In this document: positions 1 to 64,000 of the stretch, piece by piece | Position numbering within the stretch: position 1 is the stretch's first letter | Layout of the letters: every line of letters begins with the position of its first letter | Assembly: GCA_002438785.1 (NCBI GenBank) | Contig: DJQS01000011.1 | Coordinates: forward strand, 27,996-91,995 | Direction of reading: 5' to 3' | Source: Bacillales bacterium UBA6380 | GTDB taxonomy: Bacteria > Bacillota_I > Bacilli_A > RFN20 > CAG-826 | DNA: 64,000 nucleotides | Notes under the pieces: generated by a model | The model's input: the letters and a program-made list of their open reading frames with translations, nothing else | The model's database searches: none | What the model was told of the DNA's origin: nothing | Made by a program: the position numbers and the translations under genes

Positions 1-136
1 GACGTTTTCTAACGCCTTCTAAGCCAGATAAATATTCTATACTGCTTGCATCATATTCATTATCTTTTAAAATTTTAATCATATTTCTATACCAATTTTT
101 TATTTTAAAATAAACTATTTCAAATTTCTAGTTTTT

Positions 137-928
137 TTGTTTAAAGAATATTATAATAGCGTCATGATTTGGTTATTTAGATTTTTGTTTGTATTTTTAT
201 TTTCAATTTTCGGTTACTTAATAGGAGCTATACCTAATAGTGTAATAATAGGCAAATTATTTTTTCACAAAGATCCTCGAGATTATGGTAGTCATAATGC
301 TGGTGGAACAAATGCTGGTCGTGTTCTTGGAAAAAAAGCTGGCGTAATCGTTATTTTACTCGATGGATTAAAAATTGTTGTTCCATTTTACATTGTATTT
401 TTTTTATTAAAGAAAACCACGTTTTTTCTCAATTTAATGAACGATGGATTTGAATTGAATGCATTTGGGTTAGGTAATACAATTAGTGATTTGGCGCTTT
501 ATTTAACAGCCTTATCTGGAATAATTGGACATTGTTACTCTATTTATTTAAGGTTTTCTGGTGGTAAAGCCGTATCAACATATTTAGGAACAGCTTGCTG
601 TATAAGTTATTTTACTTTTCCCCTTTGTGGCTCTTTATTTTTTGGCATTTTAAAATGTAAAAAATTTGTTAGTTTGTCATCATTAATTTCTACCTCAGCT
701 TTCACTATTTTTAGTTGGATTATTTATATTACTTATTCATTTAATTTTAATAATTTGAAAATTATTAATATATTAAATAATTTCTTATGGTTTGGCTATG
801 GACCAAATATTTCGATTTATATGCCGATTGTAATGACAATTGCATCAATAATTTTAATTATAAAACATATTCCAAACATTCATCGTTTAGAAAATAAAAG
901 TGAATCTAAAATACATTGGATGAAGTAA
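137..928 (+). CDS. plsY: Glycerol-3-phosphate acyltransferase PlsY (acyl-phosphate:G3P acyltransferase)
   Basis: N-terminal GAIPNS...HGSHNAGGTNAGRVLGKKAG motif and C-terminal NIHRLENKSESK tail typical of PlsY. Multi-TM protein. 263 aa is longer than typical because of an internal insertion. Confidence 0.8.
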   Translation: MFKEYYNSVMIWLFRFLFVFLFSIFGYLIGAIPNSVIIGKLFFHKDPRDYGSHNAGGTNAGRVLGKKAGVIVILLDGLKIVVPFYIVFFLLKKTTFFLNLMNDGFELNAFGLGNTISDLALYLTALSGIIGHCYSIYLRFSGGKAVSTYLGTACCISYFTFPLCGSLFFGILKCKKFVSLSSLISTSAFTIFSWIIYITYSFNFNNLKIINILNNFLWFGYGPNISIYMPIVMTIASIILIIKHIPNIHRLENKSESKIHWMK

Positions 929-972
929 TTTAGTATATTTTTAGTATATATTTAGTATATATTAAGTATACT
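929..972. repeat. Short tandem repeat, about four copies of TAGTATAT(AT)
   Basis: Directly visible tttagtatat / ttagtatatat / ttagtatatat / taagtatac just downstream of the plsY stop codon. Confidence 0.5.
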
Positions 973-980
973 AATTAAAT

Positions 981-1008
981 AAAAAACTCTGTCCATGCAG
1001 AGTTTTTT
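981..1008. terminator. Bidirectional rho-independent terminator between plsY and the convergent dehydrogenase gene
   Basis: AAAAAACTCTG-tccatg-CAGAGTTTTTT: perfect stem flanked by an A-run and a T-run. Confidence 0.7.
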
Positions 1009-1026
1009 ATAACTAATTTGATTTAA

Positions 1027-2055
1027 TTAATCAATATACATATCCATTGGGAATGTTAAATAGTGAATTGTATCTAATTCATCTGCTGTAACATATCCAG
1101 CTGGAGCATTAATCAATGAAGGAATTCTATTTACTATCGTTGCACAAGTATGTTCAACTGTCTGAGGTTTAAAGACGGAGAATTTAGTAGTAGGCTCACC
1201 GGTAATTTCCCAATCACACATATCACCTTCTCCTTCCATATATACTTTGCCAATTGTTTCTTCTTCAATTTCGATGCCTTGCATTGTTTGCGCTTTTACT
1301 AAAGCTGCCATACCAATACAATTGCCAGCCTTAATTGTTTTTCCTAATGTATGACTAAATACATCATGATCTACTGTATAAGGTACATTAGTTTGAGTTA
1401 TTGATGTTATTGTTAATCCTAATTTATTAGCTATAGCTTCAACTGGATTCCATGCATATGAAGGTATAACTTCTTTTGGATGTGCTATAGTCTTTTCAAA
1501 TTCATCCTTAGTAAGATCACAACCATGTGCTTTAGCTAAAGCTAATCCATATTCATCAACGTTATATGAATAAGCACCTTTTATTTTTTTAACAGAGTGC
1601 ATACCACCCATAACAAGTGAAACCATATTGACCCAGAAAATATCTTGCATACCACTTCCAGTAACAGTACAACCAGTCTCTTTTGCTAATTTATCAAGTT
1701 TATTTGTTAAAGCGGCATCAGTAGTCCAAGGATAAATAGCTTCTTCACATGTAGTAATAACATTTATTCCTCTAGCAACACATTTTTCTACATGAGGATA
1801 AATGTCTTTAACAAACGAAAATAATGTAACAATGGCAACATCTGCATCACATTCATCTAAAACCTTATCAGCATCATTAGAAATTTTTACACCTAACTTC
1901 ATTCCAAGACCAGCAAAGTCACCAATATCCATTCCTAAAATCTCTTTATTTACATCGATAGCACCTACTATTTCTGCGCCTTTTTCATGCAAATAACGAA
2001 TGATGTATTTTGCCATCTTACCACAACCATATTGAACAACTCTAATTTTTCTCAC
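1027..2055 (-). CDS. NAD(P)-dependent amine dehydrogenase of the DapB-like (2,4-diaminopentanoate dehydrogenase / Ord) family
   Basis: N-terminal Rossmann motif [11 protein letters not shown]. Overall resemblance to DapB-like amino-acid dehydrogenases of about 340 aa. The ORF is visibly more GC-rich than the surrounding genome. Confidence 0.5.
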
Positions 2056-2423
2056 AAATTTACCTCCTTAAAATTGTCACCATAATTATATCAGTATTTT
2101 TTTACCAATTCATTAAATAAAAGGCTTGAATTGCAAATTATTCGATTTAATTTATTAAAATCAATTGCAATTAATAAAAATTAAATACTTTTTACAATAG
2201 ACATACAACAATTATTAAAAGAATTTAGATTATAATTATGAAACTTTCATTACTAATCTTTAGTAGTAAAAAAACTAAAAGTAATCAATAATCCTTAAGT
2301 TAATATTTTTATAAGGGCGAGTTAACAAATTCTAATAAATAATATAGCTATCATAATTTTTTTGAGATTAAATTATTTATAAGTAATTAATAGTTTGTAT
2401 ATTCTTATGCTAAGTATTTATAA

Positions 2424-2462
2424 AAAAAGAAAAGTCAAGTAGACTTTTGTTCTACTTGACTT
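2424..2462 (-). terminator. Rho-independent terminator downstream of the UPF0154 gene
   Basis: 12-bp perfect inverted repeat AAGTCAAGTAGA / TCTACTTGACTT. On the minus strand it is followed by TTTTCTTTTTTT. Confidence 0.65.
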
Positions 2463-2528
2463 TATATAGAGTATCTACATCTAAACTAGTAAATAAACTA
2501 GTTTTTAACAACTAGATTGAGTTATAAA

Positions 2529-2741
2529 CTATTTTTGATTATTCATGCTCTTAATAACAGCTTTAATTTGAGCCTCACTAGGTTTACGACCCATTTGCAT
2601 AAACATAGCTCTAATCATTTTTTCATTAATAGGTGGATTATTTTGTATTTGTTTTTTAAAATAATATCTAGAAATAAAAAAGCCAAGTATTGCTCCAACA
2701 ACTAAAGCAAATAAACACCAAAGTAATGTTTCCCACCACAT
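2529..2741 (-). CDS. UPF0154 (YneF-like) small membrane protein
   Basis: One N-terminal TM helix followed by NPPINEKMIRAMFMQMGRKPSEAQIK, characteristic of the UPF0154 family. Preferred over the overlapping plus-strand ORF 2517..2705. Confidence 0.7.
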   Translation of the reverse strand: MWWETLLWCLFALVVGAILGFFISRYYFKKQIQNNPPINEKMIRAMFMQMGRKPSEAQIKAVIKSMNNQK

Positions 2742-2763
2742 AGAACTAATTTCCTTTTATTAA

Positions 2764-3324
2764 TTAATTATTAGCTCTAGAATCGTAAGCACCAGTATCA
2801 GTTCTTACATAAACTAAATCACCATTATTTATAAATAATGGAACTCTAATTTTTAACCCAGTCTCAACAATAGCATCCTTCATTGCTTTGTTAACAGTAT
2901 CACCTCTAACAGCAGGTTCACATTCGACTATTTTTAAAGCGACTTTCGCAGGTAAATTAATACCCAAAATTTCATCTTCATATGTCACAATTTCGACTTC
3001 AAGATTTTCAGTTAAAAATTTCTTTTCCCATTCAAGTCTACTCGCTGGAATTTCAACTTGTTCGAATGTGTTATTATCCATGAATACAAGAAAATCTCCA
3101 CTATCATAAAGATAATTCATCTTCTTTTTTTCAAGTCTAATAGTTTCTACTTGGTAACCACTATTGGCACTCATTTCAGTAATTGCACCAGTTCTTACAT
3201 TTTTAACTTTAACTTTAGCAACCATTTTTCTCATAGCAGTTTTATTTAATAGAATGTCGATAACATAATAAATGTTACCTTCTTCCAAAAAATAATTGCC
3301 AGGTCTTAATTCAGTAACGTTCAT
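2764..3324 (-). CDS. efp: Elongation factor P
   Basis: 186 aa with a KOW-like N-terminus and OB domains. Typical EF-P length and sequence pattern (VKVKNVRTG...EVEIPASR...). Confidence 0.9.
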   Translation of the reverse strand: MNVTELRPGNYFLEEGNIYYVIDILLNKTAMRKMVAKVKVKNVRTGAITEMSANSGYQVETIRLEKKKMNYLYDSGDFLVFMDNNTFEQVEIPASRLEWEKKFLTENLEVEIVTYEDEILGINLPAKVALKIVECEPAVRGDTVNKAMKDAIVETGLKIRVPLFINNGDLVYVRTDTGAYDSRANN

Positions 3325-3333
3325 ATCTTCCTC

Positions 3334-3969
3334 CTAATTTAAATATGGGTTATTTTTTAATTCTTCACCTATTGTTGTTATAAAACCATGTCCAGGATAA
3401 ACAACTAATTTGGTATCAAATCCTTTAATAATTTCTAAACTATCTTTTAATAAGTTTCTATTAGAAGTTATTAAATCATCTCTTCCTATGCTACCTTTAA
3501 ACAAACTATCACCTGTAAATAAAGCATTTTCTTCTTGATTTAATAAGCAAACACTTCCATCAGTATGATAAGGTGTTTCAAAAACTTGAAACTTTAATCC
3601 ATCTCCAAAATTTAAAATATCTAAATTTTTAAAAGCTTTAACATTTAAATTAATTTTTACTGATTCATTTGTTAAATAAGATCCATTAAGTTTTGGATTT
3701 TGCAATAGTTCATAATCGAATTCATCGATATAAATGGGTGTTTTCGAAAAATAATCATGAAATTTCGACAACCCTCTTATATGATCGAAATGTCCATGCG
3801 TTAATAATAAAGCCTTTACTTCCGAATAATGAATTTTAATATAATTAATTAATTTTTGGCTTGTAGAACCATAATCAATGATGACGCAAGGTCCATTTTC
3901 TTTGCCAACAATATAAATATTTGCACAAAATTCATCTATACTATGATCGAAATTAAAAACTTTAATCAT
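3334..3969 (-). CDS. MBL-fold metallo-hydrolase (hydroxyacylglutathione hydrolase-like)
   Basis: THGHFDHIRG motif (HxHxDH), 211 aa. Confidence 0.7.
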   Translation of the reverse strand: MIKVFNFDHSIDEFCANIYIVGKENGPCVIIDYGSTSQKLINYIKIHYSEVKALLLTHGHFDHIRGLSKFHDYFSKTPIYIDEFDYELLQNPKLNGSYLTNESVKINLNVKAFKNLDILNFGDGLKFQVFETPYHTDGSVCLLNQEENALFTGDSLFKGSIGRDDLITSNRNLLKDSLEIIKGFDTKLVVYPGHGFITTIGEELKNNPYLN

Positions 3970-3984
3970 ATATTATTAACAAGT

Positions 3985-4134
3985 CTACTTTTTCTCTTTG
4001 TGTAAAGTAACTTTTCTACACTTAGGACAATATTTCTTATGTTCAATACGATCAGGATCATTCTTCTTATTTTTACTAGAAATATAATTTTCTTCTCCAC
4101 ATTCAGTGCATTTTAATATAAATGTATCTCTCAT
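3985..4134 (-). CDS. rpmG: 50S ribosomal protein L33 (not in the ORF track because it is under 60 aa)
   Basis: Manual translation: [49 protein letters not shown]. Two CxxC pairs, 49 aa, typical L33. Confidence 0.8.
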
Positions 4135-4227
4135 ATTACAATCTCCTTCTTTGCCGATAAATAAGATATCACAAAATGAAACATTTTTCTATATAAAACT
4201 ATTTAAACATAAGATATAATCTTATGT

Positions 4228-5286
4228 ATGAATAGAAACGAGACAAAAAGAGTTCAAATTGGAAATATTTTTTTAGGTGGAAATAATCAAATTTTAATTC
4301 AATCAATGTGCTCAATTAAAACAAGTCATATAAAAAAAGTTATTAAACAAATTAATGAATGTGCTGATTTAGGTGCTGATTTAATGCGTGTTAGTATTCT
4401 TGATTTTAAAGATGCTTACGCAATTAAAGAAATTGTCAATAATATAAAAATTCCGTTGATTTGCGACATACATTATAATTATAAATTTGCTCTTATTGCT
4501 ATAAAATCAGGTGCAAAAAAAATAAGACTAAATCCTGGTAATTTAAATAATAAAGAGGAAATAGAAAAAATAGTTAATTTAGCAAAAAAATATAATGTTG
4601 CTATTAGAATTGGTGTTAATTCAGGTTCTTTAAATCAAAATATAGTAAGAAAATATTCGAATCTAGAAACTTACAAATTAATTGTTTTAAGTGCTATCGA
4701 ATATATAAAAATTTTAGAAAATTTTGATTTTTATAACATTGTAATAAGTTTAAAAAGTAGCAATTTATTCGACACAATACAAGCTTATCGAGAATTTTCA
4801 AAAATTAGTAATTATCCATTGCATATAGGCCTAACTGAAAGTGGCTTTGATGAAGTTGGTATAATACGCAGTGTTGCTTGCCTCTCACCACTTCTATTAG
4901 ATAATATTGGGAACACAATAAGGATATCGTTGACCAATGATCCTAAAAAAGAAATTTTAACATGTAAAAGATTATTACATGATTTAAATTTATATCCAAA
5001 TTACCCAACATTAATCTCATGTCCTACGTGTGGTCGCTGTGAAGTAAAAATTAAATCGTTAGCGAGAAAAACTCTAGATTTTTTAGAAAAAAATAATGTC
5101 AATATAACTGTTGCAATAATGGGTTGTGCAGTTAATGGAATAGGTGAAGGTAAAAAAGCTGATATTGGATTAGCTGGAGGAAAAAATAAATTCATAATTT
5201 TTAAAAAAGGTAAATTTTTTAAAGAAGTTAAAGAAAGCGAAGCTTTAAATGAATTATTTAAGGAAATTTTGTTAATAAAACACTAA
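4228..5286 (+). CDS. ispG: 4-hydroxy-3-methylbut-2-en-1-yl diphosphate synthase (MEP pathway)
   Basis: TIM-barrel N-terminus (IQSMC...) and C-terminal CPTCGRC Fe-S cysteine motif. 352 aa, bacterial IspG size. Confidence 0.85.
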   Translation: MNRNETKRVQIGNIFLGGNNQILIQSMCSIKTSHIKKVIKQINECADLGADLMRVSILDFKDAYAIKEIVNNIKIPLICDIHYNYKFALIAIKSGAKKIRLNPGNLNNKEEIEKIVNLAKKYNVAIRIGVNSGSLNQNIVRKYSNLETYKLIVLSAIEYIKILENFDFYNIVISLKSSNLFDTIQAYREFSKISNYPLHIGLTESGFDEVGIIRSVACLSPLLLDNIGNTIRISLTNDPKKEILTCKRLLHDLNLYPNYPTLISCPTCGRCEVKIKSLARKTLDFLEKNNVNITVAIMGCAVNGIGEGKKADIGLAGGKNKFIIFKKGKFFKEVKESEALNELFKEILLIKH

Positions 5287-6155
5287 TAATTGCTTTTCAA
5301 TAATTTTATTTCGTCTTTGTAAGGTGGCTCACCATTAATATATGGGGTTTCTAAAATTTTGGGAATATCTTTAAGTCTTTTATCAAAGACATATTTTTGA
5401 AGTATTTTTAATCCTATTGTCCCTTTACCTATATTCTCATGTCGATCTTTATGAGAACCACGATTATTTTTACTATCATTTAAATGAATAACCATCAACT
5501 TATTAAGCCCAATTTCTTTATCAAACTCACTTAAAATATCATCTATATCTTCCACATCATATCCAGCGTCATTTATATGACAAGTATCAAGGCAAACCCC
5601 AAGACGATTTTTAAATCGCGAATTGTTAATTATTTTTGCTATTTCTTCAAAATTTTTACCAATTTCACTACCCTTACCTGCCATAGTTTCAAGGCAAACT
5701 ATAACATCAGTACAATCTATGGAAAGTACTTCATCTAAACCTTTTACTATTTGCTTTATCCCTTTTTCTACTCCTTCTCCTACATGAAGGCCTGGATGTA
5801 AAACTAATAATTTACATCCAAAAGCATAAGTACGCTTTAATTCATTAAGTAATACTTTTTTTGCTAATTCAAATTTATAATTATCAATACTATTTCCTAA
5901 ATTAATTATATAAGGGGCATGTACGACAATTTTTTTAATATCAATTCTATTATCTTTAAGTAAAGCTTGGCCTTCTTTTATAAAACATTTTTCAAGTGGA
6001 ACTCTTAAAGAATTTTGTGGCGCACCTGTATAAAACATAAAAGTATTTTCGCCATATTTTAATGCTTCTTTAACAGTTCCTAAAAAATAATTAGGAGCAC
6101 AAAAAGAAAGATGGCTTCCTAATAAAACATTATCAATCTCGTTTATTTTTTGCAT
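5283..6155 (-). CDS. nfo: Endonuclease IV (AP endonuclease). The ORF extends to 6242 but the likely start is the internal Met.
   Basis: HAPYIINL, HPG, ETMAGKG, LGVCLDTCH and VIHLNDS motifs of the Nfo family. The first 29 codons overlap the upstream helicase, so the start at MQKINEIDN is preferred. Confidence 0.8.
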   Translation of the reverse strand: MQKINEIDNVLLGSHLSFCAPNYFLGTVKEALKYGENTFMFYTGAPQNSLRVPLEKCFIKEGQALLKDNRIDIKKIVVHAPYIINLGNSIDNYKFELAKKVLLNELKRTYAFGCKLLVLHPGLHVGEGVEKGIKQIVKGLDEVLSIDCTDVIVCLETMAGKGSEIGKNFEEIAKIINNSRFKNRLGVCLDTCHINDAGYDVEDIDDILSEFDKEIGLNKLMVIHLNDSKNNRGSHKDRHENIGKGTIGLKILQKYVFDKRLKDIPKILETPYINGEPPYKDEIKLLKSNY

Positions 6156-7488
6156 TTTCTCGATATCTTTCTTCCATTTGTCGACGTATATCTTTTTTGA
6201 TAATTTCACGACGGTGTTTGTTTTTAACTTTTTGAACAGCAATTCTAATTTTCTTTTTATATCCTGGTTTAACTTTATTTGACTTATTTTGATTTATAGC
6301 TTTTTTTATTTCTTTATCTAATTCTGTATTAACTTTTTTCTTTTTTCTTTTTGTTTTGATAAAACTTGTATCTGGAATTAAATGACAACTATCAAATTTT
6401 AAGAATTCAACTTTTAAACCATCAGAAATTAATTTTTCGCATAATTTTTGATGCTCATTATCATAAAAAACAAATGAACGTCCACTTTTATTATTTCTTC
6501 CGGTTCTTCCAGCTCTATGATAATAATATTCTAAGTTATTAGGTAAGTCTAAACTTAATACATCACTAACATCGATTATATCAAGGCCTCTACTTGCAAT
6601 ATCTGTACACACTATAACAGGAAATTCATTATTATTAATTCTTCTTAACATTGAATTTCTTTCGCGTGGTAATAAATCTCCACTAATAAAACCGCATTTA
6701 ATTTTATTTTTCGATAAAAATTCATATATTTTTTTTGCTTCTTCTTTACTATTAGAAAAAATCATTAATAAATAAGGGTTAACATCTTTTATAAAATCTA
6801 ATGTTAAGTCATTTAAATTGCGATGTTTAGTATTAATAAAATAATGTTTAATTGTTTTTGAAGCATTGTCTTTATTTGATAATGTCAGAATATAATCAGG
6901 CGAAATATATTTTTTTAGGAAAATTTCAACTTTTTTGGATATTGTAGCACTAAAAACTTCAATTTGTTTGCATTTAGAGCGCATGATTATATTATTTATA
7001 TCTTCAAAAAAACTATCATCCATTAGCATATCTGCCTCATCCAATACAATAGTTTTTAAATTAGACAAATCAATATTAGCATTTGAAAGTAAATATTTTA
7101 AACGACCAGGCGTAGCAATTGCAATTTCCACTCCATTTTCTAAGCTTTCTTCATTTTTTGTCGTATCAACGCCACTTATATATAATTTGCATTTAAGAAG
7201 TGGAAAATATTTTTTAAATTCTTGAGTAAATAAATATGTTTGCCTAGATAATTCTCTTGTTGGTGAAATAATGATTGCTTGAAGTTTATTATTAAAACTT
7301 AAATTATTAATAATCGGAATTAAAAAAGAATGAGTTTTTCCAGAACCAGTTTCACTTTGTACTATAATATTTTCACCTTTTAAGGCTTTTGGTATTACAA
7401 CTTCTTGAACTTTTGTAGCTTCTTTATAACCTAAATCATATAAAGCATCGATCACTTCTTTTTTTAAATTAAACGTTTTAAAATTCAT
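6133..7488 (-). CDS. DEAD-box ATP-dependent RNA helicase (CshA/CshB-like) with a basic C-terminal tail
   Basis: Q-motif (ATKVQ), Walker A SETGSGKT, DEAD box VLDEADMLMD, HRAGRTGR motif VI, and a Lys/Arg-rich C-terminus. Confidence 0.85.
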   Translation of the reverse strand: MNFKTFNLKKEVIDALYDLGYKEATKVQEVVIPKALKGENIIVQSETGSGKTHSFLIPIINNLSFNNKLQAIIISPTRELSRQTYLFTQEFKKYFPLLKCKLYISGVDTTKNEESLENGVEIAIATPGRLKYLLSNANIDLSNLKTIVLDEADMLMDDSFFEDINNIIMRSKCKQIEVFSATISKKVEIFLKKYISPDYILTLSNKDNASKTIKHYFINTKHRNLNDLTLDFIKDVNPYLLMIFSNSKEEAKKIYEFLSKNKIKCGFISGDLLPRERNSMLRRINNNEFPVIVCTDIASRGLDIIDVSDVLSLDLPNNLEYYYHRAGRTGRNNKSGRSFVFYDNEHQKLCEKLISDGLKVEFLKFDSCHLIPDTSFIKTKRKKKKVNTELDKEIKKAINQNKSNKVKPGYKKKIRIAVQKVKNKHRREIIKKDIRRQMEERYRENAKNKRD

Positions 7489-7580
7489 AAAAATATTTTA
7501 ATTTTTTTTGAATGTAAATTCTATATATATTTATTAGAAATATGTTTATTAATATAAATTTATAAGGTAAACTCTAAATT

Positions 7581-8447
7581 ATGAATGTTGAATTACTAAA
7601 ACCATATGGACTTTGTTCAGGAGCTTTAAAAGCCATAAATTTAATAAAAAAAGTTAGAAAAGATAACCCTAATAATAATATAATTTTATTTGGTCCAATA
7701 ATTCATAACGAGAATATTAATTCGTTAATGAAAGAACTAGATATTAAAGTACTAGATTTACCATATGATGAATATTTTGATGTGATTGACACTTTATCTA
7801 TTGACGATATTGTCATATTACCTGCACACGGGCATGACAATTCACTTGAAGAAAAACTTTGTAGAAAGGGAATTTTATATGTTGATGCAACATGTCCAAC
7901 CATTTTAAAAATTCACGATTTAATTCTTAATGACTATCTAGATAACGATATCATTTATATAGGAAAAAAAGACCATATTGAATCTATAACAACTTGCTTA
8001 CTAAAAGATAATATTTATTTTTACGATATTGATAACACATCAAATTTAGAACAATTCCATATTGTTGACCCAATAATCTTATATCAAACAACATTAACCA
8101 AGCTAGATGTAAAAAATGCAATTAAAAATATTAAAATTAATTTTCCAACTGCACAAGAAGGAAAGACTCTTTGCAGGCAGTGCATTATTAGACAAAATAA
8201 TCTTATAAAAAATTTAACAAAAGATACATTTGTAATTATTGTTGGAAGCAAAACATCTAGTAATACTAAATCTTTACTAGATATATACTATAAAACTACT
8301 AATGATAATAAAATTATCTTTGTAAATTCACTTGAAGAAATTAAAAAAGTAGAATTTAATTCATCCTATAAATATCTAATAACTAGCGGAACATCTACTC
8401 CAAATATAGTAGTAGAAAACATTTATAAATATATTAGATCACTTTAG
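7581..8447 (+). CDS. ispH: 4-hydroxy-3-methylbut-2-enyl diphosphate reductase (MEP pathway)
   Basis: YGLCSGALKAI near the N-terminus, GPIIHN, ATCP: the three conserved Cys regions of IspH/LytB. 288 aa. Confidence 0.85.
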   Translation: MNVELLKPYGLCSGALKAINLIKKVRKDNPNNNIILFGPIIHNENINSLMKELDIKVLDLPYDEYFDVIDTLSIDDIVILPAHGHDNSLEEKLCRKGILYVDATCPTILKIHDLILNDYLDNDIIYIGKKDHIESITTCLLKDNIYFYDIDNTSNLEQFHIVDPIILYQTTLTKLDVKNAIKNIKINFPTAQEGKTLCRQCIIRQNNLIKNLTKDTFVIIVGSKTSSNTKSLLDIYYKTTNDNKIIFVNSLEEIKKVEFNSSYKYLITSGTSTPNIVVENIYKYIRSL

Positions 8448-9213
8448 GACATTTTTCGTGTTCAACAGTTATAATGTTCAAAGTATTGTCTATTTCTAGT
8501 ATTACTTTTTTCATTTGTTCCATGAAAATATTTTCTATTTCATGGGGTAAATCTAAATAATTATAATGGCAAGATATTACATCTCTTCTGCCATGGTGTG
8601 GAATATCACCACTAATAAATATGTCATATCCTTCGTTTTGCGCTTCCTTAAATTCATACCACCCGCCACCTCCTATAATAGCAACATTATTAATAATTTC
8701 TTTACCATAAGGTAGCAATAGTCCATATTGAACATTTAATTTATTTTTAGCATACAACGCAAAATCGTTGACATTCATTGGTTCAATTAAGCATCCACCT
8801 CTAGCCATCGGAACTTTAGATAATGAATGTATGTTTTTCAAGTTCAATCTTTGTGCTAAAGCGTCATTCATACCATTCTTTCCTTCATCAAAATTAGTGT
8901 GATAAGAGTAAATTGGAATATTATATTTAAAAATTTCATCAGTAATTTTTGCCTTATTTTTGTCTTTTGAAAGAACATCATTCTTCTTTCCAAAAATAAA
9001 TGGATGGTGAGTAATTATTAAATCAATTTCATTTAGCAAATTGTTATCAAACATATATTTTAAAACAATTTCATCAAAATCTAAGCAAATTAAAATATTA
9101 TCAGTATTTTCTCGTAATTTACCAACTTGTAATCCAGGATAATCATGATATTTTAAAGCAATTCCTTTTGGGAAATATTTAGCTAATTTGTTGATTAAAT
9201 TTCTAGTTTTCAT
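8434..9213 (-). CDS. Nif3-family dinuclear metal centre protein (YqfO-like)
   Basis: 259 aa with the HH...HTNFD...GGGG pattern of Nif3. Lies downstream of trmK and sigA as in Bacillus. Confidence 0.8.
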   Translation of the reverse strand: MKTRNLINKLAKYFPKGIALKYHDYPGLQVGKLRENTDNILICLDFDEIVLKYMFDNNLLNEIDLIITHHPFIFGKKNDVLSKDKNKAKITDEIFKYNIPIYSYHTNFDEGKNGMNDALAQRLNLKNIHSLSKVPMARGGCLIEPMNVNDFALYAKNKLNVQYGLLLPYGKEIINNVAIIGGGGWYEFKEAQNEGYDIFISGDIPHHGRRDVISCHYNYLDLPHEIENIFMEQMKKVILEIDNTLNIITVEHEKCPKVI

Positions 9214-9877
9214 ATAAGATACCCTTTAATTCTTCAATTTCATTTTCTAATTCTTCTTTTCGACTATTGCTAAGTTTTTTCGTTTTGAGCAAATTGTTAT
9301 ATTTAGTAAGAATTGTTTTATAATGTCTAATGAAATATTTATCTTTTTTTAATAATAAAATTGGACCATATTTATATTGAATTTCTAAATACTGCATTGT
9401 CCCTTTTTTAAATCTAATTATCTCATAAAAAATATCATTTTCTACTAAGTCACTTTCTTCATCAATAATGTAACCTAGATTTACCATAAATTTGCGAAGT
9501 TCATAAGTGTTATTATGACTATCTATAATAAAATATTTAATGTATTTTACTTTTTCAATTGACCTAAGAATAAGATTTTTAATTGTAATAAAACCCATGC
9601 CAGCAATTACAATAGTATCGTAACTTGAATCAACATCAGCCAAACCATCAGATAAAATAATAGAATAATTATCTCGATATTCTTTTAGATATAAATCTAA
9701 ATTAGATTTTAATCTATTAAAAGGACCTACTTTATTTTCAACACCTAAAACTTTTTTAGAAATCTTACTTTTTAATAAAGCAACTAAAAGATATCCATGA
9801 TCGCTACCTATATCAGCAACCACACTACCTTTTATAATTAAATTTAATATTGTGTTAATTCTTGCACTAATATTCAT
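9203..9877 (-). CDS. trmK: tRNA (adenine22-N1)-methyltransferase
   Basis: SAM-binding VADIGSDHGYL motif. 224 aa. Position dnaG-sigA-trmK-nif3 matches Bacillus yqfN. Confidence 0.75.
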   Translation of the reverse strand: MNISARINTILNLIIKGSVVADIGSDHGYLLVALLKSKISKKVLGVENKVGPFNRLKSNLDLYLKEYRDNYSIILSDGLADVDSSYDTIVIAGMGFITIKNLILRSIEKVKYIKYFIIDSHNNTYELRKFMVNLGYIIDEESDLVENDIFYEIIRFKKGTMQYLEIQYKYGPILLLKKDKYFIRHYKTILTKYNNLLKTKKLSNSRKEELENEIEELKGILYEN

Positions 9878-11259
9878 TAATATCGATAATCATCCAACTT
9901 CTTTTGTCTTGTTGGGTGGCGTAACTTACGAATAGCCTTAGCTTCGATTTGTCTAATACGTTCTCTAGTGACACCAAATTCTTTCCCAACTTCTTCTAAA
10001 GTTCTTGGTTTATTATCATCTATGCCATACCTTAATCTAAGGACTCTTTCTTCACGGTCAGTTAAATCGCTCATTACATCATAAAGAGCTCTTCTTATCA
10101 TTGCCTGCGTTGTATAATCTGTAGGTGATATACTGTCTTTATCTTCAACAAAATCTCCTAAGTGAGAATCATCTTCTTCACCAATAGGGCTCTCTAATGA
10201 AACAGGTTCAAGTGCAATTCTTTGAATTTCACGAATTCTATCAGGTGTCATCGCTGGATTTTGCATCTCTTCACTTATTTCTTCAGGTGTAGGTTCTCTT
10301 CCTAGTTTCTGTGTAAGTTGACGTTGAACTTTTGTAATTTTATTAATAGTTTCAACCATATGAACTGGAATACGTATAGTTCTAGCTTGGTCAGCAATAG
10401 CTCTTGCGATAGATTGTTTTATCCACCATGTTGCATAAGTAGAAAATTTAAAATTCTTAGTATAATCAAATTTATCGACCGCTTTCATTAGACCAAGATT
10501 TCCTTCTTCAATAAGATCTAAAAATTGCATGCCACGTCCGATGTATCGTTTTGCAATATTGACAACTAAACGTAAATTTGCATTAATTAATTCGTTTTTA
10601 GCTTCAACGTCACCTTTTAAAATTCTTTTAGCTAACTCAGGTTCTTCACTTGGCTTTAATAACTTGAATTTCCCTATTTCTTTTAAATATAGTTTTACAC
10701 TATCGTTTACCTTTACATTACTTGTCTCTAAATCATCAAGTTTATCAACATCAATGGAAGCGGATTCTTTTTCACTTTCAGGAACCTTAGATTCATCAAT
10801 ATCATCTGTATCAATTAAATCTTCGTCATCAAGAGCATTTTCATCAAAATTCGAACCATCGAACTCAAGATTATCTAAGTCATCCGCTTCATCATTATTA
10901 AAGCCTTCACCAGTAATCTCATATCCTAAATTTTTAAAGTGTTCAAAAACTTTTTCATAGTCTTCATCGGTTAAATCAAGATAACTTGTTTCATCAGCAA
11001 ATTCATCTGTATCAAAAACTTTCGTTTTTTTGCACTTTTTATCAAATTCAGCGATAATGCTGTCCAAGCTCTTTATTGGCTCTTCTTCATCATCGACGAA
11101 ATCGTCAATATCATCAGTATTAATATCATTAGGTACTTCTGTTAGATCTTTTTTCTTGTTCAAATCTTTATCCTTCTTTTCACCTAATACTTTCGCCTTT
11201 TTTTTAGTTACATCTTTTTTAACTTTTTTAGCAGTTTCAACTTTTGTTTCCATAATCAT
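9877..11259 (-). CDS. rpoD: RNA polymerase primary sigma factor (sigma-70 / SigA) with an acidic N-terminal extension
   Basis: Regions 1.2 to 4.2 are recognisable ([44 protein letters not shown]). It follows dnaG. Confidence 0.95.
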
Positions 11260-11263
11260 CCTC

Positions 11264-13102
11264 CTATTTAATTAATTTTTTTCTCTTTTTTTCTATTAGT
11301 ATTTTATAAAGATTTGCTTTTTCTTCTATGGAAGAAGCTTCTTGCAATTCTTCATTAAAAGTTTTATTTTCTTTCTCCTCTTGCCTTATTTTTTCTAATG
11401 ATTTAAATTGGTTTTGCATTTCATTTATAGAGTAAGGGGGTAGTGTTACATCATTCAATGCGATATTAGCAATATTTTTTAAAATAAAATCTTTATCTTC
11501 AATTTCTTTATTTGATTCAACATAGTTAATAAATTCATTCAAATTAATTGATGCAGGTCGCTCTTTTAATCCATCGACATATTCATTTAATAACTTAACA
11601 ATATTTCGATATTTTAATGTCGGCAAAAATATATTGGCTCTTGCATAATCATCAATAGCATAAATGCTATCAAACATATATCTAACAATTTTGAATTGAA
11701 CTAATTCTTTTCCTTTTAAAATATCATTATTATAATATTTATTAAAATCAATTTCTAAATCATCACTTGACAAATTATTCTTATTAGCAGTTAACAATTT
11801 ATTGTAATATTCATATAAAAGTTGCTTACTATAACCAGTTAAAGAATAAAGTTTATCAATATAATCTTCTACATCAAATTTAGATTTTAATTTTATAATT
11901 TCCTTCATTAAATTTTTAACCAGTTCTTTTTTATTGTAACTACTGTTTAAATCCAAATTTTTACTATAATAACTGATTAACCATTCAGGCTTTTCAATTA
12001 AATTATTTAAAAAAGATAATAACTTCTCTTTTCCGTATTGATCAATAATTTCATCACTATCTTTTTCTTTAAAATCTACAATCGGATTAACTATTTTATA
12101 ATGTACATTATTTTCATCAAATTTACTGATTATATTATAAGTATTTATCTGCCCAGCATTATCTAAATCTAAGCAAATTCTAACTTCACAATTTAATTTT
12201 TTTAATAATTGCAAATGGTTGCTCGTTAATGCGGTCCCCATTAAAGCAATAGCATTTTTTATACCAGCACGATACAAAGCAATAACATCCATAAAACCTT
12301 CAAGCAAATAAACAAAACCTAATTGTCTAGCTGAAGTTTCTGCATTACAAAGATTATATAATATATTTCCTTTATTAAATGCATCAGTTGCACCAGTATT
12401 AATATATTTAGGTTCATCACTAACATCATTAAGTCTACGTGCGCTAAAACCACAGACTTGTCCACTTTCATCTTTTAAAGCAAAAACAACACGAGAAGCA
12501 TTGCTGTCATAAATAGACATATTATCTCTAATTCTACCAATACCTGTTCTTTCAATAGTTTTAATAGAATATCCCTTGGCTTTAAGAAAATTAACTATAT
12601 TAATTCCATCATCTAAAGAATAACCGATGTTAAAATATTTAATGACATCATCAGATAATTTACGATTATATAAATAATTTAATGCTTTCTTTCCATTTTC
12701 ACTTTGATATAAACTAGCTTGATAAAAATTATTAATATCAGTTAAGCATTTATAAAGTGTTGAAAGTTCAGGACTAATTTGTTTTGAAGCAATATTAGCA
12801 TTTAATCGATTATCATTGATACCACAAATTTTAGCAACTTCCTTCATTGCTTGAAAATATGATACTTTATCGTATTTTTCAATAAAATTAATCGCGTTAC
12901 CACTTGTATTGCAAACAAAACATTTAAATATTTGTTTTTCTTTTGAAATCATTAAAGATGGATTTTTATCATTATGAAAAGGACAAATTGCAACATAGTT
13001 TCTCCCTTTTTTTTCAACCTTAATTCTAGAAGAAATAACCTCAACTATATCGCTTTGCCTTAAAATATCATTTGATAACTGATAAAAATTATCATCCATC
13101 AT
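11264..13102 (-). CDS. dnaG: DNA primase
   Basis: Zinc-ribbon [10 protein letters not shown]...CFVC and TOPRIM (LLEGFMDV...DLDNAG). 612 aa. Confidence 0.9.
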
Positions 13103-14475
13103 TTATAAAAAGTTTTCTCCAATAAATAGTTTTTAAGATCTCTTATTTTAATTCTTTCTTGCTTCATTGTGTCTCTTTCTCTAATAGTAACACATTCATC
13201 ATTAATACTATCAAAATCAATAGTAACACAATAAGGAGTTCCTATTTCATCATTACGGCGATATCTTTTTCCAATAGAACCAGTCTCGTCAAAATTAACA
13301 TTTAAATAAGGTGTTAAATCATTATAAATCTTTTTAGCAAAATCGCTTAATTGCTTTGATAATGGTAAAATTGAAGCCTTATAAGGAGCTAAAAAAGATG
13401 GTAAATGCATAATTTTTCTTATCTCGCCATTCTCTAAAGTTTCTTCATCATAACTATTACAAACGACCATTAAAAAGAGCCTTTCAAGACCTAATGATGG
13501 TTCGATACAGTATGGAACATATTTTTCATTAGTTTCAGGATCCAAATATTCTAAGGATTCTCCACTAAATTCCATATGACGTTTCAAATCATAATCAGTA
13601 CGGTCAGCAATTCCCCACACTTCTCCCCAACCAAAAGGAAATTTATATTCTATATCAGTTGTAGCTTTACTATAAAATGCCAACTCTTCAGGCTCATGAT
13701 CTCTAAAACGCAAATCTTCAGCTTTAATATTTAAAGATTCAACAAACTTAATACAAAAATCTTTCCAATATTTAAACCATTCTAAATCCGTTCCTGGTTT
13801 GCAGAAAAATTCTAATTCCATTTGTTCAAATTCTCTAACTCTAAAAATAAAATTACCTGGAGTAATTTCATTTCTAAATGATTTCCCCATATTAGCGATA
13901 CCTAAAGGAAGTTTTCTTCTTGTAGCTCTTTGAACATTTTTAAAATTAACAAATACACCTTGTGCAGTTTCTGGTCTTAAATAAACTTCGCTTTTACTAT
14001 CTTCAGTAACACCAATATGTGTTTTAAACATCATATTGAATTGTCTTATATCTGTAAATTCGCTTTTTCCACAATGTGGACAAACCAATTTATGTAAATG
14101 CATAAATTTATTCATATCTTCAATAGACATTGCATTAACATCAACATCTTTATATTGAGATGAAATTAAATCATCAGCTCTATATCTACTCTTACAATTT
14201 TTGCAATCGATTAGAGGATCGTTAAAAGTAGTAACATGGCCTGTTGCTTGCCATACCTTAGGGTTCATTAAAATAGCCGCATCAATTCCAACATTTGTTG
14301 GTGATTCATGAACGAATTTTTTCCACCATAAATTTTTAAGATTTTGTTTAAGCTCGCTTCCAAGTGGTCCATAATCCCAAGAATTAGATAAACCACCATA
14401 TATTTGAGAACCTTGAAAAACGTAGCCAGTAGTTTGTAAATGAGTTACTATCTTATCAAATTCTATATTATTCAT
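13099..14475 (-). CDS. glyQS: Glycine--tRNA ligase (dimeric class II type)
   Basis: 458 aa with class II motifs ([21 protein letters not shown]). Lies in the recO-era neighbourhood. Confidence 0.9.
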
Positions 14476-14539
14476 ATATTGCTCCTAACACTTAAAGTAT
14501 TATAATTCTAAAAATATTGCTGTCAACCTACTATGAGTG

Positions 14540-15229
14540 TTAAAATAATTCTAGCGAATTTAATTTTAAATCAGTTTTACTTTCTAAAAAGAAGCCAAAA
14601 ATCTTAAAAATATTTATTGCACAACTTTCACATATAATATCGTTTAAAATATTTTCATTGCTAAATGTATCTTTAAAAATCTTCTCCTCTTCATTCGATA
14701 GTTCAATTATGTTTTTATCTTTTTCGAAAGTATTAGTTAATACACCATCATCAATATTAAAATATTTATAGCTTATACTAAAATCAAATAACGGCTTAAT
14801 TCCTAGCAAATTAAAATATTTCCCAATAAACAAAATAGCATAATTAAATTCAATATTTGTGTCATTTATTCCTTTAAAAACGAATATCGTTAAATTGTAT
14901 AATGCATTGAAGTCACTTATACCATCATAAGTTTTTAATGTTAATTCTGATATTAAATTAAATAATATTGATTTTTTGTAACTCTTTGAGTAATTCGAGA
15001 AATAATTAATAATTTCACAAGCTTTTATTTTATATCCACCAACTTTTCCTTTATATATTTCAAAATCGCCCTCGATAAATGACTCCGTTAAAATTAAATT
15101 TTTACTATTTAAATTATAAAAGCCCCTACCTAGATAGGAATAAATTCCATTTTTAGAAAGTATATTTAAAATTGCGTCATTATCTTTATAATGACTTACA
15201 AGTAAAATAAAGCCACGTATCGTTTCCAT
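14540..15229 (-). CDS. recO: DNA repair protein RecO
   Basis: 229 aa with an N-terminal OB-fold-like GFILLVSHYKDND and a C-terminal Cys pair. Conserved era-recO-glyS order. Confidence 0.7.
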   Translation of the reverse strand: METIRGFILLVSHYKDNDAILNILSKNGIYSYLGRGFYNLNSKNLILTESFIEGDFEIYKGKVGGYKIKACEIINYFSNYSKSYKKSILFNLISELTLKTYDGISDFNALYNLTIFVFKGINDTNIEFNYAILFIGKYFNLLGIKPLFDFSISYKYFNIDDGVLTNTFEKDKNIIELSNEEEKIFKDTFSNENILNDIICESCAINIFKIFGFFLESKTDLKLNSLELF

Positions 15230-16101
15230 TAGCGATATCCAATTTTTGCCAAAAAACTACTAGAATTACGCCAATTTTCTTGTACTTGAACATTTAACAC
15301 AAGATTAACATGTTTTTTAAGCATTTCCTCAATGTCTTTACGAGCTAAAATACCTATTTTCTTTATCATTTTAGCACCTTTCCCAATAACAATTCCTTTT
15401 TGCGATTCTTTTTCGACAATTATTTTTGCATATATCTCTAATTCTTTCTTACTATAATCTATATCATCACATAGTACAGCTATGCCGTGAGGAACTTCAT
15501 CTTTTAAACAAATGAGGGCTTTTTCTCTTACAATTTCTTGTACTCGAAAGCGGAAATCTTTATCAGTAATCGTGTGAACATCATAATATTGAGGGCCTTC
15601 TTTTAAATGATTTTTAATAAGTTTTATAAGACCATCTAGATTAAATTTCTCTTTAGCACTAATTTCAATAAAATCTGTATTTGGATACTTTTTTAAATAA
15701 ACATCTTTAACTTTTGTTATTAATTGAATATTTGTTAAATCAATTTTATTAAAAACGATAATCATATCACAATCAAATTTTAAATGATCCATGAGGTAAT
15801 AGTCGCCTTCACCTAAGTCATTACTAGCATCAATTACAAATAGAGCCAATTCACAATTTCTTATAGTGCTGTAAGCTCTTTTATCAAGTAATTCGCCTAA
15901 TTCATTATGTGGTTTATGAATTCCAGGCGTATCCAAAAAAACAATTTGAGAATCATTATCATTATAAATACCGATAATTTGATCTCTAGTTGTTTGACTT
16001 TTTGAAGTTACAATAGATATCTTTTCTCCTATAATAGCATTTAAAATAGTAGACTTTCCAACATTTGTTCTTCCTACTAGGGATACAAATCCACTTTTCA
16101 T
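15229..16101 (-). CDS. era: GTPase Era
   Basis: G1 GRTNVGKST, G3 DTPG, G4 NKID, and a C-terminal KH domain. 290 aa. Confidence 0.9.
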   Translation of the reverse strand: MKSGFVSLVGRTNVGKSTILNAIIGEKISIVTSKSQTTRDQIIGIYNDNDSQIVFLDTPGIHKPHNELGELLDKRAYSTIRNCELALFVIDASNDLGEGDYYLMDHLKFDCDMIIVFNKIDLTNIQLITKVKDVYLKKYPNTDFIEISAKEKFNLDGLIKLIKNHLKEGPQYYDVHTITDKDFRFRVQEIVREKALICLKDEVPHGIAVLCDDIDYSKKELEIYAKIIVEKESQKGIVIGKGAKMIKKIGILARKDIEEMLKKHVNLVLNVQVQENWRNSSSFLAKIGYR

Positions 16102-16502
16102 TAATTTAAATCCTCTTTATTAAAAGCAAATGGTAAAAGTTCTTTATTATTTGTTTCCAAGATATTACCTTTTAAATTTCCTAAAAAAATTTTAGCATCG
16201 CTAGGTAGTAATTCGCTCATTACTTGTCTGCAAGCACCACAAGGTGAACATGGTCCATCAGTATCACCTACGATTGCAATTGCAACTATATCCTCTTTTT
16301 TAATACCATTACAATAAGCATTATAAATAGCATTACGTTCAGCACACATGGAAAGACCATAAGATGAATTTTCAATATTAGTGCCCTTATAAACTTTATT
16401 ATCTTTGGTTAGTAAAGCAGCACCTACTTTAAATCTAGAATAAGGTGAATATGATAGTTTTCTAGCTTCTATTGCCATTTCTATTAATTTTTCTTTATCC
16501 AT
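16101..16502 (-). CDS. cdd: Cytidine deaminase
   Basis: CAERNAI and PCGACRQ zinc-binding motifs. 133 aa. Confidence 0.85.
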   Translation of the reverse strand: MDKEKLIEMAIEARKLSYSPYSRFKVGAALLTKDNKVYKGTNIENSSYGLSMCAERNAIYNAYCNGIKKEDIVAIAIVGDTDGPCSPCGACRQVMSELLPSDAKIFLGNLKGNILETNNKELLPFAFNKEDLN

Positions 16503-16503
16503 A

Positions 16504-16944
16504 TCAATCTCCTAATATTTGATCTTGAAGACCAAACATAATTACCTCATCTTCTTTTTTCATATGGTCATAGCCTAATAAATGAAGTAAACCATGAACA
16601 AATAAAAAAGAAAGTTCACGTTTTAGAGTATTTCCATAATTAATAGCATTTTCTTGGGCTACTTCATAACAAATATAAATTTCACCCAAATCTAATGGTA
16701 AATCTCCAAAAATCTGTTCGCTCTTATCATCTAAAAATGCAAATGAGATTACATCAGTTGCACGATCTATGTTTCTATATTCTTTATTTATTCGCTGAAT
16801 TTCTTTTTTATTAACAAATGTAACACTCATTATTACATTATCGTTTTTTTTCAATATGTTAAGAGTTTTTTTTAAAAGATTTTTGTAAATAATATTAAAT
16901 TCATCAATATTATAAGAAGTTTCATTTGATATACTTAAAAACAT
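16504..16944 (-). CDS. ybeY: Endoribonuclease YbeY (16S rRNA maturation)
   Basis: HGLLHLLGYDH metal-binding motif. 146 aa. Confidence 0.85.
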   Translation of the reverse strand: MFLSISNETSYNIDEFNIIYKNLLKKTLNILKKNDNVIMSVTFVNKKEIQRINKEYRNIDRATDVISFAFLDDKSEQIFGDLPLDLGEIYICYEVAQENAINYGNTLKRELSFLFVHGLLHLLGYDHMKKEDEVIMFGLQDQILGD

Positions 16945-16976
16945 AATTTAATTATATCAAATAATTATGATATAAA

Positions 16977-18173
16977 CTAATTAAAGTGATAAAAATATAA
17001 ACATTTATAATATTTAATATTTTCAATGTCATTATCTATCTCTATAATTTTTTCAAATTGTTCTTGTAAAAAAACAAAAATGAAAAAATGAAAAAACATA
17101 TAATTAATCGAAATAAAACCAGTAAATCCTATGTAAATTAAACTTAGGCAAATTGTTAAAAAAATGAGAAAATATCTTTTAAAATTATTATATGATATAC
17201 ATTCATAAGACTGACTATTTAAAGCTTTTACTTCATTTTTAAATTCATCTCCATTGATATTTGAATTACTTAATAATTTATTTTCAATATTTTCGAGATT
17301 ATTCTTTTTTGTTTTATAAAACTTATTATCAATTTTTTTAAAAATATATTGAAAAGCAAAAGTTATTGCTAATATTAATAAACTCCAATAATTATTAATT
17401 CCTAGAATAATACAGCCAAAAACAAGCATAAAAAAACTTGAAATGAATTTTACTGGCGTTGATACTAATGAAAATTTGAATTTACTCATTGGTAAATAAT
17501 ATTTATTAAAGTCTTGTCTTTTAAAAAAGCATTCTTCAAGAAAAATTTGATTATCAAAATATTTTAAAGACAATATTATTATTTTTTGGTATAACAACTC
17601 AAATATTATATATGATAAAAATAAAAGAAATGAGATCATAAAACTAAATTTCTTATCAATAAAAAATGTAGCCGTGATTAAAGAAAGCAAACTTAGAAAT
17701 TGAAATAAAATAGTTATCCAAAAAAAATATTTTGGATATACACGGATTTTTTTTAATTTAAAATTACTCGTTAATATATTACTAACTTCTAATATTTCTC
17801 CATTCCAAATTTTAAATAAATTATTTTTAGAAATCCAATAGATGCCTGAAGAAGGATCATAAACTTTAACTCTACTTTTAGTTATTTTCTTAATTAATAC
17901 CATATGTAAGTTATCTTTTTTATTAATTACAATTAAAAAAGGGCATGAGACAGTTTTTTTAAAAAGAGCTTTTTTATCAATAATACGTGAAGCTTTTATA
18001 ATTACTCCTTCTTTTTTTGCTAAGTTAATTAGATCTCTTAATGAAGACGATGTTTCAACATTAACATGCGGATAATAAAGATAATCTGTATTTTTGTAAA
18101 CAATTGCTAAAAGCATTTTAATACAAGTGACGCCGCAGTCTTTTTCGCCGATTTGCTTTATATAATATTTCAT
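16977..18173 (-). CDS. Membrane protein with an N-terminal peptidase C39 (double-glycine leader peptidase) domain and no ABC ATPase domain
   Basis: The N-terminus IKQIGEKDCGVTCIKMLL matches the Q/Cys motif of C39 peptidases. HMVLIKKI...VKVYDPSSG matches the His/Asp motif. About six hydrophobic helices follow and there is no Walker A or B anywhere. Confidence 0.6.
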   Translation of the reverse strand: MKYYIKQIGEKDCGVTCIKMLLAIVYKNTDYLYYPHVNVETSSSLRDLINLAKKEGVIIKASRIIDKKALFKKTVSCPFLIVINKKDNLHMVLIKKITKSRVKVYDPSSGIYWISKNNLFKIWNGEILEVSNILTSNFKLKKIRVYPKYFFWITILFQFLSLLSLITATFFIDKKFSFMISFLLFLSYIIFELLYQKIIILSLKYFDNQIFLEECFFKRQDFNKYYLPMSKFKFSLVSTPVKFISSFFMLVFGCIILGINNYWSLLILAITFAFQYIFKKIDNKFYKTKKNNLENIENKLLSNSNINGDEFKNEVKALNSQSYECISYNNFKRYFLIFLTICLSLIYIGFTGFISINYMFFHFFIFVFLQEQFEKIIEIDNDIENIKYYKCLYFYHFN

Positions 18174-18221
18174 AATTTACCTCCTATATACAAGTCGTAG
18201 TAAATTATAAAAATTTGGGGG
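18174..18221 (-). promoter_or_regulatory. Conserved 15-nt core (TACGACTTGTATATA on the minus strand) in a 7-bp inverted repeat that encloses the RBS of the C39-domain gene, with an upstream C5 tract
   Basis: Plus strand reads cat-AATTTAC-ctccTATATACAAGTCGTA-GTAAATT-ataaaaattt-GGGGG. The core is identical to one upstream of comEA at 39336..39350. The C5 tract lies 17 nt from the core in both copies. Confidence 0.55.
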
Positions 18222-18223
18222 AT

Positions 18224-18250
18224 AAAAAAAGATCATCTTACAATGATCTT
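18224..18250 (-). terminator. Rho-independent terminator of rpsU
   Basis: AAGATCAT-cttaca-ATGATCTT stem-loop followed on the minus strand by a T7 run. Confidence 0.7.
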
Positions 18251-18260
18251 AATTTAAAAA

Positions 18261-18434
18261 TTATCTATATTTTTTTCTTGCGTTTTCAGATTTAATTTTT
18301 CTCTTTAAGTTTTTCTTTAAATAGAATTCTCTTTTACGACATTCTTGGATAATTCCGGCTTTATTAACTTGACGTTTAAATTTTCTTAAACCATCATCTA
18401 ATGTTTCGCCTTCTTTAATGATAACCTTAGGCAT
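18261..18434 (-). CDS. rpsU: 30S ribosomal protein S21 (not in the ORF track because it is under 60 aa)
   Basis: Manual translation [67 protein letters not shown] 6 nt upstream. Confidence 0.8.
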
Positions 18435-18574
18435 TCGCTTTCACCTCCATTCATCGTCAACTTTAATATTCTAATAAATTTAAAATAAACTTTCAACTTT
18501 TTTATTAATAAAATTTTAAAAATCGAATAAAATAATTACTAATAATATACTAAATTTTAACTAAAAAATCACTT

Positions 18575-19231
18575 TTACATTAATTTAGCACCGGAACTAG
18601 TTCCGATTCTTGTTGCACCTGCTTCAATCATTTGAATCATTTCGTCATGGGTTCTTACACCACCCGCAGCTTTTACACCCATTTTAGGTCCAACAGTTTC
18701 TCTCATTAATTTAACATCTTCGACTGTTGCGCCATGTTTAGAAAAGCCAGTACTAGTTTTAACAAAATCAGCGCCAGCTTCTTTAGCTAATAAGCAAGCT
18801 CTAACTTTTTCTTCATCAGTTAATAGACAACATTCAATTATCACTTTCAAAACATGATTCTTGCAGGCATTTTTTATTAATTTAATTTCGTTTTTAACAT
18901 AAAAATCATCTTTTTCTTTTAATTTAGAAATATTAATAACCATGTCAATTTCATCTGCTCCTCTTAAGATGGCATCTTCTGTTTCAAAGACCTTAGATTC
19001 AGTAGTCATACTTCCAAGAGGAAATCCTATTACTGTGCAAACTAAAACATCGGAGCCATCCAATTCCTTTTTAGCTAGTTCTATAAACGAAGGATTAATA
19101 CAAACTGATTTAAAATTGTATTTTTTTGATTCCAAACAGAGAGATTTTATATCATCATTCAAAGCATCAGCTTTTAATAATGTATTATCAATAAATTTAT
19201 TATATTTTAAATTATTCATCTTATACTCCAT
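18575..19231 (-). CDS. deoC: Deoxyribose-phosphate aldolase
   Basis: Class I aldolase motifs CTVIGFPLG and FVKTSTGF (Schiff-base Lys). 218 aa ORF, though the true start is probably MNNLKYN a few codons in. Confidence 0.85.
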
Positions 19232-19262
19232 AAAAAAAGGCCTTACAAAGCCTTATTTTGTT
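19232..19262 (-). terminator. Putative rho-independent terminator after rpmF
   Basis: AAGGC/GCCTT stem overlapping the rpmF stop codon, followed on the minus strand by T7. The stem is short. Confidence 0.4.
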
Positions 19263-19444
19263 TTTTCTTCTTTAGTCTTAAGAACTAATTTTCCATCATA
19301 ATAACCACACTTTGGACAAACAGTATGTTGCTTAATCATTGCACCACAATGACTACATGTTGTTACACCAGTAACCTCTAATTTATAGTGTGATCTTCTC
19401 ATTCTTTTAGCTGTCTTACTAGTTCTTCTAAATGGTACTGCCAT
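19253..19444 (-). CDS. rpmF: 50S ribosomal protein L32
   Basis: [20 protein letters not shown]-terminus and a CxxC...CxxC zinc ribbon. 63 aa. Confidence 0.85.
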
Positions 19445-19526
19445 ATTTCAATCTCCTTATAACTTTAAATAATTATACTTTTTTAAAATAGAAAATCAAT
19501 CAATTATTTTTTACATTGTAAAAAAA

Positions 19527-20819
19527 TTAATCTAAACATGAATTATCCTTTTTAAAAGTAATATTAAGTATTTTATCTTTTATATTAATGTCAGATTTGA
19601 TAAAACATTCTAAATAATTAGAACTGTGTCCCTTGTATCCACCTCTTCGGGAATCATAACTTTCAAATAAAAAATCAATATCTTTACCATAAAATTTATT
19701 TTCATAATTGTGTTCTAGTTCATCTGAAAGTTCAATTAAGCGATTAACACGATTCTTTTTTTCTATATCAGAAACTTTATTCGGAAATTTGCTTGCTGCA
19801 CTGCCATTTCTATCACTATAAGGAAATACATGTACTTTTGCAAAATTTATCTTCCTTATAAAATCCAATGTTGCTTCAAAATCCTCTTCAGTTTCACCAG
19901 GAAAGCCAACAATCACATCAGTTGTAATAGATATATCAGGTTTAATCTTTCTAATTTTATCTATCTTCAAAATATAATTTTCAAGATTGTATTTTCTATG
20001 CATCAATTTTAAAATTTTAGAACTTCCACTTTGAAGTGGAACATGTAAATGATTTGCAATATTAGGATAATCTTTTAATAAATTAATAAAATCTTCATCG
20101 ATTTGACTTTCTTCTATTGAAGATATTCGTAATCTATATAAATCAGGGTTATTAATAAGTATTTCTTTTAATAATTTAGAAAATGTCATGCCATTATTAA
20201 AGTCAAGACCATAACTGCCTTGATCAATACCAGTTAAAATGATTTCTTTATAGCCATTATTAATTAATTTCTTAACTTCATTTAATATAGATTCTATAGG
20301 TCTACTTCTTGATGGCCCTCTTACAAATGGAATCAAACAATATGTACAAAAATTATTACAACCATCTTGAATTTTCAAAAAAGCTCTTGTCTTATCAAAA
20401 TAATTATCTAAAGAAATATTTTCGTATGTTTTGTCTTTAAGAGCATTATTTTTTATTAATATAGGTTGTCTATTAGTTAAAAATTCATTTATATAATCAA
20501 ATATCTTACTTCTTTGATTAGTTCCTAAAACAATATTTGCTTTTAAATTATTAATTACGTAATCACCTTCATATTGTGAAAAACACCCCATAACACAAAT
20601 TATTGCATCACGATATTTTATTCGATATTGTCGAATCATTTTTTTAGACTTACTGCTACTTGTTTCTGTTACAGCACATGTATTAATAATTATTAAATCA
20701 GGTGTATCAGTAGAATCTTTTTTAATTTCTATAAAACCGTGCTTCATTAAATCATTAGCAACTGCTTCAACCTCGTAACTATTAACCTTACAACCTAAAA
20801 AATCTATTAAAAATTTCAT
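19527..20819 (-). CDS. mtaB: tRNA threonylcarbamoyladenosine methylthiotransferase (MiaB-like, YqeV/MtaB)
   Basis: MTTase N-domain Cys (CKVN...NTCAV...MGC), radical SAM CNNFCTYC, and a C-terminal TRAM domain. 430 aa. Syntenic with rsmE. Confidence 0.8.
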   Translation of the reverse strand: MKFLIDFLGCKVNSYEVEAVANDLMKHGFIEIKKDSTDTPDLIIINTCAVTETSSSKSKKMIRQYRIKYRDAIICVMGCFSQYEGDYVINNLKANIVLGTNQRSKIFDYINEFLTNRQPILIKNNALKDKTYENISLDNYFDKTRAFLKIQDGCNNFCTYCLIPFVRGPSRSRPIESILNEVKKLINNGYKEIILTGIDQGSYGLDFNNGMTFSKLLKEILINNPDLYRLRISSIEESQIDEDFINLLKDYPNIANHLHVPLQSGSSKILKLMHRKYNLENYILKIDKIRKIKPDISITTDVIVGFPGETEEDFEATLDFIRKINFAKVHVFPYSDRNGSAASKFPNKVSDIEKKNRVNRLIELSDELEHNYENKFYGKDIDFLFESYDSRRGGYKGHSSNYLECFIKSDINIKDKILNITFKKDNSCLD

Positions 20820-21208
20820 TTCGAAACCTCATTTTTTAATCTTTCATACAATTTATAACTAATAAATCCATTTTCATATAAACCATTAATAAAATTTATT
20901 TTAGTAGAATTATAGTATAAATCTAGTATATTTTTAGCTTTTTGTTCTATTCCTTTACTATCGAAAAACTTCAAGTTTCTATCATATAAATAAATAAGAT
21001 TATCTATAAATCCATCGTTATTTAAAATTAAAATAACATGAGTATGTGGATTTAAATAAGCACGAGATGTAGAATCAGAACTAACAAAAATTAAGTTCTT
21101 CAAACTATTGATTTTCTTCTTTTTTTTGTAAATATGATAATAATTATCATTAAGTATTTGATTATTATTCCTACTTTTATAAAGTGTTTTTAATATTGAA
21201 AATGCCAT
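20816..21208 (-). CDS. Hypothetical protein (130 aa, no recognisable family) inserted between rsmE and mtaB
   Basis: ORF with the same codon usage as its neighbours. Its 4-nt overlaps with both flanking genes suggest translational coupling. Confidence 0.45.
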   Translation of the reverse strand: MAFSILKTLYKSRNNNQILNDNYYHIYKKKKKINSLKNLIFVSSDSTSRAYLNPHTHVILILNNDGFIDNLIYLYDRNLKFFDSKGIEQKAKNILDLYYNSTKINFINGLYENGFISYKLYERLKNEVSK

Positions 21209-21213
21209 AGTAA

Positions 21214-21930
21214 TTAATCCTCGAATTCATAAGATAATACACTCATTAAGTAAATGCAACTTGTTTCACTTCTTAATATTCTTTTACCTAAGGAAATCTC
21301 TTTAAACTTATAATTAATGGCAGTTTTTACTTCATCTTTAGAAAAACCACCTTCAGGTCCAATTAAAATAGATATAGATTTTCCATCAAATTTATGCAAA
21401 ATTTGTTTAAGATCACTTATAGTTCCTTTATAATTTTCATAAGCTATCAAATTTAAATCGCATACAAACTTTTCAATGTCTTTAAAATCAATTACGTCGA
21501 GAATTTTAGGAATAAAACTTCTTTTACATTGTTCAGTTGCTTCCTTTAAAATTTTATTAAATCTAAATATTTTTTTCTCTTTGTTTTCTTTAGTTATTTT
21601 AGCAATACAACGACTAGAATTAATTAAAACAATATTTTTAACACCTAACTCAGTGACTTTTTGTAAAACTAAATCTATTTTATCGCCTTTAGGCAAACAA
21701 TAAAGTAGTGTAATATCAACATTTAGTTCTCTATTTTCATTATATTTTGATAATATTTCAAATTTAAAAGGGGAAAGTGATATTATTTTGGATAAATAAA
21801 TATCCCCATCATTATTAATTTCAAATTGATCATTAACGCCCATCCTCATTACATGCGTTATGTGAAAAATATCATCCTTTGAAAGGATGATATCATCACA
21901 ATTTTTAAAAGACACAAAATATCTTTGCAT
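21214..21930 (-). CDS. rsmE: 16S rRNA (uracil1498-N3)-methyltransferase
   Basis: 238 aa with an N-terminal PUA-like domain and a C-terminal SPOUT knot region (GPEGGFS). Confidence 0.8.
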   Translation of the reverse strand: MQRYFVSFKNCDDIILSKDDIFHITHVMRMGVNDQFEINNDGDIYLSKIISLSPFKFEILSKYNENRELNVDITLLYCLPKGDKIDLVLQKVTELGVKNIVLINSSRCIAKITKENKEKKIFRFNKILKEATEQCKRSFIPKILDVIDFKDIEKFVCDLNLIAYENYKGTISDLKQILHKFDGKSISILIGPEGGFSKDEVKTAINYKFKEISLGKRILRSETSCIYLMSVLSYEFED

Positions 21931-21931
21931 A

Positions 21932-22387
21932 TTATTTTAAAAATACACCATTTGAATCTTTTTTATTTTTCTTAAATAAAGATACAATACCAATTATAAA
22001 ATACACAGCAAATAAAATTACAAAAGGTAGAATTAAACTCATAATTAAATTAAATAAACTAAATTTATTTACAAAGAAAAATAAACAGAATAAGCCAGCA
22101 TACAAAATAAAATTAATAAATAGTCTTAAAAGCCCCTCTTTAATGAATCCTAAATAAAATGAATCAACTCCAAAAATCCCTAGAAACATCAATAAAAGTG
22201 AATTGATTTTTTTAGAATGTTGAACGAAATTAGAATCAGTATTACTATCATCACATGTATCAATTACTTGTGTTATATCACATGTGACAGAGTTTACTCC
22301 TTCTAAAGGATTAACACCTCCACAATAAGGGCATCTATCTTTATCAAACTTTGAAATATTTTTATGACAATACTTACATTTAGGCAT
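21932..22387 (-). CDS. Zinc-ribbon / TM2-domain membrane protein
   Basis: N-terminal CKYC...CPYCG zinc ribbon followed by a GIFGVDSFYLG TM2-domain signature and two TM helices. Confidence 0.55.
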   Translation of the reverse strand: MPKCKYCHKNISKFDKDRCPYCGGVNPLEGVNSVTCDITQVIDTCDDSNTDSNFVQHSKKINSLLLMFLGIFGVDSFYLGFIKEGLLRLFINFILYAGLFCLFFFVNKFSLFNLIMSLILPFVILFAVYFIIGIVSLFKKNKKDSNGVFLK

Positions 22388-22420
22388 AATTACTCCTACA
22401 TTAAGTATATATAAAGAAGC

Positions 22421-23578
22421 TTATTTTTTAAATGCTTTTTTAAATTTATCAAACCAATTTTCATTATTACCAGATAGTGATTTAAATTTAACTAATAAAT
22501 CTTTTTGTTCTTTAGTTAATTTTGTTGGCGTTTTAACATTAAGATGGATGAATTCATCACCATATCTATCACTTCTAAGGTCTTTTACACCCTTACCTTT
22601 TAATCTAAGAATAGCATTAGGTTGAGTTCCAGCAGGAATTTCTACTTCGCATTCGCCACTAATAGTTGGCACAACTATTTTAGTTCCCAAACATACATCG
22701 ACAAAATCAATAGGAACATTTAAATGAATATCATTCCCATCACGTTGAAATTGATCATGAGGCTGAACCATGACTTCAATATATAGATCACCATTTTCTC
22801 CGCCATTTTCGCCGCGTGCACCCTTACCTGGGACTCTAATCTGCTGACCATTATTTATTCCTTTTGGTATATTAATATCAATATCTTTTTTAACCTTAAT
22901 ATAGCCTTTCCCATTACAATTCGGACATTTTTCACGTATAATTTTTCCTGTTCCATGACAAGTAGGACATTCGCTTTCAGATTGCATCATACCAAAAATT
23001 GTTCTTTGCTGCGTAATGACTCTTCCACTACCATGACAATCAGGACATGTATCATAAGCTGTGCCATTTTTTGCCCCAGTTCCATTACAATCAGGACATG
23101 TTTCTTCATAACTTAAAGGTATCGTAACTTTAGTTCCATTAACAGCATCCATAAATTTAATACGGATACGCATCAATGTGTCTTCACCTCTAGATGGTTG
23201 TTGAGAATAACTCCTTCTAGATGAACGTGAACTTCTTCCAAAACCTCCAAACATGCTTTGAAGAATATCATTCAAATCGCCAAAATCGCCACCATTAAAA
23301 TTAAATCCTTCAAAACCACTTCCATTGAATGGATTTGAACCACCGGCATTTTGATCAAATGCAGCTTGTCCGAATTGATCATATGTTTTTCTTTTATTTT
23401 CATCGCCCAAAACACTATAAGCTTCAGATGCCTCTTTAAATTTTTCAGCATCACCAGTTTCTTTATTATCAGGGTGATACTTTTTAGCTAATTTTCTATA
23501 AGCACTTTTAATCTCATCTTGCGTCGCACTTTTATCTACACCAAGAACTTCATAATAATCTCTTTTTTGTGTGGCCAT
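22421..23578 (-). CDS. dnaJ: Chaperone DnaJ
   Basis: J-domain HPD motif (KYHPDNK), a G/F-rich linker, and four CxxCxGxG zinc-finger repeats. 385 aa. Confidence 0.95.
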
Positions 23579-23598
23579 AAAATCTCCTTAACAAACTT

Positions 23599-23621
23599 AA
23601 GGGAAGTCATTAGCTTCCCTT
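23599..23621. other. Stem-loop in the dnaK-dnaJ intergenic spacer (possible attenuator or processing site)
   Basis: AAGGGAAG-tcattag-CTTCCCTT perfect 8-bp inverted repeat. No strong T-run on the transcribed strand. Confidence 0.35.
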
Positions 23622-23640
23622 ATTTTAAAAATCTAATCTA

Positions 23641-25533
<1,893 letters not shown>

Positions 25534-26133
25534 TTAAGCAATTTTATTAGTAGTTTCAGCACTACTTTCATTTTTTACATCATCATTATGATCTTCTTTA
25601 GCAGGGTGTTTACTCACAACAACCATAGCAGGTCTAATTAAATGATCATGTAACTTATAACCTTTCATATGAACTTCTTTTACAAGATGTTCATCACCTT
25701 CATCATCAATAGTTTGAACGCATTGCATAGTAGCCTCTGAAAATTTAGAATTAATTGCAGGATCAATAACTTCAACTCCTTCTTCATTAAGAAGATTTAA
25801 TAATTGAGTATGAACATATTTAAATCCTTGCAAATAATTTTTAAGTTCAGTTGTTGAAGGTTCTACTTTGAATGCCATATCAAACGCATCAAGTATACTA
25901 ATTAATTTATCTACAAAACCTTCGACACGATATTTAATGACATCCTTATGATCTCTCTCAATTTCTTTTCGAAGATTTGCAATATCTGCATAAACACGAT
26001 AGTAATCATTTTTCCAATGTTCGCAATCATTTTTAACTTTTGCGATTTCTTCATCCTTTTTAGAAAGTTGTTCTTTTAAAGAACTAATCTCTTTGCTTCC
26101 TTCTTTTTCGTTTTTTTCATCACTATTTTTCAT
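25534..26133 (-). CDS. grpE: Nucleotide exchange factor GrpE
   Basis: 199 aa with a coiled-coil N-terminus and a C-terminal beta domain. Lies between hrcA and dnaK. Confidence 0.9.
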   Translation of the reverse strand: MKNSDEKNEKEGSKEISSLKEQLSKKDEEIAKVKNDCEHWKNDYYRVYADIANLRKEIERDHKDVIKYRVEGFVDKLISILDAFDMAFKVEPSTTELKNYLQGFKYVHTQLLNLLNEEGVEVIDPAINSKFSEATMQCVQTIDDEGDEHLVKEVHMKGYKLHDHLIRPAMVVVSKHPAKEDHNDDVKNESSAETTNKIA

Positions 26134-26147
26134 TTATCCACTACCTC

Positions 26148-27155
26148 CTATTTATTCATGTGAGCAAGTATCTCAGTAACAATATAATCAAGATAATTAA
26201 TAACCTTATCATAATCCATTCTCTTAGGACCAATAACAGCTATCTTACCAACATTTTTCTTGTCCCCAGGAAAATTAATTTCCTTTGATATAATAGAAAC
26301 ATTGCCATCAAGATTATTATCATCTTGAGATATAAATAACTGCTCATTAGAATTAGTTATAATTTCCTCAAGTTTAATAGGATCATCGAATAAACCAAGA
26401 ACCTTCTTTATCTCCTGAGCATCATTACTAAACTCAGGCTGTTTTAGTAAATTAGATTTACCGATTACCTCGCTACGATTAGTGGCAAACTCACAAAATA
26501 ATTTAAGTAATGCATTATATAAATTACTATAATCATTTATATAATTTTCTAATAAAGGTTTCATCTCTTTTAATTTAGCGACCAAATCTTTAATTAGAGT
26601 TCCCTTTAATCTCTCATCTAATAATTTCAAACATTTCTCAATATCACTCATTTTATTCTTTTTAGAAATAATAAATGTCTTATTTTCGACATAACCCGAA
26701 TCGGTTACAAAAAGTACTGTACAAGTCACGTCGTTAATAGGAACTAAATGAATATCAATCAATCTTTCATTATCAGCACGAGGTCCTAGAACGACACTAG
26801 TTAAATTCGTCATATGAGACAATATTGCGCAGCTCTCTTTAAGGACATCCTCGATAGATTTAGATGAATCAAATATATTTTTTAATTCATTCTTAAACTT
26901 ACTATCTACTGATGAATTTCTTAAATTTTCTACGTAATATCTATAGCCATTAGCACTAGGAACACGACCACTACTAGTATGTGTTTTTTCAATAAGTCCC
27001 TCATTTTCAAGCGTTTGCATATCATTTCTTATAGTAGCACTAGACCAACGTAATCCATATTTTTCTATTAAATACTTACTACTAATAGGTTTAGCTGTCC
27101 TTATGAAATCTTCTACTATGAGTTTTAATATTTCTTGCTTTCTTGTAAGACTCAT
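26148..27155 (-). CDS. hrcA: Heat-inducible transcription repressor HrcA
   Basis: N-terminal winged HTH (ISSKYLIEKYGLRWSSATIRNDM), 335 aa. First gene of the hrcA-grpE-dnaK-dnaJ operon, preceded by CIRCE operators. Confidence 0.9.
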   Translation of the reverse strand: MSLTRKQEILKLIVEDFIRTAKPISSKYLIEKYGLRWSSATIRNDMQTLENEGLIEKTHTSSGRVPSANGYRYYVENLRNSSVDSKFKNELKNIFDSSKSIEDVLKESCAILSHMTNLTSVVLGPRADNERLIDIHLVPINDVTCTVLFVTDSGYVENKTFIISKKNKMSDIEKCLKLLDERLKGTLIKDLVAKLKEMKPLLENYINDYSNLYNALLKLFCEFATNRSEVIGKSNLLKQPEFSNDAQEIKKVLGLFDDPIKLEEIITNSNEQLFISQDDNNLDGNVSIISKEINFPGDKKNVGKIAVIGPKRMDYDKVINYLDYIVTEILAHMNK

Positions 27156-27171
27156 TTTATAGACACCTCCA

Positions 27172-27198
27172 CTAGCACTCTTTTTCTCTAAGTGCTAA
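27172..27198. promoter_or_regulatory. CIRCE operator (HrcA binding site) number 1
   Basis: cTAGCACTC-N9-aAGTGCTAA against the consensus TTAGCACTC-N9-GAGTGCTAA. It lies just downstream of the predicted -10 element. Confidence 0.8.
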
Positions 27199-27202
27199 CA
27201 CT

Positions 27203-27231
27203 ATATTACGCTTATTTATTAGCAGTGTCAA
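27203..27231 (-). promoter_or_regulatory. Sigma-A type promoter of the hrcA operon
   Basis: On the minus strand: TTGACA (27231..27226), a 17-bp spacer, then TAATAT (27208..27203). The predicted TSS falls inside CIRCE number 1. Confidence 0.5.
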
Positions 27232-27245
27232 TATGTTAGTGCTAA
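27219..27245. promoter_or_regulatory. Second, more degenerate CIRCE-like inverted repeat overlapping the -35 region
   Basis: TTAGCAgTg-N9-tAGTGCTAA with the same 9-9-9 geometry as CIRCE. Confidence 0.5.
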
Positions 27246-27340
27246 TTTTTTTAAAAATATTTTTTATTCACAAAATTCTTAAAAAGAAGATTAATTAGTT
27301 ATTAATTAGTATAATTTTAGTATAAAAATAGTAATATTCA

Positions 27341-28447
27341 CTAAATTTTGGCAAAAAAACTTAAAATAATTTTATCTAAAATAGCCATTCCATTATGATT
27401 AGCAACAATTGATTCTTTATTTATAATTATCAAATTTTCATCTTTTAATTTTTTTATTTCACGATCGTATTTTTTATTAAAATCAATTGAAAATCTTTTA
27501 TTAAATTCTTTAAAATTTATTCCTTTATTAGTTCTTAAATTAAGCATTATATATTCTTCTTCTTGTTCACTTTTAGATAATTTTTCTATAAAGTCGATAT
27601 TATTCGTGTCGGATATGTATTTGTCTAAATTCTTAGTAAATGAATAACGCTCATCATTAATATATCCAAAAGCTCCCAACCCTATACCTAAAAATTCATT
27701 ATCATGCCAATAATTAAAATTGTGTTTGCTTTCATATCCTGGTTTAGAAAAATTACTAATTTCATAATGAATAAAATTATTTTCAATTAATTTTTTGCAA
27801 ATCAAATCATAGTATTTACGATTTAAATCTTCATCAATTTCTTTTATTTTCTTATTATAAAAAATAGTCCCCGGATTGATTGTAAGACTATAAATTGAAA
27901 TATGATTTACATCTAATTTTAAAAAATTGTCTAAATTATTTTCTATAGTAACTTCATCTTCTCCAGGTAATCCATAAATAAAATCAAGATTTATATTTTG
28001 AATATATTTTTTTGTTATCGATATTATTTTTGTAAAATCTGTTTTTTTTCTATTTAACTCACTTAATGTTGCTTCATTAAAACTTTGCACCCCTATCGAA
28101 ATGCGATTAACACCATAACGAGTTATTAATTTAAGAAAGGAATCGTTAATATCTTCTGGATTTGCTTCTATAGTAAATTCAGCATTACTATATTTTAAAT
28201 CTTGTAAAAATACTAATATTCTTTCTAAATTAAAAAAGGATAGACACGAAGGTGTCCCTCCTCCAATATAAATTGTTTTAAATTTATCAAATTTTCTTTT
28301 AACGCAATTAATGTCATTTAACAATTTATCGATATATTTATCCTCAAAGCTTTGATTTTTTATAATTTTAGTAAAATCACAATAAGGGCAAATATTTCTA
28401 CAAAAAGGTATATGAATATATAAACTATTTATCTTTTTTTTCTCCAT
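27341..28447 (-). CDS. hemW: Radical SAM heme chaperone HemW (coproporphyrinogen-III oxidase-like, HemN paralog). The ORF extends to 28495.
   Basis: CPYC radical-SAM motif after YIHIPFC and a HemN C-terminal domain. Lies between lepA and hrcA as in Bacillus. The start is ambiguous: either MMKIRK or the internal MEKKK. Confidence 0.8.
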   Translation of the reverse strand: MEKKKINSLYIHIPFCRNICPYCDFTKIIKNQSFEDKYIDKLLNDINCVKRKFDKFKTIYIGGGTPSCLSFFNLERILVFLQDLKYSNAEFTIEANPEDINDSFLKLITRYGVNRISIGVQSFNEATLSELNRKKTDFTKIISITKKYIQNINLDFIYGLPGEDEVTIENNLDNFLKLDVNHISIYSLTINPGTIFYNKKIKEIDEDLNRKYYDLICKKLIENNFIHYEISNFSKPGYESKHNFNYWHDNEFLGIGLGAFGYINDERYSFTKNLDKYISDTNNIDFIEKLSKSEQEEEYIMLNLRTNKGINFKEFNKRFSIDFNKKYDREIKKLKDENLIIINKESIVANHNGMAILDKIILSFFAKI

Positions 28448-28685
28448 TTGTTTCCTTTTCATATTCTTCAAATTGCTTTTTCGTATCTTCATCATCTACA
28501 GGTTCAAGGAAACGATCTAGGTCTTCTTGAATTGCTTGCTCTTGTTTTGGCTTTTCATCACTTTCCTTTTTATTAATAACGAACTTTCTTAATAAAAAAA
28601 CAAGAAAAGCTATAATTCCAAACGTGGCTATTAATAATAATAAAATAATTCCTGGGTTTGTCCAAATACTATTAGATAAAAACAT
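28425..28685 (-). CDS. Small single-pass membrane protein with an acidic C-terminal tail (hypothetical)
   Basis: 86 aa with one hydrophobic helix (IILLLLIATFGIIAFLVFLL) then a D/E/K-rich tail. Overlaps the 5' end of the hemW ORF. Confidence 0.4.
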   Translation of the reverse strand: MFLSNSIWTNPGIILLLLIATFGIIAFLVFLLRKFVINKKESDEKPKQEQAIQEDLDRFLEPVDDEDTKKQFEEYEKETNGEKKDK

Positions 28686-28703
28686 ATTTTTTCTCCTTTA
28701 ACT

Positions 28704-30107
28704 TTATTTTTTGCGAACTGGTGTATAAATATATTTATTTTTTAAAGGCTCTTTACTATAAAAGCCAAGATAAACTAAGCCATCCATACTAGTTCGTGCA
28801 GTCTCATAAGCGCAATTTAAACATTTTTTATACTGAGAAATTGTGTATTTCATTCCTAAAGTGCAATGTCTAGCATAAAAATAAGCTTGTCCATTTGATA
28901 AACTTGGGTAAAGTTCTTTTAAGTGATTTTCTAATTTTTTTGCCTCTTCTTCATTTAAGCCTTCTGGCAAAGAATTAATTGCAATATTCTTATTATAAAT
29001 TAAAGTTGGCTGACCATTAGTTGGCAAAGTAGCTTGTTCATTTTGCAAATTGTCTTCATTATTTTGAATAATTTGATTCTTTTGTTCGGTTTTAGATTTA
29101 GCGTCTTCATGACTAATATCCAAAGCATAATTTTCATTAAAAATATCACTTTTCTTACTCAATACTAATTTATCGACAAAGTCGTCTATTCTAGGTTCTA
29201 AAATTCTGAAAACATAGTCTAAAAAATAAGTTAAATCAAAACTTTTTTGTGACTCAGTTAAAGCCTTTTCTAAATTATCATTATCATTTAATAAGCATTC
29301 AAAGTTAAATAAAGAAGCTACACTTTCTAAATCATTATACGCTAATATTTGTTTAAATAATAGAATTGCAATTTCCTCATTATAAACTTCGAAAGGTTTT
29401 ATATAATAGCAAAAATAAAGTGTACAAACACTTTTCAAAATCGGAGAAATTTTAACATTATTTATAAAATTAAATAGATTATTCATTGAATTTTCAATTT
29501 TATTATGAGGGATACCAAAATATATTTTGTTTACTAATACTCTATTTAATCCATTATCTATTTCTTTAGTTCGATAGAATTCGGTTAATTCATTAGTACC
29601 TAGTAAAATAGAATATAATTTAGCTAAAAAATCTTCATTAATATTTTGATTATAGTTCTTTTCAATTTCATTTAAAGCATTTAAATAATGCATTATTAAT
29701 ATTTCATTTGCTGAAAGTATGCTAGAATCATTAGTAATAATATTCTTTAATTTAGAATCATCTATATTAATTTTATATTTTTTTTCAATTTCTCGCAAAA
29801 TGTCATAAAATCTATCATTTGAAAATTTCTTTTTCCCTTCATAAGAAAGTTTAGAAAAATTAACCATGCAGCGTAATAATTTTCTTTCAATATTATTTAC
29901 TTTTTCAACTATTGCTGGAGCTAAACATATGGAATAGCTTGTGCCATCAATATGTTCTAAAGCTAAGGAATATGAAAAATTTGCTCTATATTCTAAAATT
30001 TGTTTCCAAATATTATCAATAATAGGTAGCTTCATAGCCTTAGCTACATCATTTTTGGTTGCATAATTTACATTTGTAAAACGCATTCCTAGTTCATTAT
30101 TTGCCAT
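28704..30107 (-). CDS. Fic-domain-like protein with a degenerate active-site motif (putative pseudo-Fic)
   Basis: aa 237-245 read KPFEVYNEE, aligned to the Fic HPFx[D/E]GNGR motif and followed by IAILLFKQIL, equivalent to the RxxRLL helix. His, Gly-Asn-Gly and Arg are all replaced. Confidence 0.4.
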   Translation of the reverse strand: MANNELGMRFTNVNYATKNDVAKAMKLPIIDNIWKQILEYRANFSYSLALEHIDGTSYSICLAPAIVEKVNNIERKLLRCMVNFSKLSYEGKKKFSNDRFYDILREIEKKYKINIDDSKLKNIITNDSSILSANEILIMHYLNALNEIEKNYNQNINEDFLAKLYSILLGTNELTEFYRTKEIDNGLNRVLVNKIYFGIPHNKIENSMNNLFNFINNVKISPILKSVCTLYFCYYIKPFEVYNEEIAILLFKQILAYNDLESVASLFNFECLLNDNDNLEKALTESQKSFDLTYFLDYVFRILEPRIDDFVDKLVLSKKSDIFNENYALDISHEDAKSKTEQKNQIIQNNEDNLQNEQATLPTNGQPTLIYNKNIAINSLPEGLNEEEAKKLENHLKELYPSLSNGQAYFYARHCTLGMKYTISQYKKCLNCAYETARTSMDGLVYLGFYSKEPLKNKYIYTPVRKK

Positions 30108-30164
30108 AAATTTTACCTTCTATTACTATTTTAATTCGGAATTTTAATTTTATCAATAATAATT

Positions 30165-30186
30165 CTAAAAATATACTAAAAATATA
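30165..30186. repeat. Direct repeat of two copies of CTAAAAATATA
   Basis: Visible tandem duplication in the lepA / Fic-like intergenic region. Confidence 0.4.
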
Positions 30187-30197
30187 CTAAAAAATTA

Positions 30198-32012
30198 CTA
30201 TTTCTCATCTTCATCTATTGAAAGCAAAGACATAAATGCTTCCTGTGGAAGTTCAACATTTCCAATTTGTTTCATTCTTTTTTTACCTTCTTTTTGTTTT
30301 TCTAGAAGTTTTCTTTTTCTTGAAATATCACCGCCATAACACTTTGCTAAAACATCCTTGCGCACTGCTTTAACATCAGCTCTGGCAATAACTTTTCCAT
30401 TAATTGAAGCTTGAATAGGAATTTCAAACTGTTGTCTAGGTATCACTTCTTTTAACTTGCTCACCAATTTTAATCCTCGATTATAAGCAAAAGGTTTATA
30501 AACAATTGTGCTTAATGCATCAACAGGTTCTCCATTTAGCAATATGTCCATTTTTACAAGATTAGATGGCTTATAATCCTCAATTTCATAATCAAGTGAA
30601 GCGTATCCCTTACTATAACTTTTTAATTTATCAAAAAAATTATAAATAATTTCGCTTAATGGAATACTGTAATAAAGAATCATTCTTGTATCATCAAAAT
30701 ATTCTAAATCATGATAGATTCCTCTTCGATCTTGGCATAGTTCCATAATAGGTCCAACATAATCTTTTGGCGTCATTATACTTACTTTAGCATATGGCTC
30801 TAAAATTTCTTTTACCAAAGTTAAATCTGGCATTTTACTTGGGTTATCAAGTTCAATTTGACTACCATCCGTTAGATTAATCTTATAAATTACGCTAGGT
30901 GCTGTAAGAATAATATCTAATAAATATTCTCGTTCAAGTCTTTCTTGAATAACATCCATATGTAATAAACCTAAAAATCCACATCGAAAGCCGAATCCAA
31001 GAGCTTGAGATGTCTCAGGTTCATATTTTAAACTACTATCATTCAAAGACAATTTTTCTAAAGCATCTTTAAGTTCTTGATATTTTCTACTATCAGTTGG
31101 ATAAATTCCACAATAAACCATAGGATTAATATTCCTATACCCTGGAAGAGCTTTATTTGCAGGATTACTAACAAGTGTTATAGTTTCGCCAACTCTTACT
31201 TCTTTAATGTCTTTAATTTGAGCACAAAGATATCCTACTTCGCCACAATAAAGAGAATCAGATTTAATTTCATTTGGTGTTCTAATACCAAGTTCAGTTA
31301 CTTCATATTCCTTATTTGCACGCATTAATTTGATTCTATCTCCAACTTTTATACATCCATCTTTAATTCTAATTAAAACAACAACTCCACGATAAGAATC
31401 ATAATAACTATCGAAAATTAAGGCTTGCAATGGACCGTTATTATCACCGCTTGGTGCAGGAATATCTGTAACTATTCTTTCTAATACCTCTTTTACATTT
31501 TCACCAGTTTTTGCACTTACCAAAATAGCATTATCACCATCAAGTCCAAGTCGTTCGGTAATTTCCTTTTTGCATACTTCAATCATTGCACTTTTAAGAT
31601 CAATTTTATTTATTACAGGTATTATTGTTAAATCGTTATCAACAGCTAAATACATATTTGCTAAAGTTTGTGCTTCAACACCTTGCGTAGCATCAATTAT
31701 TAAAAGAGCACCCTCACATGCTGCTAAGCTTCTACTAACTTCATATGTAAAATCAACATGCCCTGGAGTATCTATTAAATTAAAAATATATGATTCACCA
31801 TTTGTAGCTTTATATTCAATAGTTACTGCATTTAATTTGATTGTAATGCCTCGTTCTCTTTCTAATTCCATCGAATCAAGAATTTGATCTTTCATTTCTC
31901 TTTTAGTGATAGTATTTGTTAATTCTAAAATTCGATCAGCTAAAGTAGATTTTCCATGATCTATATGAGCAATTATACTAAAATTTCTAATATTTTCTTG
32001 TTTGTATTTCAT
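30198..32012 (-). CDS. lepA: Elongation factor 4 (LepA)
   Basis: GTP-binding [17 protein letters not shown] and NKID motifs, plus the LepA-specific C-terminal domain. 604 aa. Confidence 0.95.
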
Positions 32013-32026
32013 ATCTTTCTATTATA

Positions 32027-34423
32027 TCAATTCTTGTAAAATTCACGTAAAACTTTTTTTATTTCATCACTATTTTTAACTACCTTATAATTTTTCCATT
32101 CATTTCTAAATAAATTTAAGTACTTTTTATGTAAATAGCGCGAATCAATAAGCAAAACCGATCCTCTATCATTTTCACTTCTTATAAGCCTTCCAACCGC
32201 TTGCATAACACGATTCATGGCTGGATTGACATAAGTATAATTAAATCCATCCAAATTATTTTTATCATAATAATTTCGCAATATTTTACTTTCATAATCA
32301 AAAGAAGGTAAGCCTATCCCAATTATTATTACCCCTATAAGCCGATCATTAACAAGATCGATTCCTTCACTAAAACTACCACCAATCACTGCAATTCCAA
32401 TTGTAGTTTTCCTAGGGTTTTCTGTAAATGCTTCTAAAAAAGAAGATTTTTCTAGGTTTGTCATGCTCTTCTTTTGATATATGACATTATATTCTTTATC
32501 GAAATTAAGCCCACTTTTTAATTTGTAAAGATATTCATAAGAAGGCACAAATATTAAATAATTGCCCTTTTTTTCGTCAATAAAAGCCTTTATATTATTA
32601 ATTACTCCATTTAAACTTTTGTCTCTATCTTGATAAGCAATTGATAAACTATCATTTATCATTAAATTTAAATTTTTAGTATCAAACGGACTATCAAGAA
32701 GCAATTTATTATCATAAACATCATCAGTAAGTAATTTCGTATAATAATTTAAAGGACTTAATGTTGCACTAAAAAGTGTAGCACTATCGACTTTCTTTAA
32801 GGTATTATTGATAAATTCACTAGCATTTATACAATATAAATGTATTTCAAAGTCATTCATTTTTTTTCTTAAATAAATAGAAAAATTTTCATCCAATAAA
32901 TCATAAATTTTAAGAAATTTATATGATTCTAAAAAAAATTCATCTGCCTTTTCATAAATCTGAAATGGGTGATCATTAGAATATTTTTTATAGACATCTG
33001 ACATTTGTCTTAAATTTTTAACGAATTCATCATCGAGCTTTTCAAGTTTTAATTCAGAAATTTCCTCCTCTTCACTATTTATAAATTCTATTTTCTTAAA
33101 CATTGCAAAATTAGATGACAATTTTTTTAAATTCTTTTTTATATCAATATTCTTAATATTTTTTAATTCTTTTTTCATATTAGAAAAAAGAGAATTAGAT
33201 ATAAAAGACGAATACATATCACGACTTCGAGAAATTAGGTTATGCGCTTCATCAACTAATAAATCAATATTATAAGTCTTGTCAGGAGATTCAAAGAATC
33301 TTTTAAGAAAGGCAGTAGGATGAAATACATAATTATAATCGCAAATAATATAATCAACATAGTTGCTCAAATCTAAAGATAATTCAAATGGGCAAACATT
33401 CTCTTTTAATGCAATATCTTTAATAATCTTTTCATCAAATAAAAGATGATTTAGTAAAAGTTCTTTTAATATCTTTTTTATCTTATCGTAATAGCCACGA
33501 GCAAAAACGCAATTTTCAGGATTACATTTCTTTTTATCCGAAAGACACATTTTTTCCTTCGATAATATTTCGATACCAGTAATTTTTACTCCACTATTAT
33601 TAAATAACTTAAGGCTTGATAAAGCCAATTTAAATTCATTATTTTTAGGAGTTAAATAAAAAATTTTATCAATTTGAATATCTTTAAATGATAATAATGA
33701 ACCATAAATACACGAAACAGTTTTGCCAATTCCTGTTGGAGCTTCAATAAAACCAATTTCTTTATTAACAATGTCTTTATTGACGAACTCAATCATTTCC
33801 TTTTGGCCTTTTCTTAATTTCAAAAATGGAAATTTTAATTCTTTCAAAGATTGATTTCTATTTTCTTTTAAATCATCGATTATTTTTAAAAAATCTAAAT
33901 ATTCATAAAGATAACTTTCAACTTTGTTTTTAAGATCTATAAATGTATATTCAAAATTTTTATACGTTGTATTTTTATCAATTTGAGATATATATGTTAG
34001 CTGAATACCAATGCAATCTAATTTATTTTTAAGCGCATATAAATAGGCATAGCATTCAGCCTGTGCGAGATGCCACGAAAAGTTGTTATTAATGAATTTT
34101 TCACGATCACCAATATAGCTTTTTATTTCATCAATTATAACTTTTTTTTCACATTTAATTACGCCATCACATCTTCCATGAAGTCTTATTATATAATTAG
34201 AAATATTTATTGTGCCATCAACAGGAACTTCTGATTCATAAGTCTCATTTTGCTTTGATTGGACATATTGATGCATTATAATTCCTTCAAGCATTGTGGA
34301 ATTATTAAAATATCGATCATCAATATCGCCACTTCGTAAAATAAAATCAACTAACTGATGTACAGATAAATCAAAATATTTATTCAACTTTATCTCCGAC
34401 TTTAAAATAATGTTGCATTCCAT
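32027..34423 (-). CDS. Fusion protein: N-terminal PD-(D/E)xK (RecB/Cas4-like) nuclease domain plus a DinG/XPD-family Fe-S SF2 DNA helicase
   Basis: N-terminus has GRCDGVI...IDEIKSY (D...ExK) and QAECYAYLY (QxxxY). The helicase has Walker A APTGIGKT, a four-Cys cluster (C..C..C...CPF), DEAH box LLVDEAHNL, and motif VI GRLIRSENDRGSVLLID. Confidence 0.65.
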   Translation of the reverse strand: MECNIILKSEIKLNKYFDLSVHQLVDFILRSGDIDDRYFNNSTMLEGIIMHQYVQSKQNETYESEVPVDGTINISNYIIRLHGRCDGVIKCEKKVIIDEIKSYIGDREKFINNNFSWHLAQAECYAYLYALKNKLDCIGIQLTYISQIDKNTTYKNFEYTFIDLKNKVESYLYEYLDFLKIIDDLKENRNQSLKELKFPFLKLRKGQKEMIEFVNKDIVNKEIGFIEAPTGIGKTVSCIYGSLLSFKDIQIDKIFYLTPKNNEFKLALSSLKLFNNSGVKITGIEILSKEKMCLSDKKKCNPENCVFARGYYDKIKKILKELLLNHLLFDEKIIKDIALKENVCPFELSLDLSNYVDYIICDYNYVFHPTAFLKRFFESPDKTYNIDLLVDEAHNLISRSRDMYSSFISNSLFSNMKKELKNIKNIDIKKNLKKLSSNFAMFKKIEFINSEEEEISELKLEKLDDEFVKNLRQMSDVYKKYSNDHPFQIYEKADEFFLESYKFLKIYDLLDENFSIYLRKKMNDFEIHLYCINASEFINNTLKKVDSATLFSATLSPLNYYTKLLTDDVYDNKLLLDSPFDTKNLNLMINDSLSIAYQDRDKSLNGVINNIKAFIDEKKGNYLIFVPSYEYLYKLKSGLNFDKEYNVIYQKKSMTNLEKSSFLEAFTENPRKTTIGIAVIGGSFSEGIDLVNDRLIGVIIIGIGLPSFDYESKILRNYYDKNNLDGFNYTYVNPAMNRVMQAVGRLIRSENDRGSVLLIDSRYLHKKYLNLFRNEWKNYKVVKNSDEIKKVLREFYKN

Positions 34424-35336
34424 TATAAAAGGACTTAAAATCCATTCTATTTTTACCTGGCTTTTGTAATTCTAAAATTGACAAATATCCATCAGAAGTT
34501 GAAATACAAAATCCATTTTTATCATATTTTATTATAGTTCCTGGTTCACAAATTTTTGAAGTTTTAAAATCCTCAACTTTGAACACTTTAAATTTTACAT
34601 TGTGGTAAACAAAATGTGTTCCTGGCTCATACGAAAGGGCTCTTATAATGTTTTTTATTTTACAAGATTCTTCAAAAAAATTTAATCTTTCTAATTCAGT
34701 ATTTATTTTTGACGTAAAAGTAATTTCTTTTTCATTTTGTTCAATTCCCAAATTTTTCTTATTTAAAACATCTTCTATGCCGTCATCAAATACATCAAAA
34801 CAGCATTTTGCAATTTTAATTTTTAACGAAGAATAGTTATCATTATCATCAATGGGTACGACTTTTTTATAAAACATTTTTCCAGCATCCATTTTATCAA
34901 CCATTTCCATTAAAGTTACACCAGTCTCATTGTCACCATTTAATAAAGCGAATTGAATAGGGGCAGCACCTCTATATTTTGGCAATAAAGAACCATGTAG
35001 GTTAAAACACCCATATTTTGGGATCATTAATAGATTATGAGGCATGATTTGACCATAAGCCATAGTTAAAATAATATCCGGTTTTAAATCTTTAATAAAT
35101 TCAAAATCTGTTCTAATTTTTTCTTTCTGAAAAACAGGTATATTGTATTTTTGAGCAATTACTTTGGTTGGGACACTAATTAATCTCCCTTTGCGGTCAT
35201 GTTCTTTATCAACCTGTGCAACAACTCCAATAATGTTATATTTTTCTATTATTAAATTTTCTAAGACAATAGCACTAATGTCAGGGGTACCAAAATATAA
35301 AATTCTAACGGTTTTTTTATTTATAAACTTTTCCAT
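34380..35336 (-). CDS. fmt: Methionyl-tRNA formyltransferase
   Basis: SLLP and HGSLLPKYRG motifs and a C-terminal OB-like domain. 318 aa. Confidence 0.9.
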   Translation of the reverse strand: MEKFINKKTVRILYFGTPDISAIVLENLIIEKYNIIGVVAQVDKEHDRKGRLISVPTKVIAQKYNIPVFQKEKIRTDFEFIKDLKPDIILTMAYGQIMPHNLLMIPKYGCFNLHGSLLPKYRGAAPIQFALLNGDNETGVTLMEMVDKMDAGKMFYKKVVPIDDNDNYSSLKIKIAKCCFDVFDDGIEDVLNKKNLGIEQNEKEITFTSKINTELERLNFFEESCKIKNIIRALSYEPGTHFVYHNVKFKVFKVEDFKTSKICEPGTIIKYDKNGFCISTSDGYLSILELQKPGKNRMDFKSFYNGMQHYFKVGDKVE

Positions 35337-35427
35337 AAAAACTCCATTTCTAATTATTATACATAATTTTATTGCATTTACTTAACTAATTTTGTTATAA
35401 TTTTTTAGTATTATCGAGGTAATAGAA

Positions 35428-35691
35428 ATGGCAAATATTAAATCACAAAAGAAAAGAATTAAAACTAATGAAAAAGCTAGAATTAGAAATGTCTCCTACA
35501 AGTCAAAGTTAAGAACTGCTGTAAAGGCTGTTAAGGTTGCTTGTACTACTAATAACAAATCGTTAGCTACAGAAAAATTGAATCAAGCTTTTTCAATTAT
35601 TGATAGAGCTGTTGTTAAGGGAATTGAAAAGACTGGAACAGCTGCTCGTCAAAAAGCAAGTTTACAAAAATTAGTAAATAAAATTGCTTAA
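35428..35691 (+). CDS. rpsT: 30S ribosomal protein S20
   Basis: MANIKSQKKRIKTNEKAR N-terminus. 87 aa. Confidence 0.9.
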   Translation: MANIKSQKKRIKTNEKARIRNVSYKSKLRTAVKAVKVACTTNNKSLATEKLNQAFSIIDRAVVKGIEKTGTAARQKASLQKLVNKIA

Positions 35692-35713
35692 TTTTCTAAT
35701 ATTTAGAGTTTAT

Positions 35714-35746
35714 AAAGCAACCGTTTGGTTGCTTTTTATTTTTTTA
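35714..35746. terminator. Bidirectional rho-independent terminator shared by rpsT (+) and holA (-)
   Basis: AAAGCAACC-gttt-GGTTGCTTT followed by T10. Confidence 0.75.
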
Positions 35747-36736
35747 AAAATTCAATATAAAAAGTTCAAAATTGTAAAATCTGTCGATTTCGTTATGTTT
35801 AATATCTTTATCAAGCTGGTATAATTTTTCTAAAATTTTTGGAATATTCTCTGTTTTCAATTTCTTGATATCTTGTAAAGCATAATAAATTTTTCCAGGT
35901 TTTACATTCAATTTAGTAGCAATTTCATTAGAGTTATACCCATTCTTATTTAAATAATTAACTGCATCTATAAAAATTAAAGAATTTGTCATCATAGTAA
36001 TTAAAACAATTGGCTCAATATTTTGGGTCAAACGTAAATCTCTAAATGTTGATAACGCCTTCATTTTATTATCTGCAATTAAATATTTTGTTAAAACATA
36101 TATATCATCTTCTTGAGGTCGTATAACAATCTGCTTAATATCATCAATAGTTATTATATTTTTACAATAAAGACATAACTTTGAACTCTCATTTAGAAAT
36201 GTTCTTAAATTACCTTGGCAACAACTAATAAGTTCAGAAATCGCTTCAGGTTCAATCTTTAAATTCTTTTTATCAAAATATGTTTTAATATATAAAGGCC
36301 AATCATTGTCTTTTATTGGTGAAAGGAACTTTTTATTTTCCTTAGTTATAGCGTTTACAATGACGTTATTTAAATCAATTTCATTAGATTTTACAATAAA
36401 AATTAAAATGACGTTTTCATCGCAATCTTCCTTTATATAATTTAATGCTTTATTATAATCGTTGTTTTTGGTAATTTTTGATACTTTAGACTTAGAAAAT
36501 TTACTTTCTTTTTGCAAATAATAGGCATCATCAATTACGATAATTTTTTTGTTACAAGCAAGATCAATTTGATAACATTCACTAATGGCATCATTTAATA
36601 ATGAATTTCTAGCATTAAAAGATATAATATTTTTTTCTTTACCACTGAAAAATTTATCAATAAAAGATTTCAAATAAATATTAATTCTCTCTTCATCATT
36701 TCCAAAAAATAAATATGTCATATAGATATTATACAA
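35744..36736 (-). CDS. holA: DNA polymerase III delta subunit
   Basis: 330 aa. Position immediately downstream of comEC as in Bacillus yqeN/holA. AAA-like N-domain. Confidence 0.7.
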   Translation of the reverse strand: MYNIYMTYLFFGNDEERINIYLKSFIDKFFSGKEKNIISFNARNSLLNDAISECYQIDLACNKKIIVIDDAYYLQKESKFSKSKVSKITKNNDYNKALNYIKEDCDENVILIFIVKSNEIDLNNVIVNAITKENKKFLSPIKDNDWPLYIKTYFDKKNLKIEPEAISELISCCQGNLRTFLNESSKLCLYCKNIITIDDIKQIVIRPQEDDIYVLTKYLIADNKMKALSTFRDLRLTQNIEPIVLITMMTNSLIFIDAVNYLNKNGYNSNEIATKLNVKPGKIYYALQDIKKLKTENIPKILEKLYQLDKDIKHNEIDRFYNFELFILNF

Positions 36737-36755
36737 TATATGAAATCAATATTCT

Positions 36756-38774
36756 TTAGAAAATACTAAAATAATAAGTGATTGTACCTTCAATATCAGT
36801 TCTTCTAATCTTAATGTCTAATGCATTTAATTTTTCTAATGTTTCATAATGAGGATGATTAAATTTATTATTTTTTCCGCATGAAATAATAGCTTCTTTT
36901 GGATTGCATTTTTCCAAAAAATTATATGATGATGAACTGTTCGATCCATGATGCCCAACTTTTAAATAATCGCATTTTATATTATTATCAATTATTTCGT
37001 TTTCGACCATTGAGCTTGCATCTCCCATTAATAAAAATTTATAATCTTTAATACAAAAACTTAAAACAAGTGATTTATCATTCTCAGAATAATTACTTTT
37101 AGAAAAAGGGTTGAGGTTTTCAAAAGTAAAATATCTCGTTTTTATTGGAAAAACATTGCTATTATCAATTATTTTTTTAATTTTAAAATTATGTGATAAT
37201 TGCTTTAATGAACCATAATGATCAAAATCATAATGTGTTATAAAAACATAATCTAAGTTATAAATACGTTTTTTTCTTAAAAAAGGAATTAATACATTAG
37301 ATGCTATATCATAATTTAAATTACCACCAGTATCAATTAAAATAGATTCTGTTTTATATCTAATTAATGTTGAATCACCTTGTCCCACATTTATAAAATT
37401 AATTTCGCAAGTAAATTGATTTTTAATTGGAAGGATATAAATAACAATACAAAGTAGATTGATTATTATTAACTTATTTTTATAATAAGTAAAATTAATT
37501 TCGAAAAAATATATTGTAACGATTAATAAAGCAAAAAATAAAACTAAATAAATTTGATTAAATGGCGGTATATACACATCAAATAAAGAAATATTTATAT
37601 TAGTGAAACAATTTATCGTAACTCTAAATATTTTTTCATAAAGACTCAAATGTAGACCATAAAAATATAGTATACTAATTAAAAATAAAAATTTAAAATA
37701 TGGTAATAATAAAATATTCAATAATATGTAAACTAAATTAAATCCGTTATTTGTTGAAATTATAAAAGGTAATAATATTACATAAAAAAGCGTTTTTGAA
37801 CGTATTCTCTTCTTGATATTTTTTTCATATCCAAGATAGTTTTTAAATAAATAAAATGAAATTACAATTAATAAAGGTATGTAAAATGATTGGCTATAAA
37901 TCAACGTTTTATTTATCAAAATAAATATCAAAAATAATAATAGTTTAATTGACAATTTATATTCATCATTTTTATTATCAATCAAAAATATTCCTAATAA
38001 AAACATTGAAACTGTCCTTATAAATAAAAACCGATGAAGATTCAAAATAAATATTGGTGTAAATACAATTAAAGAAATTACTCGACTTGTTCTATCACTA
38101 AATTTATACGCCAATAATTTAGATACGCCATATAATATAAAATTTATAAAAGTGCCGCATCCTGATACTAAATTTATTATCATAAGTTTTTTACTTATGT
38201 AATATAAATTTGAATTTATTTCTATTTCTCCAAATAGGAGGCTCGACATAAAAATCTTTGCATTATTATCTTGTATAGCGTTTAAAAAATTTCGCTTTAT
38301 CTTATTAAATCTAATTGGAGATTTAACTAAAATTTCGCTTTTTTTAATATTTAATTTTCTATATATATCGTTATTATTTAAAAATTCTTCAAAGTTAAAA
38401 GAACTTTCATATGAAGTAAAATCTAAATCTTGAAAAGTTCCGTCTATTTTTAAAATGTCGAATTGATCTATTTGGTTATTTTCCGAATAACAATAAAATT
38501 TTTCTTTTAAAGTTTTAAAAATAAAGTAATTATCTTTTCTTTTAAGAACTATTCCTATTAGATTGTTAGATGTTTTTTCCTTAAAGCAATTTATTGATCT
38601 TAATATACCAAATGCAAAAAATACTGTCGCAACTAAAATTAATTTTTTTGTTTTAAATCTTTTAATTAATAAATAAATTACAATAAGTAAAAATGTTATA
38701 GTTAGAATTAAATACTTTATTTTAATTAATAATAATCCTGCTATGTATGATAATAATAGCAATAAAACAAACAT
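36756..38774 (-). CDS. comEC: DNA internalisation competence protein ComEC/Rec2
   Basis: About ten TM helices, a competence domain, and a C-terminal metallo-beta-lactamase domain (HYDFDHYG, VGHHGS). 672 aa. Confidence 0.85.
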   Translation of the reverse strand: MFVLLLLLSYIAGLLLIKIKYLILTITFLLIVIYLLIKRFKTKKLILVATVFFAFGILRSINCFKEKTSNNLIGIVLKRKDNYFIFKTLKEKFYCYSENNQIDQFDILKIDGTFQDLDFTSYESSFNFEEFLNNNDIYRKLNIKKSEILVKSPIRFNKIKRNFLNAIQDNNAKIFMSSLLFGEIEINSNLYYISKKLMIINLVSGCGTFINFILYGVSKLLAYKFSDRTSRVISLIVFTPIFILNLHRFLFIRTVSMFLLGIFLIDNKNDEYKLSIKLLLFLIFILINKTLIYSQSFYIPLLIVISFYLFKNYLGYEKNIKKRIRSKTLFYVILLPFIISTNNGFNLVYILLNILLLPYFKFLFLISILYFYGLHLSLYEKIFRVTINCFTNINISLFDVYIPPFNQIYLVLFFALLIVTIYFFEINFTYYKNKLIIINLLCIVIYILPIKNQFTCEINFINVGQGDSTLIRYKTESILIDTGGNLNYDIASNVLIPFLRKKRIYNLDYVFITHYDFDHYGSLKQLSHNFKIKKIIDNSNVFPIKTRYFTFENLNPFSKSNYSENDKSLVLSFCIKDYKFLLMGDASSMVENEIIDNNIKCDYLKVGHHGSNSSSSYNFLEKCNPKEAIISCGKNNKFNHPHYETLEKLNALDIKIRRTDIEGTITYYFSIF

Positions 38775-38776
38775 TT

Positions 38777-39322
38777 TTAATCAGTTAAAATAATATAATT
38801 TTTTAGTTTATTATAAGTTGCATTACCAATTCCACTTACATTCATTATGTCTTCAATAGTTTGAAATAATCCATTTTCATCACGATATTTTATAATTGAT
38901 TCGCAAATAGTTTTCCCTATACCATCTACATATGTCAAATCTTCCGGATCATTGAATGAATTAATATTCACTTTTTGAATTTCATCCTCGGAACAAATAT
39001 CTGTAGGATCATATCTAGGTGGGATGTAATATGATACATTTTTACTAATCTTAGCATTAGGCAAATAAGCTCTTGTATCAGCCTTATCAGTTATTCCACC
39101 TGCCTTATCAATTAAATCTTGCATTACTGAGCCTTCATCTAAAAGATAATTCCCTGGACTAACAATATAGCCTGAGATTCCAATGGAATTTCTTGTTACT
39201 TCTGTAATGTCATCATTATCGCTATTATTTCTAAAACTATTGAAATCAATGAATTGCATACAAACTAGAGCAATAATTGTAGAAACAGCAACACCAATTA
39301 AAATTTTTAATGTCAATGTCAT
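38777..39322 (-). CDS. comEA: Competence protein ComEA (DNA receptor)
   Basis: N-terminal TM helix, SLBB-like domain, and C-terminal tandem helix-hairpin-helix (GIGKTICESII...VSGIGNATYNKL). Immediately upstream of comEC. Confidence 0.8.
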   Translation of the reverse strand: MTLTLKILIGVAVSTIIALVCMQFIDFNSFRNNSDNDDITEVTRNSIGISGYIVSPGNYLLDEGSVMQDLIDKAGGITDKADTRAYLPNAKISKNVSYYIPPRYDPTDICSEDEIQKVNINSFNDPEDLTYVDGIGKTICESIIKYRDENGLFQTIEDIMNVSGIGNATYNKLKNYIILTD

Positions 39323-39328
39323 AAAAAA

Positions 39329-39372
39329 ACCTCCTTATATACAAGTCGTATATTAAAAGGAGGTAATGGGGG
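39329..39372 (-). promoter_or_regulatory. Conserved 15-nt core (TACGACTTGTATATA on the minus strand) in a Shine-Dalgarno-sequestering hairpin upstream of comEA, with an upstream C5 tract
   Basis: mRNA strand reads CCCCC-auu-ACCUCCUU-uuaaUAUACGACUUGUAUAUA-AGGAGGU-U7-AUG. The 8-bp arms ACCTCCTT/AAGGAGGT are perfect complements. An inner ATATAC/GTATAT inverted repeat is also present. Confidence 0.55.
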
Positions 39373-39387
39373 TAGATTCAGATACTT

Positions 39388-39873
39388 TTATTTAATTTCT
39401 AAAATTTCAATTTGATAAGGCTTAACAGCTTTAACACTAACTATATCACCAACTTTTTTACCAATTAAAGCTTTTCCTAATGCACATTCATTACTAATTT
39501 TTAAATTATTAGGGTCTTTTACAGGGTCAGATTCGATGCTTGAAACAATTTTTACAGTAACTTCAGCATTTGTATCTAGTTCTTTATATCTAATTATACT
39601 TGAAATATTAATAGTTTTTGCTTTTTTATTATTATCAACAATCTTCGCATTATTTAATATATATTCTATTTCCTGAATACGTCCTTCAATTTCAGCTTGT
39701 TTATTTCTAGCAGCATCATAATCAGCATTTTCTGATAAATCACCCATAGCTCTTGCAGCTTGTAATTGCTCAATAACTTCTGGACGTGCAACATCAAGTA
39801 ATTGTCTATATTCTTTTTCTAATTGTTCTTTACCTTCAACTGTTAATATATATTCTTTATTATTTGTAGCCAT
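39388..39873 (-). CDS. greA: Transcription elongation factor GreA
   Basis: N-terminal coiled coil with acidic tip (DLSENADY) and a C-terminal FKBP-like domain. 161 aa. Confidence 0.9.
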   Translation of the reverse strand: MATNNKEYILTVEGKEQLEKEYRQLLDVARPEVIEQLQAARAMGDLSENADYDAARNKQAEIEGRIQEIEYILNNAKIVDNNKKAKTINISSIIRYKELDTNAEVTVKIVSSIESDPVKDPNNLKISNECALGKALIGKKVGDIVSVKAVKPYQIEILEIK

Positions 39874-39895
39874 CGTTTTCTCCTTAATCTTTATA

Positions 39896-39903
39896 ATTAT
39901 ACA
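39896..39903 (-). promoter_or_regulatory. Extended -10 promoter element (TGTATAAT) upstream of greA
   Basis: Minus strand reads cTTGTATAAT about 25 nt upstream of the AAGGAG RBS. There is no good -35. Confidence 0.35.
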
Positions 39904-39930
39904 AGTTTCAATACTTTTTTTCTATAAATT

Positions 39931-40200
39931 TTAATTCTTTAAATCATTAATTTTAGGATCATCATTAAAAGCATTTAAAACTTCTTCGGCTTCTGAGATC
40001 TCTTCATCATCAGTAACTTCTTCTATAGAGCCATCTTCCTTATATTTCATTAAAATTAAATCTTCAGGTGATGATTTATCATAAACAAATGCGTATGTTG
40101 CATTTCTTTCTTCATTTTCGTAGGTAAATAAAATTTCCATCAAATATTTATTGCCATCTTCATCATATATTTCAATTTGATTATCATTTAACTTTTCCAT
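39931..40200 (-). CDS. DUF1292 family protein (YrzB-like)
   Basis: 89 aa, acidic, with an N-terminal IEIYDEDGNKYLMEILFTYE pattern typical of DUF1292. Follows ruvX as in Bacillus. Confidence 0.7.
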   Translation of the reverse strand: MEKLNDNQIEIYDEDGNKYLMEILFTYENEERNATYAFVYDKSSPEDLILMKYKEDGSIEEVTDDEEISEAEEVLNAFNDDPKINDLKN

Positions 40201-40621
40201 TTTTCTTCTCCTCTAAGAATTTTTCTAATATTATTATCGCAGCTACCATATCAATCATCTTATCTTGCTTTGCTTTCTTATAATCCATTGACATTAATCT
40301 TTCTCTAGCATCGATTGTAGAATATCTTTCGTCTTGATAATAAATATTTAAATCATTGTTAACCTGTTTCAAATCATTGCAAAATCTTTTAACAGATTCA
40401 CATCTTTTCTGCTCAATTCCATCTAATGTCAAAGGAAAACCAATAACAATATTATAAATCTCAAATTTTTTAGTAATTTCTATGACATGCTCACGTGCTT
40501 TTTTATAATTTCCTGGCTCAAAATTAAAATTTTCAACACCATGAACTATCCCTAACGAATCACTAATAGCAACTCCTAAAGTAGTTGTTCCTAAATCAAG
40601 GCCTATATATTTATCACTCAT
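40184..40621 (-). CDS. ruvX: Putative pre-16S rRNA nuclease / Holliday junction resolvase-like YqgF
   Basis: N-terminal GLDLGTTTLGVAISD RNase H-like motif. 145 aa. Lies downstream of alaS. Confidence 0.85.
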   Translation of the reverse strand: MSDKYIGLDLGTTTLGVAISDSLGIVHGVENFNFEPGNYKKAREHVIEITKKFEIYNIVIGFPLTLDGIEQKRCESVKRFCNDLKQVNNDLNIYYQDERYSTIDARERLMSMDYKKAKQDKMIDMVAAIIILEKFLEEKKNGKVK

Positions 40622-43218
40622 ATTATAGTATTCAAATCAATTCTAATAAATTTCTCAACATCTAATATATTACCTTGAGCCAAATCTGGTTTACCACCAC
40701 CAGAACCACCTACTTCTTTAGTAATTTTTTTAATAATATCACCAGCTTTTAGTCCTTTGTTTACTAAATCCTTACTAATTCCTACCATAATAGGATGTTT
40801 ATCTTCATTTTTGCCAACAAGTATTACTATGTAGTTATTCTTGTTTGCCTTAATAAGATCATAAATGGATATCATTCCATTCTTGTTAAATTCAGGCAAA
40901 TATTCAGCAATTATATTTATATTGTTGATATTTTTAAATTTATTTTTCAATAAATTTGCCTCATTTTGGCAGGCTTTTTTACTAAAAGAGTCAATTATTA
41001 AATCTTTATTACTTAATTCTTCATAAAGTGATGTTAGTTTAGTCTCAATATCGTTTTCACTTGAAACATTTAATTTAGATCTTATATCATCTAATAATAA
41101 TTGCTTCTTTTTTAAATATTCAAATGCTCTTTTTCCAGTTAAGGCTTGAATTCTTCTAACACCGCTAGAAATAGCTTCTTCATTTTGAATTACAAATAAA
41201 CCTATTTCGCTTGTATTATTTACATGACAGCCACCACAAAACTCAATAGAAACGTCACCAAATTTTACAACTCTAACATAATCACCATATTTCTCTCCAA
41301 ATTCAGCAATAGCACCAAGCTTCATAGCTTCATTTAAAGGTAAAAGTGATGTATTACGTTCTATTGAATTTTCAATATATTCATTAACAATATTCTCGAT
41401 TTTTTTAAGATCGTTATTTGAAACTTTTTCAAAATATGAAAAATCAAATCTTAAATAATCTTGATTTACAAAACTTCCTTTTTGTTTAACATCATTTCCC
41501 AAAACTTTTATTAAAGCGCTTTGTAATAAATGTGTTGCACTATGGTTCTTCATGGTGTCATGTCTTTTATTTTTATCAATTATCAAAGTAAATTCATCCC
41601 CTATTTTAATATTTCCATATATTATTTCAATATGATGCAAATTTTGTTTATTAGGTGCCTTTGTAGTATTAATAACGTTAGCCTCAGTATTATCATTGAC
41701 AATTACACCAGTATCGCCAACTTCGCCACCCATTTCCCCATAAAATACAGTTTTATCAAAAATAACTTCACCTTTTTCATCCAAAGAGTCAACTTTAATG
41801 CCGTCTTTAAATAAACCAATTACTTTTGCTTTAATGGAATACTTATCATAAATAAATTCTTCTTCCTTAGTAAAATCAAGCAAATCTTTGGATTGCTTAT
41901 TAAATGATTCAATTATTTTTCTTGAATTTCTAGCCATCTCTTTTTGATGTTGTAAACATTTATTAAATTCATCTAAGTCAACTTTAACTCCCTTATCAGA
42001 GCAGATTTCCTTAGTTAACTCAATTGGAAAACCAAAAGTATCATAAAGTTTAAAGGCATCTTTCCCATTCAATTCTTTAGAATTATCTATTAAAGAATTC
42101 AAAATATTTTCTCCTGCAACAAGAGTTTTAATGAATTTAACTTCTTCAACATGAATCAATTTTTTAATTAAATCCTTTTTCTCTAATAAATAAGGATAGA
42201 AATCTTTCATAACATTAATAACACTATCTACCAATTTATATAAAAAAGGTTCATTAAAACCAATTTTTTGACCATATCGCATTGCCCTTCTAAGAATTCT
42301 TCTTAAAACATATCCACGACCTTCATTAGAAAATGTAGCGCCATCAGCTAAAGCAAATGTACATGCTCTAATATGATCAGCAATTACTCTATATGACATT
42401 AAGTAATCACCACTATATGGATGTTTAGCCATTTTTTCAGTGTCACGAATAATAGGCAAAAATAAATCTGTTTCAAAATTAGTATCTGTTCCTTGTAAGA
42501 CGCAAGCAATTCTTTCTAAACCAGCACCAGTATCAATATTTTTATGTGGTAATTCTTTATATTTACTTCTTTCAACACCATTAACTGCATTAAATTGTGA
42601 AAAGACAATCCCCCAAATTTCAATATAACGATCATTTTCAATATCATCCTCTAATAACTTAACACCTAAATGATCTTTATCCCACTTTTCACCTCTATCA
42701 TAGAAAACTTCTGTATTAGGGCCACAAGGACCTTCACCAATTTGCCAAAAATTACCTTCTAAAGGAATTAAATGCTCTTTATTGATTCCAACCTTTTGCC
42801 ATAATTGATAAGCTTCTAAATCACTAGGATGATAGGTTACATATAATTTATCTTTGTCAATTCCGAAATATTTATCGTTTGTAAGTATATCAAAAGCCCA
42901 TGGTATAACTTCTTTTCTAAAATAATCACCAATTGAAAAATTTCCTAACATTTCAAAAAAAGTATGGTGTCTAGCTGTTTTTCCTACATTATCAATATCA
43001 TTTGTACGTATACATTTTTGTACATTTACAATTCTTTTACATTCTGGAATCTCACTACCATCAAAATATTTCTTCAGCGCACTAACGCCAGCATTTATCC
43101 ATAGTAAAGTTGGATCATTATTTGGTATTAAACTTGCGCCAGGTTCGATCATATGTCCTCTTTCTTTAAAAAAATTTAACCATGTTTCTCTAATTTGTTG
43201 ACTTGTTAATTTATTCAT
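40618..43218 (-). CDS. alaS: Alanine--tRNA ligase
   Basis: 866 aa with class II motifs, an editing domain HxxxH...CGG (HSATHLL, CGGCHV), and a C-terminal DHHA1 domain (GGSGGGKPDLAQG). Confidence 0.97.
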   Translation of the reverse strand: MNKLTSQQIRETWLNFFKERGHMIEPGASLIPNNDPTLLWINAGVSALKKYFDGSEIPECKRIVNVQKCIRTNDIDNVGKTARHHTFFEMLGNFSIGDYFRKEVIPWAFDILTNDKYFGIDKDKLYVTYHPSDLEAYQLWQKVGINKEHLIPLEGNFWQIGEGPCGPNTEVFYDRGEKWDKDHLGVKLLEDDIENDRYIEIWGIVFSQFNAVNGVERSKYKELPHKNIDTGAGLERIACVLQGTDTNFETDLFLPIIRDTEKMAKHPYSGDYLMSYRVIADHIRACTFALADGATFSNEGRGYVLRRILRRAMRYGQKIGFNEPFLYKLVDSVINVMKDFYPYLLEKKDLIKKLIHVEEVKFIKTLVAGENILNSLIDNSKELNGKDAFKLYDTFGFPIELTKEICSDKGVKVDLDEFNKCLQHQKEMARNSRKIIESFNKQSKDLLDFTKEEEFIYDKYSIKAKVIGLFKDGIKVDSLDEKGEVIFDKTVFYGEMGGEVGDTGVIVNDNTEANVINTTKAPNKQNLHHIEIIYGNIKIGDEFTLIIDKNKRHDTMKNHSATHLLQSALIKVLGNDVKQKGSFVNQDYLRFDFSYFEKVSNNDLKKIENIVNEYIENSIERNTSLLPLNEAMKLGAIAEFGEKYGDYVRVVKFGDVSIEFCGGCHVNNTSEIGLFVIQNEEAISSGVRRIQALTGKRAFEYLKKKQLLLDDIRSKLNVSSENDIETKLTSLYEELSNKDLIIDSFSKKACQNEANLLKNKFKNINNINIIAEYLPEFNKNGMISIYDLIKANKNNYIVILVGKNEDKHPIMVGISKDLVNKGLKAGDIIKKITKEVGGSGGGKPDLAQGNILDVEKFIRIDLNTII

Positions 43219-43227
43219 AAAATCTCC

Positions 43228-43470
43228 TAAAAATAAAAAAGTCCCTAAGATTTAGGAACGAATCATCGCGGTACCATCCTAATTTTTAATCGTTTCGATT
43301 AAACACTTAATTGACAAAACACATGTAACGAAAATTGGCTTATGTTTATATCTTTATATGATTTTCACCAAACACATACTCTCTAAAAAAGATATATAAC
43401 ACTTCTTTTTTCAAAAATATTATATATTAAACAAAGTTTTAATGTAAATATGTTTTTATTTATATAAAGC
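43228..43470 (-). ncRNA. T-box riboswitch leader of alaS
   Basis: On the mRNA strand: an AGAGAG box and GGUGAAA (GA motif), then AAAUUAGGAUGGUACCGCG (T-box consensus, UGGU to pair with tRNA-Ala discriminator A), then terminator GUUCCUAAaucUUAGGgAC plus U6 immediately before the alaS RBS. Confidence 0.75.
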
Positions 43471-43490
43471 ATATATGTTAAACTAATTTC

Positions 43491-44987
43491 ATGAAAAAAA
43501 ATAAAATAAAAGATGCTTTTATTCTTTTTTTTAGAATAAACGAAAGAAATTCCAATATTAAAAGAGAAATAATAGGTGGCCTATTAACATTTATATGTAT
43601 GTGTTATATTTTACCTGTCAATGCAACAATTTTATCATCTATGGGAATGAATCAAAACGGTGTTTTTGCTATTACAGCGATTGTCGCATCTATTTCAACA
43701 ATAATGATGGGACTACTCGCAAATTATCCAATAGTTTTATCAAGTGGGATGGGTTTAAATGCATATTTAGCCTATACAATATGTGGTCAAATTTTTAATG
43801 ATTCATATATGTGGCAGAAGTCATTAATAGTTTTAACATTTTCTGGCCTTTTATTTTTCATTTTTAGCATTACTCCTTTAAGACAAAAAATCCTCAAATC
43901 AATTTCAAACGATATAAAATCAATAATCAGTGCTTGCTTAGGCATTTTTTTATGTTTCGTCGCATTAAAAAACTCAGGAATTATTGTATCAGATAATGGT
44001 ACATTTCTTAAATTTGGTCAGCTAATTAAAGAAATTAATAATAATGGAGTTTTAATAATAGACCCCACAAGTCTCATTTCCTTATTTGGTATAATCTTAA
44101 TTATTTCTATAGCTTTTCTTAAAATAAAAAATTTCTCATTAAAAAATCTATCAATTCCAATTACAATTTTGATTTTAACAATTTTATCTATAATATGTGC
44201 TTATTCAAATTTAAATATATATGGTAAAACACTTTCAGATGGAAGTTATAACAATGGACTAATTAATTTTAAAGACTCTTCTATTTGGTTGCCATCTGGA
44301 ATAAAAGATGTTGTATTTTTCGGTTATTTAAATAATCAAAGTATATCTTTTTCAAATTTATTAGTTGAAACATTAAAAGAGCCAAGAACATATATAGCAA
44401 TTTTTGGCCTATTCATTGTTAATATATTTGATACAACCTCCACACTATTTAGCGTTACTAGTGAAATTAATATAAATAATGATACTACTGAGATATTAAA
44501 TTTAAAAAGAGCAATGTTTGCAGATTCTTTTGGATGTCTAATAAGTGGTCCATTAGGAACAAGTAGTGTTACAACTTTAGCAGAATCTACTATAGGAGTC
44601 TCATATGGAGCTAGAACCGGTCTATCTAGTATAATTACTGGCTTATTAATATTAGCTTGTGTTTTTTTATATCCAATATTTAATTATATTACTGCTTCTT
44701 GTATCACAGCACCAATTTTATTTTTTGTTGGATTGACAATTTTTAATAATAGTTTTCAAAAAATTAATTTTAAAGACATCATATTATCTTTTTCTTTTTC
44801 AATAAGCATCATATTTACTTTATTAACATATTCCATAACTAAGGGCGTTGGATTAGGGTTAATCTTTTATACCATAATGATGTTGATTAATTCTAGAAAA
44901 AAAGAGTTAAACATAACAACAACTATAATAACAATTCTATTTTTAATCAATTTGCTACTTGGAGAAATCCTAAGTCATTTAAAATAA
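43491..44987 (+). CDS. NCS2-family purine permease (AzgA/PbuG-like hypoxanthine/guanine/adenine transporter)
   Basis: 498 aa with about 13 TM helices. N-terminal ERNSNIKREIIGGLLTFICMCYILPVNATILS matches the AzgA-type NCS2 signature. Confidence 0.75.
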   Translation: MKKNKIKDAFILFFRINERNSNIKREIIGGLLTFICMCYILPVNATILSSMGMNQNGVFAITAIVASISTIMMGLLANYPIVLSSGMGLNAYLAYTICGQIFNDSYMWQKSLIVLTFSGLLFFIFSITPLRQKILKSISNDIKSIISACLGIFLCFVALKNSGIIVSDNGTFLKFGQLIKEINNNGVLIIDPTSLISLFGIILIISIAFLKIKNFSLKNLSIPITILILTILSIICAYSNLNIYGKTLSDGSYNNGLINFKDSSIWLPSGIKDVVFFGYLNNQSISFSNLLVETLKEPRTYIAIFGLFIVNIFDTTSTLFSVTSEININNDTTEILNLKRAMFADSFGCLISGPLGTSSVTTLAESTIGVSYGARTGLSSIITGLLILACVFLYPIFNYITASCITAPILFFVGLTIFNNSFQKINFKDIILSFSFSISIIFTLLTYSITKGVGLGLIFYTIMMLINSRKKELNITTTIITILFLINLLLGEILSHLK

Positions 44988-45008
44988 AAAGTCGCAGATT
45001 TAAACTAT

Positions 45009-46142
45009 TTAATAATTTTTTAATATTCCATGATAATAAACCTTATCGATAATTCCCCCACCTAGACATATTTCGCCATCATAAAGTACACATGCTTGTC
45101 CGGGTGTAACTGCTTTATATGGAGAATCAAAAACTAAGCTTATAGAACCATCATCATTATTAAATAAAGTTACTCCTAGGTCTTTTTGTCTATATCTAAA
45201 TTTTGCATACAAATGGGTATTATTTTCTATTTTGCCATTGAACAAATTAATTTCATTGACAATACACGAATCACTAAATAAGTGTTCATCTTCACTTCCA
45301 CTTGCTACATATAAAATGTTGTTTTTTACATCTTTTTTGCAAACAAACCATCCTTTAGCTATTTCTCCTTCAATTCCGCCTATTCCAAGCCCTTTTCTTT
45401 GACCTAATGTATAATACATAACACCGTCATGATTGCCAAGAATACGATTATTGGCTATGTCTACGATATTTCCTTTTTTTGCTGGAATATAATTTTTTAA
45501 AAACTCTTTGAAATTTCTTTCACCGATAAAACACACGCCAGTTGAATCTTTTTTATCTTCAACACTTAATAAATTTAATTTGTGAGCTATTGCTCTTACC
45601 TCATCTTTTGTAATATCACCGAGTGGAAATAAACAACTTTTTAGTTGTTTTAATGAAATTTGACTTAAAAAATAGGTTTGGTCTTTGCTTTTATCTTTAG
45701 CTTTATATAAATATGTTTTTTCTCCAACATCAACTCTTTTTGCGTAATGTCCCATGGCAATCATATCGCATCCATTTTTCTTAGCAAAATTATAAAATGC
45801 ATCGAATTTTATATATTTATTACAAAAAATATCAGGATTTGGAGTTCTTCCTTTTTCGTATTCTTTTATAAAATAAGTAAAGACATTATTCCAATATTCT
45901 TTTATAAAATCAATACGCATCATAGGCAAATATAAGGCTTCTGCAACTTTGCAAGCATCTTGATAATCTTTTTCTTGTGGGCAAATATTATCATCAATTG
46001 TAGGATTGCCTAATACATCATTATTAGCCATGCTGTCCCAATTTCTCATAAAGCAGCATACAACTTCATAGCCTTGTTTTTTTAATAAATAAGCGGCAAC
46101 TGCACTATCAACACCACCGCTTAATCCAAGCATTACTTTCAT
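45009..46142 (-). CDS. mnmA: tRNA-specific 2-thiouridylase
   Basis: PP-loop GLSGGVDS, catalytic Cys motifs, and a C-terminal beta-barrel. 377 aa. Confidence 0.9.
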   Translation of the reverse strand: MKVMLGLSGGVDSAVAAYLLKKQGYEVVCCFMRNWDSMANNDVLGNPTIDDNICPQEKDYQDACKVAEALYLPMMRIDFIKEYWNNVFTYFIKEYEKGRTPNPDIFCNKYIKFDAFYNFAKKNGCDMIAMGHYAKRVDVGEKTYLYKAKDKSKDQTYFLSQISLKQLKSCLFPLGDITKDEVRAIAHKLNLLSVEDKKDSTGVCFIGERNFKEFLKNYIPAKKGNIVDIANNRILGNHDGVMYYTLGQRKGLGIGGIEGEIAKGWFVCKKDVKNNILYVASGSEDEHLFSDSCIVNEINLFNGKIENNTHLYAKFRYRQKDLGVTLFNNDDGSISLVFDSPYKAVTPGQACVLYDGEICLGGGIIDKVYYHGILKNY

Positions 46143-46591
46143 TTAAATAATTCCTCGCTATCTATAGCCAATGTAAATGGTCCATCATTTGTTAAACTAA
46201 CTTTCATATCTTCCCCATAAATTCCTTCTTTAACTATTAAATTTAACTTTCTTAAAGAATTATTAAAATATTCATATAATTCTTTAGCCTCGTTATAATT
46301 TAAACAATTCGTAAAAGAAGGCCTATTTCCTTTTTTTATATCAGCATATAAAGTAAATTGTGATACACTCAAAATTTCACCATTAACATCATAAATAGAT
46401 TTGTTAGTTTTTCCAAAATCATCCATAAAAATCCTTAATTTAGAAATTTTTTCAGCCATCTTATCACAAATTTCCTTATTATCATTAAAAGTGAATGAAA
46501 CTAATAATAAATAACCTCTATGAATTGAACTAATCGTTAAATCATTGCAAATGACGTTAGCATTTAATACATTTTGTAATACGATTTTCAT
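46139..46591 (-). CDS. dtd: D-aminoacyl-tRNA deacylase
   Basis: SQFTLYAD and a C-terminal GPFT motif. 150 aa. 4-nt overlap with mnmA. Confidence 0.9.
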   Translation of the reverse strand: MKIVLQNVLNANVICNDLTISSIHRGYLLLVSFTFNDNKEICDKMAEKISKLRIFMDDFGKTNKSIYDVNGEILSVSQFTLYADIKKGNRPSFTNCLNYNEAKELYEYFNNSLRKLNLIVKEGIYGEDMKVSLTNDGPFTLAIDSEELFK

Positions 46592-46614
46592 GCTTATTAT
46601 TATATAATATTTTT

Positions 46615-47877
46615 ATGTTAAAACCACTAGCTTTTCGAATTAGACCATTTCATATTCAAGATATTCTAGGTCAAAATAATTTAATTGGCCCTACAGGATT
46701 TTTAACAAATTCAATTAAAGAAAAAATTCCTTTATCGTTTATATTATTCGGACCTCCAGGTACTGGTAAAACTACTATTGCTGAAGCATATGCACATGAT
46801 ATAAATTTGCCATATAAAAAATTAAATGCTGTAATTTCTAATAAAAAAGATCTTGAAGATTCCATCAAAGTAGCCATCTCAAATCCACCATTAATTTTAA
46901 TAATTGATGAAGTTCATCGTTTAAACAAAGATAAACAAGATATTTTACTGCCTTATATTGAAGATGGAACTATTATATTAATAGGCGCGACCACATCTAA
47001 TCCATATATTGCTATAAATAAAGCTATTAGAAGTCGTACGCATATTTTAGAAGTTAAAAAACTAACAGCTGATGAAATTATTGATGGCTTAAAAAAAGCT
47101 ATAAGTTTACCAAATGGTCTAAGTAATAAAATAACTTTAGGGGATGATATATTAAAATACATTGCTGATATTTCTGGTGGAGATTTTCGCTTTGCTTTGA
47201 ATTTTCTTGAAGTGATTTATTTAACTTTTAAAGATGAAATTATTACTCTTGATAAAGTAAAATCAATATCTAAAATTTCTAATATTCAAATGGATAAAAA
47301 TGATGATGATCATTATGATGCAGTAAGTGCATTACAAAAATCAATACGTGGTAGCGATGTAAATGCAGCCTTATATTATCTAGCAAGACTTTGTGTCGCA
47401 AATGATCTAGATTCAATTAGTCGAAGACTTTTAATCACTGCCTATGAGGATATCGGATTAGCAAACCCAAATGCAGTTTTAAGATGTAAAGAAGCAATAG
47501 ATGCTGCTAATCAAGTAGGATTCCCTGAAGCAAGAATACCACTAGCAAATTCAGTAATAGATTTAGCCTTATCGCCAAAAAGTAAATCAGCTGAAATATC
47601 AATTGATTCAGCTATGACATTCGTTAATGAAAAGCCATTAGATGTTTTGGATTATTTAAAATTAACGCCAGTAAATACCCAAGAAATTGATAAATACCCC
47701 TACGATAGACCTGATCTATGGATAAAGATGCAGTACCTTCCAGAATTAATTAAAAATGTTGAATTTTATAAAGAATCTAATGCTGGACAATACGAAAAAT
47801 TATTAAATGAAAACTATCATAAAATTAAACAAATTAAACGTATCAGCAATTTGCGAGAACTAAAAACTAAAAAATAA
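46615..47877 (+). CDS. rarA: Replication-associated recombination protein A (AAA+ ATPase MgsA/RarA)
   Basis: Walker A GPPGTGKTT, Walker B IIDEVHR, sensor and RarA C-terminal domains. 420 aa. Confidence 0.85.
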   Translation: MLKPLAFRIRPFHIQDILGQNNLIGPTGFLTNSIKEKIPLSFILFGPPGTGKTTIAEAYAHDINLPYKKLNAVISNKKDLEDSIKVAISNPPLILIIDEVHRLNKDKQDILLPYIEDGTIILIGATTSNPYIAINKAIRSRTHILEVKKLTADEIIDGLKKAISLPNGLSNKITLGDDILKYIADISGGDFRFALNFLEVIYLTFKDEIITLDKVKSISKISNIQMDKNDDDHYDAVSALQKSIRGSDVNAALYYLARLCVANDLDSISRRLLITAYEDIGLANPNAVLRCKEAIDAANQVGFPEARIPLANSVIDLALSPKSKSAEISIDSAMTFVNEKPLDVLDYLKLTPVNTQEIDKYPYDRPDLWIKMQYLPELIKNVEFYKESNAGQYEKLLNENYHKIKQIKRISNLRELKTKK

Positions 47878-49120
47878 AAGCAGAACGTGTTTCTTCTATT
47901 ATCGAGTCATAATCATTTTTATTAGTATACAAAGTACAAAGCAATTCACCATCTAAAACACTATCACCTATTTTTTTATTTAAAATAATACCAGCAGACA
48001 TATCGATTACATCAGTAATTACTTCTCTTCCACCACCTAATTTCATGGATGATTTTCCAATAGTTAGTGCATCGATTCTTTTAATAATACCCGCTTTCTT
48101 ACTAAATACTGGAATTATATTTTTTGCAACAGGAAATTTTTCTGGATTAGTAATATATGAGATATCACCTTTTTGAGCTCTTACAAATTCTATAAATTTT
48201 TCAAAGGCTTTACCATTTTTTATATTATTTAAAATAGCATTTTGTGCTTCTTTCTCATTATTAAACAATTTGGCTTGGACTAACATAATAGAACCACTAT
48301 TAACACATAAATCAAATAAATCTTTTGGACCATTGCCTTTTAAAGTAGCAATAGCTTCTTTTACTTCTAAATTATTTCCAACAGCCATGCCTAAAGGCTG
48401 ATCCATATCTGTAACTTCAGCTTTAACATTTTTTCCTAAATGTTCTCCTATATTTATCATTAAATTCGCTAGTTCTTTAGCTTTTTCTTTGGTTTTCATA
48501 AATGCACCGCTTCCATATTTAACATCAAGCAAAATGCAATCAGCACCACTTGCAAGTTTTTTTGACATAATTGAAGAAGCAATTAATGGGATAGAACTTA
48601 CAGTTGCTGTAACATCACGCAATGCATAAAGTTTTTTATCAGCTGGGTCTAAATCGCTAGTTTGACCTATAATTGCCATTCCAACTTCCTTAATTTGTTT
48701 TTTAAATTCAAAAATATTTTCGTAAATATTAAAACCAGGAATTGACTCGAGTTTGTCTAATGTTCCACCAGTATGTCCTAATCCTCTTCCACTCATTTTA
48801 GCTAGTTTTCCTCCACAACTGGCAACCATTGGACCTAAAACTAAACTAACTTTATCTCCAACACCACCCGTAGAATGTTTATCAACTTTTAAACCTGGAA
48901 TATCAGATAAATCCCACACTTCGCCACTATTTTTCATTTCATCAGTAAGTATCGAAGTTTCTTTCGTATCCATTCCTTTTAAATATATTGCCATTAATAA
49001 AGCACTAGCTTGATAATCTGGTATATGGCCATTCACATAATTTTCAATAAAAAAATGTAGTTCATCACGTGTTAATTTAAATCCATCTCTTTTATGTTCG
49101 ATAATTTCTTCCATTAGCAT
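47867..49120 (-). CDS. pdp: Pyrimidine-nucleoside (thymidine) phosphorylase
   Basis: Glycosyl-transferase family 3 motifs (DKHSTGGVGDK, SGRGLGHTGGTLDKLE) and a C-terminal alpha/beta domain. 417 aa. Confidence 0.85.
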   Translation of the reverse strand: MLMEEIIEHKRDGFKLTRDELHFFIENYVNGHIPDYQASALLMAIYLKGMDTKETSILTDEMKNSGEVWDLSDIPGLKVDKHSTGGVGDKVSLVLGPMVASCGGKLAKMSGRGLGHTGGTLDKLESIPGFNIYENIFEFKKQIKEVGMAIIGQTSDLDPADKKLYALRDVTATVSSIPLIASSIMSKKLASGADCILLDVKYGSGAFMKTKEKAKELANLMINIGEHLGKNVKAEVTDMDQPLGMAVGNNLEVKEAIATLKGNGPKDLFDLCVNSGSIMLVQAKLFNNEKEAQNAILNNIKNGKAFEKFIEFVRAQKGDISYITNPEKFPVAKNIIPVFSKKAGIIKRIDALTIGKSSMKLGGGREVITDVIDMSAGIILNKKIGDSVLDGELLCTLYTNKNDYDSIIEETRSAFIF

Positions 49121-49195
49121 ATATTTTTAACCTCTTTTTAATAGTTTATCATATTTAAAATAGATTTTTTATATTAAAAACAATATGATTAATAT

Positions 49196-50491
49196 ATGAA
49201 AAATTTTAACGAATTTAAAACTCACATGTCGAAGCATTATCCAGAAAACATAGTCGAAAAATTAATCAATACGTTTGATAATTCTCCAACTGGATGTTTA
49301 TTAATAAATCAAAATAAAACTACTATAGAACAACTAAAAAACTACTTTAAGACTTTAATGCCACATCCTTTTATAAAAAATGCTTATTATTTTAATAAAG
49401 AAATCGATAAACCTGGAAAGTCCTTTCTATTTGATAATGGTGCCTATTATATAATGGATTCGAGTAGTCTAATAATTAGTTACTTACTTGAGATTAATGA
49501 TAATGATAATATATTAGATCTTTGCGCAGCTCCTGGTGGCAAATCAATTTCAATTTCATTAAAGAATAAAAATAGTAATATAATCAGTAACGATATTTCT
49601 ATGCCAAGAATACTATCGATGCGTGAAAATATTGAAAGACTCGGAATTACTAACATAGTATTGACAAATAATGATTTTTCACATGTTTATAAAAAATTTT
49701 TAAATACTTTTGATATCATAATTTTAGATGCTCCATGCAGTGGTTCTAGTATGTTTAGAAAAAATATATTAGCTCAACTTGATTGGTCTATAGATAAAGT
49801 TAATAAATGTGTTGAAATTCAAAAAGCGTTAATCGACATAGCCTTTCAAATGTTAAAACCAAATGGAATATTATCATATTCAACTTGTTCTTTTTCTTAT
49901 GAAGAAAATGAAGGTGTAATTTTAGATTTTATCAAAAAAAATAGAAACGCCTATTTAGTTGATATTCCTAAAATCGAAGGTGAGTATCGCCATCCGGATT
50001 TGCCAAATGCCATACATTTATTTCCTTTTCTATACAAAGGTGAAGGTCAATTTGTTTGCCAAATTAAAAAAGTTTCAAATGAATTTTCAAATAGAAAAAT
50101 AAATAAAAAATTAGAAGAAAATAAACTTGCAATATATAATCTTAATTATTTTAAGTATCAAGAAATATTTAAAAATCACATATTTTTGTTTAATAATGAA
50201 CTAGATTTAACCTCTTTGAATATTATAAAAAAAGGGTTAGATGCTTTTGAAATAAGAAATAATGAAAATATTCCCACTTTTCATCTTGCACATTATTTGC
50301 CAAAAAATAATTCAATTAAATTAGATGAAAGCGAAGCAAAAAAATATTTGCATGGTGATGTTATTATTAGAAACAATTTAAGACTTAATGATGGATATTA
50401 TATAGTTTCTTTTGACAGCATAAACCTTGGTATAATAAAAAAAGTAGGAAGTAACTTAAAAAACTTTTACCCAAAAGGTCTACGACATTAA
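49196..50491 (+). CDS. rRNA cytosine-C5 methyltransferase of the NOL1/NOP2/Sun family (RsmF/RsmB-like)
   Basis: SAM motif LDLCAAPGGKS and catalytic DAPCSGSSMFRKN ... PNGILSYSTCS. 431 aa. Confidence 0.75.
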   Translation: MKNFNEFKTHMSKHYPENIVEKLINTFDNSPTGCLLINQNKTTIEQLKNYFKTLMPHPFIKNAYYFNKEIDKPGKSFLFDNGAYYIMDSSSLIISYLLEINDNDNILDLCAAPGGKSISISLKNKNSNIISNDISMPRILSMRENIERLGITNIVLTNNDFSHVYKKFLNTFDIIILDAPCSGSSMFRKNILAQLDWSIDKVNKCVEIQKALIDIAFQMLKPNGILSYSTCSFSYEENEGVILDFIKKNRNAYLVDIPKIEGEYRHPDLPNAIHLFPFLYKGEGQFVCQIKKVSNEFSNRKINKKLEENKLAIYNLNYFKYQEIFKNHIFLFNNELDLTSLNIIKKGLDAFEIRNNENIPTFHLAHYLPKNNSIKLDESEAKKYLHGDVIIRNNLRLNDGYYIVSFDSINLGIIKKVGSNLKNFYPKGLRH

Positions 50492-51252
50492 TTCATTTTG
50501 ATTTTTGATGAATCTAATTCTCTTAATTCATATAGCTTATTTTTAATCAGTTCATATGATTTATTAGCAATTAAACTTGTACTAGAATTTTGATAATCAT
50601 CTTTTGTAAATTTAAAAATATATGCAAGTTCTACTGGATAAAATTTAAATTTATTGTCGATTTTTAAAATTCTAAATGTACCATATAATGCTGTTACATA
50701 AATATCAGAATTAGTTTTAAAGGCTGGTCTAAATGTTCCATGATGAAATTGAATTGGATCTTTCAAAGGCTCTTTATTTCTAGTTCCTTCTGGAAAAATT
50801 ACCCAATCTAAATTTGGATAACAAGTCATATCTTGTTCAATTTCTTTCATTACCCTTAATTGTTGTTTTAAATCATCTCTATTAAGGAATTTACCGCCTA
50901 ATAAAGTAACGACACGACCAACAAATGGCATTTTTTTAACCTCAACTTTAGCAGCAAAAGTTAAAGGTTTTTTGCTTAAAGCAATAAAAATTAAAGGATC
51001 GATATCACTTAGATGATTGCAAATTATTAAACGCGACTTATTATAGCTATAATTTAATAATTCATCACAATTATATATTAAATATTTCACATTAAATTTC
51101 TTTAATACATATCTAATTAACTTTTGCGTTTTGTAAAATCTTTTTTCAATAGAATATCTTTCAGGGTGCTTAGAATACCTTAAGATCCAAGAAAAATAAG
51201 CAAATATGATACGTGGACCGCAAAAAAATAAAATTTTTAAATATTTAATCAT
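50488..51252 (-). CDS. plsC: 1-acyl-sn-glycerol-3-phosphate acyltransferase
   Basis: NHLSDIDP (HxxxxD) and FPEGTRN acyltransferase motifs. N-terminal TM anchor. 254 aa. Confidence 0.75.
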   Translation of the reverse strand: MIKYLKILFFCGPRIIFAYFSWILRYSKHPERYSIEKRFYKTQKLIRYVLKKFNVKYLIYNCDELLNYSYNKSRLIICNHLSDIDPLIFIALSKKPLTFAAKVEVKKMPFVGRVVTLLGGKFLNRDDLKQQLRVMKEIEQDMTCYPNLDWVIFPEGTRNKEPLKDPIQFHHGTFRPAFKTNSDIYVTALYGTFRILKIDNKFKFYPVELAYIFKFTKDDYQNSSTSLIANKSYELIKNKLYELRELDSSKIKMN

Positions 51253-53406
51253 TTATTCTCCTTTTACATAGAAGGTATTAACAGATGTCCCTTCTAACGT
51301 TATGTTTCTTCCATAAACATCACTATCTAGCAATTGTCCGGCAATACCAATTTCATATTTACAATACATTCCTAAATCAATATATTTATTTGTATTAGTA
51401 GGATTAATTAGAATAAGATAGTCATGTTTATTACCATCTTTTAAATCAATTTGTTTCAATTTTATTCCAAAAATATTTGGGTCATAATTTAAAAATTCGA
51501 AATTATTTTCGATATCATTTTTAAGATAAAATTTATTTAAAACATTGTATTTTCGATAGTTTACAAGCGATTTAAAGTATAAATAATTATCTATTCTTTC
51601 ATCTAAAATATCCCACTTAAATTTATTAATATCATCACCCAAATTATAAGTATTATCTAAGCCACCTTTACTTAAGCCAATTTCCTGACCTGCATGAAAA
51701 AAAGGAACACCAATAGAAAGCAAAATAGTACCATTAACGAGATTTAAAACCCTTAGCTTGTTTTTTAATGATACTTCCTTTCCTAAACAATTATCAATTT
51801 TATCAAAAAGAGTGCAATTATCGTGACATTCAGCATAATTAATACTTTGATTAGCGTTTTGAAAACGTGCCTTAAAATCATTTAGATCAATAACACTACC
51901 TAAATAAGCAAATTCAAAACCTTTTATTTTATCACTACCCCCAAGTAAAAATCCCTTATCATAATTATTAAAATTAGAACCTCTTATTGAATCGCGATAA
52001 AAGTCATTAAAAAAGCCAATTTTAGGAATTTTAAAAGAATTATAAATTGTAGTTTTCTTATCAAATTGGAGTTCAGTAGGCATATCCCATCCCTCTCCAT
52101 ATAACATAATATGAGGGTTTATTTTTTCTAAAGTTTTGATAATTTGATTAGTTGTTTCAATATCAGTAATGCCAAATAAATCAAACCTAAAGCCATCCAC
52201 TTTAAATTCTTTAGTCAAATATGTTAAAGAATCAATAATAAGTTTCCTTACCATTGCTCTTTCACTAGCAATATCATTACCACATCCTGTTGCATTACAC
52301 ATCAAACCATTTTTCTTTTTACGGAAATAATAATTTGGAACAATACGTCCAAGTACACTTGTCTCATATTCATATACATGATTATAAACAACATCAAGAT
52401 TAACTCTTATGCCAGATTTATGTAACGCACTAATCATTTTTTTACATTCTATTATTCTTGAATAAGGATCATTCGGATTAGTTGAATAACTGCCTTCTAA
52501 ACAAAAATATTGTTGTGGATCATATCCCCAATTGTATTTTTTTAATGGTTCAAGCTCGTCAACTGTTTTATAATCTAAGATTGGTAATAATTGCACATGT
52601 GTTATTCCAATAGATTTTAAATAATCAAGTCCTGCAGGATTACCACCTTTTGTTTTAACATTTTCTTCAGTTAGCCCAAGAAATTTACCTTTGTTTTTTA
52701 TTTGAATAGAATTGTCAATAGTAAAATCTCTAACATGTAGTTCATAGATAATTGTATCAACATAATTTTTATAAATTGGAGGATTATTTTCAAACATTTC
52801 AATTTTAGTCTTATTTAAATCAATAACAATACTATCTTTTCCATTGGCATTGCTACCTTTTCCATAAGGATCAGTTACAATTGATGTTACTCCACTGTTA
52901 GTGACTTTATAACGGTATTCATATAACTCAAAATCTCCGTTTAATGTGATTGTATAAACACCTTTTTCACTTCTAGTCATTTTAAAATTAGAAAATTTTT
53001 CACCATGCTTTCTAATTAATAATGAAACATGATTAGCTAATGGGGCCCAAACTTTAAAAGTTGTTTGATTATTTGAATAATTAGATCCTAAATCATCACC
53101 ATTATAGTAATAATCAGTATCAAAATTTTCTTCATAAATCATATCATTAACATCAAGTGGGATCATTCCAAAAGAATTGATATTAATATAATAACTTTCA
53201 CCAAGTTTCAAATTATTTTTAGATTTACATTCAAATAGCACTAATCCATTTAAAAAAAATCTATTAACAATATTTAGTTTTTCTATTAAGGTATTATCAT
53301 TAAAAAGTTCGATCGAGATATTATCATCTATGTTAATGGAAGTAAAAACTGCTACCTTAATCGTTTTATAATCAATCATTTTCGCACTAAAATAAGTATT
53401 TATCAT
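51253..53406 (-). CDS. pulA: Type I pullulanase / alpha-1,6-glucosidase (GH13). No signal peptide is evident.
   Basis: YNWGYDPQQY, GFRFDLFG, EGWD, and a CBM48-like N-terminus. 717 aa. Confidence 0.8.
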   Translation of the reverse strand: MINTYFSAKMIDYKTIKVAVFTSINIDDNISIELFNDNTLIEKLNIVNRFFLNGLVLFECKSKNNLKLGESYYININSFGMIPLDVNDMIYEENFDTDYYYNGDDLGSNYSNNQTTFKVWAPLANHVSLLIRKHGEKFSNFKMTRSEKGVYTITLNGDFELYEYRYKVTNSGVTSIVTDPYGKGSNANGKDSIVIDLNKTKIEMFENNPPIYKNYVDTIIYELHVRDFTIDNSIQIKNKGKFLGLTEENVKTKGGNPAGLDYLKSIGITHVQLLPILDYKTVDELEPLKKYNWGYDPQQYFCLEGSYSTNPNDPYSRIIECKKMISALHKSGIRVNLDVVYNHVYEYETSVLGRIVPNYYFRKKKNGLMCNATGCGNDIASERAMVRKLIIDSLTYLTKEFKVDGFRFDLFGITDIETTNQIIKTLEKINPHIMLYGEGWDMPTELQFDKKTTIYNSFKIPKIGFFNDFYRDSIRGSNFNNYDKGFLLGGSDKIKGFEFAYLGSVIDLNDFKARFQNANQSINYAECHDNCTLFDKIDNCLGKEVSLKNKLRVLNLVNGTILLSIGVPFFHAGQEIGLSKGGLDNTYNLGDDINKFKWDILDERIDNYLYFKSLVNYRKYNVLNKFYLKNDIENNFEFLNYDPNIFGIKLKQIDLKDGNKHDYLILINPTNTNKYIDLGMYCKYEIGIAGQLLDSDVYGRNITLEGTSVNTFYVKGE

Positions 53407-53478
53407 AATTAAATTATCCTTAATAACTAATATATATTATTACAAAATTAAAATAAAATAAATGAATCAAAATGTAAA

Positions 53479-56181
53479 TTATTTAGCTTCAAAACTTGAT
53501 TGTGAATAACTACCTGGATTTTCATCACCTTCTGTAGGTTCTTTATATTCCGCTGTATGAACAAGAACTTTAGATCCTTTGTTACTATTACCATTTTTTG
53601 TATTATCAATAATACCTTCTTGCTTTAATTGTGCAAAAATTTTATTTGAACGATTAAACCCAAAGTTAAATTCTCTTTGAATCATCGAAATACTGCAATA
53701 AGCTTTAGATTCCATAATAAATTGTTTGACAGTTTCATACATTTCATCTTGAGGGACTTCGTGAATAACGCCTAAATCATTCTGCTCTAAGCGCGTCTTT
53801 TCAAGTAAACCTACAAATTTATCATTATAATTTAAAGGATAATTAGCCTTTAAATAATCAACTACACGTTTAATTTCCATATTATCAACAAAGCATCCCT
53901 GAACCCTAGGTTTTTCTTGTTTAGAAATAAGATTACAACTTACAAGCATATCACCATTACCAAGTAATTTTTCAGCTCCACCTTCTCCTAATATAACCAT
54001 ACTATCAGTTGTACTTGAAGTTAATAAAGCTACTCTAGTTCCTAAATTAGCTTTTATACTACCGGTAATTACATCAGTAGAAGGACGTTGAGTTGCTATA
54101 ATCATATGAATACCAGCAGCTCTAGCTTTTTGACCAAGTCTTTGTACAGGCTTTTCAACACTTTTAACTGATTCAATTAAGTCTGCAAATTCATCTATTA
54201 TAACGATAATGTAAGGTAATTTTTCAGTATGAGTTTCAGTAGCATATTGATTAAATTGTTTTATATTACTTACGCCAGTAAGTTCAAATTTCGTGTATCG
54301 ATCTTCCATTTCATCTACAAGTTTTTGTAATGTTGCACTAGCTTCAGTTGGTTCAGTAATAATTGGACAAAGTAAATGAGGCATTTCCTTATATTTACTA
54401 AATTCAACACGTTTTGGATCAACCATTACAAGTCTTAAATCTTCAGGTGAATTTCTCATTATTAAAGAAAGAATGACAGAATGCATAAAAATTGATTTAC
54501 CACTACCTGTTGTACCACAAACTAACATATGTGGAAAATCAACTAAATCAGCATTTATATAGCTTCCACTAATGTTTTTTCCAAAAGGAATAAATAGACT
54601 TCCTTGTTTTGGCAAAGGTAAATGCATATAAACATCTTTAAAATTTACTAATGATCGATCTTCATTAGCGATTTCAATACCTGAAGTAGTTTTCCCTTGA
54701 ACAATAGGAACGAAACGTGCATCCATTCCACCAAGTCTAACTGAAATATCATCCATATATTTAGCAATACCATTAATAGAAGCTGAAGCTTCAGTCTTTA
54801 AATCGTATCTAGTAACTGAAGGTCCAATAGTATATCCAACTATCGTTGCCTTAATTTTTAAATCACTAAGAATATTATTAATAAGACTCATCCTATTTTC
54901 AGCACACAATTTATTTCTTTCTTCTTCTTCAACACTATTTCTATCTTCTAAATAATCGCTTGGAACGGTTTTAAATGGTTTGTATTTAATAGTTTGTTTA
55001 GTGTCGTTACTTTTTTTATTTATTATAGGATTTTCATTATTTATATCATTATCATTAAATTCCACTTTAATATTAGCTTCATTATTTATACTGTTACTTA
55101 CTGATTCAGTCAATTTTGGCTCTTGGATTTTATTTAATAACTCATTGCTTTTAGTTTCACTTTCGAAATTAGTGTTATTAACACCAAAACTATCTTGAAT
55201 GTAATTAGATTTACCTAAAATATCATTATTTATATTATTATTTTCGACATAATTATTATCATTAATCGACTTAGTTTCATAATTATCATCATTACTTTCA
55301 CCGAGTTTAAATTTAACTTTTTCTAAACCACTATTTTCATATATTTTTTTTGATGTAGATTTATTAATAAATTCATTTCTTTCTTTATAATCTGAATTTA
55401 TTTTAAATTGATAACTATTTTTATTATTGCTTAAATCATCATTAGTTGTTTTTTTGCTAGTATCAACATTAGTAGATAAATTTTTATCTTCATTAATTAA
55501 TGAAGGTTCATCGATATTCCCATCTCTAAATAATTCATTAGTTGAACTACTAATATTATCAATTAAAGATAATTCTTCCTTATTTTCATTATAATTAGTT
55601 TGTTTGAATGCGTTTTCTTTTTTATCATTTTTAATCGATTTTATTAATTGTAATAAAGGACGAATCAATGAAAAAACTGTCCCAATTGCAATTAAAATTG
55701 AAGAAAATATCTTTGAACCTAAATCAGTCATAGCGCTATTTAAAATTGCTACTAATAAATATCCTATAAATCCACCGGTTTTACTTACATTAACTTTTGG
55801 AAATTCATTTAAATTCATAGAGTCAATTAAAGTCTCAACAAAATTATTAAATGTAAGATAATCACCATTTTTATAACTAATTGAATTAGTTGTTGCGATA
55901 AGAACTCCAATCGATATCATAATTAAACCAATTAACAAAAAGCGAATATTATGGAAAGTTATTTTTTTATTAATAAAAAAACTTAACCCATACAAAAATA
56001 TTATAAAAGCAAATATATAAGTAAAAATACTTCCAAAAATTAAACTACATACCCAAAACAAAAATTCACTAATATAACCATGATTTAAAGCTAAAATTAT
56101 AGCTAAGGAGCAAATAGCAACACCGATAACAATTTTTAAACTTTTTTCATTAATTTTTAATTTAATTTTATTATCATTCAT
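53479..56181 (-). CDS. ftsK: DNA translocase FtsK/SpoIIIE
   Basis: N-terminal four to five TM helices, a long N/S/D/K-rich low-complexity linker, a C-terminal motor with Walker A GTTGSGKS and Walker B, and a gamma wHTH domain. 900 aa. Confidence 0.9.
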   Translation of the reverse strand: MNDNKIKLKINEKSLKIVIGVAICSLAIILALNHGYISEFLFWVCSLIFGSIFTYIFAFIIFLYGLSFFINKKITFHNIRFLLIGLIMISIGVLIATTNSISYKNGDYLTFNNFVETLIDSMNLNEFPKVNVSKTGGFIGYLLVAILNSAMTDLGSKIFSSILIAIGTVFSLIRPLLQLIKSIKNDKKENAFKQTNYNENKEELSLIDNISSSTNELFRDGNIDEPSLINEDKNLSTNVDTSKKTTNDDLSNNKNSYQFKINSDYKERNEFINKSTSKKIYENSGLEKVKFKLGESNDDNYETKSINDNNYVENNNINNDILGKSNYIQDSFGVNNTNFESETKSNELLNKIQEPKLTESVSNSINNEANIKVEFNDNDINNENPIINKKSNDTKQTIKYKPFKTVPSDYLEDRNSVEEEERNKLCAENRMSLINNILSDLKIKATIVGYTIGPSVTRYDLKTEASASINGIAKYMDDISVRLGGMDARFVPIVQGKTTSGIEIANEDRSLVNFKDVYMHLPLPKQGSLFIPFGKNISGSYINADLVDFPHMLVCGTTGSGKSIFMHSVILSLIMRNSPEDLRLVMVDPKRVEFSKYKEMPHLLCPIITEPTEASATLQKLVDEMEDRYTKFELTGVSNIKQFNQYATETHTEKLPYIIVIIDEFADLIESVKSVEKPVQRLGQKARAAGIHMIIATQRPSTDVITGSIKANLGTRVALLTSSTTDSMVILGEGGAEKLLGNGDMLVSCNLISKQEKPRVQGCFVDNMEIKRVVDYLKANYPLNYNDKFVGLLEKTRLEQNDLGVIHEVPQDEMYETVKQFIMESKAYCSISMIQREFNFGFNRSNKIFAQLKQEGIIDNTKNGNSNKGSKVLVHTAEYKEPTEGDENPGSYSQSSFEAK

Positions 56182-56230
56182 ATCATTTATTATAGTTATA
56201 GTTAATAATTTTTTCTATAACATTTAAAAA

Positions 56231-57925
56231 TTAATCTACACAAATAATATTTGTTTTAATTAATGGATTTCGATTATTTTGTTTAAATAAAAATTTTGAA
56301 ATATTTTCATTAATCTTATTTTCTAATTGTTCTAAACTTAATTTCTTATTACCTTTTAAATAATCGTTTACTTGATCAACAAACATCCTTGTTACTTCTT
56401 TTAAAACTAAGTCTGCATCTTTATCTTTTAAAAATAAGAAACCTCTCATTTGAACATCAGGTCCATATTCTATTTCTTTGTTTTTTAAAGAAACACCTAA
56501 TCCCATTACAATAACACCATCTTCACTAAGTCTATTACGTTCATTAATAATCTCATTAACAACATCACCAACACCAATGCCATCAATCATAACATCACCA
56601 ATTGGAAGTTTATTCTCAGAATTAAAATCTACATTAGTTCCATTATCATCAATATATAAAGTTTGCCCATTATCTAATAGAAAAATATTATTATGCGATA
56701 ATCCGATTCCCATATCAAAAGCAATCTTTGCATTAGCTAATAAATTAACATAATATCCTTCGATTGGAAAATAATATTTAGGCTTTAATAAACTTAAAAG
56801 CATTTTAATATCTTCTTCACATGCATGCATTTTTGAAATAACTTTATTAGTTAAATATCTAACATGGCAACCACTACGATATAATTCATCAATAGTTGTA
56901 GTAAAAATAACTTCGTTATTATCATTTGGAGGACATGCCAAAATAAAGGTATCGTTTGGTTGAATTTTAATTTGCTTTAATTCATTTTCACCATTAGCCA
57001 ATAAACTAGCTTTCTCATATAAAGATTCTTTTTCGCCTGCCATAATAATAACAAGTTCATTCTCTTTTATGCGTAAAATATCATCAAGCGAAATAAACGA
57101 ATTTTTATAAGAATAAAAAGAATCATTATTTGATAATTTCTTTAAATTATATATTTGTTCAGTTTCTTTATCATAAAAACATATTTTTTTATTAAATTCA
57201 GAGCAAATCTTAAAAACTTCTTCAAAATTATAAAGATTATCTTTTGCTAAACCTATAAAAATACGCCCGTTTGCACTTTTAAAAAATTTCTGTAAATGTG
57301 GCGTTAATCTATTATTAGGAGAACAATATCCAGATTTTGATGCATTACTTGAATCACACATTAATAAAAGTGTAGGATATTCTGCAATCTTACCGATTGT
57401 ATTTAAATCAAAACTAAAATATTTTGAGTTATTATATTCAACTACAAAGTCGCCACTATAGACAATATTGCCTAATTTAGTTCTTATTGAAAATCCAAAA
57501 GATAATGGAACACTAGAACATGTTGAAAAGAAATCACATTTATATCCTGCAATATCAATTTCACTAGGTAAAGCTATCTCGTGAATATCAAAATTATTTT
57601 CTTGCTTATATTCTTTAGCAAATTCTAAGAAAAAGTTTTTTGTTAATTTTGTACAATAAATAGGTGCTGGACATTCTTTATAAATATAAGGTAAGGCACC
57701 AAAATTATTCTTTTTTGTTTTAGGCAAAATATAGGCAACTATTTTTTCTTTATTTTCATTTAAATATGTAAAATCAGCGATAATAAAATCAATGCCTGGA
57801 GTAAGTTTAGTTGGATATTTAAATCCACAATTTACTACAAATATTTTATTATTAATCTCAATGCAATAAAGATCTTTTCCTTCTTCATCTAATCCGCCCA
57901 ACGCTAAAACTTTAATTTTTTCCAT
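56231..57925 (-). CDS. rnjB: RNase J-family protein with a degenerate metallo-beta-lactamase active site (RNase J2-like, likely catalytically impaired)
   Basis: Full-length RNase J architecture (beta-lactamase, beta-CASP, C-terminal domain). The HGHEDHIG motif is replaced by LPKTKKNNFG and the second His motif by STCSSVP. Position between pnp and ftsK corresponds to Bacillus rnjB. Confidence 0.7.
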   Translation of the reverse strand: MEKIKVLALGGLDEEGKDLYCIEINNKIFVVNCGFKYPTKLTPGIDFIIADFTYLNENKEKIVAYILPKTKKNNFGALPYIYKECPAPIYCTKLTKNFFLEFAKEYKQENNFDIHEIALPSEIDIAGYKCDFFSTCSSVPLSFGFSIRTKLGNIVYSGDFVVEYNNSKYFSFDLNTIGKIAEYPTLLLMCDSSNASKSGYCSPNNRLTPHLQKFFKSANGRIFIGLAKDNLYNFEEVFKICSEFNKKICFYDKETEQIYNLKKLSNNDSFYSYKNSFISLDDILRIKENELVIIMAGEKESLYEKASLLANGENELKQIKIQPNDTFILACPPNDNNEVIFTTTIDELYRSGCHVRYLTNKVISKMHACEEDIKMLLSLLKPKYYFPIEGYYVNLLANAKIAFDMGIGLSHNNIFLLDNGQTLYIDDNGTNVDFNSENKLPIGDVMIDGIGVGDVVNEIINERNRLSEDGVIVMGLGVSLKNKEIEYGPDVQMRGFLFLKDKDADLVLKEVTRMFVDQVNDYLKGNKKLSLEQLENKINENISKFLFKQNNRNPLIKTNIICVD

Positions 57926-58017
57926 ATATTTTCCTTTATAAATTAATTCGTAAATATTTTAACAAAAATAATAAGTTTGTTAAATAAATTACTCATATTT
58001 TATACAATTATATTTAA

Positions 58018-58046
58018 CTTAAAAAGGACTTTTTTAGTCCTTTTTA
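58018..58046 (-). terminator. Rho-independent terminator of pnp
   Basis: AAAAAGGACT-tttt-AGTCCTTTTT, a perfect 10-bp stem flanked by A and T runs. Confidence 0.75.
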
Positions 58047-58050
58047 ATTT

Positions 58051-60228
58051 TTATTTATTATTATCTTTTTTTCTAAAGAAACCTCTTTTTTTTGGCTCTT
58101 CATTATTTGCTTTATTATCACTAGCAAAATCTTTATGAGATAATTTTATTTTACCATGATCATCAATTCCAATAACTTTAACTTTAAATTTTTCGCCAAC
58201 TCTAACAAAATTTTTAGCACTATCTACTCTTTCATTTGCAAGTTGAGAAACATGACATAATCCTTCAGTGTCACCAAACAAATGAACAAAACATCCATAG
58301 TCTTCAACACGTGTTACAATGCCATCGTAAATTTCACCAATTTCTGCTTCTTTAGTGATTGAATCAATAATATCATGAGCTTTAACAATTGAAGCTTTAT
58401 CAGTATGATAAATAGTAACATGTCCATCATCTTCAATGTCAATTTTTACGCCATTACATTTTTCAATGATGTCATTAATAACTTTTCCACCACTTCCAAT
58501 AACATCTTTAATTTTATCTTTATCAATATAAAAGCTTTCAAATTTAGGAGCATATTCCGATAATTCTTTACGAGGTTCACTAATTGCTTGAGCCATGACA
58601 TCACGAATCTTAGCACGAGCACTATTAGCTTGAAGAAGGGCATCATGTAAAATTTCACGGGTAACACCTTTAATTTTAATATCCATTTGTAAAGCTGTAA
58701 TACCATTTTTAGTACCGGCAACCTTAAAATCCATATCCCCAAAATGATCTTCTAAACCTTGAATATCAGTTAAAATCGTATAAGGGTGTTTACCATCTAG
58801 TGGTCCACTAGTAATTAACCCCATAGCTATACCACTAACAATATTTTTAATTGGAACGCCTGCAGCCATTAAAGCCATACAAGAAGCACAAATAGATGCT
58901 TGTGAACTACTGCCATTACTTTCTACAACCTCAGCAACACATCTAATTGTATAAGGGAATTCTTCTTCACTAGGAATAACATAGGATAATGCTCTTTCAC
59001 CTAAAGCACCATGTCCAATTTCTCTTCTTCCTGGAGTACCAGTTCTACCAATTTCACCTACAGCAAAAGGTGGAAAATTATAATGATGCATCCATCTCTT
59101 ATTATCTTCTGGTGTTAAATTTTCCAAAATTTGTACATCATTTTTGGTCCCTAAAGTACAAGTTGCAATAACTTGAGTTTGTCCACGAGTAAACATTGCA
59201 CTGCCATGTACTCTTGGTAATAAATCAACTTGAGCATTTAATGGTCTAATTTCATCGACTTTACGACCATCAGGTCTAATTTTTTCTTCTGTAATGAGTC
59301 TTCTTACTTCATCAGCAATCATTTTTTCTAATATGTCATTAACCATGAGCATCATTAGTTTATGGTCATTTTCTTTTTTATATTCACGATTATCATAATC
59401 ATCGATAATTTCTTTTTTTAAAGCATCAATAGCATTTTGTCTTTCTAATTTATCAAAAATAGAAATAGCTTTTACCATTCGATCATAAACTCTTGAATAA
59501 ATATCATTTTTAACATTTTCATCTGGCTCATATAGCTTTACTTGTCTTTTTGGTTTTCCTATTTCTTGAGCAATTTCTTTTTGAAAAGCACAAAGTTTTT
59601 TAATAGCTTCATGACCAAACATAATTGCATCAAGCATTTCATCTTCACTTAGTTCATTAGCTCCTGCTTCAACCATATTAATTGCTTCGCTAGTTCCAGC
59701 AACAGCTAAATTAAGATCACTTTTTTCTTTTTCTTCAACACTAGGATTAATGATTAATTTCCCATCAACTCGCCCGACATAAACACCAGCAATTGGACCA
59801 TCAAAAGGTATATTACTGATTGAAAGTGCTAATGAACTACCAAACATTGCAGTCATTTCAGGAGTTGCATCTAAATCAACAGACATTACAGTATTAATAA
59901 TCTGGACTTCATTTCTAAAGCCATCACTAAACATTGGTCTAATAGGCCTATCAATAAGTCTAGCAGTTAAAGTTGCATGTTCTCCTGGTCTACCTTCTCT
60001 TCTTAAAAAACCACCAGGAATTCTACCAATTGCATAAAGTTTTTCTTCATAAGTGACAGTTAAAGGGAAAAAATCCCCTTCTTTAGGTTCATCACTACAA
60101 CATGCAGTAGATAAAACAACCGTATCATTAAATCGTGTAAATACTGCACCATCTGCTTGTTTTGCTATCTCACCAGTTTCAACTACAAGCTTTTTCCCAT
60201 AAAATTCTAATTCGAATACTTTTTTCAT
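58051..60228 (-). CDS. pnp: Polyribonucleotide nucleotidyltransferase (PNPase)
   Basis: Two RNase PH domains, KH and S1 domains. 725 aa. Confidence 0.95.
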   Translation of the reverse strand: MKKVFELEFYGKKLVVETGEIAKQADGAVFTRFNDTVVLSTACCSDEPKEGDFFPLTVTYEEKLYAIGRIPGGFLRREGRPGEHATLTARLIDRPIRPMFSDGFRNEVQIINTVMSVDLDATPEMTAMFGSSLALSISNIPFDGPIAGVYVGRVDGKLIINPSVEEKEKSDLNLAVAGTSEAINMVEAGANELSEDEMLDAIMFGHEAIKKLCAFQKEIAQEIGKPKRQVKLYEPDENVKNDIYSRVYDRMVKAISIFDKLERQNAIDALKKEIIDDYDNREYKKENDHKLMMLMVNDILEKMIADEVRRLITEEKIRPDGRKVDEIRPLNAQVDLLPRVHGSAMFTRGQTQVIATCTLGTKNDVQILENLTPEDNKRWMHHYNFPPFAVGEIGRTGTPGRREIGHGALGERALSYVIPSEEEFPYTIRCVAEVVESNGSSSQASICASCMALMAAGVPIKNIVSGIAMGLITSGPLDGKHPYTILTDIQGLEDHFGDMDFKVAGTKNGITALQMDIKIKGVTREILHDALLQANSARAKIRDVMAQAISEPRKELSEYAPKFESFYIDKDKIKDVIGSGGKVINDIIEKCNGVKIDIEDDGHVTIYHTDKASIVKAHDIIDSITKEAEIGEIYDGIVTRVEDYGCFVHLFGDTEGLCHVSQLANERVDSAKNFVRVGEKFKVKVIGIDDHGKIKLSHKDFASDNKANNEEPKKRGFFRKKDNNK

Positions 60229-60314
60229 TTCTCTTGTTTTTCATCCTTTTTAATACTATTAAAATATATCACTATTTAATTCAATATACTAATCTTTATT
60301 TGTCTTTATGAAAT

Positions 60315-62072
60315 CTAACGATATTGTGAATTAAATAAATTATAATAAAAACCATGTAAATTCATTAAATCTCTATGATTACCTTTTTCTATTATTTCTC
60401 CATTATTTAACACCAATATTAAATCACTAGACTTAATAGTAGATAATCTATGAGCAATTACAATCGATGTTTTATCTTTCATTAGATGGTCTAATGCTTT
60501 TCCAATATTGATTTCAGTTCTTGTATCAACATTACTTGTAGCCTCATCTAATATTAAAAGTTCAAATGGCATAAGCATGACTCGAGCTATACATAATAAT
60601 TGCTTCTCACCTTTACTTAAACCTGAATCATTTGAAATTACTGTCTCAAATCCTTTAGGTAAACGCATAATTAAATCATAGCAATTTGCTTCTTTACTAG
60701 CTTTTACTACATCATCAAAACTTGCATTCGGATTACCATATTTTATATTTTCTAATACCGTACCATGAAATATCCAACTATCTTGAAGAACCATTCCAAA
60801 CTTGCTTCTTAAGCTCATTTTTTGAATATTTAAATAATTTGTATTATTAATTAGAATTTCCCCAGCATTAGGATCATAAAATCTTAACAATAAATTGATT
60901 ATTGTAGTTTTACCACATCCAGTAGGACCAACAATAGCAATTTTTTGATTGTTTTTAACTGTAAAGTTTATATTTTTAAATAAAATTTTATTATTATCAT
61001 AACCAAATTTTAGATTCTTAATATCAATATAATTTATAATCTCTTCGATTTTTAATTTGCCTTCATCTATATCATCTTTAGCATTAAATACTTCAATAAT
61101 TCTATTTAAAGAGACAAAACCACTTTGAATTTCATTTAAACAACTTGAAATTTCATTTAAAGGCTTAGCAAATTGGTTTGCATATTGTAAAAAAGTAGTA
61201 ATTCCTCCAACGGTTAATTCAATTCCTATATTTAAATTTGAACCAAATGCAACCAAAATAGACCCTACTATTCCAACTAAAGCATATGTTGAATTATTAA
61301 TTAATCTTGTTACTGGATTAGTTAATGAAGATAAAAATTGTGACTTTTGTCCAGCTTTATATAATAAGTTATTTTTGCTTATAAATTTTTCAAATGAATC
61401 AATGTCATAATTAAATGACTTAATTACATCAAGATTTTCAAAGTCTTCTAAGACTTGTGCACCTAGTTTTCCTGTTTCATAAGCTTGTTTTTTAAAATAA
61501 ATATGACTTTTTTTACTAAGTAAATAAGATAGTAAAAAACTTAATGGCGTAAATATAATGATTATTAATGCTAATAACCAATTTTGCCAAAGCATAAAAC
61601 CTAATGTAAATATAATTGTAATTATTCCTTGATAAAATTGTTTATATCCACTAATTAATCCTAATGAGACATTATCAACATCATTTATTAATCTACTTAT
61701 AATATCGCCATGGAGATGATTATCTATAAATGATATAGACATAGAATTTATTTTATTAAATAAATCAACCCTTATATTGCATATAATTTTTTCAATAAAT
61801 ATATTTACAAAACTTTCAAATATATATTGAAAAATAGTAACAATTATAATCAATGAAATAATTACATATAAATATGTCAATTCATCATTAAGCATTGTTT
61901 CATAACTAATAAGTGGATTGTTTATTATGTTTGTAAAAATATCAATACATTTTCCACTAAAATAAGGAATTAACAATAATGCAGGGACAAAAATTAAACA
62001 GCAAATAAAAGAAAAAATAACTGATTTTAATGACTTTTTTAAATATTTAAAAAGAAATTTAAAATTATTCAT
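60315..62072 (-). CDS. ABC exporter, fused permease/ATPase half-transporter (multidrug/lipid exporter type), partner B
   Basis: Six TM helices then an NBD: Walker A GPTGCGKTT, signature LSKGEKQ, Walker B LILDEATS, H-loop. 585 aa. Confidence 0.85.
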   Translation of the reverse strand: MNNFKFLFKYLKKSLKSVIFSFICCLIFVPALLLIPYFSGKCIDIFTNIINNPLISYETMLNDELTYLYVIISLIIIVTIFQYIFESFVNIFIEKIICNIRVDLFNKINSMSISFIDNHLHGDIISRLINDVDNVSLGLISGYKQFYQGIITIIFTLGFMLWQNWLLALIIIIFTPLSFLLSYLLSKKSHIYFKKQAYETGKLGAQVLEDFENLDVIKSFNYDIDSFEKFISKNNLLYKAGQKSQFLSSLTNPVTRLINNSTYALVGIVGSILVAFGSNLNIGIELTVGGITTFLQYANQFAKPLNEISSCLNEIQSGFVSLNRIIEVFNAKDDIDEGKLKIEEIINYIDIKNLKFGYDNNKILFKNINFTVKNNQKIAIVGPTGCGKTTIINLLLRFYDPNAGEILINNTNYLNIQKMSLRSKFGMVLQDSWIFHGTVLENIKYGNPNASFDDVVKASKEANCYDLIMRLPKGFETVISNDSGLSKGEKQLLCIARVMLMPFELLILDEATSNVDTRTEINIGKALDHLMKDKTSIVIAHRLSTIKSSDLILVLNNGEIIEKGNHRDLMNLHGFYYNLFNSQYR

Positions 62073-63804
62073 GAGACTGCTCCTTATTTTGTGAATTATA
62101 AATTTCTTTATAAATTTTTGAACTATTCAGTAATTCACTATGTCTACCAATAGCGTCAATTTTTCCATTATCAATAACAATTATTTTGTCAGCTTTCATA
62201 ATACTTGATGTGCGTTGAGAAACAATAATCGTTGTTAAATCTTTTATTTTAGAAATATTATCCCTTACTTTAAAATCAGTTAAATAATCTAATGCACTAG
62301 TAGAATCATCAAGTATAAGTGTTTCACTATTTTTTATTAAGGATCGTGCAATACACAAACGTTGCTTTTGTCCACCACTAAAATTTTTGCCACCTTCTAA
62401 TACTTTATGATCAATAAAATCATCGTATTTTCTTACAAAACCATAAGCTTCAGAGTCTTTTAAAGCCTTTATTATTTCTTCATCACTTGCATCTCTTTTT
62501 CCAATTAATAAATTAGATTTTATTGTTCCATTAAATAAAACATTATATTGATTAACCAAAGAAATTTCATCTCTTAAACATCTTAAATCATAATCTTTAA
62601 TATCATAGCCTTTATATAAGATTTTACCATCGCTAGCATCAAAAAATCTCTCAATAAGTTTAATTATTGATGTCTTTCCACTTCCTGTACCACCTATAAT
62701 ACCAATAGTTTCACCTTTATTTATTTTGAAATCTATATTCGAGATGACATTATTACTAGAATCGTTATATCTAAAACTTACATTTTTAAATTCAATCAAT
62801 GGTTCACCTTTATTTATTTTTAAATTTTTAAGTGCATCATCTTTAATTTTAGGTTCATTCATAATTAAAACATTATCAATTCTTTTTTTGCTTGAAATAG
62901 CTTTTGTAAAAATTACTACTAAATTAGTAACAACAATCAAAGCCATAAAAATTTGATTTAAATATGAAATTAATGCAACCACATCACCATCTGTTAAATC
63001 TCCTTTATAAATCAAATTTCCACCAAAATAAATAATTAAAACAATCCCTATATCAACGATTAATAATGTTAATGGATTTACTAATGCATTAATAAAATTT
63101 GCTTTCTTTGTTTCTTTAAAATAGTCAAATGAAAGACTATCAAATTTTGATTTTGTTTCTTCTTGCTTATTAAACGCTCTAATTACTCTACTTCCTTCAA
63201 GCGAATCATTACTAAAAGTGACTAATTTATCTACAGTATTTTGAACTTTTAAATATTGCTTACTATTTAAAGCCATTATTAAAGACAAAATAATTAATAT
63301 AATTGGAATTATAATTAAAAAAATAAGGCCGACTTTAATATTAATAATAAATGAACATATCAAGGAGCCAATGACTAATATTGGTGCTCTAATAACAAGG
63401 CGAATAAGCATAGCAATACCAACTTGCAATCTATTTGTATCGTTATTAATTAAATTAATTAAATTTGCTTTGCCGATAAGTTCAATATCACTCAACGATA
63501 ATTTACTCACTTTTTCATAAATTCTATTTCTTAAATCGGTCCCAAAGCCTTGAGAAGAAATGCTAGCAAAATATTGGCAAATAAATGTAGAACATAGTCC
63601 TAATATACAAAATAATAAAATAATAATTCCAGGAATTAGAATATGATATATGTTTCCATTTTTAGCATAATTGATTCCTTCATTAATAATATATTTCATT
63701 AAGAAAGGGATTATTAATTCAAAAATAACCTCTATAACTTTAAAAATAGGCCCTAATATTAATTCTTTTTTGTAATTTCTAAGCGAATAAAAACTTTTTT
63801 TCAT
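62065..63804 (-). CDS. ABC exporter, fused permease/ATPase half-transporter, partner A (probable heterodimer with the downstream gene)
   Basis: Six TM helices then an NBD: Walker A GGTGSGKTS, signature FSGGQKQR, Walker B LILDDSTS. 8-nt overlap with the partner gene. Confidence 0.85.
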   Translation of the reverse strand: MKKSFYSLRNYKKELILGPIFKVIEVIFELIIPFLMKYIINEGINYAKNGNIYHILIPGIIILLFCILGLCSTFICQYFASISSQGFGTDLRNRIYEKVSKLSLSDIELIGKANLINLINNDTNRLQVGIAMLIRLVIRAPILVIGSLICSFIINIKVGLIFLIIIPIILIILSLIMALNSKQYLKVQNTVDKLVTFSNDSLEGSRVIRAFNKQEETKSKFDSLSFDYFKETKKANFINALVNPLTLLIVDIGIVLIIYFGGNLIYKGDLTDGDVVALISYLNQIFMALIVVTNLVVIFTKAISSKKRIDNVLIMNEPKIKDDALKNLKINKGEPLIEFKNVSFRYNDSSNNVISNIDFKINKGETIGIIGGTGSGKTSIIKLIERFFDASDGKILYKGYDIKDYDLRCLRDEISLVNQYNVLFNGTIKSNLLIGKRDASDEEIIKALKDSEAYGFVRKYDDFIDHKVLEGGKNFSGGQKQRLCIARSLIKNSETLILDDSTSALDYLTDFKVRDNISKIKDLTTIIVSQRTSSIMKADKIIVIDNGKIDAIGRHSELLNSSKIYKEIYNSQNKEQSHE

Positions 63805-63817
63805 ATTTTAAGTTAAA

Positions 63818-63850
63818 ATAAAAAACTCTATTTTATTATAGAGTTTTTTA
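63818..63850 (-). terminator. Rho-independent terminator downstream of rpsO
   Basis: AAAAACTCTAT-tttatt-ATAGAGTTTTT, a perfect 11-bp stem. Confidence 0.75.
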
Positions 63851-63866
63851 TAATTAATTTCCTTAA

Positions 63867-64000
63867 TTATTTTCTTAATCCGAGTTGACCGATTAATTTA
63901 GCATAAGCTTCACGGTTAGTTCTTTCAAGATAAGCTAATAAAGATTTTCTTTTACCGACAAGAATTAATAATCCACGTCTAGCACTATTATCTTTATCGT
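63867..64000 (-). CDS. rpsO: 30S ribosomal protein S15, 3' portion (the gene continues beyond the window end)
   Basis: Manual minus-strand translation ...[43 protein letters not shown]-stop matches the S15 C-terminus. Confidence 0.8.

What the first reader, a model, noticed from the sequence alone, without database searches (positions are those of the whole stretch)
16977..18173. C39 double-glycine peptidase domain fused to a polytopic membrane domain but lacking any ABC ATPase
The Cys/His/Asp C39 motifs appear intact (DCGVTCIKML ... HMVLIKK ... YDPSSG). C39 domains normally form the N-terminus of ComA/LagD-type ABC exporters that cleave GG-leader peptides such as competence pheromones and bacteriocins. 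Here the peptidase is attached to about six TM helices with no nucleotide-binding domain. It also shares its upstream regulatory motif with comEA. This points to a stand-alone leader peptidase, possibly coupled to a peptide signal that controls DNA uptake, in an organism group where competence is poorly characterised.
Basis: partly seen in the sequence, partly recalled or inferred. Interest (0 to 1): 0.58.

Follow-up and report, generated by a model that had tools for sequence, protein, structure and literature searches.

The report
ABC peptide exporter lacking its ATPase
This gene encodes a bacteriocin/pheromone-type leader peptidase still fused to the membrane half of its ABC exporter but with no ATPase; it is conserved in about 80 uncultured gut Bacilli species and shares a control sequence only with the DNA-uptake genes comEA/comEC.

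Summary
ORF 16977..18173 (-) encodes a 398-aa protein with an intact C39 peptidase domain (Pfam E 1.2e-19), six long transmembrane helices and no nucleotide-binding domain.

The membrane part is the ABC-exporter transmembrane domain. AlphaFold models match PCAT1 over peptidase plus membrane domain (Foldseek E 3e-13, TM 0.65-0.69). A family profile aligns to PCAT1 residues 16-349 (E 3.9e-15).

It is not a broken gene. Seventy-five complete species-level orthologues are 370-415 aa long. Gln7, Cys13 and Asp106 are kept in 75/75 and His90 in 74/75. The gene always sits directly upstream of ybeY-cdd-era.

No ATPase gene and no double-glycine peptide gene lies nearby.

The shared comEA motif is real: CCCCC-N17-TACGACTTGTATATA-GGAGG occurs only before these two genes in the window. 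Models trained only on C39 leaders recover comEA leaders as top hits in two divergent clades.

Best reading: an active, ATPase-less PCAT derivative that cleaves GG-type leaders at the membrane and is co-regulated with DNA uptake. Substrate, energy source and leader mechanism are unknown. It is a new variant of a known kind.

The parts
16977..18173 (-). C39TM gene: 398-aa PCAT-derived protein (C39 peptidase plus six-helix ABC-exporter TMD, no NBD)
   Evidence: ORF and translation. Pfam C39. AF2 pLDDT 86.4 and Foldseek best hit PCAT1. Family of ~400-aa proteins.
17781..18167 (-). C39 peptidase domain (residues 3-131). Catalytic codons: Gln7 18153-18155, Cys13 18135-18137, His90 17904-17906, Asp106 17856-17858.
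   Evidence: Pfam E 1.2e-19. Profile alignment to PCAT1/ComA. Invariance 75/75, 75/75, 74/75, 75/75. Fold matches to ComA PEP and LahT150.
17043..17732 (-). Transmembrane domain (residues 148-377): six long helices of the ABC type-I exporter fold. The cytoplasmic loops are short, 5-7-residue turns with no coupling helices.
   Evidence: AF2 secondary structure. Foldseek to PCAT1, TAP, MsbA, McjD, TM287/288. Profile aligned to PCAT1 TM1-TM4. Conserved D207, K233, N260, E297, F361.
16980..17042 (-). Short cytoplasmic C-terminal tail (residues 378-398, KYYKCLY motif) in place of the NBD. Stop codon at 16977-16979.
   Evidence: Alignment A1. The sequence ends 32 nt before ybeY.
18174..18221 (-). 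Leader/control element of C39TM: C-run 18217-18221, 17-nt spacer, TACGACTTGTATATA 18185-18199, GGAGG 18180-18184
   Evidence: Models R1/R2 score 34-35 bits. No sigma-70 consensus promoter here.
18224..18250 (-). Terminator-like hairpin plus U-run after rpsU. It separates rpsU from the C39TM leader.
   Evidence: Read directly from the sequence. Not called by the simple scan, which requires 3 G-C pairs.
39323..39372 (-). Matching leader of comEA: C-run 39368-39372, anti-SD ACCTCCTT 39357-39364, TACGACTTGTATATA 39336-39350, GGAGG 39330-39334, U7
   Evidence: Hairpin dG -14.9 kcal/mol, z -4.2. R2, trained without it, scores it 26.9 bits, E 1.6e-6.
36756..39322 (-). comEA (38777-39322) and comEC (36756-38774), the only other genes in the window behind the shared leader
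   Evidence: Pfam HHH_3/SLBB for comEA and Lactamase_B for comEC. Followed by holA, as in Bacillus.
16504..16976 (-). Downstream neighbour ybeY (16504-16944) with its own candidate promoter in the 32-nt spacer: TG 16958-16959, TATAAT 16951-16956, ATG 6 nt later, no Shine-Dalgarno
   Evidence: Sequence. C39TM-ybeY-cdd-era synteny in nearly all of the 86 related loci; ybeY follows directly in most and 3.7 kb downstream in L072/L079.

Best explanation
The gene encodes an active, membrane-embedded descendant of a peptidase-containing ABC transporter (PCAT, the ComA/LagD/PCAT1 type). It has kept the cytoplasmic C39 double-glycine peptidase and the six-helix exporter membrane domain. It has lost the ATPase and the coupling helices that would talk to one.

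It is a vertically inherited, single-copy core gene of an uncultured, host-associated lineage of Bacilli with AT-rich genomes (Candidatus Onthovivens and relatives).

**Shown:** domain identity, fold, conservation of the catalytic set, fixed length, fixed genomic position, absence of a neighbouring ATPase or substrate gene, and a cis-element shared specifically with comEA-comEC.

**Inferred mechanism:**
1. The protein dimerises like an ABC exporter.
2. The docked peptidase recognises a GG/GA-type leader at the cytoplasmic face and cuts it. In PCAT1 this step needs no ATP.
3. The cargo is released into, or passed through, the membrane-domain cavity. Alternating access would be driven by the proton-motive force, as in the ATPase-less ABC-fold peptide transporter SbmA, or not driven at all.

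**Inferred regulation:** expression is switched together with the DNA-uptake proteins ComEA/ComEC through the shared leader. That leader could be a dedicated promoter or an SD-masking RNA operator. This places the protein's unknown substrate in, or next to, the competence programme.
For: **Domain and fold**
- C39 domain above the Pfam cut-off.
- Profile-to-PDB hit to PCAT1, E 3.9e-15, spanning C39 through TM4; hit to ComA at 1.6e-9.
- AF2 models with pLDDT 86.4 and 82.9.
- Foldseek best hits are PCAT1 inward-facing states, E 3e-13, TMq 0.65-0.69. The membrane domain also matches TAP, MsbA and McjD.

**Family and conservation**
- 464 50%-identity clusters at E<=1e-3; nearly all of the 150 listed are 385-415 aa and match full-length.
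- Precomputed Pfam annotation shows C39 only, apart from one additional peptidase-family call.
- 75 complete species orthologues keep Q7, C13 and D106 in 75/75 and H90 in 74/75.

**Context**
- Always immediately upstream of ybeY-cdd-era-recO-glyS, except in L072/L079, where a 3.7-kb insert intervenes.
- Cytoplasmic-loop turns of only 5-7 residues.

**Shared leader**
- Exact bipartite motif at only two sites in the window.
- Same pairing in MAG JAXDXW, L014 versus L088.
- The combined model finds nothing else above 14 bits in 452 kb.
- Models trained on C39TM leaders alone recover comEA leaders as the best untrained hits in clade A (26.9 bits, E 1.6e-6) and clade C (18.7 bits, E 7e-4).

**Precedent**
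- SbmA is an ATPase-less ABC-fold peptide transporter driven by protons (abstract of PMC13316013).
Against: - No GG-leader peptide gene was found in the window or in about 1.6 Mb of related loci, so there is no substrate.
- No experimental or transcript data exist.
- Transport is pure inference. The membrane domain could be only an anchor or docking platform.
- The comEA link rests on one other operon. No comG, comF or dprA locus could be examined, and the metagenome scan for the motif failed.
- The leader may be an insulator hairpin rather than a co-regulation signal.
- Cross-prediction for some comEA leaders is only marginal (10-14 bits against a background of ~11).
- The first AF2 model shows TM2-loop-TM3 as one continuous helix, so details of the loops are uncertain.
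- No dimer model was possible.
Confidence: 0.5

Rival explanations
1. The protein is a membrane-anchored processing protease with no transport role. The former exporter domain only anchors the C39 domain and positions it at the inner membrane face. There it matures a cytoplasmic or membrane protein, for example a competence pseudopilin (which is also cut after a Gly at the cytoplasmic face) or a regulator.
For: - The catalytic set is more conserved than the membrane domain: mean column identity 0.48 versus 0.37.
- There are no coupling helices and no energy module.
- There is no neighbouring exported-peptide gene.
- It is co-regulated with membrane competence proteins.
Against: - The membrane domain keeps the full six-helix exporter fold and several near-invariant polar residues: D207 73/75, E297 74/75, N260 69/75. 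This is more than a mere anchor needs.
- The pilin idea could not be tested, because no pilin or prepilin-peptidase genes were available.
Confidence: 0.25
2. It is a split ABC exporter. The ATPase is encoded elsewhere as a separate polypeptide, or borrowed from another ABC protein such as those at 60315..63804, and docks onto this membrane domain.
For: - The fold is that of an ABC exporter.
- Complete ABC half-transporters exist in the same genome.
Against: - No NBD gene is adjacent in any of 86 loci. The flanks are rpsU or dnaJ and ybeY.
- The cytoplasmic loops that carry the NBD-coupling helices are reduced to 5-7-residue turns and are variable.
- The two ABC genes in the window are complete TMD+NBD proteins 42 kb away.
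- As far as I know (from memory, not checked here), type-I exporters with detached NBDs are essentially unknown.
Confidence: 0.08
3. The shared leader does not mean competence co-regulation. It is a generic insulator: a terminator-like hairpin that contains the Shine-Dalgarno. It would be placed after highly expressed genes (rpsU/dnaJ, greA) and would be similar by convergence or local sequence copying. The protein's role would then be housekeeping, as its position in the ybeY-era cluster suggests.
For: - In many species the C39TM Shine-Dalgarno lies in a CCUCC...GGAGG hairpin followed by a U-run. In the window, the comEA hairpin directly follows greA.
- A perfect anti-SD stem is seen in 23% of C39TM leaders against 0-13% for other genes.
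- The gene is a vertically inherited core gene in a housekeeping block.
Against: - The element is sequence-specific, not just structural: 15/15 identical loop bases in the window, and clade-specific variants that change in parallel in both genes.
- It persists upstream of comEA when the upstream gene is different and has its own terminator (L088/L089).
- No other gene among about 25 per genome in 20 or more genomes has it.
Confidence: 0.2
4. It is a decaying remnant of a PCAT gene (a truncated pseudogene) with no function.
For: - The NBD is missing.
- A few orthologues are truncated: L008 112 aa, L027 148 aa, L059 233 aa.
Against: - Length is fixed at about 390-409 aa in 69 of 75 species.
- The catalytic residues are invariant at 22-62% overall identity.
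- A strong Shine-Dalgarno is conserved.
- Synteny is conserved across an order-level clade.
Confidence: 0.02

[quoted passage not shown]
   Same: - N-terminal C39 domain with the Gln/Cys/His/Asp set.
- Six-helix type-I exporter membrane domain.
- Same overall fold as inward-facing PCAT1 with docked peptidase.
   Different: - No nucleotide-binding domain; the cytoplasmic loops are shortened to turns.
- No adjacent GG-peptide, immunity or accessory (ComB/HlyD-like) gene.
- A core gene in a housekeeping cluster rather than part of a bacteriocin or pheromone locus.
Mollicute PCATs (NCBIfam NF045998, Mbov_0121 family)
   Same: Best NCBIfam match, E 2e-15, over model positions 1-205 (C39 plus TM1-2). 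From a lineage reported as sister to RFN20 (PMC10868615).
   Different: - Scores 56 bits against a cut-off of 500.
- Only the first 205 of 673 model positions align.
- The Mbov_0121 family has the ATPase.
SbmA/BacA (SLiPT) peptide transporters, and the isolated LmrA membrane domain
   Same: An ABC-exporter-like membrane domain that works without an ATPase. SbmA is proton-driven and moves peptides (abstract of PMC13316013). That LmrA's membrane domain alone acts as a secondary transporter is from memory.
   Different: - No sequence or top-fold match to SbmA.
- SbmA imports and has no peptidase.
- Proton coupling here is untested.
C39-like domains (CLD) of HlyB-type type-1 secretion ABC transporters
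   Same: Same papain-like fold at the N-terminus of an exporter membrane domain. HlyB is a weaker fold hit.
   Different: CLDs lack the catalytic Cys and only bind substrate. Here Cys13 is invariant.
ComX (sigma-X) 'cin-box' TACGAATA and sigma-H-type competence promoters of Firmicutes
   Same: The window's core TACGACTT matches 6 of 8 cin-box positions. It sits just upstream of the comEA start, where a -10 element with a short leader would lie. This comparison is from memory of the streptococcal consensus.
   Different: - The best-conserved part is CTTGTAT, not TACGA.
- Other clades have different cores.
- A C-run, not a T-tract, lies upstream.
- No sigma factor gene was identified.
- Not tested.

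Membership tests
Peptidase family C39 (bacteriocin-processing / double-glycine peptidases) | Sequence match to the family model above its curated threshold | tested here: met
   PF03412, 70.9 bits against a cut-off of 22, residues 3-131 of 133 model positions.
Peptidase family C39 (bacteriocin-processing / double-glycine peptidases) | Catalytic Cys and His (plus Asp and oxyanion Gln) at the aligned active-site positions | tested here: met
   Q7, C13, H90 and D106 align to the QxxxxDCG, H and DP motifs of PCAT1/ComA. They are conserved in 75/75, 75/75, 74/75 and 75/75 orthologues.
Peptidase family C39 (bacteriocin-processing / double-glycine peptidases) | Papain-like peptidase fold | tested here: met
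   Foldseek hits to ComA PEP (3k8u, 5xe8), LahT150 (6mpz) and PCAT1 PEP (7n87), with target-normalised TM 0.66-0.81.
Peptidase family C39 (bacteriocin-processing / double-glycine peptidases) | Cleaves after a GG/GA/GS leader of a cognate peptide | not testable with these tools
   No candidate substrate was found nearby. Activity needs biochemistry.
PCAT / AMS ABC transporters (ComA, LagD, PCAT1) | C39 domain fused to a six-helix type-I ABC exporter membrane domain | tested here: met
   AF2 six helices. PCAT1 is the best fold hit over both domains. Profile aligned to PCAT1 residues 16-349.
PCAT / AMS ABC transporters (ComA, LagD, PCAT1) | C-terminal nucleotide-binding domain (Walker A/B, ABC signature) | tested here: not met
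   No ABC_tran hit even at E<=10. The protein ends 21 residues after TM6, and ybeY follows 32 nt later. All family members listed are about 400 aa.
PCAT / AMS ABC transporters (ComA, LagD, PCAT1) | Genomic association with GG-leader peptide genes and/or an accessory protein | tested here: not met
   Neighbours are rpsU or dnaJ and ybeY in 86 loci. There are no GG-leader small ORFs.
NCBIfam NF045998 (Mbov_0121 family peptidase-domain ABC transporter) | Full-length match above the curated cut-off | tested here: not met
   56.1 bits against a cut-off of 500; only model positions 1-205 of 673 align.
C39-like domain (CLD) ABC transporters (HlyB type) | Catalytic Cys replaced; domain non-proteolytic | tested here: not met
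   Cys13 is present and invariant.
SbmA/BacA-like (SLiPT) secondary peptide transporters | Sequence or closest-fold membership of the SbmA_BacA family | tested here: not met
   No Pfam hit other than C39. SbmA is not among the 50 best Foldseek matches, whereas PCAT1 is.
SbmA/BacA-like (SLiPT) secondary peptide transporters | Proton-gradient-driven peptide transport without an ATPase | not testable with these tools
   Mechanistic analogy only. Candidate titratable residues are E192, D207, E297 and H362.
Competence (late com) regulon | Shares the regulon's cis-element with several DNA-uptake operons (comE, comG, comF, dprA, ssbB) | tested here: inconclusive
   Shared with comEA-comEC in three clades. 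No other com locus was available, and the metagenome scan gave only a chance hit.

The most novel reading that the evidence does not exclude
This is the first natural PCAT that works without ATP. An order-wide, essential-looking dimer cuts GG-type leaders and moves or releases the cargo using the proton-motive force. It would belong to the DNA-uptake regulon of a wall-reduced gut lineage. Its role there could be as the maturase/exporter of a competence pheromone or fratricide peptide, or as a replacement processing enzyme for competence-machinery proteins.
Probability: 0.2. Interest if true: 0.8.

Novelty: new variant of a known kind. Interest (0 to 1): 0.6.

Why it matters
PCATs are the textbook case of coupling leader cleavage to ATP-driven export. 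A natural family that keeps peptidase and channel but discards the motor, and stays conserved in about 80 or more species, raises several questions:
- Can the membrane half of an ABC exporter work alone?
- If so, how is it energised?
- What does a double-glycine peptidase do as a core gene outside any bacteriocin locus?

The cis-element it shares only with comEA/comEC gives a concrete, testable handle on competence regulation. This matters because the lineage is uncultured and host-associated (Onthovivens and its relatives), and nothing is known there about DNA uptake.

It also provides a compact 398-aa natural construct for structural work on peptidase-membrane domain docking.

Tried and rejected
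- **Local substrate search.** Regex scans for GG-leader small ORFs in the window gave only one hit, out of frame inside glyS. The same scan of intergenic space in 94 loci gave none.
- **Extending the regulon.** An exact-pattern scan of JGI metagenome contigs for ACGACTTGTATATA-N0-2-GGAGG returned a single chance hit inside an ORF of an unrelated higher-GC contig, L094.
- **Known RNA families.** Rfam found nothing meaningful on either leader.
- **Sigma-70 promoter.** No consensus promoter lies upstream of C39TM or comEA, whereas rpsU and greA each have one. I could not decide between three readings of the leader: an alternative-sigma promoter, an extended -10 promoter, or an RNA operator.
- **Alignment A2** was too divergent for the locus finder, so A1 was used instead.
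- **Apparent longer or shorter homologues.** P0018 (608 aa), P0015 and P0022 are gene-calling or contig artefacts.
- **Inserts near the gene.** In L072/L079 the inserts appear, by my reading of their N-terminal sequences without a profile search, to be lar-type cofactor genes. In L082/L085 they look like yqfC/yqfD-like sporulation genes. None is a substrate or an ATPase.
- **Literature.** Searches found no description of an ATPase-less PCAT or of this family.
- **ComEA as substrate.** Rejected: it has an ordinary N-terminal membrane anchor and no GG leader.
Full report
**1. The observation**

The window is AT-rich (about 26% G+C) and reads cleanly in table 11. Its gene order follows the Bacillus yqe-yqf region: comEA-comEC-holA ... 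lepA ... hrcA-grpE-dnaK-dnaJ ... rsmE-mtaB-rpmF-deoC-rpsU-[finding]-ybeY-cdd-era-recO-glyS-dnaG-sigA.

The finding is a real ORF at 16977..18173 on the minus strand. It encodes 398 aa and has an AGGAGG 6 nt before the ATG.

Pfam places Peptidase_C39 on residues 3-131 (E 1.2e-19, 70.9 bits against a cut-off of 22). It finds nothing else even at E<=10. The best NCBIfam match is the mollicute 'Mbov_0121' peptidase-ABC transporter. Only model positions 1-205 of 673 align, at 56 bits against a cut-off of 500.

The protein ends 21 residues after the last hydrophobic helix, and ybeY begins 32 nt later. There is no ATPase.

**2. A large, uniform family, not a truncation**

- The word-indexed protein search found 19 relatives. 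All complete ones are 397-405 aa and annotated with C39 only.
- The exhaustive search of 1.8 billion cluster representatives found 464 clusters at E<=1e-3 and 281 at E<=1e-10. Nearly all of the best 150 are 385-415 aa and aligned end to end.
- A profile search added 240 more.
- A scan of GTDB species representatives returned 80 loci at 22-62% identity. All come from uncultured gut or rumen MAGs labelled Bacilli, 'Mollicutes', Candidatus Onthovivens or Candidatus Fiminaster.

From memory, Onthovivens belongs to GTDB order RFN20. A paper on that order describes it as sister to the Mycoplasmatales, with wall-less non-sporulating families and sporulating families (PMC10868615).

In 75 complete orthologues, Gln7, Cys13 and Asp106 are kept in 75/75 and His90 in 74/75. 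Lengths are 370-415 aa. Several membrane-domain residues are nearly invariant: D207 73/75, E297 74/75, F361 72/75, N260 69/75.

**3. What the membrane part is**

An AlphaFold2 model built from a 45-sequence alignment is confident (pLDDT 86.4, pTM 0.78). Foldseek against the PDB gives these results:

| Match | Score | Covers |
|---|---|---|
| PCAT1, inward-facing, peptidase docked (6v9z, 9azl, 4ry2) | E 3e-13 to 1e-9, query TM 0.62-0.69 | peptidase and membrane domain |
| PCAT1, ATP-bound outward-facing | query TM 0.48 | fits worse |
| ComA and LahT peptidase domains | E ~1e-5 | N-terminus |
| TAP, MsbA, McjD, TM287/288 | E 1e-3 to 2e-2 | membrane domain |

At sequence level, the family profile hits PCAT1 at E 3.9e-15, aligned from profile position 5 to 301 onto PCAT1 residues 16-349. 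That span is the peptidase through TM4. The active-site Gln, Cys, His and Asp sit in register.

A second model, of a 23%-identical member (P0019, pLDDT 82.9), shows the six helices cleanly: 147-169, 178-210, 218-259, 263-299, 305-347 and 353-404. The two cytoplasmic loops are reduced to 5-7-residue turns, so the helices that normally couple to the ATPase are gone.

Loop details are therefore uncertain.

The protein is a PCAT minus its motor.

**4. Context**

- In all 86 related loci the gene lies upstream of ybeY-cdd-era(-recO-glyS) wherever that flank is present. It is directly upstream except in L072/L079.
- The upstream neighbour is rpsU, or in one large clade dnaJ.
- In Bacillus this slot holds phoH and pgpH (from memory).
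- Rare inserts appear, by my reading of their N-terminal sequences without a profile search, to be lar-type genes or yqfC/yqfD-like sporulation genes.
- No ATPase gene, accessory protein or GG-leader peptide gene is nearby.
- The two ABC genes at 60315..63804 are ordinary complete half-transporters 42 kb away.
- ybeY appears to have its own promoter in the 32-nt spacer (TG-n-TATAAT, 6 nt before the ATG, no Shine-Dalgarno). The special leader described next therefore probably serves the C39 gene itself.

**5. The shared leader**

Upstream of the C39 gene:
CCCCC-N17-TACGACTTGTATATA-GGAGG-N6-ATG

Upstream of comEA:
CCCCC-N17-TACGACTTGTATATA-A-GGAGG-N7-ATG

- The 15-mer occurs only at these two places in 64 kb.
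- CCCCC occurs only six times on both strands.
- No other of the 53 genes has a C-rich block before its Shine-Dalgarno.
- Neither gene has a consensus sigma-70 promoter. The genes upstream of them, rpsU and greA, each have one.

The pairing is conserved. In MAG JAXDXW, whose C39 protein is 46% identical and whose ComEA is 69% identical to the window's, the C39 leader reads TACGACTTGTATTGTAAGGAGG. The comEA leader reads CCCCCCC-N17-GCGACTTGTATAGTAAAAGGAGG, even though a different gene with its own terminator lies upstream.

Other members of this clade show the same CTTGTAT core and a C-run 21-23 nt upstream of it.

Three tests with sequence-only models:
- **Both genes' leaders as training set (R1).** All training sites score 25-39 bits. 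Nothing else exceeds 14 bits in 452 kb.
- **Clade-A C39 leaders only (R2).** The window's comEA leader is the best untrained hit (26.9 bits, E 1.6e-6). Other comEA leaders score only 10-14 bits, against a background of about 11.
- **C39 leaders of a distant clade only (R3; proteins about 26% identical; core CCyCC-TATTGGGTAAGT-AGGAGG).** The top hits in 391 kb are comEA leaders (CTCCCTATTGAAGTAATAGAGGAGG) at 18.7 bits, E 7e-4. A third comEA leader scores 14 bits, against a background of 11 or less.

The two genes therefore carry a common element whose sequence has drifted in parallel. This is the signature of a shared trans-acting factor.

**6. What the element is remains open**

The window's comEA leader folds into an 8-bp ACCUCCUU/AAGGAGGU hairpin that buries the Shine-Dalgarno and is followed by U7 (dG -14.9 kcal/mol, z -4.2). 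Many distant C39 leaders do the same (z -2.7 to -3.7). A perfect anti-SD stem is commoner before this gene (23%) than before its neighbours (0-13%). However, the window's own C39 leader and its closest relatives do not fold this way.

Three readings remain:
- **(a) Alternative-sigma promoter.** The C-run would be at -35 and TACGAC at -10. TACGACTT resembles the streptococcal ComX box TACGAATA at 6 of 8 positions (from memory).
- **(b) Promoter inside an insulating hairpin.**
- **(c) RNA operator** for a translational regulator.

Rfam has no matching family.

**7. Mechanism, with shown and inferred steps marked**

*Shown:*
- an intact, constrained C39 active site;
- a PCAT-like exporter membrane domain;
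- no ATPase in cis or nearby;
- loss of the coupling loops;
- core-gene status;
- a specific shared leader with comEA-comEC.

*Inferred:*
- The protein dimerises like PCAT1.
- It binds a GG-type leader at the cytoplasmic face and cleaves it. In PCAT1 cleavage does not need ATP (from memory).
- The cargo either passes through the membrane domain or is released on the cytoplasmic side.

If transport occurs, the only available energy is the membrane potential or a proton gradient. SbmA is a precedent: an ABC-fold peptide transporter without an ATPase, driven by protons (abstract of PMC13316013).

The comEA link suggests the substrate belongs to the competence programme. It could be a pheromone, a fratricide peptide or a machinery component. 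No substrate has been seen.

**8. Comparison and novelty**

The protein works like a PCAT at the peptidase and membrane-domain level. It fails two defining PCAT features that were tested: the NBD and the locus association.
- It is a member of peptidase family C39.
- It is not a CLD, because the Cys is present.
- It is not an SbmA-family member.

Literature searches found no description of such a family. I rate it a new variant of a known kind, with moderate-to-high interest (0.6).

The main gaps are the substrate, the energy source and the rest of the regulon. None of these could be reached with the capped searches. The metagenome motif scan gave one chance hit, and two fold libraries were offline.

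Noticed in passing
window 16945-16976 (minus strand): ybeY has no Shine-Dalgarno. A canonical extended -10 (TG-A-TATAAT, 16951-16959) ends 6 nt before its ATG, which would give a leaderless mRNA. If general, this lineage uses leaderless transcripts for some housekeeping genes.
   Followed up: no
window 39323-39387 (minus strand): greA has no separate terminator. The only hairpin plus U-run after it is the one that contains the comEA Shine-Dalgarno (dG -14.9 kcal/mol, z -4.2). Termination of greA and masking of comEA translation would therefore be the same structure.
   Followed up: partly
whole window (44 genes, 18,505 codons): CGG is almost unused: 2 codons, against 370 AGA and 109 CGT. A 2026 paper reports predicted CGG Arg-to-Trp reassignment in some Onthovivens genomes (PMC13092985). 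Worth checking in this genome.
   Followed up: no
window 36756-38774 (minus strand): The ComEC homologue (672 aa) matches only the metallo-beta-lactamase domain in Pfam at E<=1e-3. The 'Competence' channel domain is not detected, here or in the relatives' precomputed annotations. The channel part is therefore highly divergent.
   Followed up: no
L082 1138-2275; L085 1208-2390: In two deep-branching genomes, genes that look by eye like the sporulation genes yqfC/yqfD lie between rpsU and the C39TM gene, as in the Bacillus yqf region. This fits the report that some RFN20 families still sporulate.
   Followed up: partly
L072 and L079, 11270-14840: A 3.7-kb insert of four genes sits between C39TM and ybeY. 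By their N-terminal sequences, three of them look like LarC, LarB and LarE nickel-pincer cofactor genes. It is the only break in the C39TM-ybeY adjacency.
   Followed up: partly
L052 ~7812-7823 and L095/L096 ~1462-1475: In the distant clade, a perfect palindrome TTTTTCGAAAAA lies immediately upstream of the C-rich block in both a C39TM leader and a comEA leader. It is a possible protein-binding site belonging to the shared element.
   Followed up: no
L008, L027, L059 (C39TM orthologues): Three species representatives carry shortened reading frames of 112, 148 and 233 aa. These are either assembly errors or occasional loss of the gene.
   Followed up: no
L097 84-884: A TIR-domain (ThsB-like) gene sits just upstream of greA-comEA in one relative. 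It is a defence-type gene inserted next to the competence operon.
   Followed up: no
window 20816-21208 (minus strand): A 130-aa ORF between rsmE and mtaB has no Pfam match. Relatives have a 253-aa gene, also unannotated, in the same slot.
   Followed up: no

What the first reader, a model, noticed from the sequence alone, without database searches (positions are those of the whole stretch)
18174..18221. Identical 15-nt core in covarying hairpins that wrap the ribosome-binding sites of comEA and a C39-peptidase gene
The 15-mer TACGACTTGTATATA (coding strand) occurs exactly twice in the window. Both copies sit directly in front of the GGAGG Shine-Dalgarno of a minus-strand gene: the C39 peptidase-domain membrane protein (plus 18185..18199) and comEA (plus 39336..39350). 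In each case the core lies inside an inverted repeat whose arms differ in sequence but keep perfect complementarity (AATTTAC/GTAAATT versus ACCTCCTT/AAGGAGGT). A conserved loop with a compensating stem is the signature of a structured RNA element rather than a protein operator. In comEA the 3' arm of the stem is the SD itself, so the RBS is sequestered. Both copies also have a CCCCC tract exactly 17 nt upstream of the core, which is rare in a ~26% GC genome. Fifteen identical nucleotides at the same position relative to two start codons is not expected by chance in 64 kb. This suggests one undescribed cis-regulatory element co-controlling DNA uptake and a peptide-processing protease. Candidates are an RNA thermometer or RBS-occluding switch, a site for an RNA-binding regulator, or an alternative-sigma (ComX-like TACGAATA-type) promoter with a short leader.
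Basis: seen in the sequence. Interest (0 to 1): 0.72.

Follow-up and report, generated by a model that had tools for sequence, protein, structure and literature searches.

The report
Alternative-sigma promoter inside RBS-masking hairpins
The repeated 15-mer is most likely the core of a special promoter, read by a still unidentified alternative sigma factor, that switches on DNA-uptake genes in an uncultured gut bacterium; it sits inside hairpins that mask the ribosome-binding site on transcripts arriving from upstream.

Summary
TACGACTTGTATATA occurs exactly twice. Each copy lies 17 nt downstream of CCCCC and directly before the Shine-Dalgarno of comEA or of a C39-peptidase membrane protein. 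A repeated 15-mer alone is not unusual in this 26% GC window, but the composite is (expected 2.6e-8).

The element is a bipartite DNA motif, (A)C4-7(A), 18-20 nt, C-N-N-CTTGTAT. It is conserved before the orthologous comEA and C39 genes of related RF39/Onthovivens-like genomes. It also precedes a surface endonuclease I operon and an ABC-transporter operon.

The spacer sequence is free but its length is fixed. Strong terminators end 2-6 nt before the C-run. No sigma-70-type promoter and no Rfam family matches.

The geometry matches the Bacillales sigma-I consensus (ACCCCC, 19 nt, CGAA), with a predicted start at the first base of the SD.

The hairpins are real and recurrent (p about 9e-6 against other genes). 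Their 5' arm lies in the promoter spacer, so they should form only on read-through transcripts, where they mask the SD or terminate.

Best reading: an alternative-sigma promoter nested in insulating hairpins, not an RNA switch. The sigma gene was not found.

The parts
18217..18221 (-). Site 1, predicted -35 element: C-run (tCCCCCa)
   Evidence: One of only 6 CCCCC in the window. It lies 19 nt before CGAC, the spacing of the Bacillales sigma-I consensus. A C-run is conserved at 18-20 nt in 11 of 13 sites.
18185..18199 (-). Site 1, exact 15-mer TACGACTTGTATATA. The conserved core CGACTTGTAT is 18188-18197. Predicted -10 and discriminator region.
   Evidence: The core is conserved before C39 orthologues L008 and L009 and degenerate in L007. 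C..CTTGT is invariant in 13 sites.
18200..18216 (-). Site 1 promoter spacer, with the weak 5' arm AATTTAC (18200-18206)
   Evidence: The sequence is not conserved between sites but the length is fixed. The hairpin is not above chance.
18174..18184 (-). Site 1 SD GGAGG (18180-18184) and short leader. Predicted transcription start at 18184/18183. ATG at 18171-18173.
   Evidence: The start position is inferred from sigma-I promoters, which start 10-11 nt after CGWA.
18224..18250 (-). Intrinsic terminator of rpsU (18261-18434), ending 2 nt before the C-run
   Evidence: Fold -11.3 kcal/mol, z -4.3, followed by U7. rpsU ORF.
16977..18173 (-). Gene driven by site 1: C39 peptidase domain fused to a membrane domain, without an ABC ATPase domain
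   Evidence: Pfam PF03412, 1.2e-19. NCBIfam match to peptidase-domain ABC transporters over residues 6-201 only. Only 19 homologue clusters, all in this lineage. The next gene, ybeY, has its own TGaTATAAT 6 nt before its ATG.
39368..39372 (-). Site 2, predicted -35 element: C-run (aCCCCCa)
39336..39350 (-). Site 2, exact 15-mer. The core CGACTTGTAT is 39339-39348.
   Evidence: Conserved before comEA in L136, L011 and L012.
39323..39364 (-). Site 2 hairpin: anti-SD ACCTCCTT (39357-39364), inner stem ATATAC/GTATAT, SD arm AAGGAGGT (39329-39336), U7 (39323-39329). Acts as the greA terminator and SD mask on read-through RNA. Predicted start of the nested promoter at 39335/39334.
   Evidence: Fold -14.9 kcal/mol, z -5.4. 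The most stable leader among the SD-bearing genes of the window. Equivalent anti-SD pairing in L012, L013 and L136.
35744..39322 (-). Operon driven by site 2: comEA (38777-39322), comEC (36756-38774), holA (35744-36736)
   Evidence: Pfam. Same gene order in L001-L006, L011 and L013.

Best explanation
**What it is.** The element is a promoter for an alternative sigma factor. It is bipartite. The -35 part is (A)CCCCC(A). After 18-20 nt, usually 19, comes the second part, C-G-A-C-TTGTAT. Transcription is predicted to start 10-11 nt after CGAC, at or one base before the Shine-Dalgarno, giving a leader of about 11-18 nt.

**What it controls.** In an uncultured RF39/Onthovivens-like member of the Bacilli it drives comEA-comEC-holA and a C39-peptidase membrane protein. 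On a contig from the same sample, and in relatives, it also precedes two other operons. One encodes two thioredoxin-like CxxC lipoproteins and a membrane-anchored endonuclease I. The other is an ABC/FtsX transporter. The known members therefore look like a DNA capture and uptake regulon.

**What the hairpins do.** The promoter usually sits inside a hairpin. The 5' arm, an anti-SD, lies in the untranscribed promoter spacer. The 3' arm is the SD. RNA that reads in from the upstream gene folds the hairpin and is terminated or left untranslatable. RNA that starts at the nested promoter lacks the 5' arm and has a free SD.

**Shown and inferred.** Shown: the motif, its conservation, its placement, the hairpins and the terminators. 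Inferred: that a sigma factor rather than another DNA-binding protein reads it, the start site, and the insulating role of the hairpins.
For: 1. **Composite motif.** It is exact at both window sites and far beyond chance.
2. **Found by orthology, not by pattern.**
   - comEA: L136 has C7-N18-CGACTTGTAT, L011 has C6-N18-CCACTTGTAT, L012 has C4-N19-CGTCTTGTAT.
   - C39: L008 and L009 keep CGACTTGTAT. L007 has C4-N20-CTACTTGTTAT.
   - Endonuclease operon: L141 has C6-N18-CTACTTGTAT.
3. **Found by pattern scans.** L026 (ABC/FtsX operon) and L036 (two CxxC lipoproteins plus Endonuclease_1) lie on ERZ808262 NODE-170. Its coverage is 6.76, against 6.90 for the window organism's contig in that sample. 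L015/L114 and L016/L118 are further hits in related genomes.
4. **Specificity.** A relaxed bipartite pattern hits only these sites in the window and ten related loci, always intergenic, on the coding strand and just before a start codon.
5. **Spacer.** Its length is fixed and its sequence is free. C..CTTGT is invariant. A precedes the C-run in 9 of 11 sites and follows it in 11 of 11 (my reading of the sequences listed).
6. **Match to sigma-I.** The Bacillales consensus is ACCCCC--AA 15(N) CGAA, which is 19 nt between the C-run and CGAA. Sigma-I start sites lie 10-11 nt after the tetrad, and sigI operons have 13-20 nt leaders. Here that position falls at or 1 nt before the SD in most sites.
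7. **No room for another promoter.** Terminators end 2-6 nt before the C-run at window site 1, L036 and L136. No sigma-70-type promoter is found at either site. The housekeeping promoter type is visible elsewhere, for example TGaTATAAT before ybeY.
8. **Hairpins.** They are enriched, but the position of the arm is variable and the strong hairpin is missing at the ABC sites.
Against: - No alternative sigma gene was found. There is none in the 64-kb window or in about 17 kb beyond its ends. The rest of the genome could not be read.
- The -10 tetrad is CGAC with an invariant C at the fourth base, not CGWA. The T expected 5 nt after the tetrad is an A here.
- Ten invariant or near-invariant bases is long for a -10 region.
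- In the one genome where both loci were read (GCA_034087725.1), comEA has the C-run but C39 does not. It has TTGTCAC-N16-CGAC instead.
- Four of the 13 sites were found with a pattern that forces the motif.
- The assignment of NODE-170 to the window's organism rests only on sample, coverage and G+C.
- No transcription data exist.
Confidence: 0.6

Rival explanations
1. RNA element. The hairpin with the conserved loop ACGACUUGUAU is a cis-regulatory leader on transcripts made from an upstream promoter. It keeps the SD masked until a protein, a small RNA or a loop-specific nuclease opens or cuts it.
For: - SD masking is strongly enriched at motif sites.
- The stems differ in sequence but stay complementary to each site's own SD region: ACCTCCTT/AAGGAGGT, CTTTCAT/ATGAAAG, AAATCCCT/AGGGATTT, ACTTCCTAT/ATAGGAGGT.
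- The masking persists in distant orthologues whose motif has decayed, L013 and L010.
Against: - The C-run at a fixed distance outside the hairpin is unexplained. CCCCC is a poor anti-SD, and it is kept at sites without a GGAGG SD.
- The position of the core within the loop and the loop size vary.
- The ABC sites have the motif but no strong hairpin.
- Terminators abut the C-run, so only read-through RNA would carry the hairpin.
- The site 1 hairpin is not above chance.
- No Rfam match, even at E = 1.
Confidence: 0.13
2. Operator. The two conserved blocks are bound by a transcription factor, either a repressor or an activator, that controls a housekeeping sigma-A promoter using the TATATA/TATAAT/TATAGT part of the core as its -10 box.
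For: - The last six bases of the core region resemble a -10 box: TATAAT in L026 and L036, TATAGT in L011 and L136.
- Ten conserved bases are more typical of an operator than of a -10 element.
- C39 sites L008 and L009 keep the core without the C-run.
Against: - With that -10 box, transcription would start inside or after the conserved GGAGG. The mRNA would have neither an SD nor a 5'-terminal AUG (my reading).
- There is no -35 hexamer at 16-18 nt.
- TG abuts TAT with no spacing base, unlike the organism's own TGnTATAAT.
- The two blocks are neither a dyad nor a direct repeat.
Confidence: 0.17
3. Promoter for a phage-type single-subunit RNA polymerase. The core resembles the T7 promoter TAATACGACTCACTATAGGGAGA (TACGACT, then TATAGG at the start site).
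For: Own knowledge of the T7 consensus. It shares the 7-mer TACGACT and TATA-GG, and the predicted start at the first G is the same.
Against: - The two halves are out of register by one base.
- The conserved C-run lies outside any T7-type promoter.
- Relatives vary in exactly the TATAG part.
- No such polymerase was seen in any locus read.
- The viral-contig scan gave only chance hits.
Confidence: 0.02
4. Chance repeat, or a remnant of a small duplication, with no function.
For: Repeated 15-mers are common in this window.
Against: - The composite motif is expected 2.6e-8 times.
- It is conserved at orthologous positions while the flanks have diverged.
- The sequences around the two copies share nothing else.
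Confidence: 0.02

Closest known systems
Sigma-I (SigI/RsgI) dependent promoters of Bacillales and cellulolytic Clostridia (PMC4711584, PMC10575876)
   Same: - A -35 element of ACCCCC followed by A-rich sequence.
- 19 nt from the C-run to a CGA-containing -10 tetrad.
- Information-rich flanks.
- Very short leaders (13-20 nt) at several sigI operons.
- Start site 10-11 nt after the tetrad.
   Different: - The tetrad is CGAC, not CGWA.
- It is followed by an invariant TTGTAT instead of ----T.
- No sigI or rsgI gene has been seen.
[quoted passage not shown]
ComX/SigX cin-box (TACGAATA) of streptococcal late competence genes (for example PMC6224593, PMC4497675)
   Same: An alternative-sigma promoter before comEA-type late competence genes. 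The first five bases, TACGA, are shared, and 6 of 8 positions match in all.
   Different: - Own knowledge: the cin-box has no C-run -35 element.
- The octamer differs at positions 6 and 8.
- The organism is not one of the Lactobacillales.
- No comX gene has been seen.
Fold-back inhibition in IS10/Tn10, where read-through transcripts from outside sequester the transposase ribosome-binding site (own knowledge: Davis, Simons and Kleckner 1985)
   Same: The gene's own promoter starts downstream of a sequence complementary to the ribosome-binding site. Only outside transcripts fold and are untranslatable.
   Different: Here the setting is chromosomal operons of a regulon. The same hairpin often doubles as the terminator of the upstream gene, and the -10 region sits in the loop.
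ComK regulon of Bacillus subtilis (own knowledge: comE, comG, comF, nucA, bdbDC, recA, ssbB)
   Same: A similar functional set: DNA receptor and channel, a membrane nuclease, and thiol-disulfide oxidoreductases.
   Different: ComK is an activator that binds AT-boxes at sigma-A promoters, not a sigma factor. The motif is unrelated.

Membership tests
Sigma-I dependent promoter | -35 element ACCCCC | tested here: met
   A C4-7 run in 11 of 13 sites, preceded by A in 9 of 11 and followed by A in 11 of 11 (compared with the consensus).
Sigma-I dependent promoter | About 19 nt between the C-run and the -10 tetrad (ACCCCC--AA 15N CGAA) | tested here: met
   The gap is 19 nt in 7 sites, 18 in 3 and 20 in 1.
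Sigma-I dependent promoter | -10 tetrad CGWA | tested here: not met
   CGAC in 10 of 13 sites, with CTAC, CCAC and CGTC in the others. The fourth base is C in 13 of 13.
Sigma-I dependent promoter | Conserved T five bases after the tetrad (CGAA----T) | tested here: not met
   That position is A in 12 of 13 sites. T occupies the neighbouring positions.
Sigma-I dependent promoter | A sigI gene, usually with rsgI, in the genome, itself preceded by the motif | not testable with these tools
   No sigma gene other than rpoD in the window or in L139/L140. The window's own sites were not among the genome-contig hits.
ComX/SigX cin-box | Octamer TACGAATA about 10 nt before the start site | tested here: not met
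   TACGACTT matches 6 of 8 positions, and both differing positions are invariant here.
ComX/SigX cin-box | Found before the whole late competence set (comG, comF, dprA, ssbB, recA, coiA) | tested here: inconclusive
   Present before comEA-comEC. The other genes lie outside all sequence that could be read.
RBS-sequestering RNA element (thermometer or switch) | SD paired in a hairpin | tested here: met
   Nine of 14 sites pair more strongly than any of 25 control genes.
RBS-sequestering RNA element (thermometer or switch) | The hairpin lies within the gene's own mature leader | not testable with these tools
   This needs start-site mapping. The indirect evidence is against it, because terminators abut the C-run.
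RBS-sequestering RNA element (thermometer or switch) | A constant structure with the conserved sequence presented in the same way | tested here: not met
   The 5' arm ranges from overlapping the core to about 8 nt away. Two sites lack a strong hairpin. No Rfam match.
Intrinsic terminator | Stable hairpin directly followed by a U-run after a stop codon | tested here: met
   At site 2 the hairpin (-14.9 kcal/mol) plus U7 lies 24 nt after the greA stop. The simple scan misses it because the loop is longer than 8 nt. At site 1 the hairpin has no U-run. The separate rpsU terminator does.
T7-type promoter | Contiguous match to the 23-nt consensus, and a single-subunit polymerase gene | tested here: not met
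   The two matching blocks are out of register by 1 nt, and no such polymerase gene was seen in any locus read.

The most novel reading that the evidence does not exclude
The hairpins with the invariant ACGACUUGUAU loop are a new class of RNA switch. On read-through or longer transcripts, an unknown factor that recognises the loop (a protein, a small RNA or a nuclease) unmasks the ribosome-binding sites of the DNA-uptake genes. This could act together with the nested promoter to give two layers of control from one 50-nt element.
Probability: 0.13. Interest if true: 0.75.

Novelty: new variant of a known kind. Interest (0 to 1): 0.5.

Why it matters
RF39/Onthovivens-like bacteria are common in guts, uncultured and genome-reduced. 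Nothing is known about how they control DNA uptake.

A sharply defined, highly specific promoter motif gives a direct way to read out their DNA-uptake regulon from metagenomes. It also gives a way to find the controlling sigma factor, which should carry the same motif before its own gene.

Placing a promoter inside a terminator or anti-SD hairpin is a compact way to make a gene blind to upstream transcription. It could serve as a design for tight synthetic insulators.

Tried and rejected
- **Sigma-70 promoter scan.** Nothing at either site.
- **Rfam.** No hit on the whole window at gathering score, and none on either site at E up to 1.
- **Genome-collection scan** with CCCCCN{17}TACGACTTGTAT. 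Five hits, two of them relevant (L015, L016). The window's own two sites were not among the hits, so its regulon could not be listed.
- **Metagenome scan.** Most of the 116 stretches are chance hits in unrelated G+C-richer DNA, and four were relevant.
- **Viral-contig scan.** Chance hits only.
- **Walking about 17 kb beyond the window ends.** No sigma factor and no further site.
- **Candidate regulators.** The 174-aa ORF after the L015 site has no family match and does not look like a sigma factor.
- **Literature search for the core sequence.** Only unrelated primer matches. A search for a paper on the B. subtilis sigma-I promoter logo found nothing in the library.
- **LexA/Cheo box and ComK box.** Rejected by eye, because the core has no dyad and no AAAA-N5-TTTT.
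- **C-run as an anti-SD.** Rejected. It is mismatched to GGAGG and is kept at sites with weak SDs.
- **T7-type promoter.** Rejected on register and on the unexplained C-run.

Full report
**1. The observation**

On the minus strand the window reads as follows:
- Site 1: tatCCCCCaaatttttataatttacTACGACTTGTATATAGGAGGtaaattATG
- Site 2: ctaCCCCCattacctccttttaataTACGACTTGTATATAAGGAGGtttttttATG

The 15-mer is exact at 18185-18199 and 39336-39350 and occurs nowhere else. CCCCC occurs six times on the two strands, and two of those lie exactly 17 nt before the 15-mer.

The downstream genes are a 398-aa protein with an N-terminal Peptidase_C39 domain and a membrane domain, and ComEA followed by ComEC and HolA.

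A repeated 15-mer is not rare in this 26% G+C window. There are 168 observed against about 110 simulated. The composite motif is expected 2.6e-8 times.

**2. Organism and setting**

The ComEA protein occurs on metagenome contigs of up to 214 kb. The closest named relatives are Candidatus Onthovivens MAGs. From my own knowledge of the taxonomy, these belong to the RF39 group of Bacilli.

The gene order is:
- deoC, rpsU, terminator, site 1, C39, ybeY, cdd, era, recO, glyS, dnaG, rpoD
- alaS, ruvX, DUF1292, greA, site 2, comEA, comEC, holA

This order is kept in relatives.

**3. Conservation at orthologous genes**

| Gene | Locus | Upstream sequence |
|---|---|---|
| comEA | L136 (GCA_034087725.1) | CCCCCCC-N18-CGACTTGTATAGTAAAAGGAGG |
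| comEA | L011 | CCCCCC-N18-CCACTTGTATAGTGAAGGAGG |
| comEA | L012 | CCCC-N19-CGTCTTGTATGTGAAGGAGG |
| comEA | L013 (46% identical ComEA) | motif decayed |
| C39 | L008 | CGCGACTTGTATATAGGAGG, no C-run |
| C39 | L009 | TACGACTTGTATTGTAAGGAGG, no C-run |
| C39 | L007 | CCCC-N20-CTACTTGTTATTAAGGAGG |
| C39 | L010 | motif lost |

**4. More members of the regulon**

Pattern scans found further sites in low-G+C Bacilli/Mollicutes-type DNA.
- Two lie on ERZ808262 NODE-170 (coverage 6.76). The window organism's contig in that sample has coverage 6.90.
- L026 precedes an ABC ATPase/FtsX operon placed after the formate-tetrahydrofolate ligase gene. The same arrangement occurs in L016 and L118.
- L036 precedes two CxxC lipoproteins that look thioredoxin-like and a 593-aa Endonuclease_1 protein with a C-terminal membrane anchor.
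- L141, found by homology rather than by pattern, encodes a 48%-identical nuclease in the same operon. Its upstream sequence is CCCCCC-N18-CTACTTGTATATAAAGGAGG.
- L015 and L114 carry the motif and an SD-like AAGGAGG, but the next ORF starts 130 nt further on.

A relaxed bipartite pattern finds only these sites in the window and ten related loci.

The known members fit DNA capture and uptake: a DNA receptor and channel, a surface nuclease with disulfide-forming partners, a C39 membrane protein and a transporter.

**5. Anatomy across 13 sites**

- The bases C..CTTGT are invariant, and the A and T that follow are each kept in 12 of 13.
- The C-run lies 18-20 nt upstream in all 11 sites that have one.
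- A flanks the C-run on both sides.
- The spacer sequence is unconserved.
- The start codon lies 18-26 nt after the tetrad.

This is the anatomy of a two-block promoter. It is not a dyad operator and not a folded RNA.

**6. Which promoter type**

The Bacillales sigma-I consensus is ACCCCC--AA 15(N) CGAA----T. That is 19 nt between the C-run and the tetrad. Mapped sigma-I starts lie 10-11 nt after the tetrad, and several sigI operons have 13-20 nt leaders (structural basis).

Applied here, the start falls on the first G of GGAGG at site 1 (18184) and on the A or G just before the SD at site 2 (39335/39334). It falls at or next to the SD at most other sites. With that start, the tetrad sits at about -13 to -10 and the C-run at about -37 to -33.

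The match is partial. The tetrad is CGAC, not CGWA, and the downstream T is displaced. I therefore call it sigma-I-like and do not file it as a member of that family. The streptococcal cin-box TACGAATA shares 6 of 8 bases but has no C-run.

**7. Why a promoter has to be there**

- The rpsU terminator (18224-18250, -11.3 kcal/mol, z -4.3, U7) ends 2 nt before the C-run of site 1.
- L036 and L136 have equivalent terminators just before their C-runs.
- No sigma-70-type promoter is detected at either window site.
- The housekeeping promoter type is easy to see elsewhere, for example TGaTATAAT 6 nt before the ybeY ATG.

**8. The hairpins**

The comEA hairpin with its U7 tail is very stable (z -5.4). 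It gives the most stable leader among the SD-bearing genes of the window. It begins 24 nt after the greA stop, so it should act as the greA terminator.

Across 14 sites, the pairing between the last 18 nt before the ATG and the 40 nt upstream has a median of -12.0 kcal/mol. The median for 25 SD-bearing control genes is -4.3, and the best control is -8.0 (p 9e-6). Orthologous sites are not fully independent, although their arm sequences differ.

The arms differ from site to site but always complement the local SD region.

The 5' arm always lies in the promoter spacer. Its distance to the core varies. The two ABC sites lack a strong hairpin (-6.0 and -6.6 kcal/mol). The hairpin of window site 1 is weak (-6.2).

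The simplest account is this. RNA entering from upstream folds, and is then terminated or left untranslatable. RNA started at the nested promoter lacks the 5' arm and is translated. This is the logic of fold-back inhibition in IS10 (own knowledge).

**9. What remains open**

No alternative sigma gene was found. The window's own sites were not among the genome-collection hits. No transcription data exist. An operator reading and an RNA-switch reading are not excluded.

**10. Verdict**

It is best explained as a lineage-specific alternative-sigma promoter for DNA-uptake genes, embedded in SD-masking or terminator hairpins. It is a new variant of known kinds, of moderate interest, and directly testable.

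Noticed in passing
window 16945-16960 (minus strand), and the starts of the genes at 137, 4228, 30198, 46615 and 53479: Several genes have no SD but carry a TATAAT-type box a few bases before the ATG. ybeY has TGaTATAAT 6 nt before its ATG. This suggests frequent leaderless mRNAs in this organism, and it means ybeY-cdd-era-recO probably have their own housekeeping promoter downstream of the C39 gene.
   Followed up: partly
L015 3325-3490 (also L114): A full motif followed by AAGGAGG has no start codon after it. The predicted 5' end AAGGAGG can pair with CTCTCCTT about 27 nt downstream, and a 174-aa ORF with no family match starts 130 nt later. This may be a small RNA, a long leader or a decayed gene.
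   Followed up: partly
window 16977-18173: The C39 protein keeps what look like the catalytic Cys (DCG) and His motifs and has a multi-pass membrane domain, but no ABC ATPase domain. It has only 19 homologue clusters, all about 398 aa, and all four orthologue loci read show the same position after rpsU. It looks like a lineage-specific relative of peptidase-containing ABC exporters that has lost its ATPase.
   Followed up: partly
window 28704-30107 and 20816-21208: Two conserved ORFs have no Pfam or NCBIfam match. One is 467 aa and lies between lepA and the radical-SAM gene. The other is 130 aa and lies between rsmE and mtaB. ORFs at the same positions occur in related loci.
   Followed up: no
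window 18185-18199 and 39336-39350: The core resembles the T7 promoter (TACGACT, then TATAGG at the predicted start), with a register shift of 1 nt. I judged this a coincidence.
   Followed up: partly
L009 9940-10000 against L136 1440-1500 (same assembly, GCA_034087725.1): Within one genome the comEA site has a C7 run, but the C39 site has TTGTCAC-N16-CGAC instead. The upstream element of the C39 promoter has been exchanged in that lineage while the core is kept.
   Followed up: no
window 3334-3969: The precomputed Pfam list for this 211-aa metallo-beta-lactamase-fold protein includes Anti-Pycsar_Apyc1 (PF23023). It lies among housekeeping genes next to efp and rpmG.
   Followed up: no

Follow-up and report, generated by a model that had tools for sequence, protein, structure and literature searches.

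A conserved hairpin between greA and comEA in gut Bacilli, best read as a terminator that also masks the comEA ribosome-binding site

CT-rich motifs complementary to the Shine–Dalgarno (SD) sequence, located in the non-transcribed part of σ54 promoters, silence read-through transcripts (Levy et al., bioRxiv 10.1101/086108); demonstrations of such insulation to date come from synthetic libraries in E. coli. In S. pneumoniae, comEA/EC and radC are co-regulated late-competence genes of a regulon that also includes cibAB, and the ComX promoter motif consists of a T-rich stretch, TMCGAATA, 7 nt and the start (PMC6560143). Promoters of σI carry a C-rich region and an A-tract at −35 and CGWA at −10 (PMC10575876, PMC6056542), with A−11 as the flipped-out, pocket-inserted and essential base (PMC10575876). 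Intrinsic terminators combine a GC-containing stem-loop with an adjacent U-tract, a few tens of nucleotides past the end of the co-oriented upstream gene, and ROSE and FourU thermometers, like SD-sequestering riboswitches, pair the SD with an anti-SD located upstream of it. The junction between greA and comEA in an uncultured gut member of the Bacilli resembles each of these systems in part. It lies on the minus strand of a 64-kb window (the whole stretch of DNA analysed; 26% GC, standard code), and the literature searched, which was of limited coverage, yielded no report of a terminator that masks the SD of a competence gene.

The local gene order is alaS-ruvX-DUF1292-greA-comEA-comEC-holA. 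The greA gene (39388..39873, minus strand; 161 aa, Pfam GreA_GreB_N and GreA_GreB, NCBIfam GreA above the curated cutoff) is directly upstream of a comEA-like gene (38777..39322, minus strand; 181 aa, Pfam SLBB and HHH_3, NCBIfam ComEA HhH region above the cutoff), whose product has its best named relative in Candidatus Onthovivens (69% identity). Two nucleotides past comEA, in the same operon, follows a comEC/Rec2-like gene (36756..38774, minus strand; 672 aa, Pfam Lactamase_B). Its product matches NCBIfam ComEC_Rec2 with E=1.9e-46, at 158 bits and hence below the cutoff of 190 bits, and judging by this match is a divergent ComEC; a metallo-β-lactamase domain is its sole Pfam domain match. 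Elsewhere in the window, two conserved open reading frames are without Pfam match (28704..30107, 467 aa, and 20816..21208, 130 aa, both minus strand). The alaS leader (about 43219..43490) holds a terminator-like hairpin (43259..43241) ahead of its SD, and Rfam reports no T-box, riboswitch or tRNA in the 64 kb despite the presence of alaS, glyS and other aminoacyl-tRNA synthetase genes.

Read along the minus strand, the RNA has the order greA-UAA-N23-ACCUCCUU-N20-AAGGAGG-U7-AUG(comEA). The two 8-bp arms and the 20-nt interval described in an initial annotation are present, with ACCTCCTT (39364..39357) and AAGGAGGT (39336..39329) as their DNA sequences. The 5′ arm, ACCUCCUU in the RNA (39357..39364, minus strand), is an anti-SD with the sequence of the 16S 3′ end, and lies 23 nt past the greA stop codon UAA (39390..39388, minus strand). 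The inner ATATAC/GTATAT palindrome reported there is likewise real and provides an inner stem (39353..39348 with 39342..39337) within the 20-nt loop region (39337..39356, minus strand). The 3′ arm, AAGGAGGU (39329..39336, minus strand), contains the comEA SD AGGAGG (39335..39330), and no second SD occurs in the leader. It is followed by a U7 tract (39323..39329, minus strand) that is both the tail of the putative terminator and the spacer between SD and the comEA ATG (39322..39320, minus strand). The layout had been given as AAGGAGGU-U7-AUG; there are seven T in all, but the first of them lies inside the 3′ arm, where it forms the last stem base pair, so that the correct order is AAGGAGGU-U6-AUG or AAGGAGG-U7-AUG. 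Overlooked in that annotation were the position of the element on the minus strand right after greA and the reading of the stem with its 3′ U-tract as an intrinsic terminator. In the MFE fold (−14.9 kcal/mol in a 91-nt context), the 8 bp of the arms, perfectly paired and including 5 G-C pairs, are extended beyond a 3-nt bulge by 6 further pairs enclosing a 5-nt loop, and the hairpin occupies most of the 65-nt greA–comEA spacer. Six contigs of the same species, obtained from different samples, show 100% identity across this spacer.

By its anatomy, a stem with a U-tract at this distance from the greA stop codon corresponds to an intrinsic terminator, and we consider it very probable that the comEA hairpin terminates greA transcription and masks the SD at the same time. 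No other terminator was found in the greA–comEA spacer of the source species, the stem and U-tract being the only candidate; an automated terminator scan gave no call at the hairpin, whose 3-nt bulge and effective loop lie outside the scan rules. Whole-leader folding gave a z-score of only −1.75, with 9 of 200 shuffles equally stable, and the significance of the hairpin therefore rests on the exact match of its arms and on conservation, not on energy alone. The pattern CCTCC-N3-30-GGAGG occurs once in the 64-kb window, compared with 0.01 occurrences expected. In contrast to other intrinsic terminators, the 3′ arm is here the SD of the next gene, the U-tract is its SD–AUG spacer, and a conserved promoter-like motif resides within the loop and the 5′ flank.

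To compare this arrangement across relatives, comEA loci of 80 related species were retrieved, in about 65 of which greA is the upstream neighbour, and 76 distinct comEA leaders were analysed; the species counts take no account of phylogeny. Since a MAFFT alignment of 75 leaders lost the register of the arms, covariation was tested directly in Python. Most species share a common layout of an A-rich run, an anti-SD arm, a loop of 8–20 nt, an SD arm, T5–8 and ATG, and the intergenic spacers, at 56–80 nt, are very short. A run of at least four T after the SD is present in 52/74 comEA leaders but in only 3/79 other genes. Among the comEA leaders, such a run follows the SD arm in 46 of the 52 without another terminator and in 6 of the 24 with one (Fisher p=7.6e-8; 76 leaders, phylogeny ignored). 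Of the 65 comEA leaders in which the SD is strong, 62 have it paired as a 3′ arm, and 37 of the 65 possess an exact 5-nt anti-SD at most 45 nt upstream. The latter is the case for 1/53 other genes in the same DNA, and this sole match among the controls is comEA itself with another start, which leaves 0 genuine control genes. Furthermore, the two arms covary: an SD of AGGAGT is accompanied by ACTCCT in 9/9 cases and AGGAGA by TCTCCT in 4/4, with zero cross-matches. The earlier statement that the sole comEA SD is fully paired is upheld. Selection acts on this pairing, to judge from the covariation of the arms and from the median predicted cost of opening the SD, which is 10.4 kcal/mol for comEA (n=74) and 2.7 kcal/mol for other genes (n=79; Mann–Whitney p=1e-17).

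Conservation of the hairpin is not uniform. SD pairing is maintained clade-wide, but the perfect arm emphasized in the initial annotation is missing from the closest relatives (L007 and L008, 82% ComEA identity), which partly bears out what that annotation had named as a refutation, namely loss of the complementary arm in near relatives. In the group to which these belong (L007–L013, 57–82% ComEA identity), greA has a canonical terminator of its own, and both a perfect anti-SD arm and a T-run are lacking. Conversely, L036, L055, L058, L073 and L076 keep the SD hairpin without a T-run, either behind a separate terminator or behind a gene other than greA. Its retention in leaders that have another terminator and no T-run indicates, as far as this comparison of leaders tells, that SD masking is selected in its own right.

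Several related arrangements were noted in passing. In L063 (about 2815..2850), a separate greA terminator is built from ACCTCCTT...AGGGAGGT and a T-run with no start codon after it. Between this terminator and comEA lies another SD hairpin, an arrangement suggestive of a module copy that was duplicated or has decayed. In the comEA leaders of L012 and L014 (about 2940..3000), the SD is GGGGG and pairs perfectly with an upstream CCCCC, so that the C-run of the motif described below may double as the anti-SD arm in these species. At deoC (18575..19231, minus strand), a terminator-like hairpin AAGGC...GCCTT with T7 (19232..19256) runs into the ATG (aaggctttgtaaggcctttttttATG) and no SD is present outside the hairpin, which makes this another overlap of terminator and start site in the genome.

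The initial annotation had classified the comEA hairpin as the second copy of a shared element. What the copies have in common is, however, not the hairpin but a two-block motif together with the SD. In the comEA leader, the first block is the C-run CCCCCA (39367..39372, minus strand), situated like a −35 element, and the second is the core ACGACTTGTATA (39338..39349, minus strand), which resembles a −10 element with a putative start region and is identical in three copies of the source species. A further copy (18171..18221, minus strand) reads CCCCCA(18221..18216)-N17-ACGACTTGTATA(18198..18187)-T-AGGAGG(18185..18180)-N6-ATG(18173). It has a masking inverted repeat of its own, ATAATTTAC (18208..18200) with GUAAAUUAU (18180..18172) on the minus strand, and a separate rpsU terminator, AAGATCATTGTAAGATGATC with T7 (18224..18250, minus strand), ends 2 nt before its C-run. 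The consensus of the three source copies is CCCCCA-N17-ACGACTTGTATA-N1-3-AGGAGG-N6-7-ATG, and the sites are located upstream of comEA-comEC, of a C39 peptidase gene and of a peptide-radC operon. The flanks and the hairpin arms differ among the three copies, yet each has its own masking repeat with the 5′ arm always inside N17 (ACCTCCTT/AAGGAGGT at comEA, ATAATTTAC/GTAAATTAT at C39 and GTATTTTTAC/GTGAAAGTAT at peptide-radC).

CCCCC-N14-22-CGAC occurs 2 times in the window compared with 0.04 expected, and in ~96 kb of source-species DNA the core is found in motif context at the three genes only. Across 17 sites from three operons and a dozen species, CTTGT is invariant (17/17); a C-run of at least four C lies 21–23 nt upstream of it in 13/17 sites and is absent at 4/17 (L022, L023, L100 and L101), and the SD follows 4–8 nt downstream. 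Variants are concerted within a species, with TACGA occurring 3 times in the source and ATACTA 4 times in L007-like sites. RNAalifold returned no consensus RNA structure for 10 type-A leaders, which speaks against the element being a structured RNA. An SD hairpin with a T-run likewise occurs at C39 and peptide-radC in distant species, and one distant genome has comEA and C39 leaders that agree at 60/62 positions, among them 24 nt 5′ of the stem. The C-run is not regarded as phase-variable, as C5 is unchanged across the six same-species contigs. A candidate greA promoter, TAGAAA-N17-TATAAT (39896..39924, minus strand), has CTTG immediately 5′ of its −10 element (aaCTTGTATAATtat), and this CTTG resembles the CTTGTATA core of the shared motif.

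The gene behind the second window copy (16977..18173, minus strand) encodes a protein of 398 aa with a Peptidase_C39 domain (Pfam PF03412) and a membrane domain; NCBIfam assigns it to the peptidase-domain ABC transporters in its N-terminal part only. The N-terminal peptidase domain retains the DCG context of the catalytic Cys and no ABC ATPase domain is present. This protein evolves fast, with 62% identity in the nearest relative, and the gene order rpsU-C39-ybeY-cdd-era is conserved in the clade. The radC operon emerged from a metagenome pattern scan with 8 matches, 6 of which are chance occurrences in high-GC contigs, whereas L094 led to radC. The source-species ortholog of this peptide-radC set carries the motif, resides on the same contig as comEA and lies downstream of valS, and in L094/L095 the interval from valS to the module is without a terminator. 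Directly upstream of radC, and overlapping it, a conserved 60-aa peptide is encoded (6001..6183 in L095, the source species; 378..560, minus strand, in L094). Its N-terminal LSxxELxxIxVG resembles a double-glycine leader, after which come a hydrophobic helix and the conserved motif IPGGW(K/S)F; zero Pfam or NCBIfam families match the peptide. It is a possible substrate of the C39 protein, and the cibAB genes of the ComX regulon are a double-glycine bacteriocin system.

On the basis of these comparisons, we propose that the terminator and a promoter are superimposed. RNA polymerase arriving from greA would transcribe ACCUCCUU...AAGGAGGU-U6, the stem would form and most transcripts would stop in the U-tract. 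Transcripts escaping termination would retain the anti-SD arm and leave comEA untranslated, which would insulate the gene against read-through. Productive comEA-comEC mRNA would instead come from a dedicated promoter within the hairpin, composed of CCCCCA as the −35-like block, 17 nt holding the anti-SD arm, and ACGACT(TGTATA) as the −10-like block with the start region. Starting just upstream of AGGAGG, this mRNA would be devoid of the 5′ arm and its SD would be free. Since the same motif and a masking arm also precede the C39 gene and peptide-radC in the source species, the motif would constitute a competence-type regulon signal, read by an alternative sigma factor or an activator. We infer promoter activity, start position and factor identity from sequence, and regard it as slightly more likely than not that a promoter inside the hairpin drives comEA-comEC.

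Folding predictions agree with such a difference between two RNA species. Freeing the comEA SD is predicted to cost 11.1–11.8 kcal/mol in RNA with the arm and 0.5–2.9 kcal/mol in RNA starting downstream of it; the view of the initial annotation that translation requires melting or remodelling of the hairpin would hold for arm-containing RNA. At the C39 copy, the predicted cost of opening the region from SD to AUG falls from 6.8–7.9 kcal/mol with the 5′ arm to 1–1.5 kcal/mol without it. At this copy and in the closest relatives of the source, a strong terminator ends 1–18 nt before the C-run, leaving no room upstream, and a promoter, if the genes are transcribed, must thus be sought within the module, whose only conserved blocks are arranged as hexamer-N17-hexamer at fixed spacing. 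Of 45 leaders from distant relatives, 29 have a −35-like hexamer ending 11–14 nt 5′ of the anti-SD core, versus 9.7±2.7 after shuffling, a position that would place the arm in the promoter spacer and the −10 element where the loop begins. A block with TCG on the 5′ side of the arm was set aside, being only weakly enriched in these species (15/44 versus a background of 17%). Against the embedded promoter count the four sites without a C-run and a putative start that leaves 0–3 nt 5′ of the SD, an unusually short leader. The −10-like block CGAC/CGTC/CTAC fits no characterized sigma consensus, and sigA is the only sigma gene in the 64-kb window, in which no alternative one was found.

A reading of the site as a σ70 promoter with TATATA as the −10 element was rejected: position −7 is variable (T, A or G), a −35 element is missing, and the start would fall inside or past the conserved SD. 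The ComX/σX com-box likewise features a short −10-like box (TACGACTT here) with T-rich sequence upstream, at comEA-comEC and radC, but differs in that the present motif has an additional C-run at the −35 position and a box abutting the SD. Membership was not retained, as TACGACTT matches TMCGAATA at 6/8 positions and relatives have CTACTT, CGTCTT or CCACTT. The σI promoters of Bacilli and Clostridia share a C-rich −35 element and a −10 element starting with CG. Here, CCCCC is present at 13/17 sites and AAA follows it in some only (win_C39, L007 and L013). The σI class was also discarded, with C in place of A−11 and CGAC or CGTC at most sites instead of CGWA.

A parallel in logic is provided by the insulators of Levy et al. 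in E. coli σ54 promoters such as glnKp. Their anti-SD is at most about 25 nt 5′ of the SD, and ACCTCCTT ends 21 nt upstream of AGGAGG. In those promoters the anti-SD lies upstream of the gene's own start, so that only read-through RNA is silenced; at comEA, the arm would lie upstream of the start proposed above, and silencing of read-through RNA is predicted. By contrast, the motifs of Levy et al. are 3–5 nt long, whereas the comEA leader has a perfect 8-nt arm that also belongs to a terminator; the arms covary, extend to about 75 species and three operons, and the promoter type differs.

The main competing explanation is that the module is transcribed from the upstream housekeeping promoters of greA, valS and rpsU, terminates and masks the SD by default, and is opened in trans. 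An RNA-binding protein or small RNA recognizing the single-stranded loop ACGACUUGUAUA, with or without the C-run, would then unmask the SD and antiterminate in all three operons, and competence genes in these uncultured gut Bacilli would be on from housekeeping promoters only with the factor present. Such a mechanism would account for the core being in the hairpin loop of all three source copies despite unlike arms, and for SD masking being conserved clade-wide and at three operons; moreover, read-through RNA certainly exists in L094/L095, where no terminator separates valS from the module. However, the strong unregulated terminator just before the C-run, at copy 2 and in the closest relatives, would make read-through RNA scarce exactly where the module is best conserved. 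The rigid N17 spacing without covarying structure suits recognition of DNA over that of RNA, distant relatives show an excess of the −35-like hexamer 5′ of the arm, and Rfam families give zero matches. We therefore judge regulation in trans at the RNA level to be unlikely.

Alternatively, the hairpin could be a plain terminator, in which a compact 26% GC genome has reused the G-rich SD as one arm and masking is devoid of regulatory meaning. A stem with a U-tract right after greA, the very short spacers and the tracking of the T-run with the lack of another terminator are what this explanation predicts. It does not explain why the SD hairpin is kept in lineages without the T-run that have a separate terminator, why it recurs at C39 and peptide-radC behind other upstream genes, or why exact anti-SD sequences are absent from genuine control genes. 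In addition, an SD cost of about 11 kcal/mol would nearly abolish translation if this were the sole mRNA. Incidental overlap is accordingly improbable.

The initial annotation had likened the fully paired SD to an RNA thermometer, whose melting by heat would free it. This analogy fails on stability, given 8 perfect pairs including 5 G-C and 6 more: an unchanged MFE structure is predicted from 20 to 50 °C, its free energy moving from −14.4 kcal/mol at 37 °C to −10.5 kcal/mol at 50 °C. The gut habitat indicated by the sample sources is of near-constant temperature, and the U-tract would be left unexplained, which renders a thermometer very improbable. A ligand riboswitch, the other analogy drawn there, is barely tenable: expression platforms typically sequester the SD and contain a stem resembling a terminator, but the 23 nt between greA stop and stem offer no space for an aptamer, no conserved structured region upstream was found in the leaders compared, and flanks differ among the three copies. 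Rfam detects no family, thermometers included, in the whole 64-kb window at gathering thresholds and none at the locus at E≤1. From ROSE, FourU and riboswitch platforms the comEA leader is thus distinguished by a perfect heat-stable stem, a U-tract, the lack of an aptamer and the lack of a family match.

Taken together, the hairpin is real and conserved, and we regard it as reasonably probable that it acts as the greA terminator and also silences read-through RNA, around a probable competence-specific promoter common to at least three operons. The same eight bases may thereby end greA transcription and keep the DNA-uptake genes untranslated on leaked RNA. The design would be compact, with a terminator, a putative promoter and a ribosome-binding site overlapping within about 50 nt. 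If the embedded promoter is true, this locus represents a natural, deeply conserved and covarying case of read-through insulation.

For the control of competence genes in reduced-genome gut Bacilli, such as Onthovivens-like and RFN20-type metagenome-assembled genomes, the 12-nt core with its C-run at comEA-comEC, radC and the C39 peptidase gene supplies a concrete, testable cis-element, and the motif might serve to predict competence regulons across hundreds of species not yet in culture.

Follow-up and report, generated by a model that had tools for sequence, protein, structure and literature searches.

The closest described relatives of the protein considered here are the RNase J2 proteins of Staphylococcus aureus and Bacillus subtilis. 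In S. aureus J2 a single Mn ion is held by H76, H78, H80, H144, and E166, and an H80A or E166A substitution alone suffices to abolish activity (PMC11815676). Motif II of B. subtilis J2 reads HGHDEN; an H76A substitution abolishes the activity of J2 and leaves the half-lives of its targets unchanged, J2 being proposed as a specificity factor for J1 (bioRxiv 10.64898/2026.05.27.728192). Similarly, an S. aureus strain carrying the H76A/H78A (AGA) form of J2 grows as wild type, for which a structural role has been proposed, while deletion of J2 renders the cells nearly as sick as deletion of J1 (PMC3937233). The concept of a non-catalytic J2 is thus already known, the genetics in both organisms indicating that it is the presence of J2, rather than its active site, that matters.

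In a preprint by Condon/Durand, J2 has been likened to CPSF100 and IntS9 (bioRxiv 10.64898/2026.05.27.728192), i.e. inactive beta-CASP paralogs that lack metal ligands and are paired with the active CPSF73 and IntS11. CPSF100 and IntS9 differ in being eukaryotic and represent inactive partners of independent origin, and the pairing of the protein described below is a prediction. Known J2 proteins (motif II HGHDEN or HGHEHA) keep the first two histidines, the His142/144 ligand, a bound Mn, and weak activity; by contrast, all the His ligands are gone from the protein described here.

A J2-type protein with the architecture of the family

The gene occupies positions 56231-57925 (- strand) of the window, i.e. 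the whole 64-kb stretch of DNA that was analyzed, and is a complete open reading frame of 564 codons for amino acids with an ATG start. On the combined basis of the complete frame and of Pfam, NCBIfam, phmmer, and Foldseek comparisons, it is annotated as an RNase J2 ortholog with a remodeled, His-free metal site. In a phmmer comparison with PDB sequences, S. epidermidis/S. aureus RNase J2 (6k6w/8yy*, E 1.5e-90) covers residues 3-556 of the protein and B. subtilis J1 (3zq4, E 1.8e-79) covers residues 4-558, so that the end-to-end alignment claimed for this RNase J paralog in the first-pass annotation, made from the sequence alone, holds. The bit scores, 307 for J2 vs 271 and 267 for J1, place the protein nearer to J2 than to J1 by a modest margin; it is an RNase J2-type paralog.

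Pfam detects a beta-CASP domain (RNase_J_b_CASP, PF22505, E 5e-8; residues 220-348, 56882-57268, - strand) and an RNase J C-terminal domain, the dimerization domain of the family (RNase_J_C, PF17770, E 4.8e-15; residues 459-561, 56243-56551, - strand), and gives no match to the Lactamase_B domain in the protein. The curated family cut-offs are not reached, the scores being 347.1 for TIGR00649 (cut-off 400) and 365.1 for NF047419, the RnjA model (cut-off 820). The architecture is that of the RNase J family, with a metallo-β-lactamase (MBL) core, an inserted beta-CASP domain, a linker, and a C-terminal domain, all alignable throughout; of the metal-binding motifs I-IV and A-C, D159 and H367 alone remain.

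From the family alignment, AlphaFold gives a confident model (pLDDT 82.7), whose top Foldseek match is 9a5v_A, from an integrative model of B. subtilis RNJ2-RNJ1 (TM 0.82). Full-length J1/J2 models and structures, including 9a5v and 3zq4, give TM values of 0.77-0.82, and the remaining full-length RNase J structures 0.76-0.80, the best matches including both J1 (3zq4) and J2 (6k6w); structures of IntS9-IntS11 are among the weaker matches. Thus the three-part architecture and fold are like those of J2 from B. subtilis and S. aureus/S. epidermidis (6k6w, 8yy*, 9a5v). J1 (RnjA; 3zq4, and the P0197/P0612 lineage of gut metagenome-assembled genomes (MAGs)) shares the family and the domain order, but has all the ligands (HGHEDH, HS, GDFK, SGH, HGE/D); its identity to the window protein is only 27-29%. 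A 91-residue open reading frame on the + strand (56478-56753), antisense to the RNase J gene, is probably a spurious product of AT-rich sequence.

Gene order and expression signals

The neighborhood reads nusA-ylxR-infB-rbfA-ribF-rpsO-(two ABC transporter genes)-pnp-J-ftsK-pullulanase-acyltransferase-rsmF, and this order is conserved in five clade members, down to 62% identity. By synteny, the conserved upstream neighbor, pnp (PNPase), is at 58051-60228 (- strand), and the conserved downstream neighbor, ftsK/spoIIIE, is at 53479-56181 (- strand), 49 nt past the stop codon of the J gene; no terminator was found between the two genes in this 49-nt gap. A frame of 85 residues at 55604-55861 (+ strand), antisense to ftsK, likewise probably reflects spurious coding potential of AT-rich sequence. 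Directly past the pnp stop codon there is a palindromic, terminator-like hairpin, AAAAAGGAC-loop-GTCCTTTTT (58019-58047). By consensus match, a promoter-like site, TTAACA-16-(TG)TAAAAT, lies ~30 nt upstream of the ATG (57956-57983, - strand), and a Shine-Dalgarno sequence, AGGA, lies 6 nt before it (57932-57935, - strand); the J gene may thus be expressed from its own promoter-like site.

In S. aureus the genes for PNPase (SAR1250) and J2 (SAR1251) are adjacent (PMC4419217). As in B. subtilis and Staphylococcus, the J2-type gene in the window is beside pnp and ftsK. The B. subtilis order, pnpA ... rnjB ... spoIIIE, matches that of the window locus. By position (rpsO-pnp-J-ftsK), the window gene is thus orthologous to rnjB. 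The first-pass annotation had regarded its position between pnp and ftsK as mirroring rnjB, and the conserved synteny and the S. aureus adjacency support this; likewise, the proposed J2-like identity agrees with the best PDB match, the top Foldseek match, and the gene position.

The nearest relatives outside the clade form a sister clade (P0078-P0120, uncultured "Bacilli bacterium", e.g. P0084) with 42-47% identity and the same gene order. The P0084 locus reads truB-ribF-rpsO-pnp-(four inserted genes)-J2-ftsK-acpS-pullulanase-acyltransferase-rsmF-PYNP. The four genes between pnp and J2 in the sister clade (locus L236, 4409-7988) encode two FAD oxidoreductases, a DUF1667 protein, and a metallophosphoesterase; in the window and the rest of its clade there are two genes instead, for ABC transporters, and these lie between rpsO and pnp (cf. 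window 58051-60315). In related loci acpS follows ftsK. P0084 reads HGHDDE at motif II, TAH at motif III, and PVKG at motif C, its HGHDDE closely resembling the HGHDEN of B. subtilis J2. Since P0084 has this motif in a matching gene order, the window gene can be regarded as the positional ortholog of a typical, partly degenerate J2 that lost its last histidines without changing its place in the genome.

Remodeling of the metal site

The motif II (HxHxDH) remnant, ILPKTKKNNFGALPY (57686-57730, - strand), is identified by alignment and by clade conservation, and has KTKKNN where RNase J has HGHEDH: K69 and K71 take the place of the first two histidines, and K72, N73, and N74 those of E/D, D, and H. 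The loss of every His of this motif had been noted from the sequence alone; the loss was understated, in that the Asp of the motif has gone as well. The motif I Asp is replaced by N32. The motif III remnant, FFSTCSSVPLS (57500-57532, - strand), contains the STCSSVP reported in place of the second His cluster, with S137 at the position of the His142/144 ligand. Motif IV is kept by alignment as YSGDFV (57443-57460, - strand), including D159, which corresponds to D164 of B. subtilis J1 and E166 of S. aureus J2 and is the sole surviving equivalent of a metal ligand. This motif, together with the Pfam beta-CASP match, accords with the earlier view that the surrounding motifs are retained.

In the alignment, beta-CASP motif B is SKMHACEED (56810-56836, - strand), in which H367, the retained equivalent of B. 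subtilis H368, is invariant in the clade, and in which the SGH 5'-phosphate pocket of J1 has become KMH. KMHA, where J1 has SGHA, is common to the window clade and its sister clade. Motif C is YFPIEGYY (56750-56773, - strand), with E389 in place of J1 H390, a position at which the sister clade has Lys and Staphylococcus J2 has Gln. A missing motif C His is common to all the J2-like proteins, including the window protein. By contrast, HGHDD[EQ], T[AV]H, the Lys at motif C, and a match to Lactamase_B are features of the sister clade that are absent from the window clade, where two invariant lysines replace the J2 histidines and Lactamase_B goes undetected by Pfam.

The column-by-column alignment with S. 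aureus J2, a comparison proposed in the first-pass annotation, gives the Mn ligands H76/H78/H80/H144/E166 as K69/K71/N73/S137/D159 in the window protein, i.e. four of the five are lost. From these replacements it would follow that the protein is unable to perform metal-dependent RNase J cleavage.

Conservation and selection

A search of ~5.8 billion proteins yielded the clade and the sister group as sets of cluster representatives. The clade comprises 77 representatives with 56-100% identity, all without a Lactamase_B match; named members, all uncultured and absent from UniRef, come from MAGs titled Candidatus Onthovivens sp., Mollicutes bacterium, or Erysipelotrichaceae bacterium. One member is on contigs of 1.03-1.08 Mb, implying small genomes.

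Site conservation was counted in the 76 full-length members. K71, C136, S138, D159, and H367 are present in all 76, K69 in 75 (the exception having Arg), E389 in 64, and Lys or Arg at position 72 in 58. For six orthologs with available DNA, dN is 0.18-0.39, as against a saturated dS of no less than 0.9. The MBL core, in both its halves (residues 1-205 and 372-450), has a lower dN than the beta-CASP or C-terminal domain. Within-species counts of synonymous and nonsynonymous differences were discarded as circular, the loci having been chosen by exact protein identity. Independent gut metagenomes yielded at least 24 contigs that encode an identical protein; together with the remodeled site common to 76 representatives, these identical genes argue that the site results neither from sequencing error nor from chance. 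The gene is kept under purifying selection.

A decaying pseudogene or annotation artefact, as might be suspected from the absence of the hallmark motifs and the two NCBIfam scores under their cut-offs, is difficult to reconcile with a frame that is intact and full-length in 76 representatives down to 56% identity, with dN far below dS, with invariant replacement residues, with a confidently modeled fold, or with the ribosome binding site and promoter-like site (as consensus matches); this explanation has a negligible probability and is effectively refuted. The slow evolution of the core and its fixed Lys, Asp, Glu, and His residues instead suggest that the former active-site cleft still does something. 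A point against a wholly inert protein is that D159, H367, and E389 vary little or not at all and that no other region is as conserved as the cleft, such that some chemistry or ligand binding there appears to be under selection.

The host lineage

The GC content of the window is ~26%, and TGA serves as a stop codon. CGG is almost absent, with two occurrences (32342-32344 and 38031-38033, both - strand) among ~18,500 codons in open reading frames of at least 200 codons, AGA being the main Arg codon. Onthovivens is listed among the lineages with a predicted reassignment of CGG from Arg to Trp (2026 NAR, PMC13092985); no CGG is present in the RNase J gene, the translation of which is thus unaffected by such a reassignment. 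Over positions 1-64000 the GC skew is negative in each 4-kb bin and nearly all long open reading frames are on the - strand, and there is no tRNA gene within the 64-kb window.

The question of a J1 partner

The first-pass annotation proposed a catalytically dead, J2-like scaffold or regulator, implying that the genome also encodes an active J1 at another locus. In the 64-kb window no second RNase J was found, either by phmmer against all open reading frames of at least 100 residues or by tblastn with nine J1 proteins. A 212-residue frame at 3337-3972 (- strand) gives a weak tblastn match (E ~1e-4) to the J1 HxHxDH region; as a candidate RNase J it was rejected, being a small, separate MBL-fold protein.

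A J1 lineage from related organisms was identified among 1.84 billion representatives with HMMER. Its member P0197 is of the J1 type (592 bits to B. subtilis J1 vs 392 to J2); P0199, considered as a seed for the lineage J1, was rejected because it is the Spiroplasma J1. A scan of GTDB species genomes with the J1 alignment located the P0197 lineage (56-87% identity) in at least 49 MAGs, whose titles name uncultured Bacilli, Tenericutes, Mycoplasma sp., or Candidatus Onthousia. The GC content is 23-35% at 48 of the 49 listed loci; none of the listed MAGs is from the three assemblies that could be tied to a remodeled J gene, CAVEAX01, CAYLSZ01, and CAZJPX01. The lineage also includes Candidatus Fimihabitans, placed in the order RF39. 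A peptide directly after GDFK, FD[FL][NT]P[IV]GP, is present in 50 of 50 J1 proteins of the lineage and in none of the 156 other J1 proteins tested. The J1 loci with this peptide (L016-L064 and L099-L218) are from uncultured gut Bacilli, RF39-type and relatives.

In a scan of metagenome DNA, contig Ga0268357_100682, among the matches listed, carries the J1 peptide. It is from JGI sample 3300028580, as is contig Ga0268357_100713, which has a remodeled J gene (P0029); the two are similar in size and in GC (0.289 and 0.294, respectively). This J1 is represented in its cluster by P0612, a 99% variant from a 2-kb contig. This represents co-occurrence of J1 with the remodeled J2, not co-residence. 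The fetched loci include no contig or assembly with both genes, and a comparison of assemblies and samples for nine proteins yielded no record in common; nor do the samples of the J1 representatives P0642, P0677, and P0614 overlap those of the remodeled P0001 and P0011. The largest contigs of the two sets of clusters gave no exact match, the values describing cluster representatives only, and contigs of 242,083 and 242,286 bp, considered as a possible pair, were rejected as coming from unrelated samples.

At one J1 locus (L112) the flanking trmK-sigA-dnaG genes match the window at 9.2-13.1 kb; since the trmK-sigA-dnaG-J1 arrangement is specific to L112, the absence of J1 from that place in the window is uninformative. 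The window there (6136-16116, - strand) reads era-recO-(class II aaRS)-dnaG-sigA-trmK-NIF3, then a DEAD-box helicase gene, with lytB on the opposite strand. In L112 rnjA is directly beside dnaG, the corresponding place in the window having an aminoacyl-tRNA synthetase gene. In some strains of a single gut organism with J1 (L240 and L241), genes for a reverse transcriptase (RVT_1) and bAvd, along with a fragment of MutS_I, are found upstream of and beside rnjA, at ~6.4-8.3 kb; they form a set that resembles a diversity-generating retroelement, and that is absent from the otherwise identical L239 and L242.

It could be argued that J1 has been lost and that the window protein is the sole member of the RNase J family in its hosts, binding RNA or providing a scaffold without catalysis, e.g. 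with the PNPase encoded by the adjacent gene. The conserved adjacency to pnp across the clade, the small genomes (~1.03-1.08 Mb contigs), and the fact that none of the window, the fetched loci, or the assembly and sample comparisons tied a J1 to a genome with the remodeled gene are in line with this. However, J1 and J2 are both present in every Mollicutes genome surveyed by Grosjean et al. (PMC4014445), an intact J1 lineage is abundant in similar MAGs and is present in one shared sample, the pnp-rnjB adjacency is ancestral (as it occurs in S. aureus) and hence unspecific, and the search for J1 covered the window and the fetched loci rather than whole genomes. Loss of J1 is accordingly considered quite improbable, and its presence in the genomes with the remodeled gene likely but unproven.

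Function of the remodeled protein

Taken with the genetics of J2 in S. aureus and B. subtilis, the loss of the metal site under maintained selection favors the dead J2-like scaffold or regulator proposed at the outset: the window protein is probably a catalytically inert J2 that serves as a structural or specificity partner of a J1 encoded elsewhere. In uncultured, AT-rich, small-genome gut Bacilli/"Mollicutes" (Onthovivens and relatives), an already degenerate HGHD[DE]x J2 site would have been fully rebuilt, with invariant Lys for both leading histidines, Asn and Ala/Ser for the third and fourth His ligands, and Glu at motif C, while the whole RNase J fold, including the MBL core, beta-CASP domain, linker, and C-terminal dimerization domain, is retained. 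The inert J2 would then pair with an active J1, stabilizing or steering it as in S. aureus and B. subtilis; as regards a heterodimer or heterotetramer with J1, the C-terminal domain is the one part whose conservation can be recognized. Its conserved Lys/Asp/Glu/His cleft may still hold RNA without cutting it, the most plausible roles for the cleft being metal-free maintenance of the fold and/or binding of RNA phosphate. On this analogy, the clade would be the natural end point of a J2 that acts by its presence rather than by its active site.

A more specific proposal, in which lysines replace the metal, is that K69 and K71, with D159, E389, and H367, form a metal-free RNA clamp working for J1 or PNPase. 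The ammonium groups may occupy both former metal positions, held by the surviving acidic ligands, such that the cleft stays folded, and it may grip RNA phosphate uncut and so present or withhold substrates; in the most extreme version the protein may be a metal-independent nuclease. The clamp as a whole is regarded as unlikely.

Less probable still, and indeed very unlikely, is a nuclease or hydrolase with a different chemistry, in which K69/K71 together with H367, D159, and E389 would constitute a metal-independent or differently liganded site. In its favor, there is fixation, not drift, at the replaced positions, the former catalytic core evolves slowest, and S. aureus J2 is reportedly non-canonical, with a mainly structural metal (PMC11815676); the same study, however, identifies H80 and E166 as essential in S. 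aureus J2, and H80 is Asn here, while in B. subtilis H76A abolishes activity (bioRxiv 10.64898/2026.05.27.728192). Moreover, 16 other His-less J2-like clusters have unrelated residues at these positions, for which loss of function is the better fit. A further point against a different chemistry is that we know of no member of the MBL/beta-CASP superfamily that works without metal.

Distribution and significance

The frequency of such sites was surveyed in the best 146 representatives at 50% identity with aligned motif II columns. All ligands are present in 67 of these, the H390 equivalent, whose absence is the J2-like hallmark, is missing in 78, and all five histidines are lost in 18, of which 16 lie outside the window clade and have unrelated replacement residues (P0131, P0137, P0144, P0153, P0154, P0159, P0160, P0168, P0170, P0183, P0212, P0217, P0223, P0226, P0230, and P0251). 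The J2 site has thus been fully eroded in many parts of sequence space. Within the best 146 representatives, Lys-x-Lys at both His positions is confined to the window clade. In 5 of the 16 other His-less clusters the first His is likewise replaced by Lys, and several of the 16 are extremely AT-rich and may be from Mollicutes.

No description of a histidine-free J2 was found in the literature, where texts on HxHxDH treat partial degeneracy only. Rather than a new kind of system, the protein described here represents an extreme form of one already known, in which one beta-CASP paralog is active and the other inactive. One practical consequence is that the name "ribonuclease J", as given by public pipelines, overstates activity when the capacity for RNA decay is deduced from MAGs. 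The clade represents nature's version of the J2 active-site mutant experiment, in which a J2 without a metal site is strongly selected in gut genomes of ~1 Mb, and it offers a clean system for the non-catalytic role of J2, whether this is dimer stabilization, substrate selection, or the holding of RNA.
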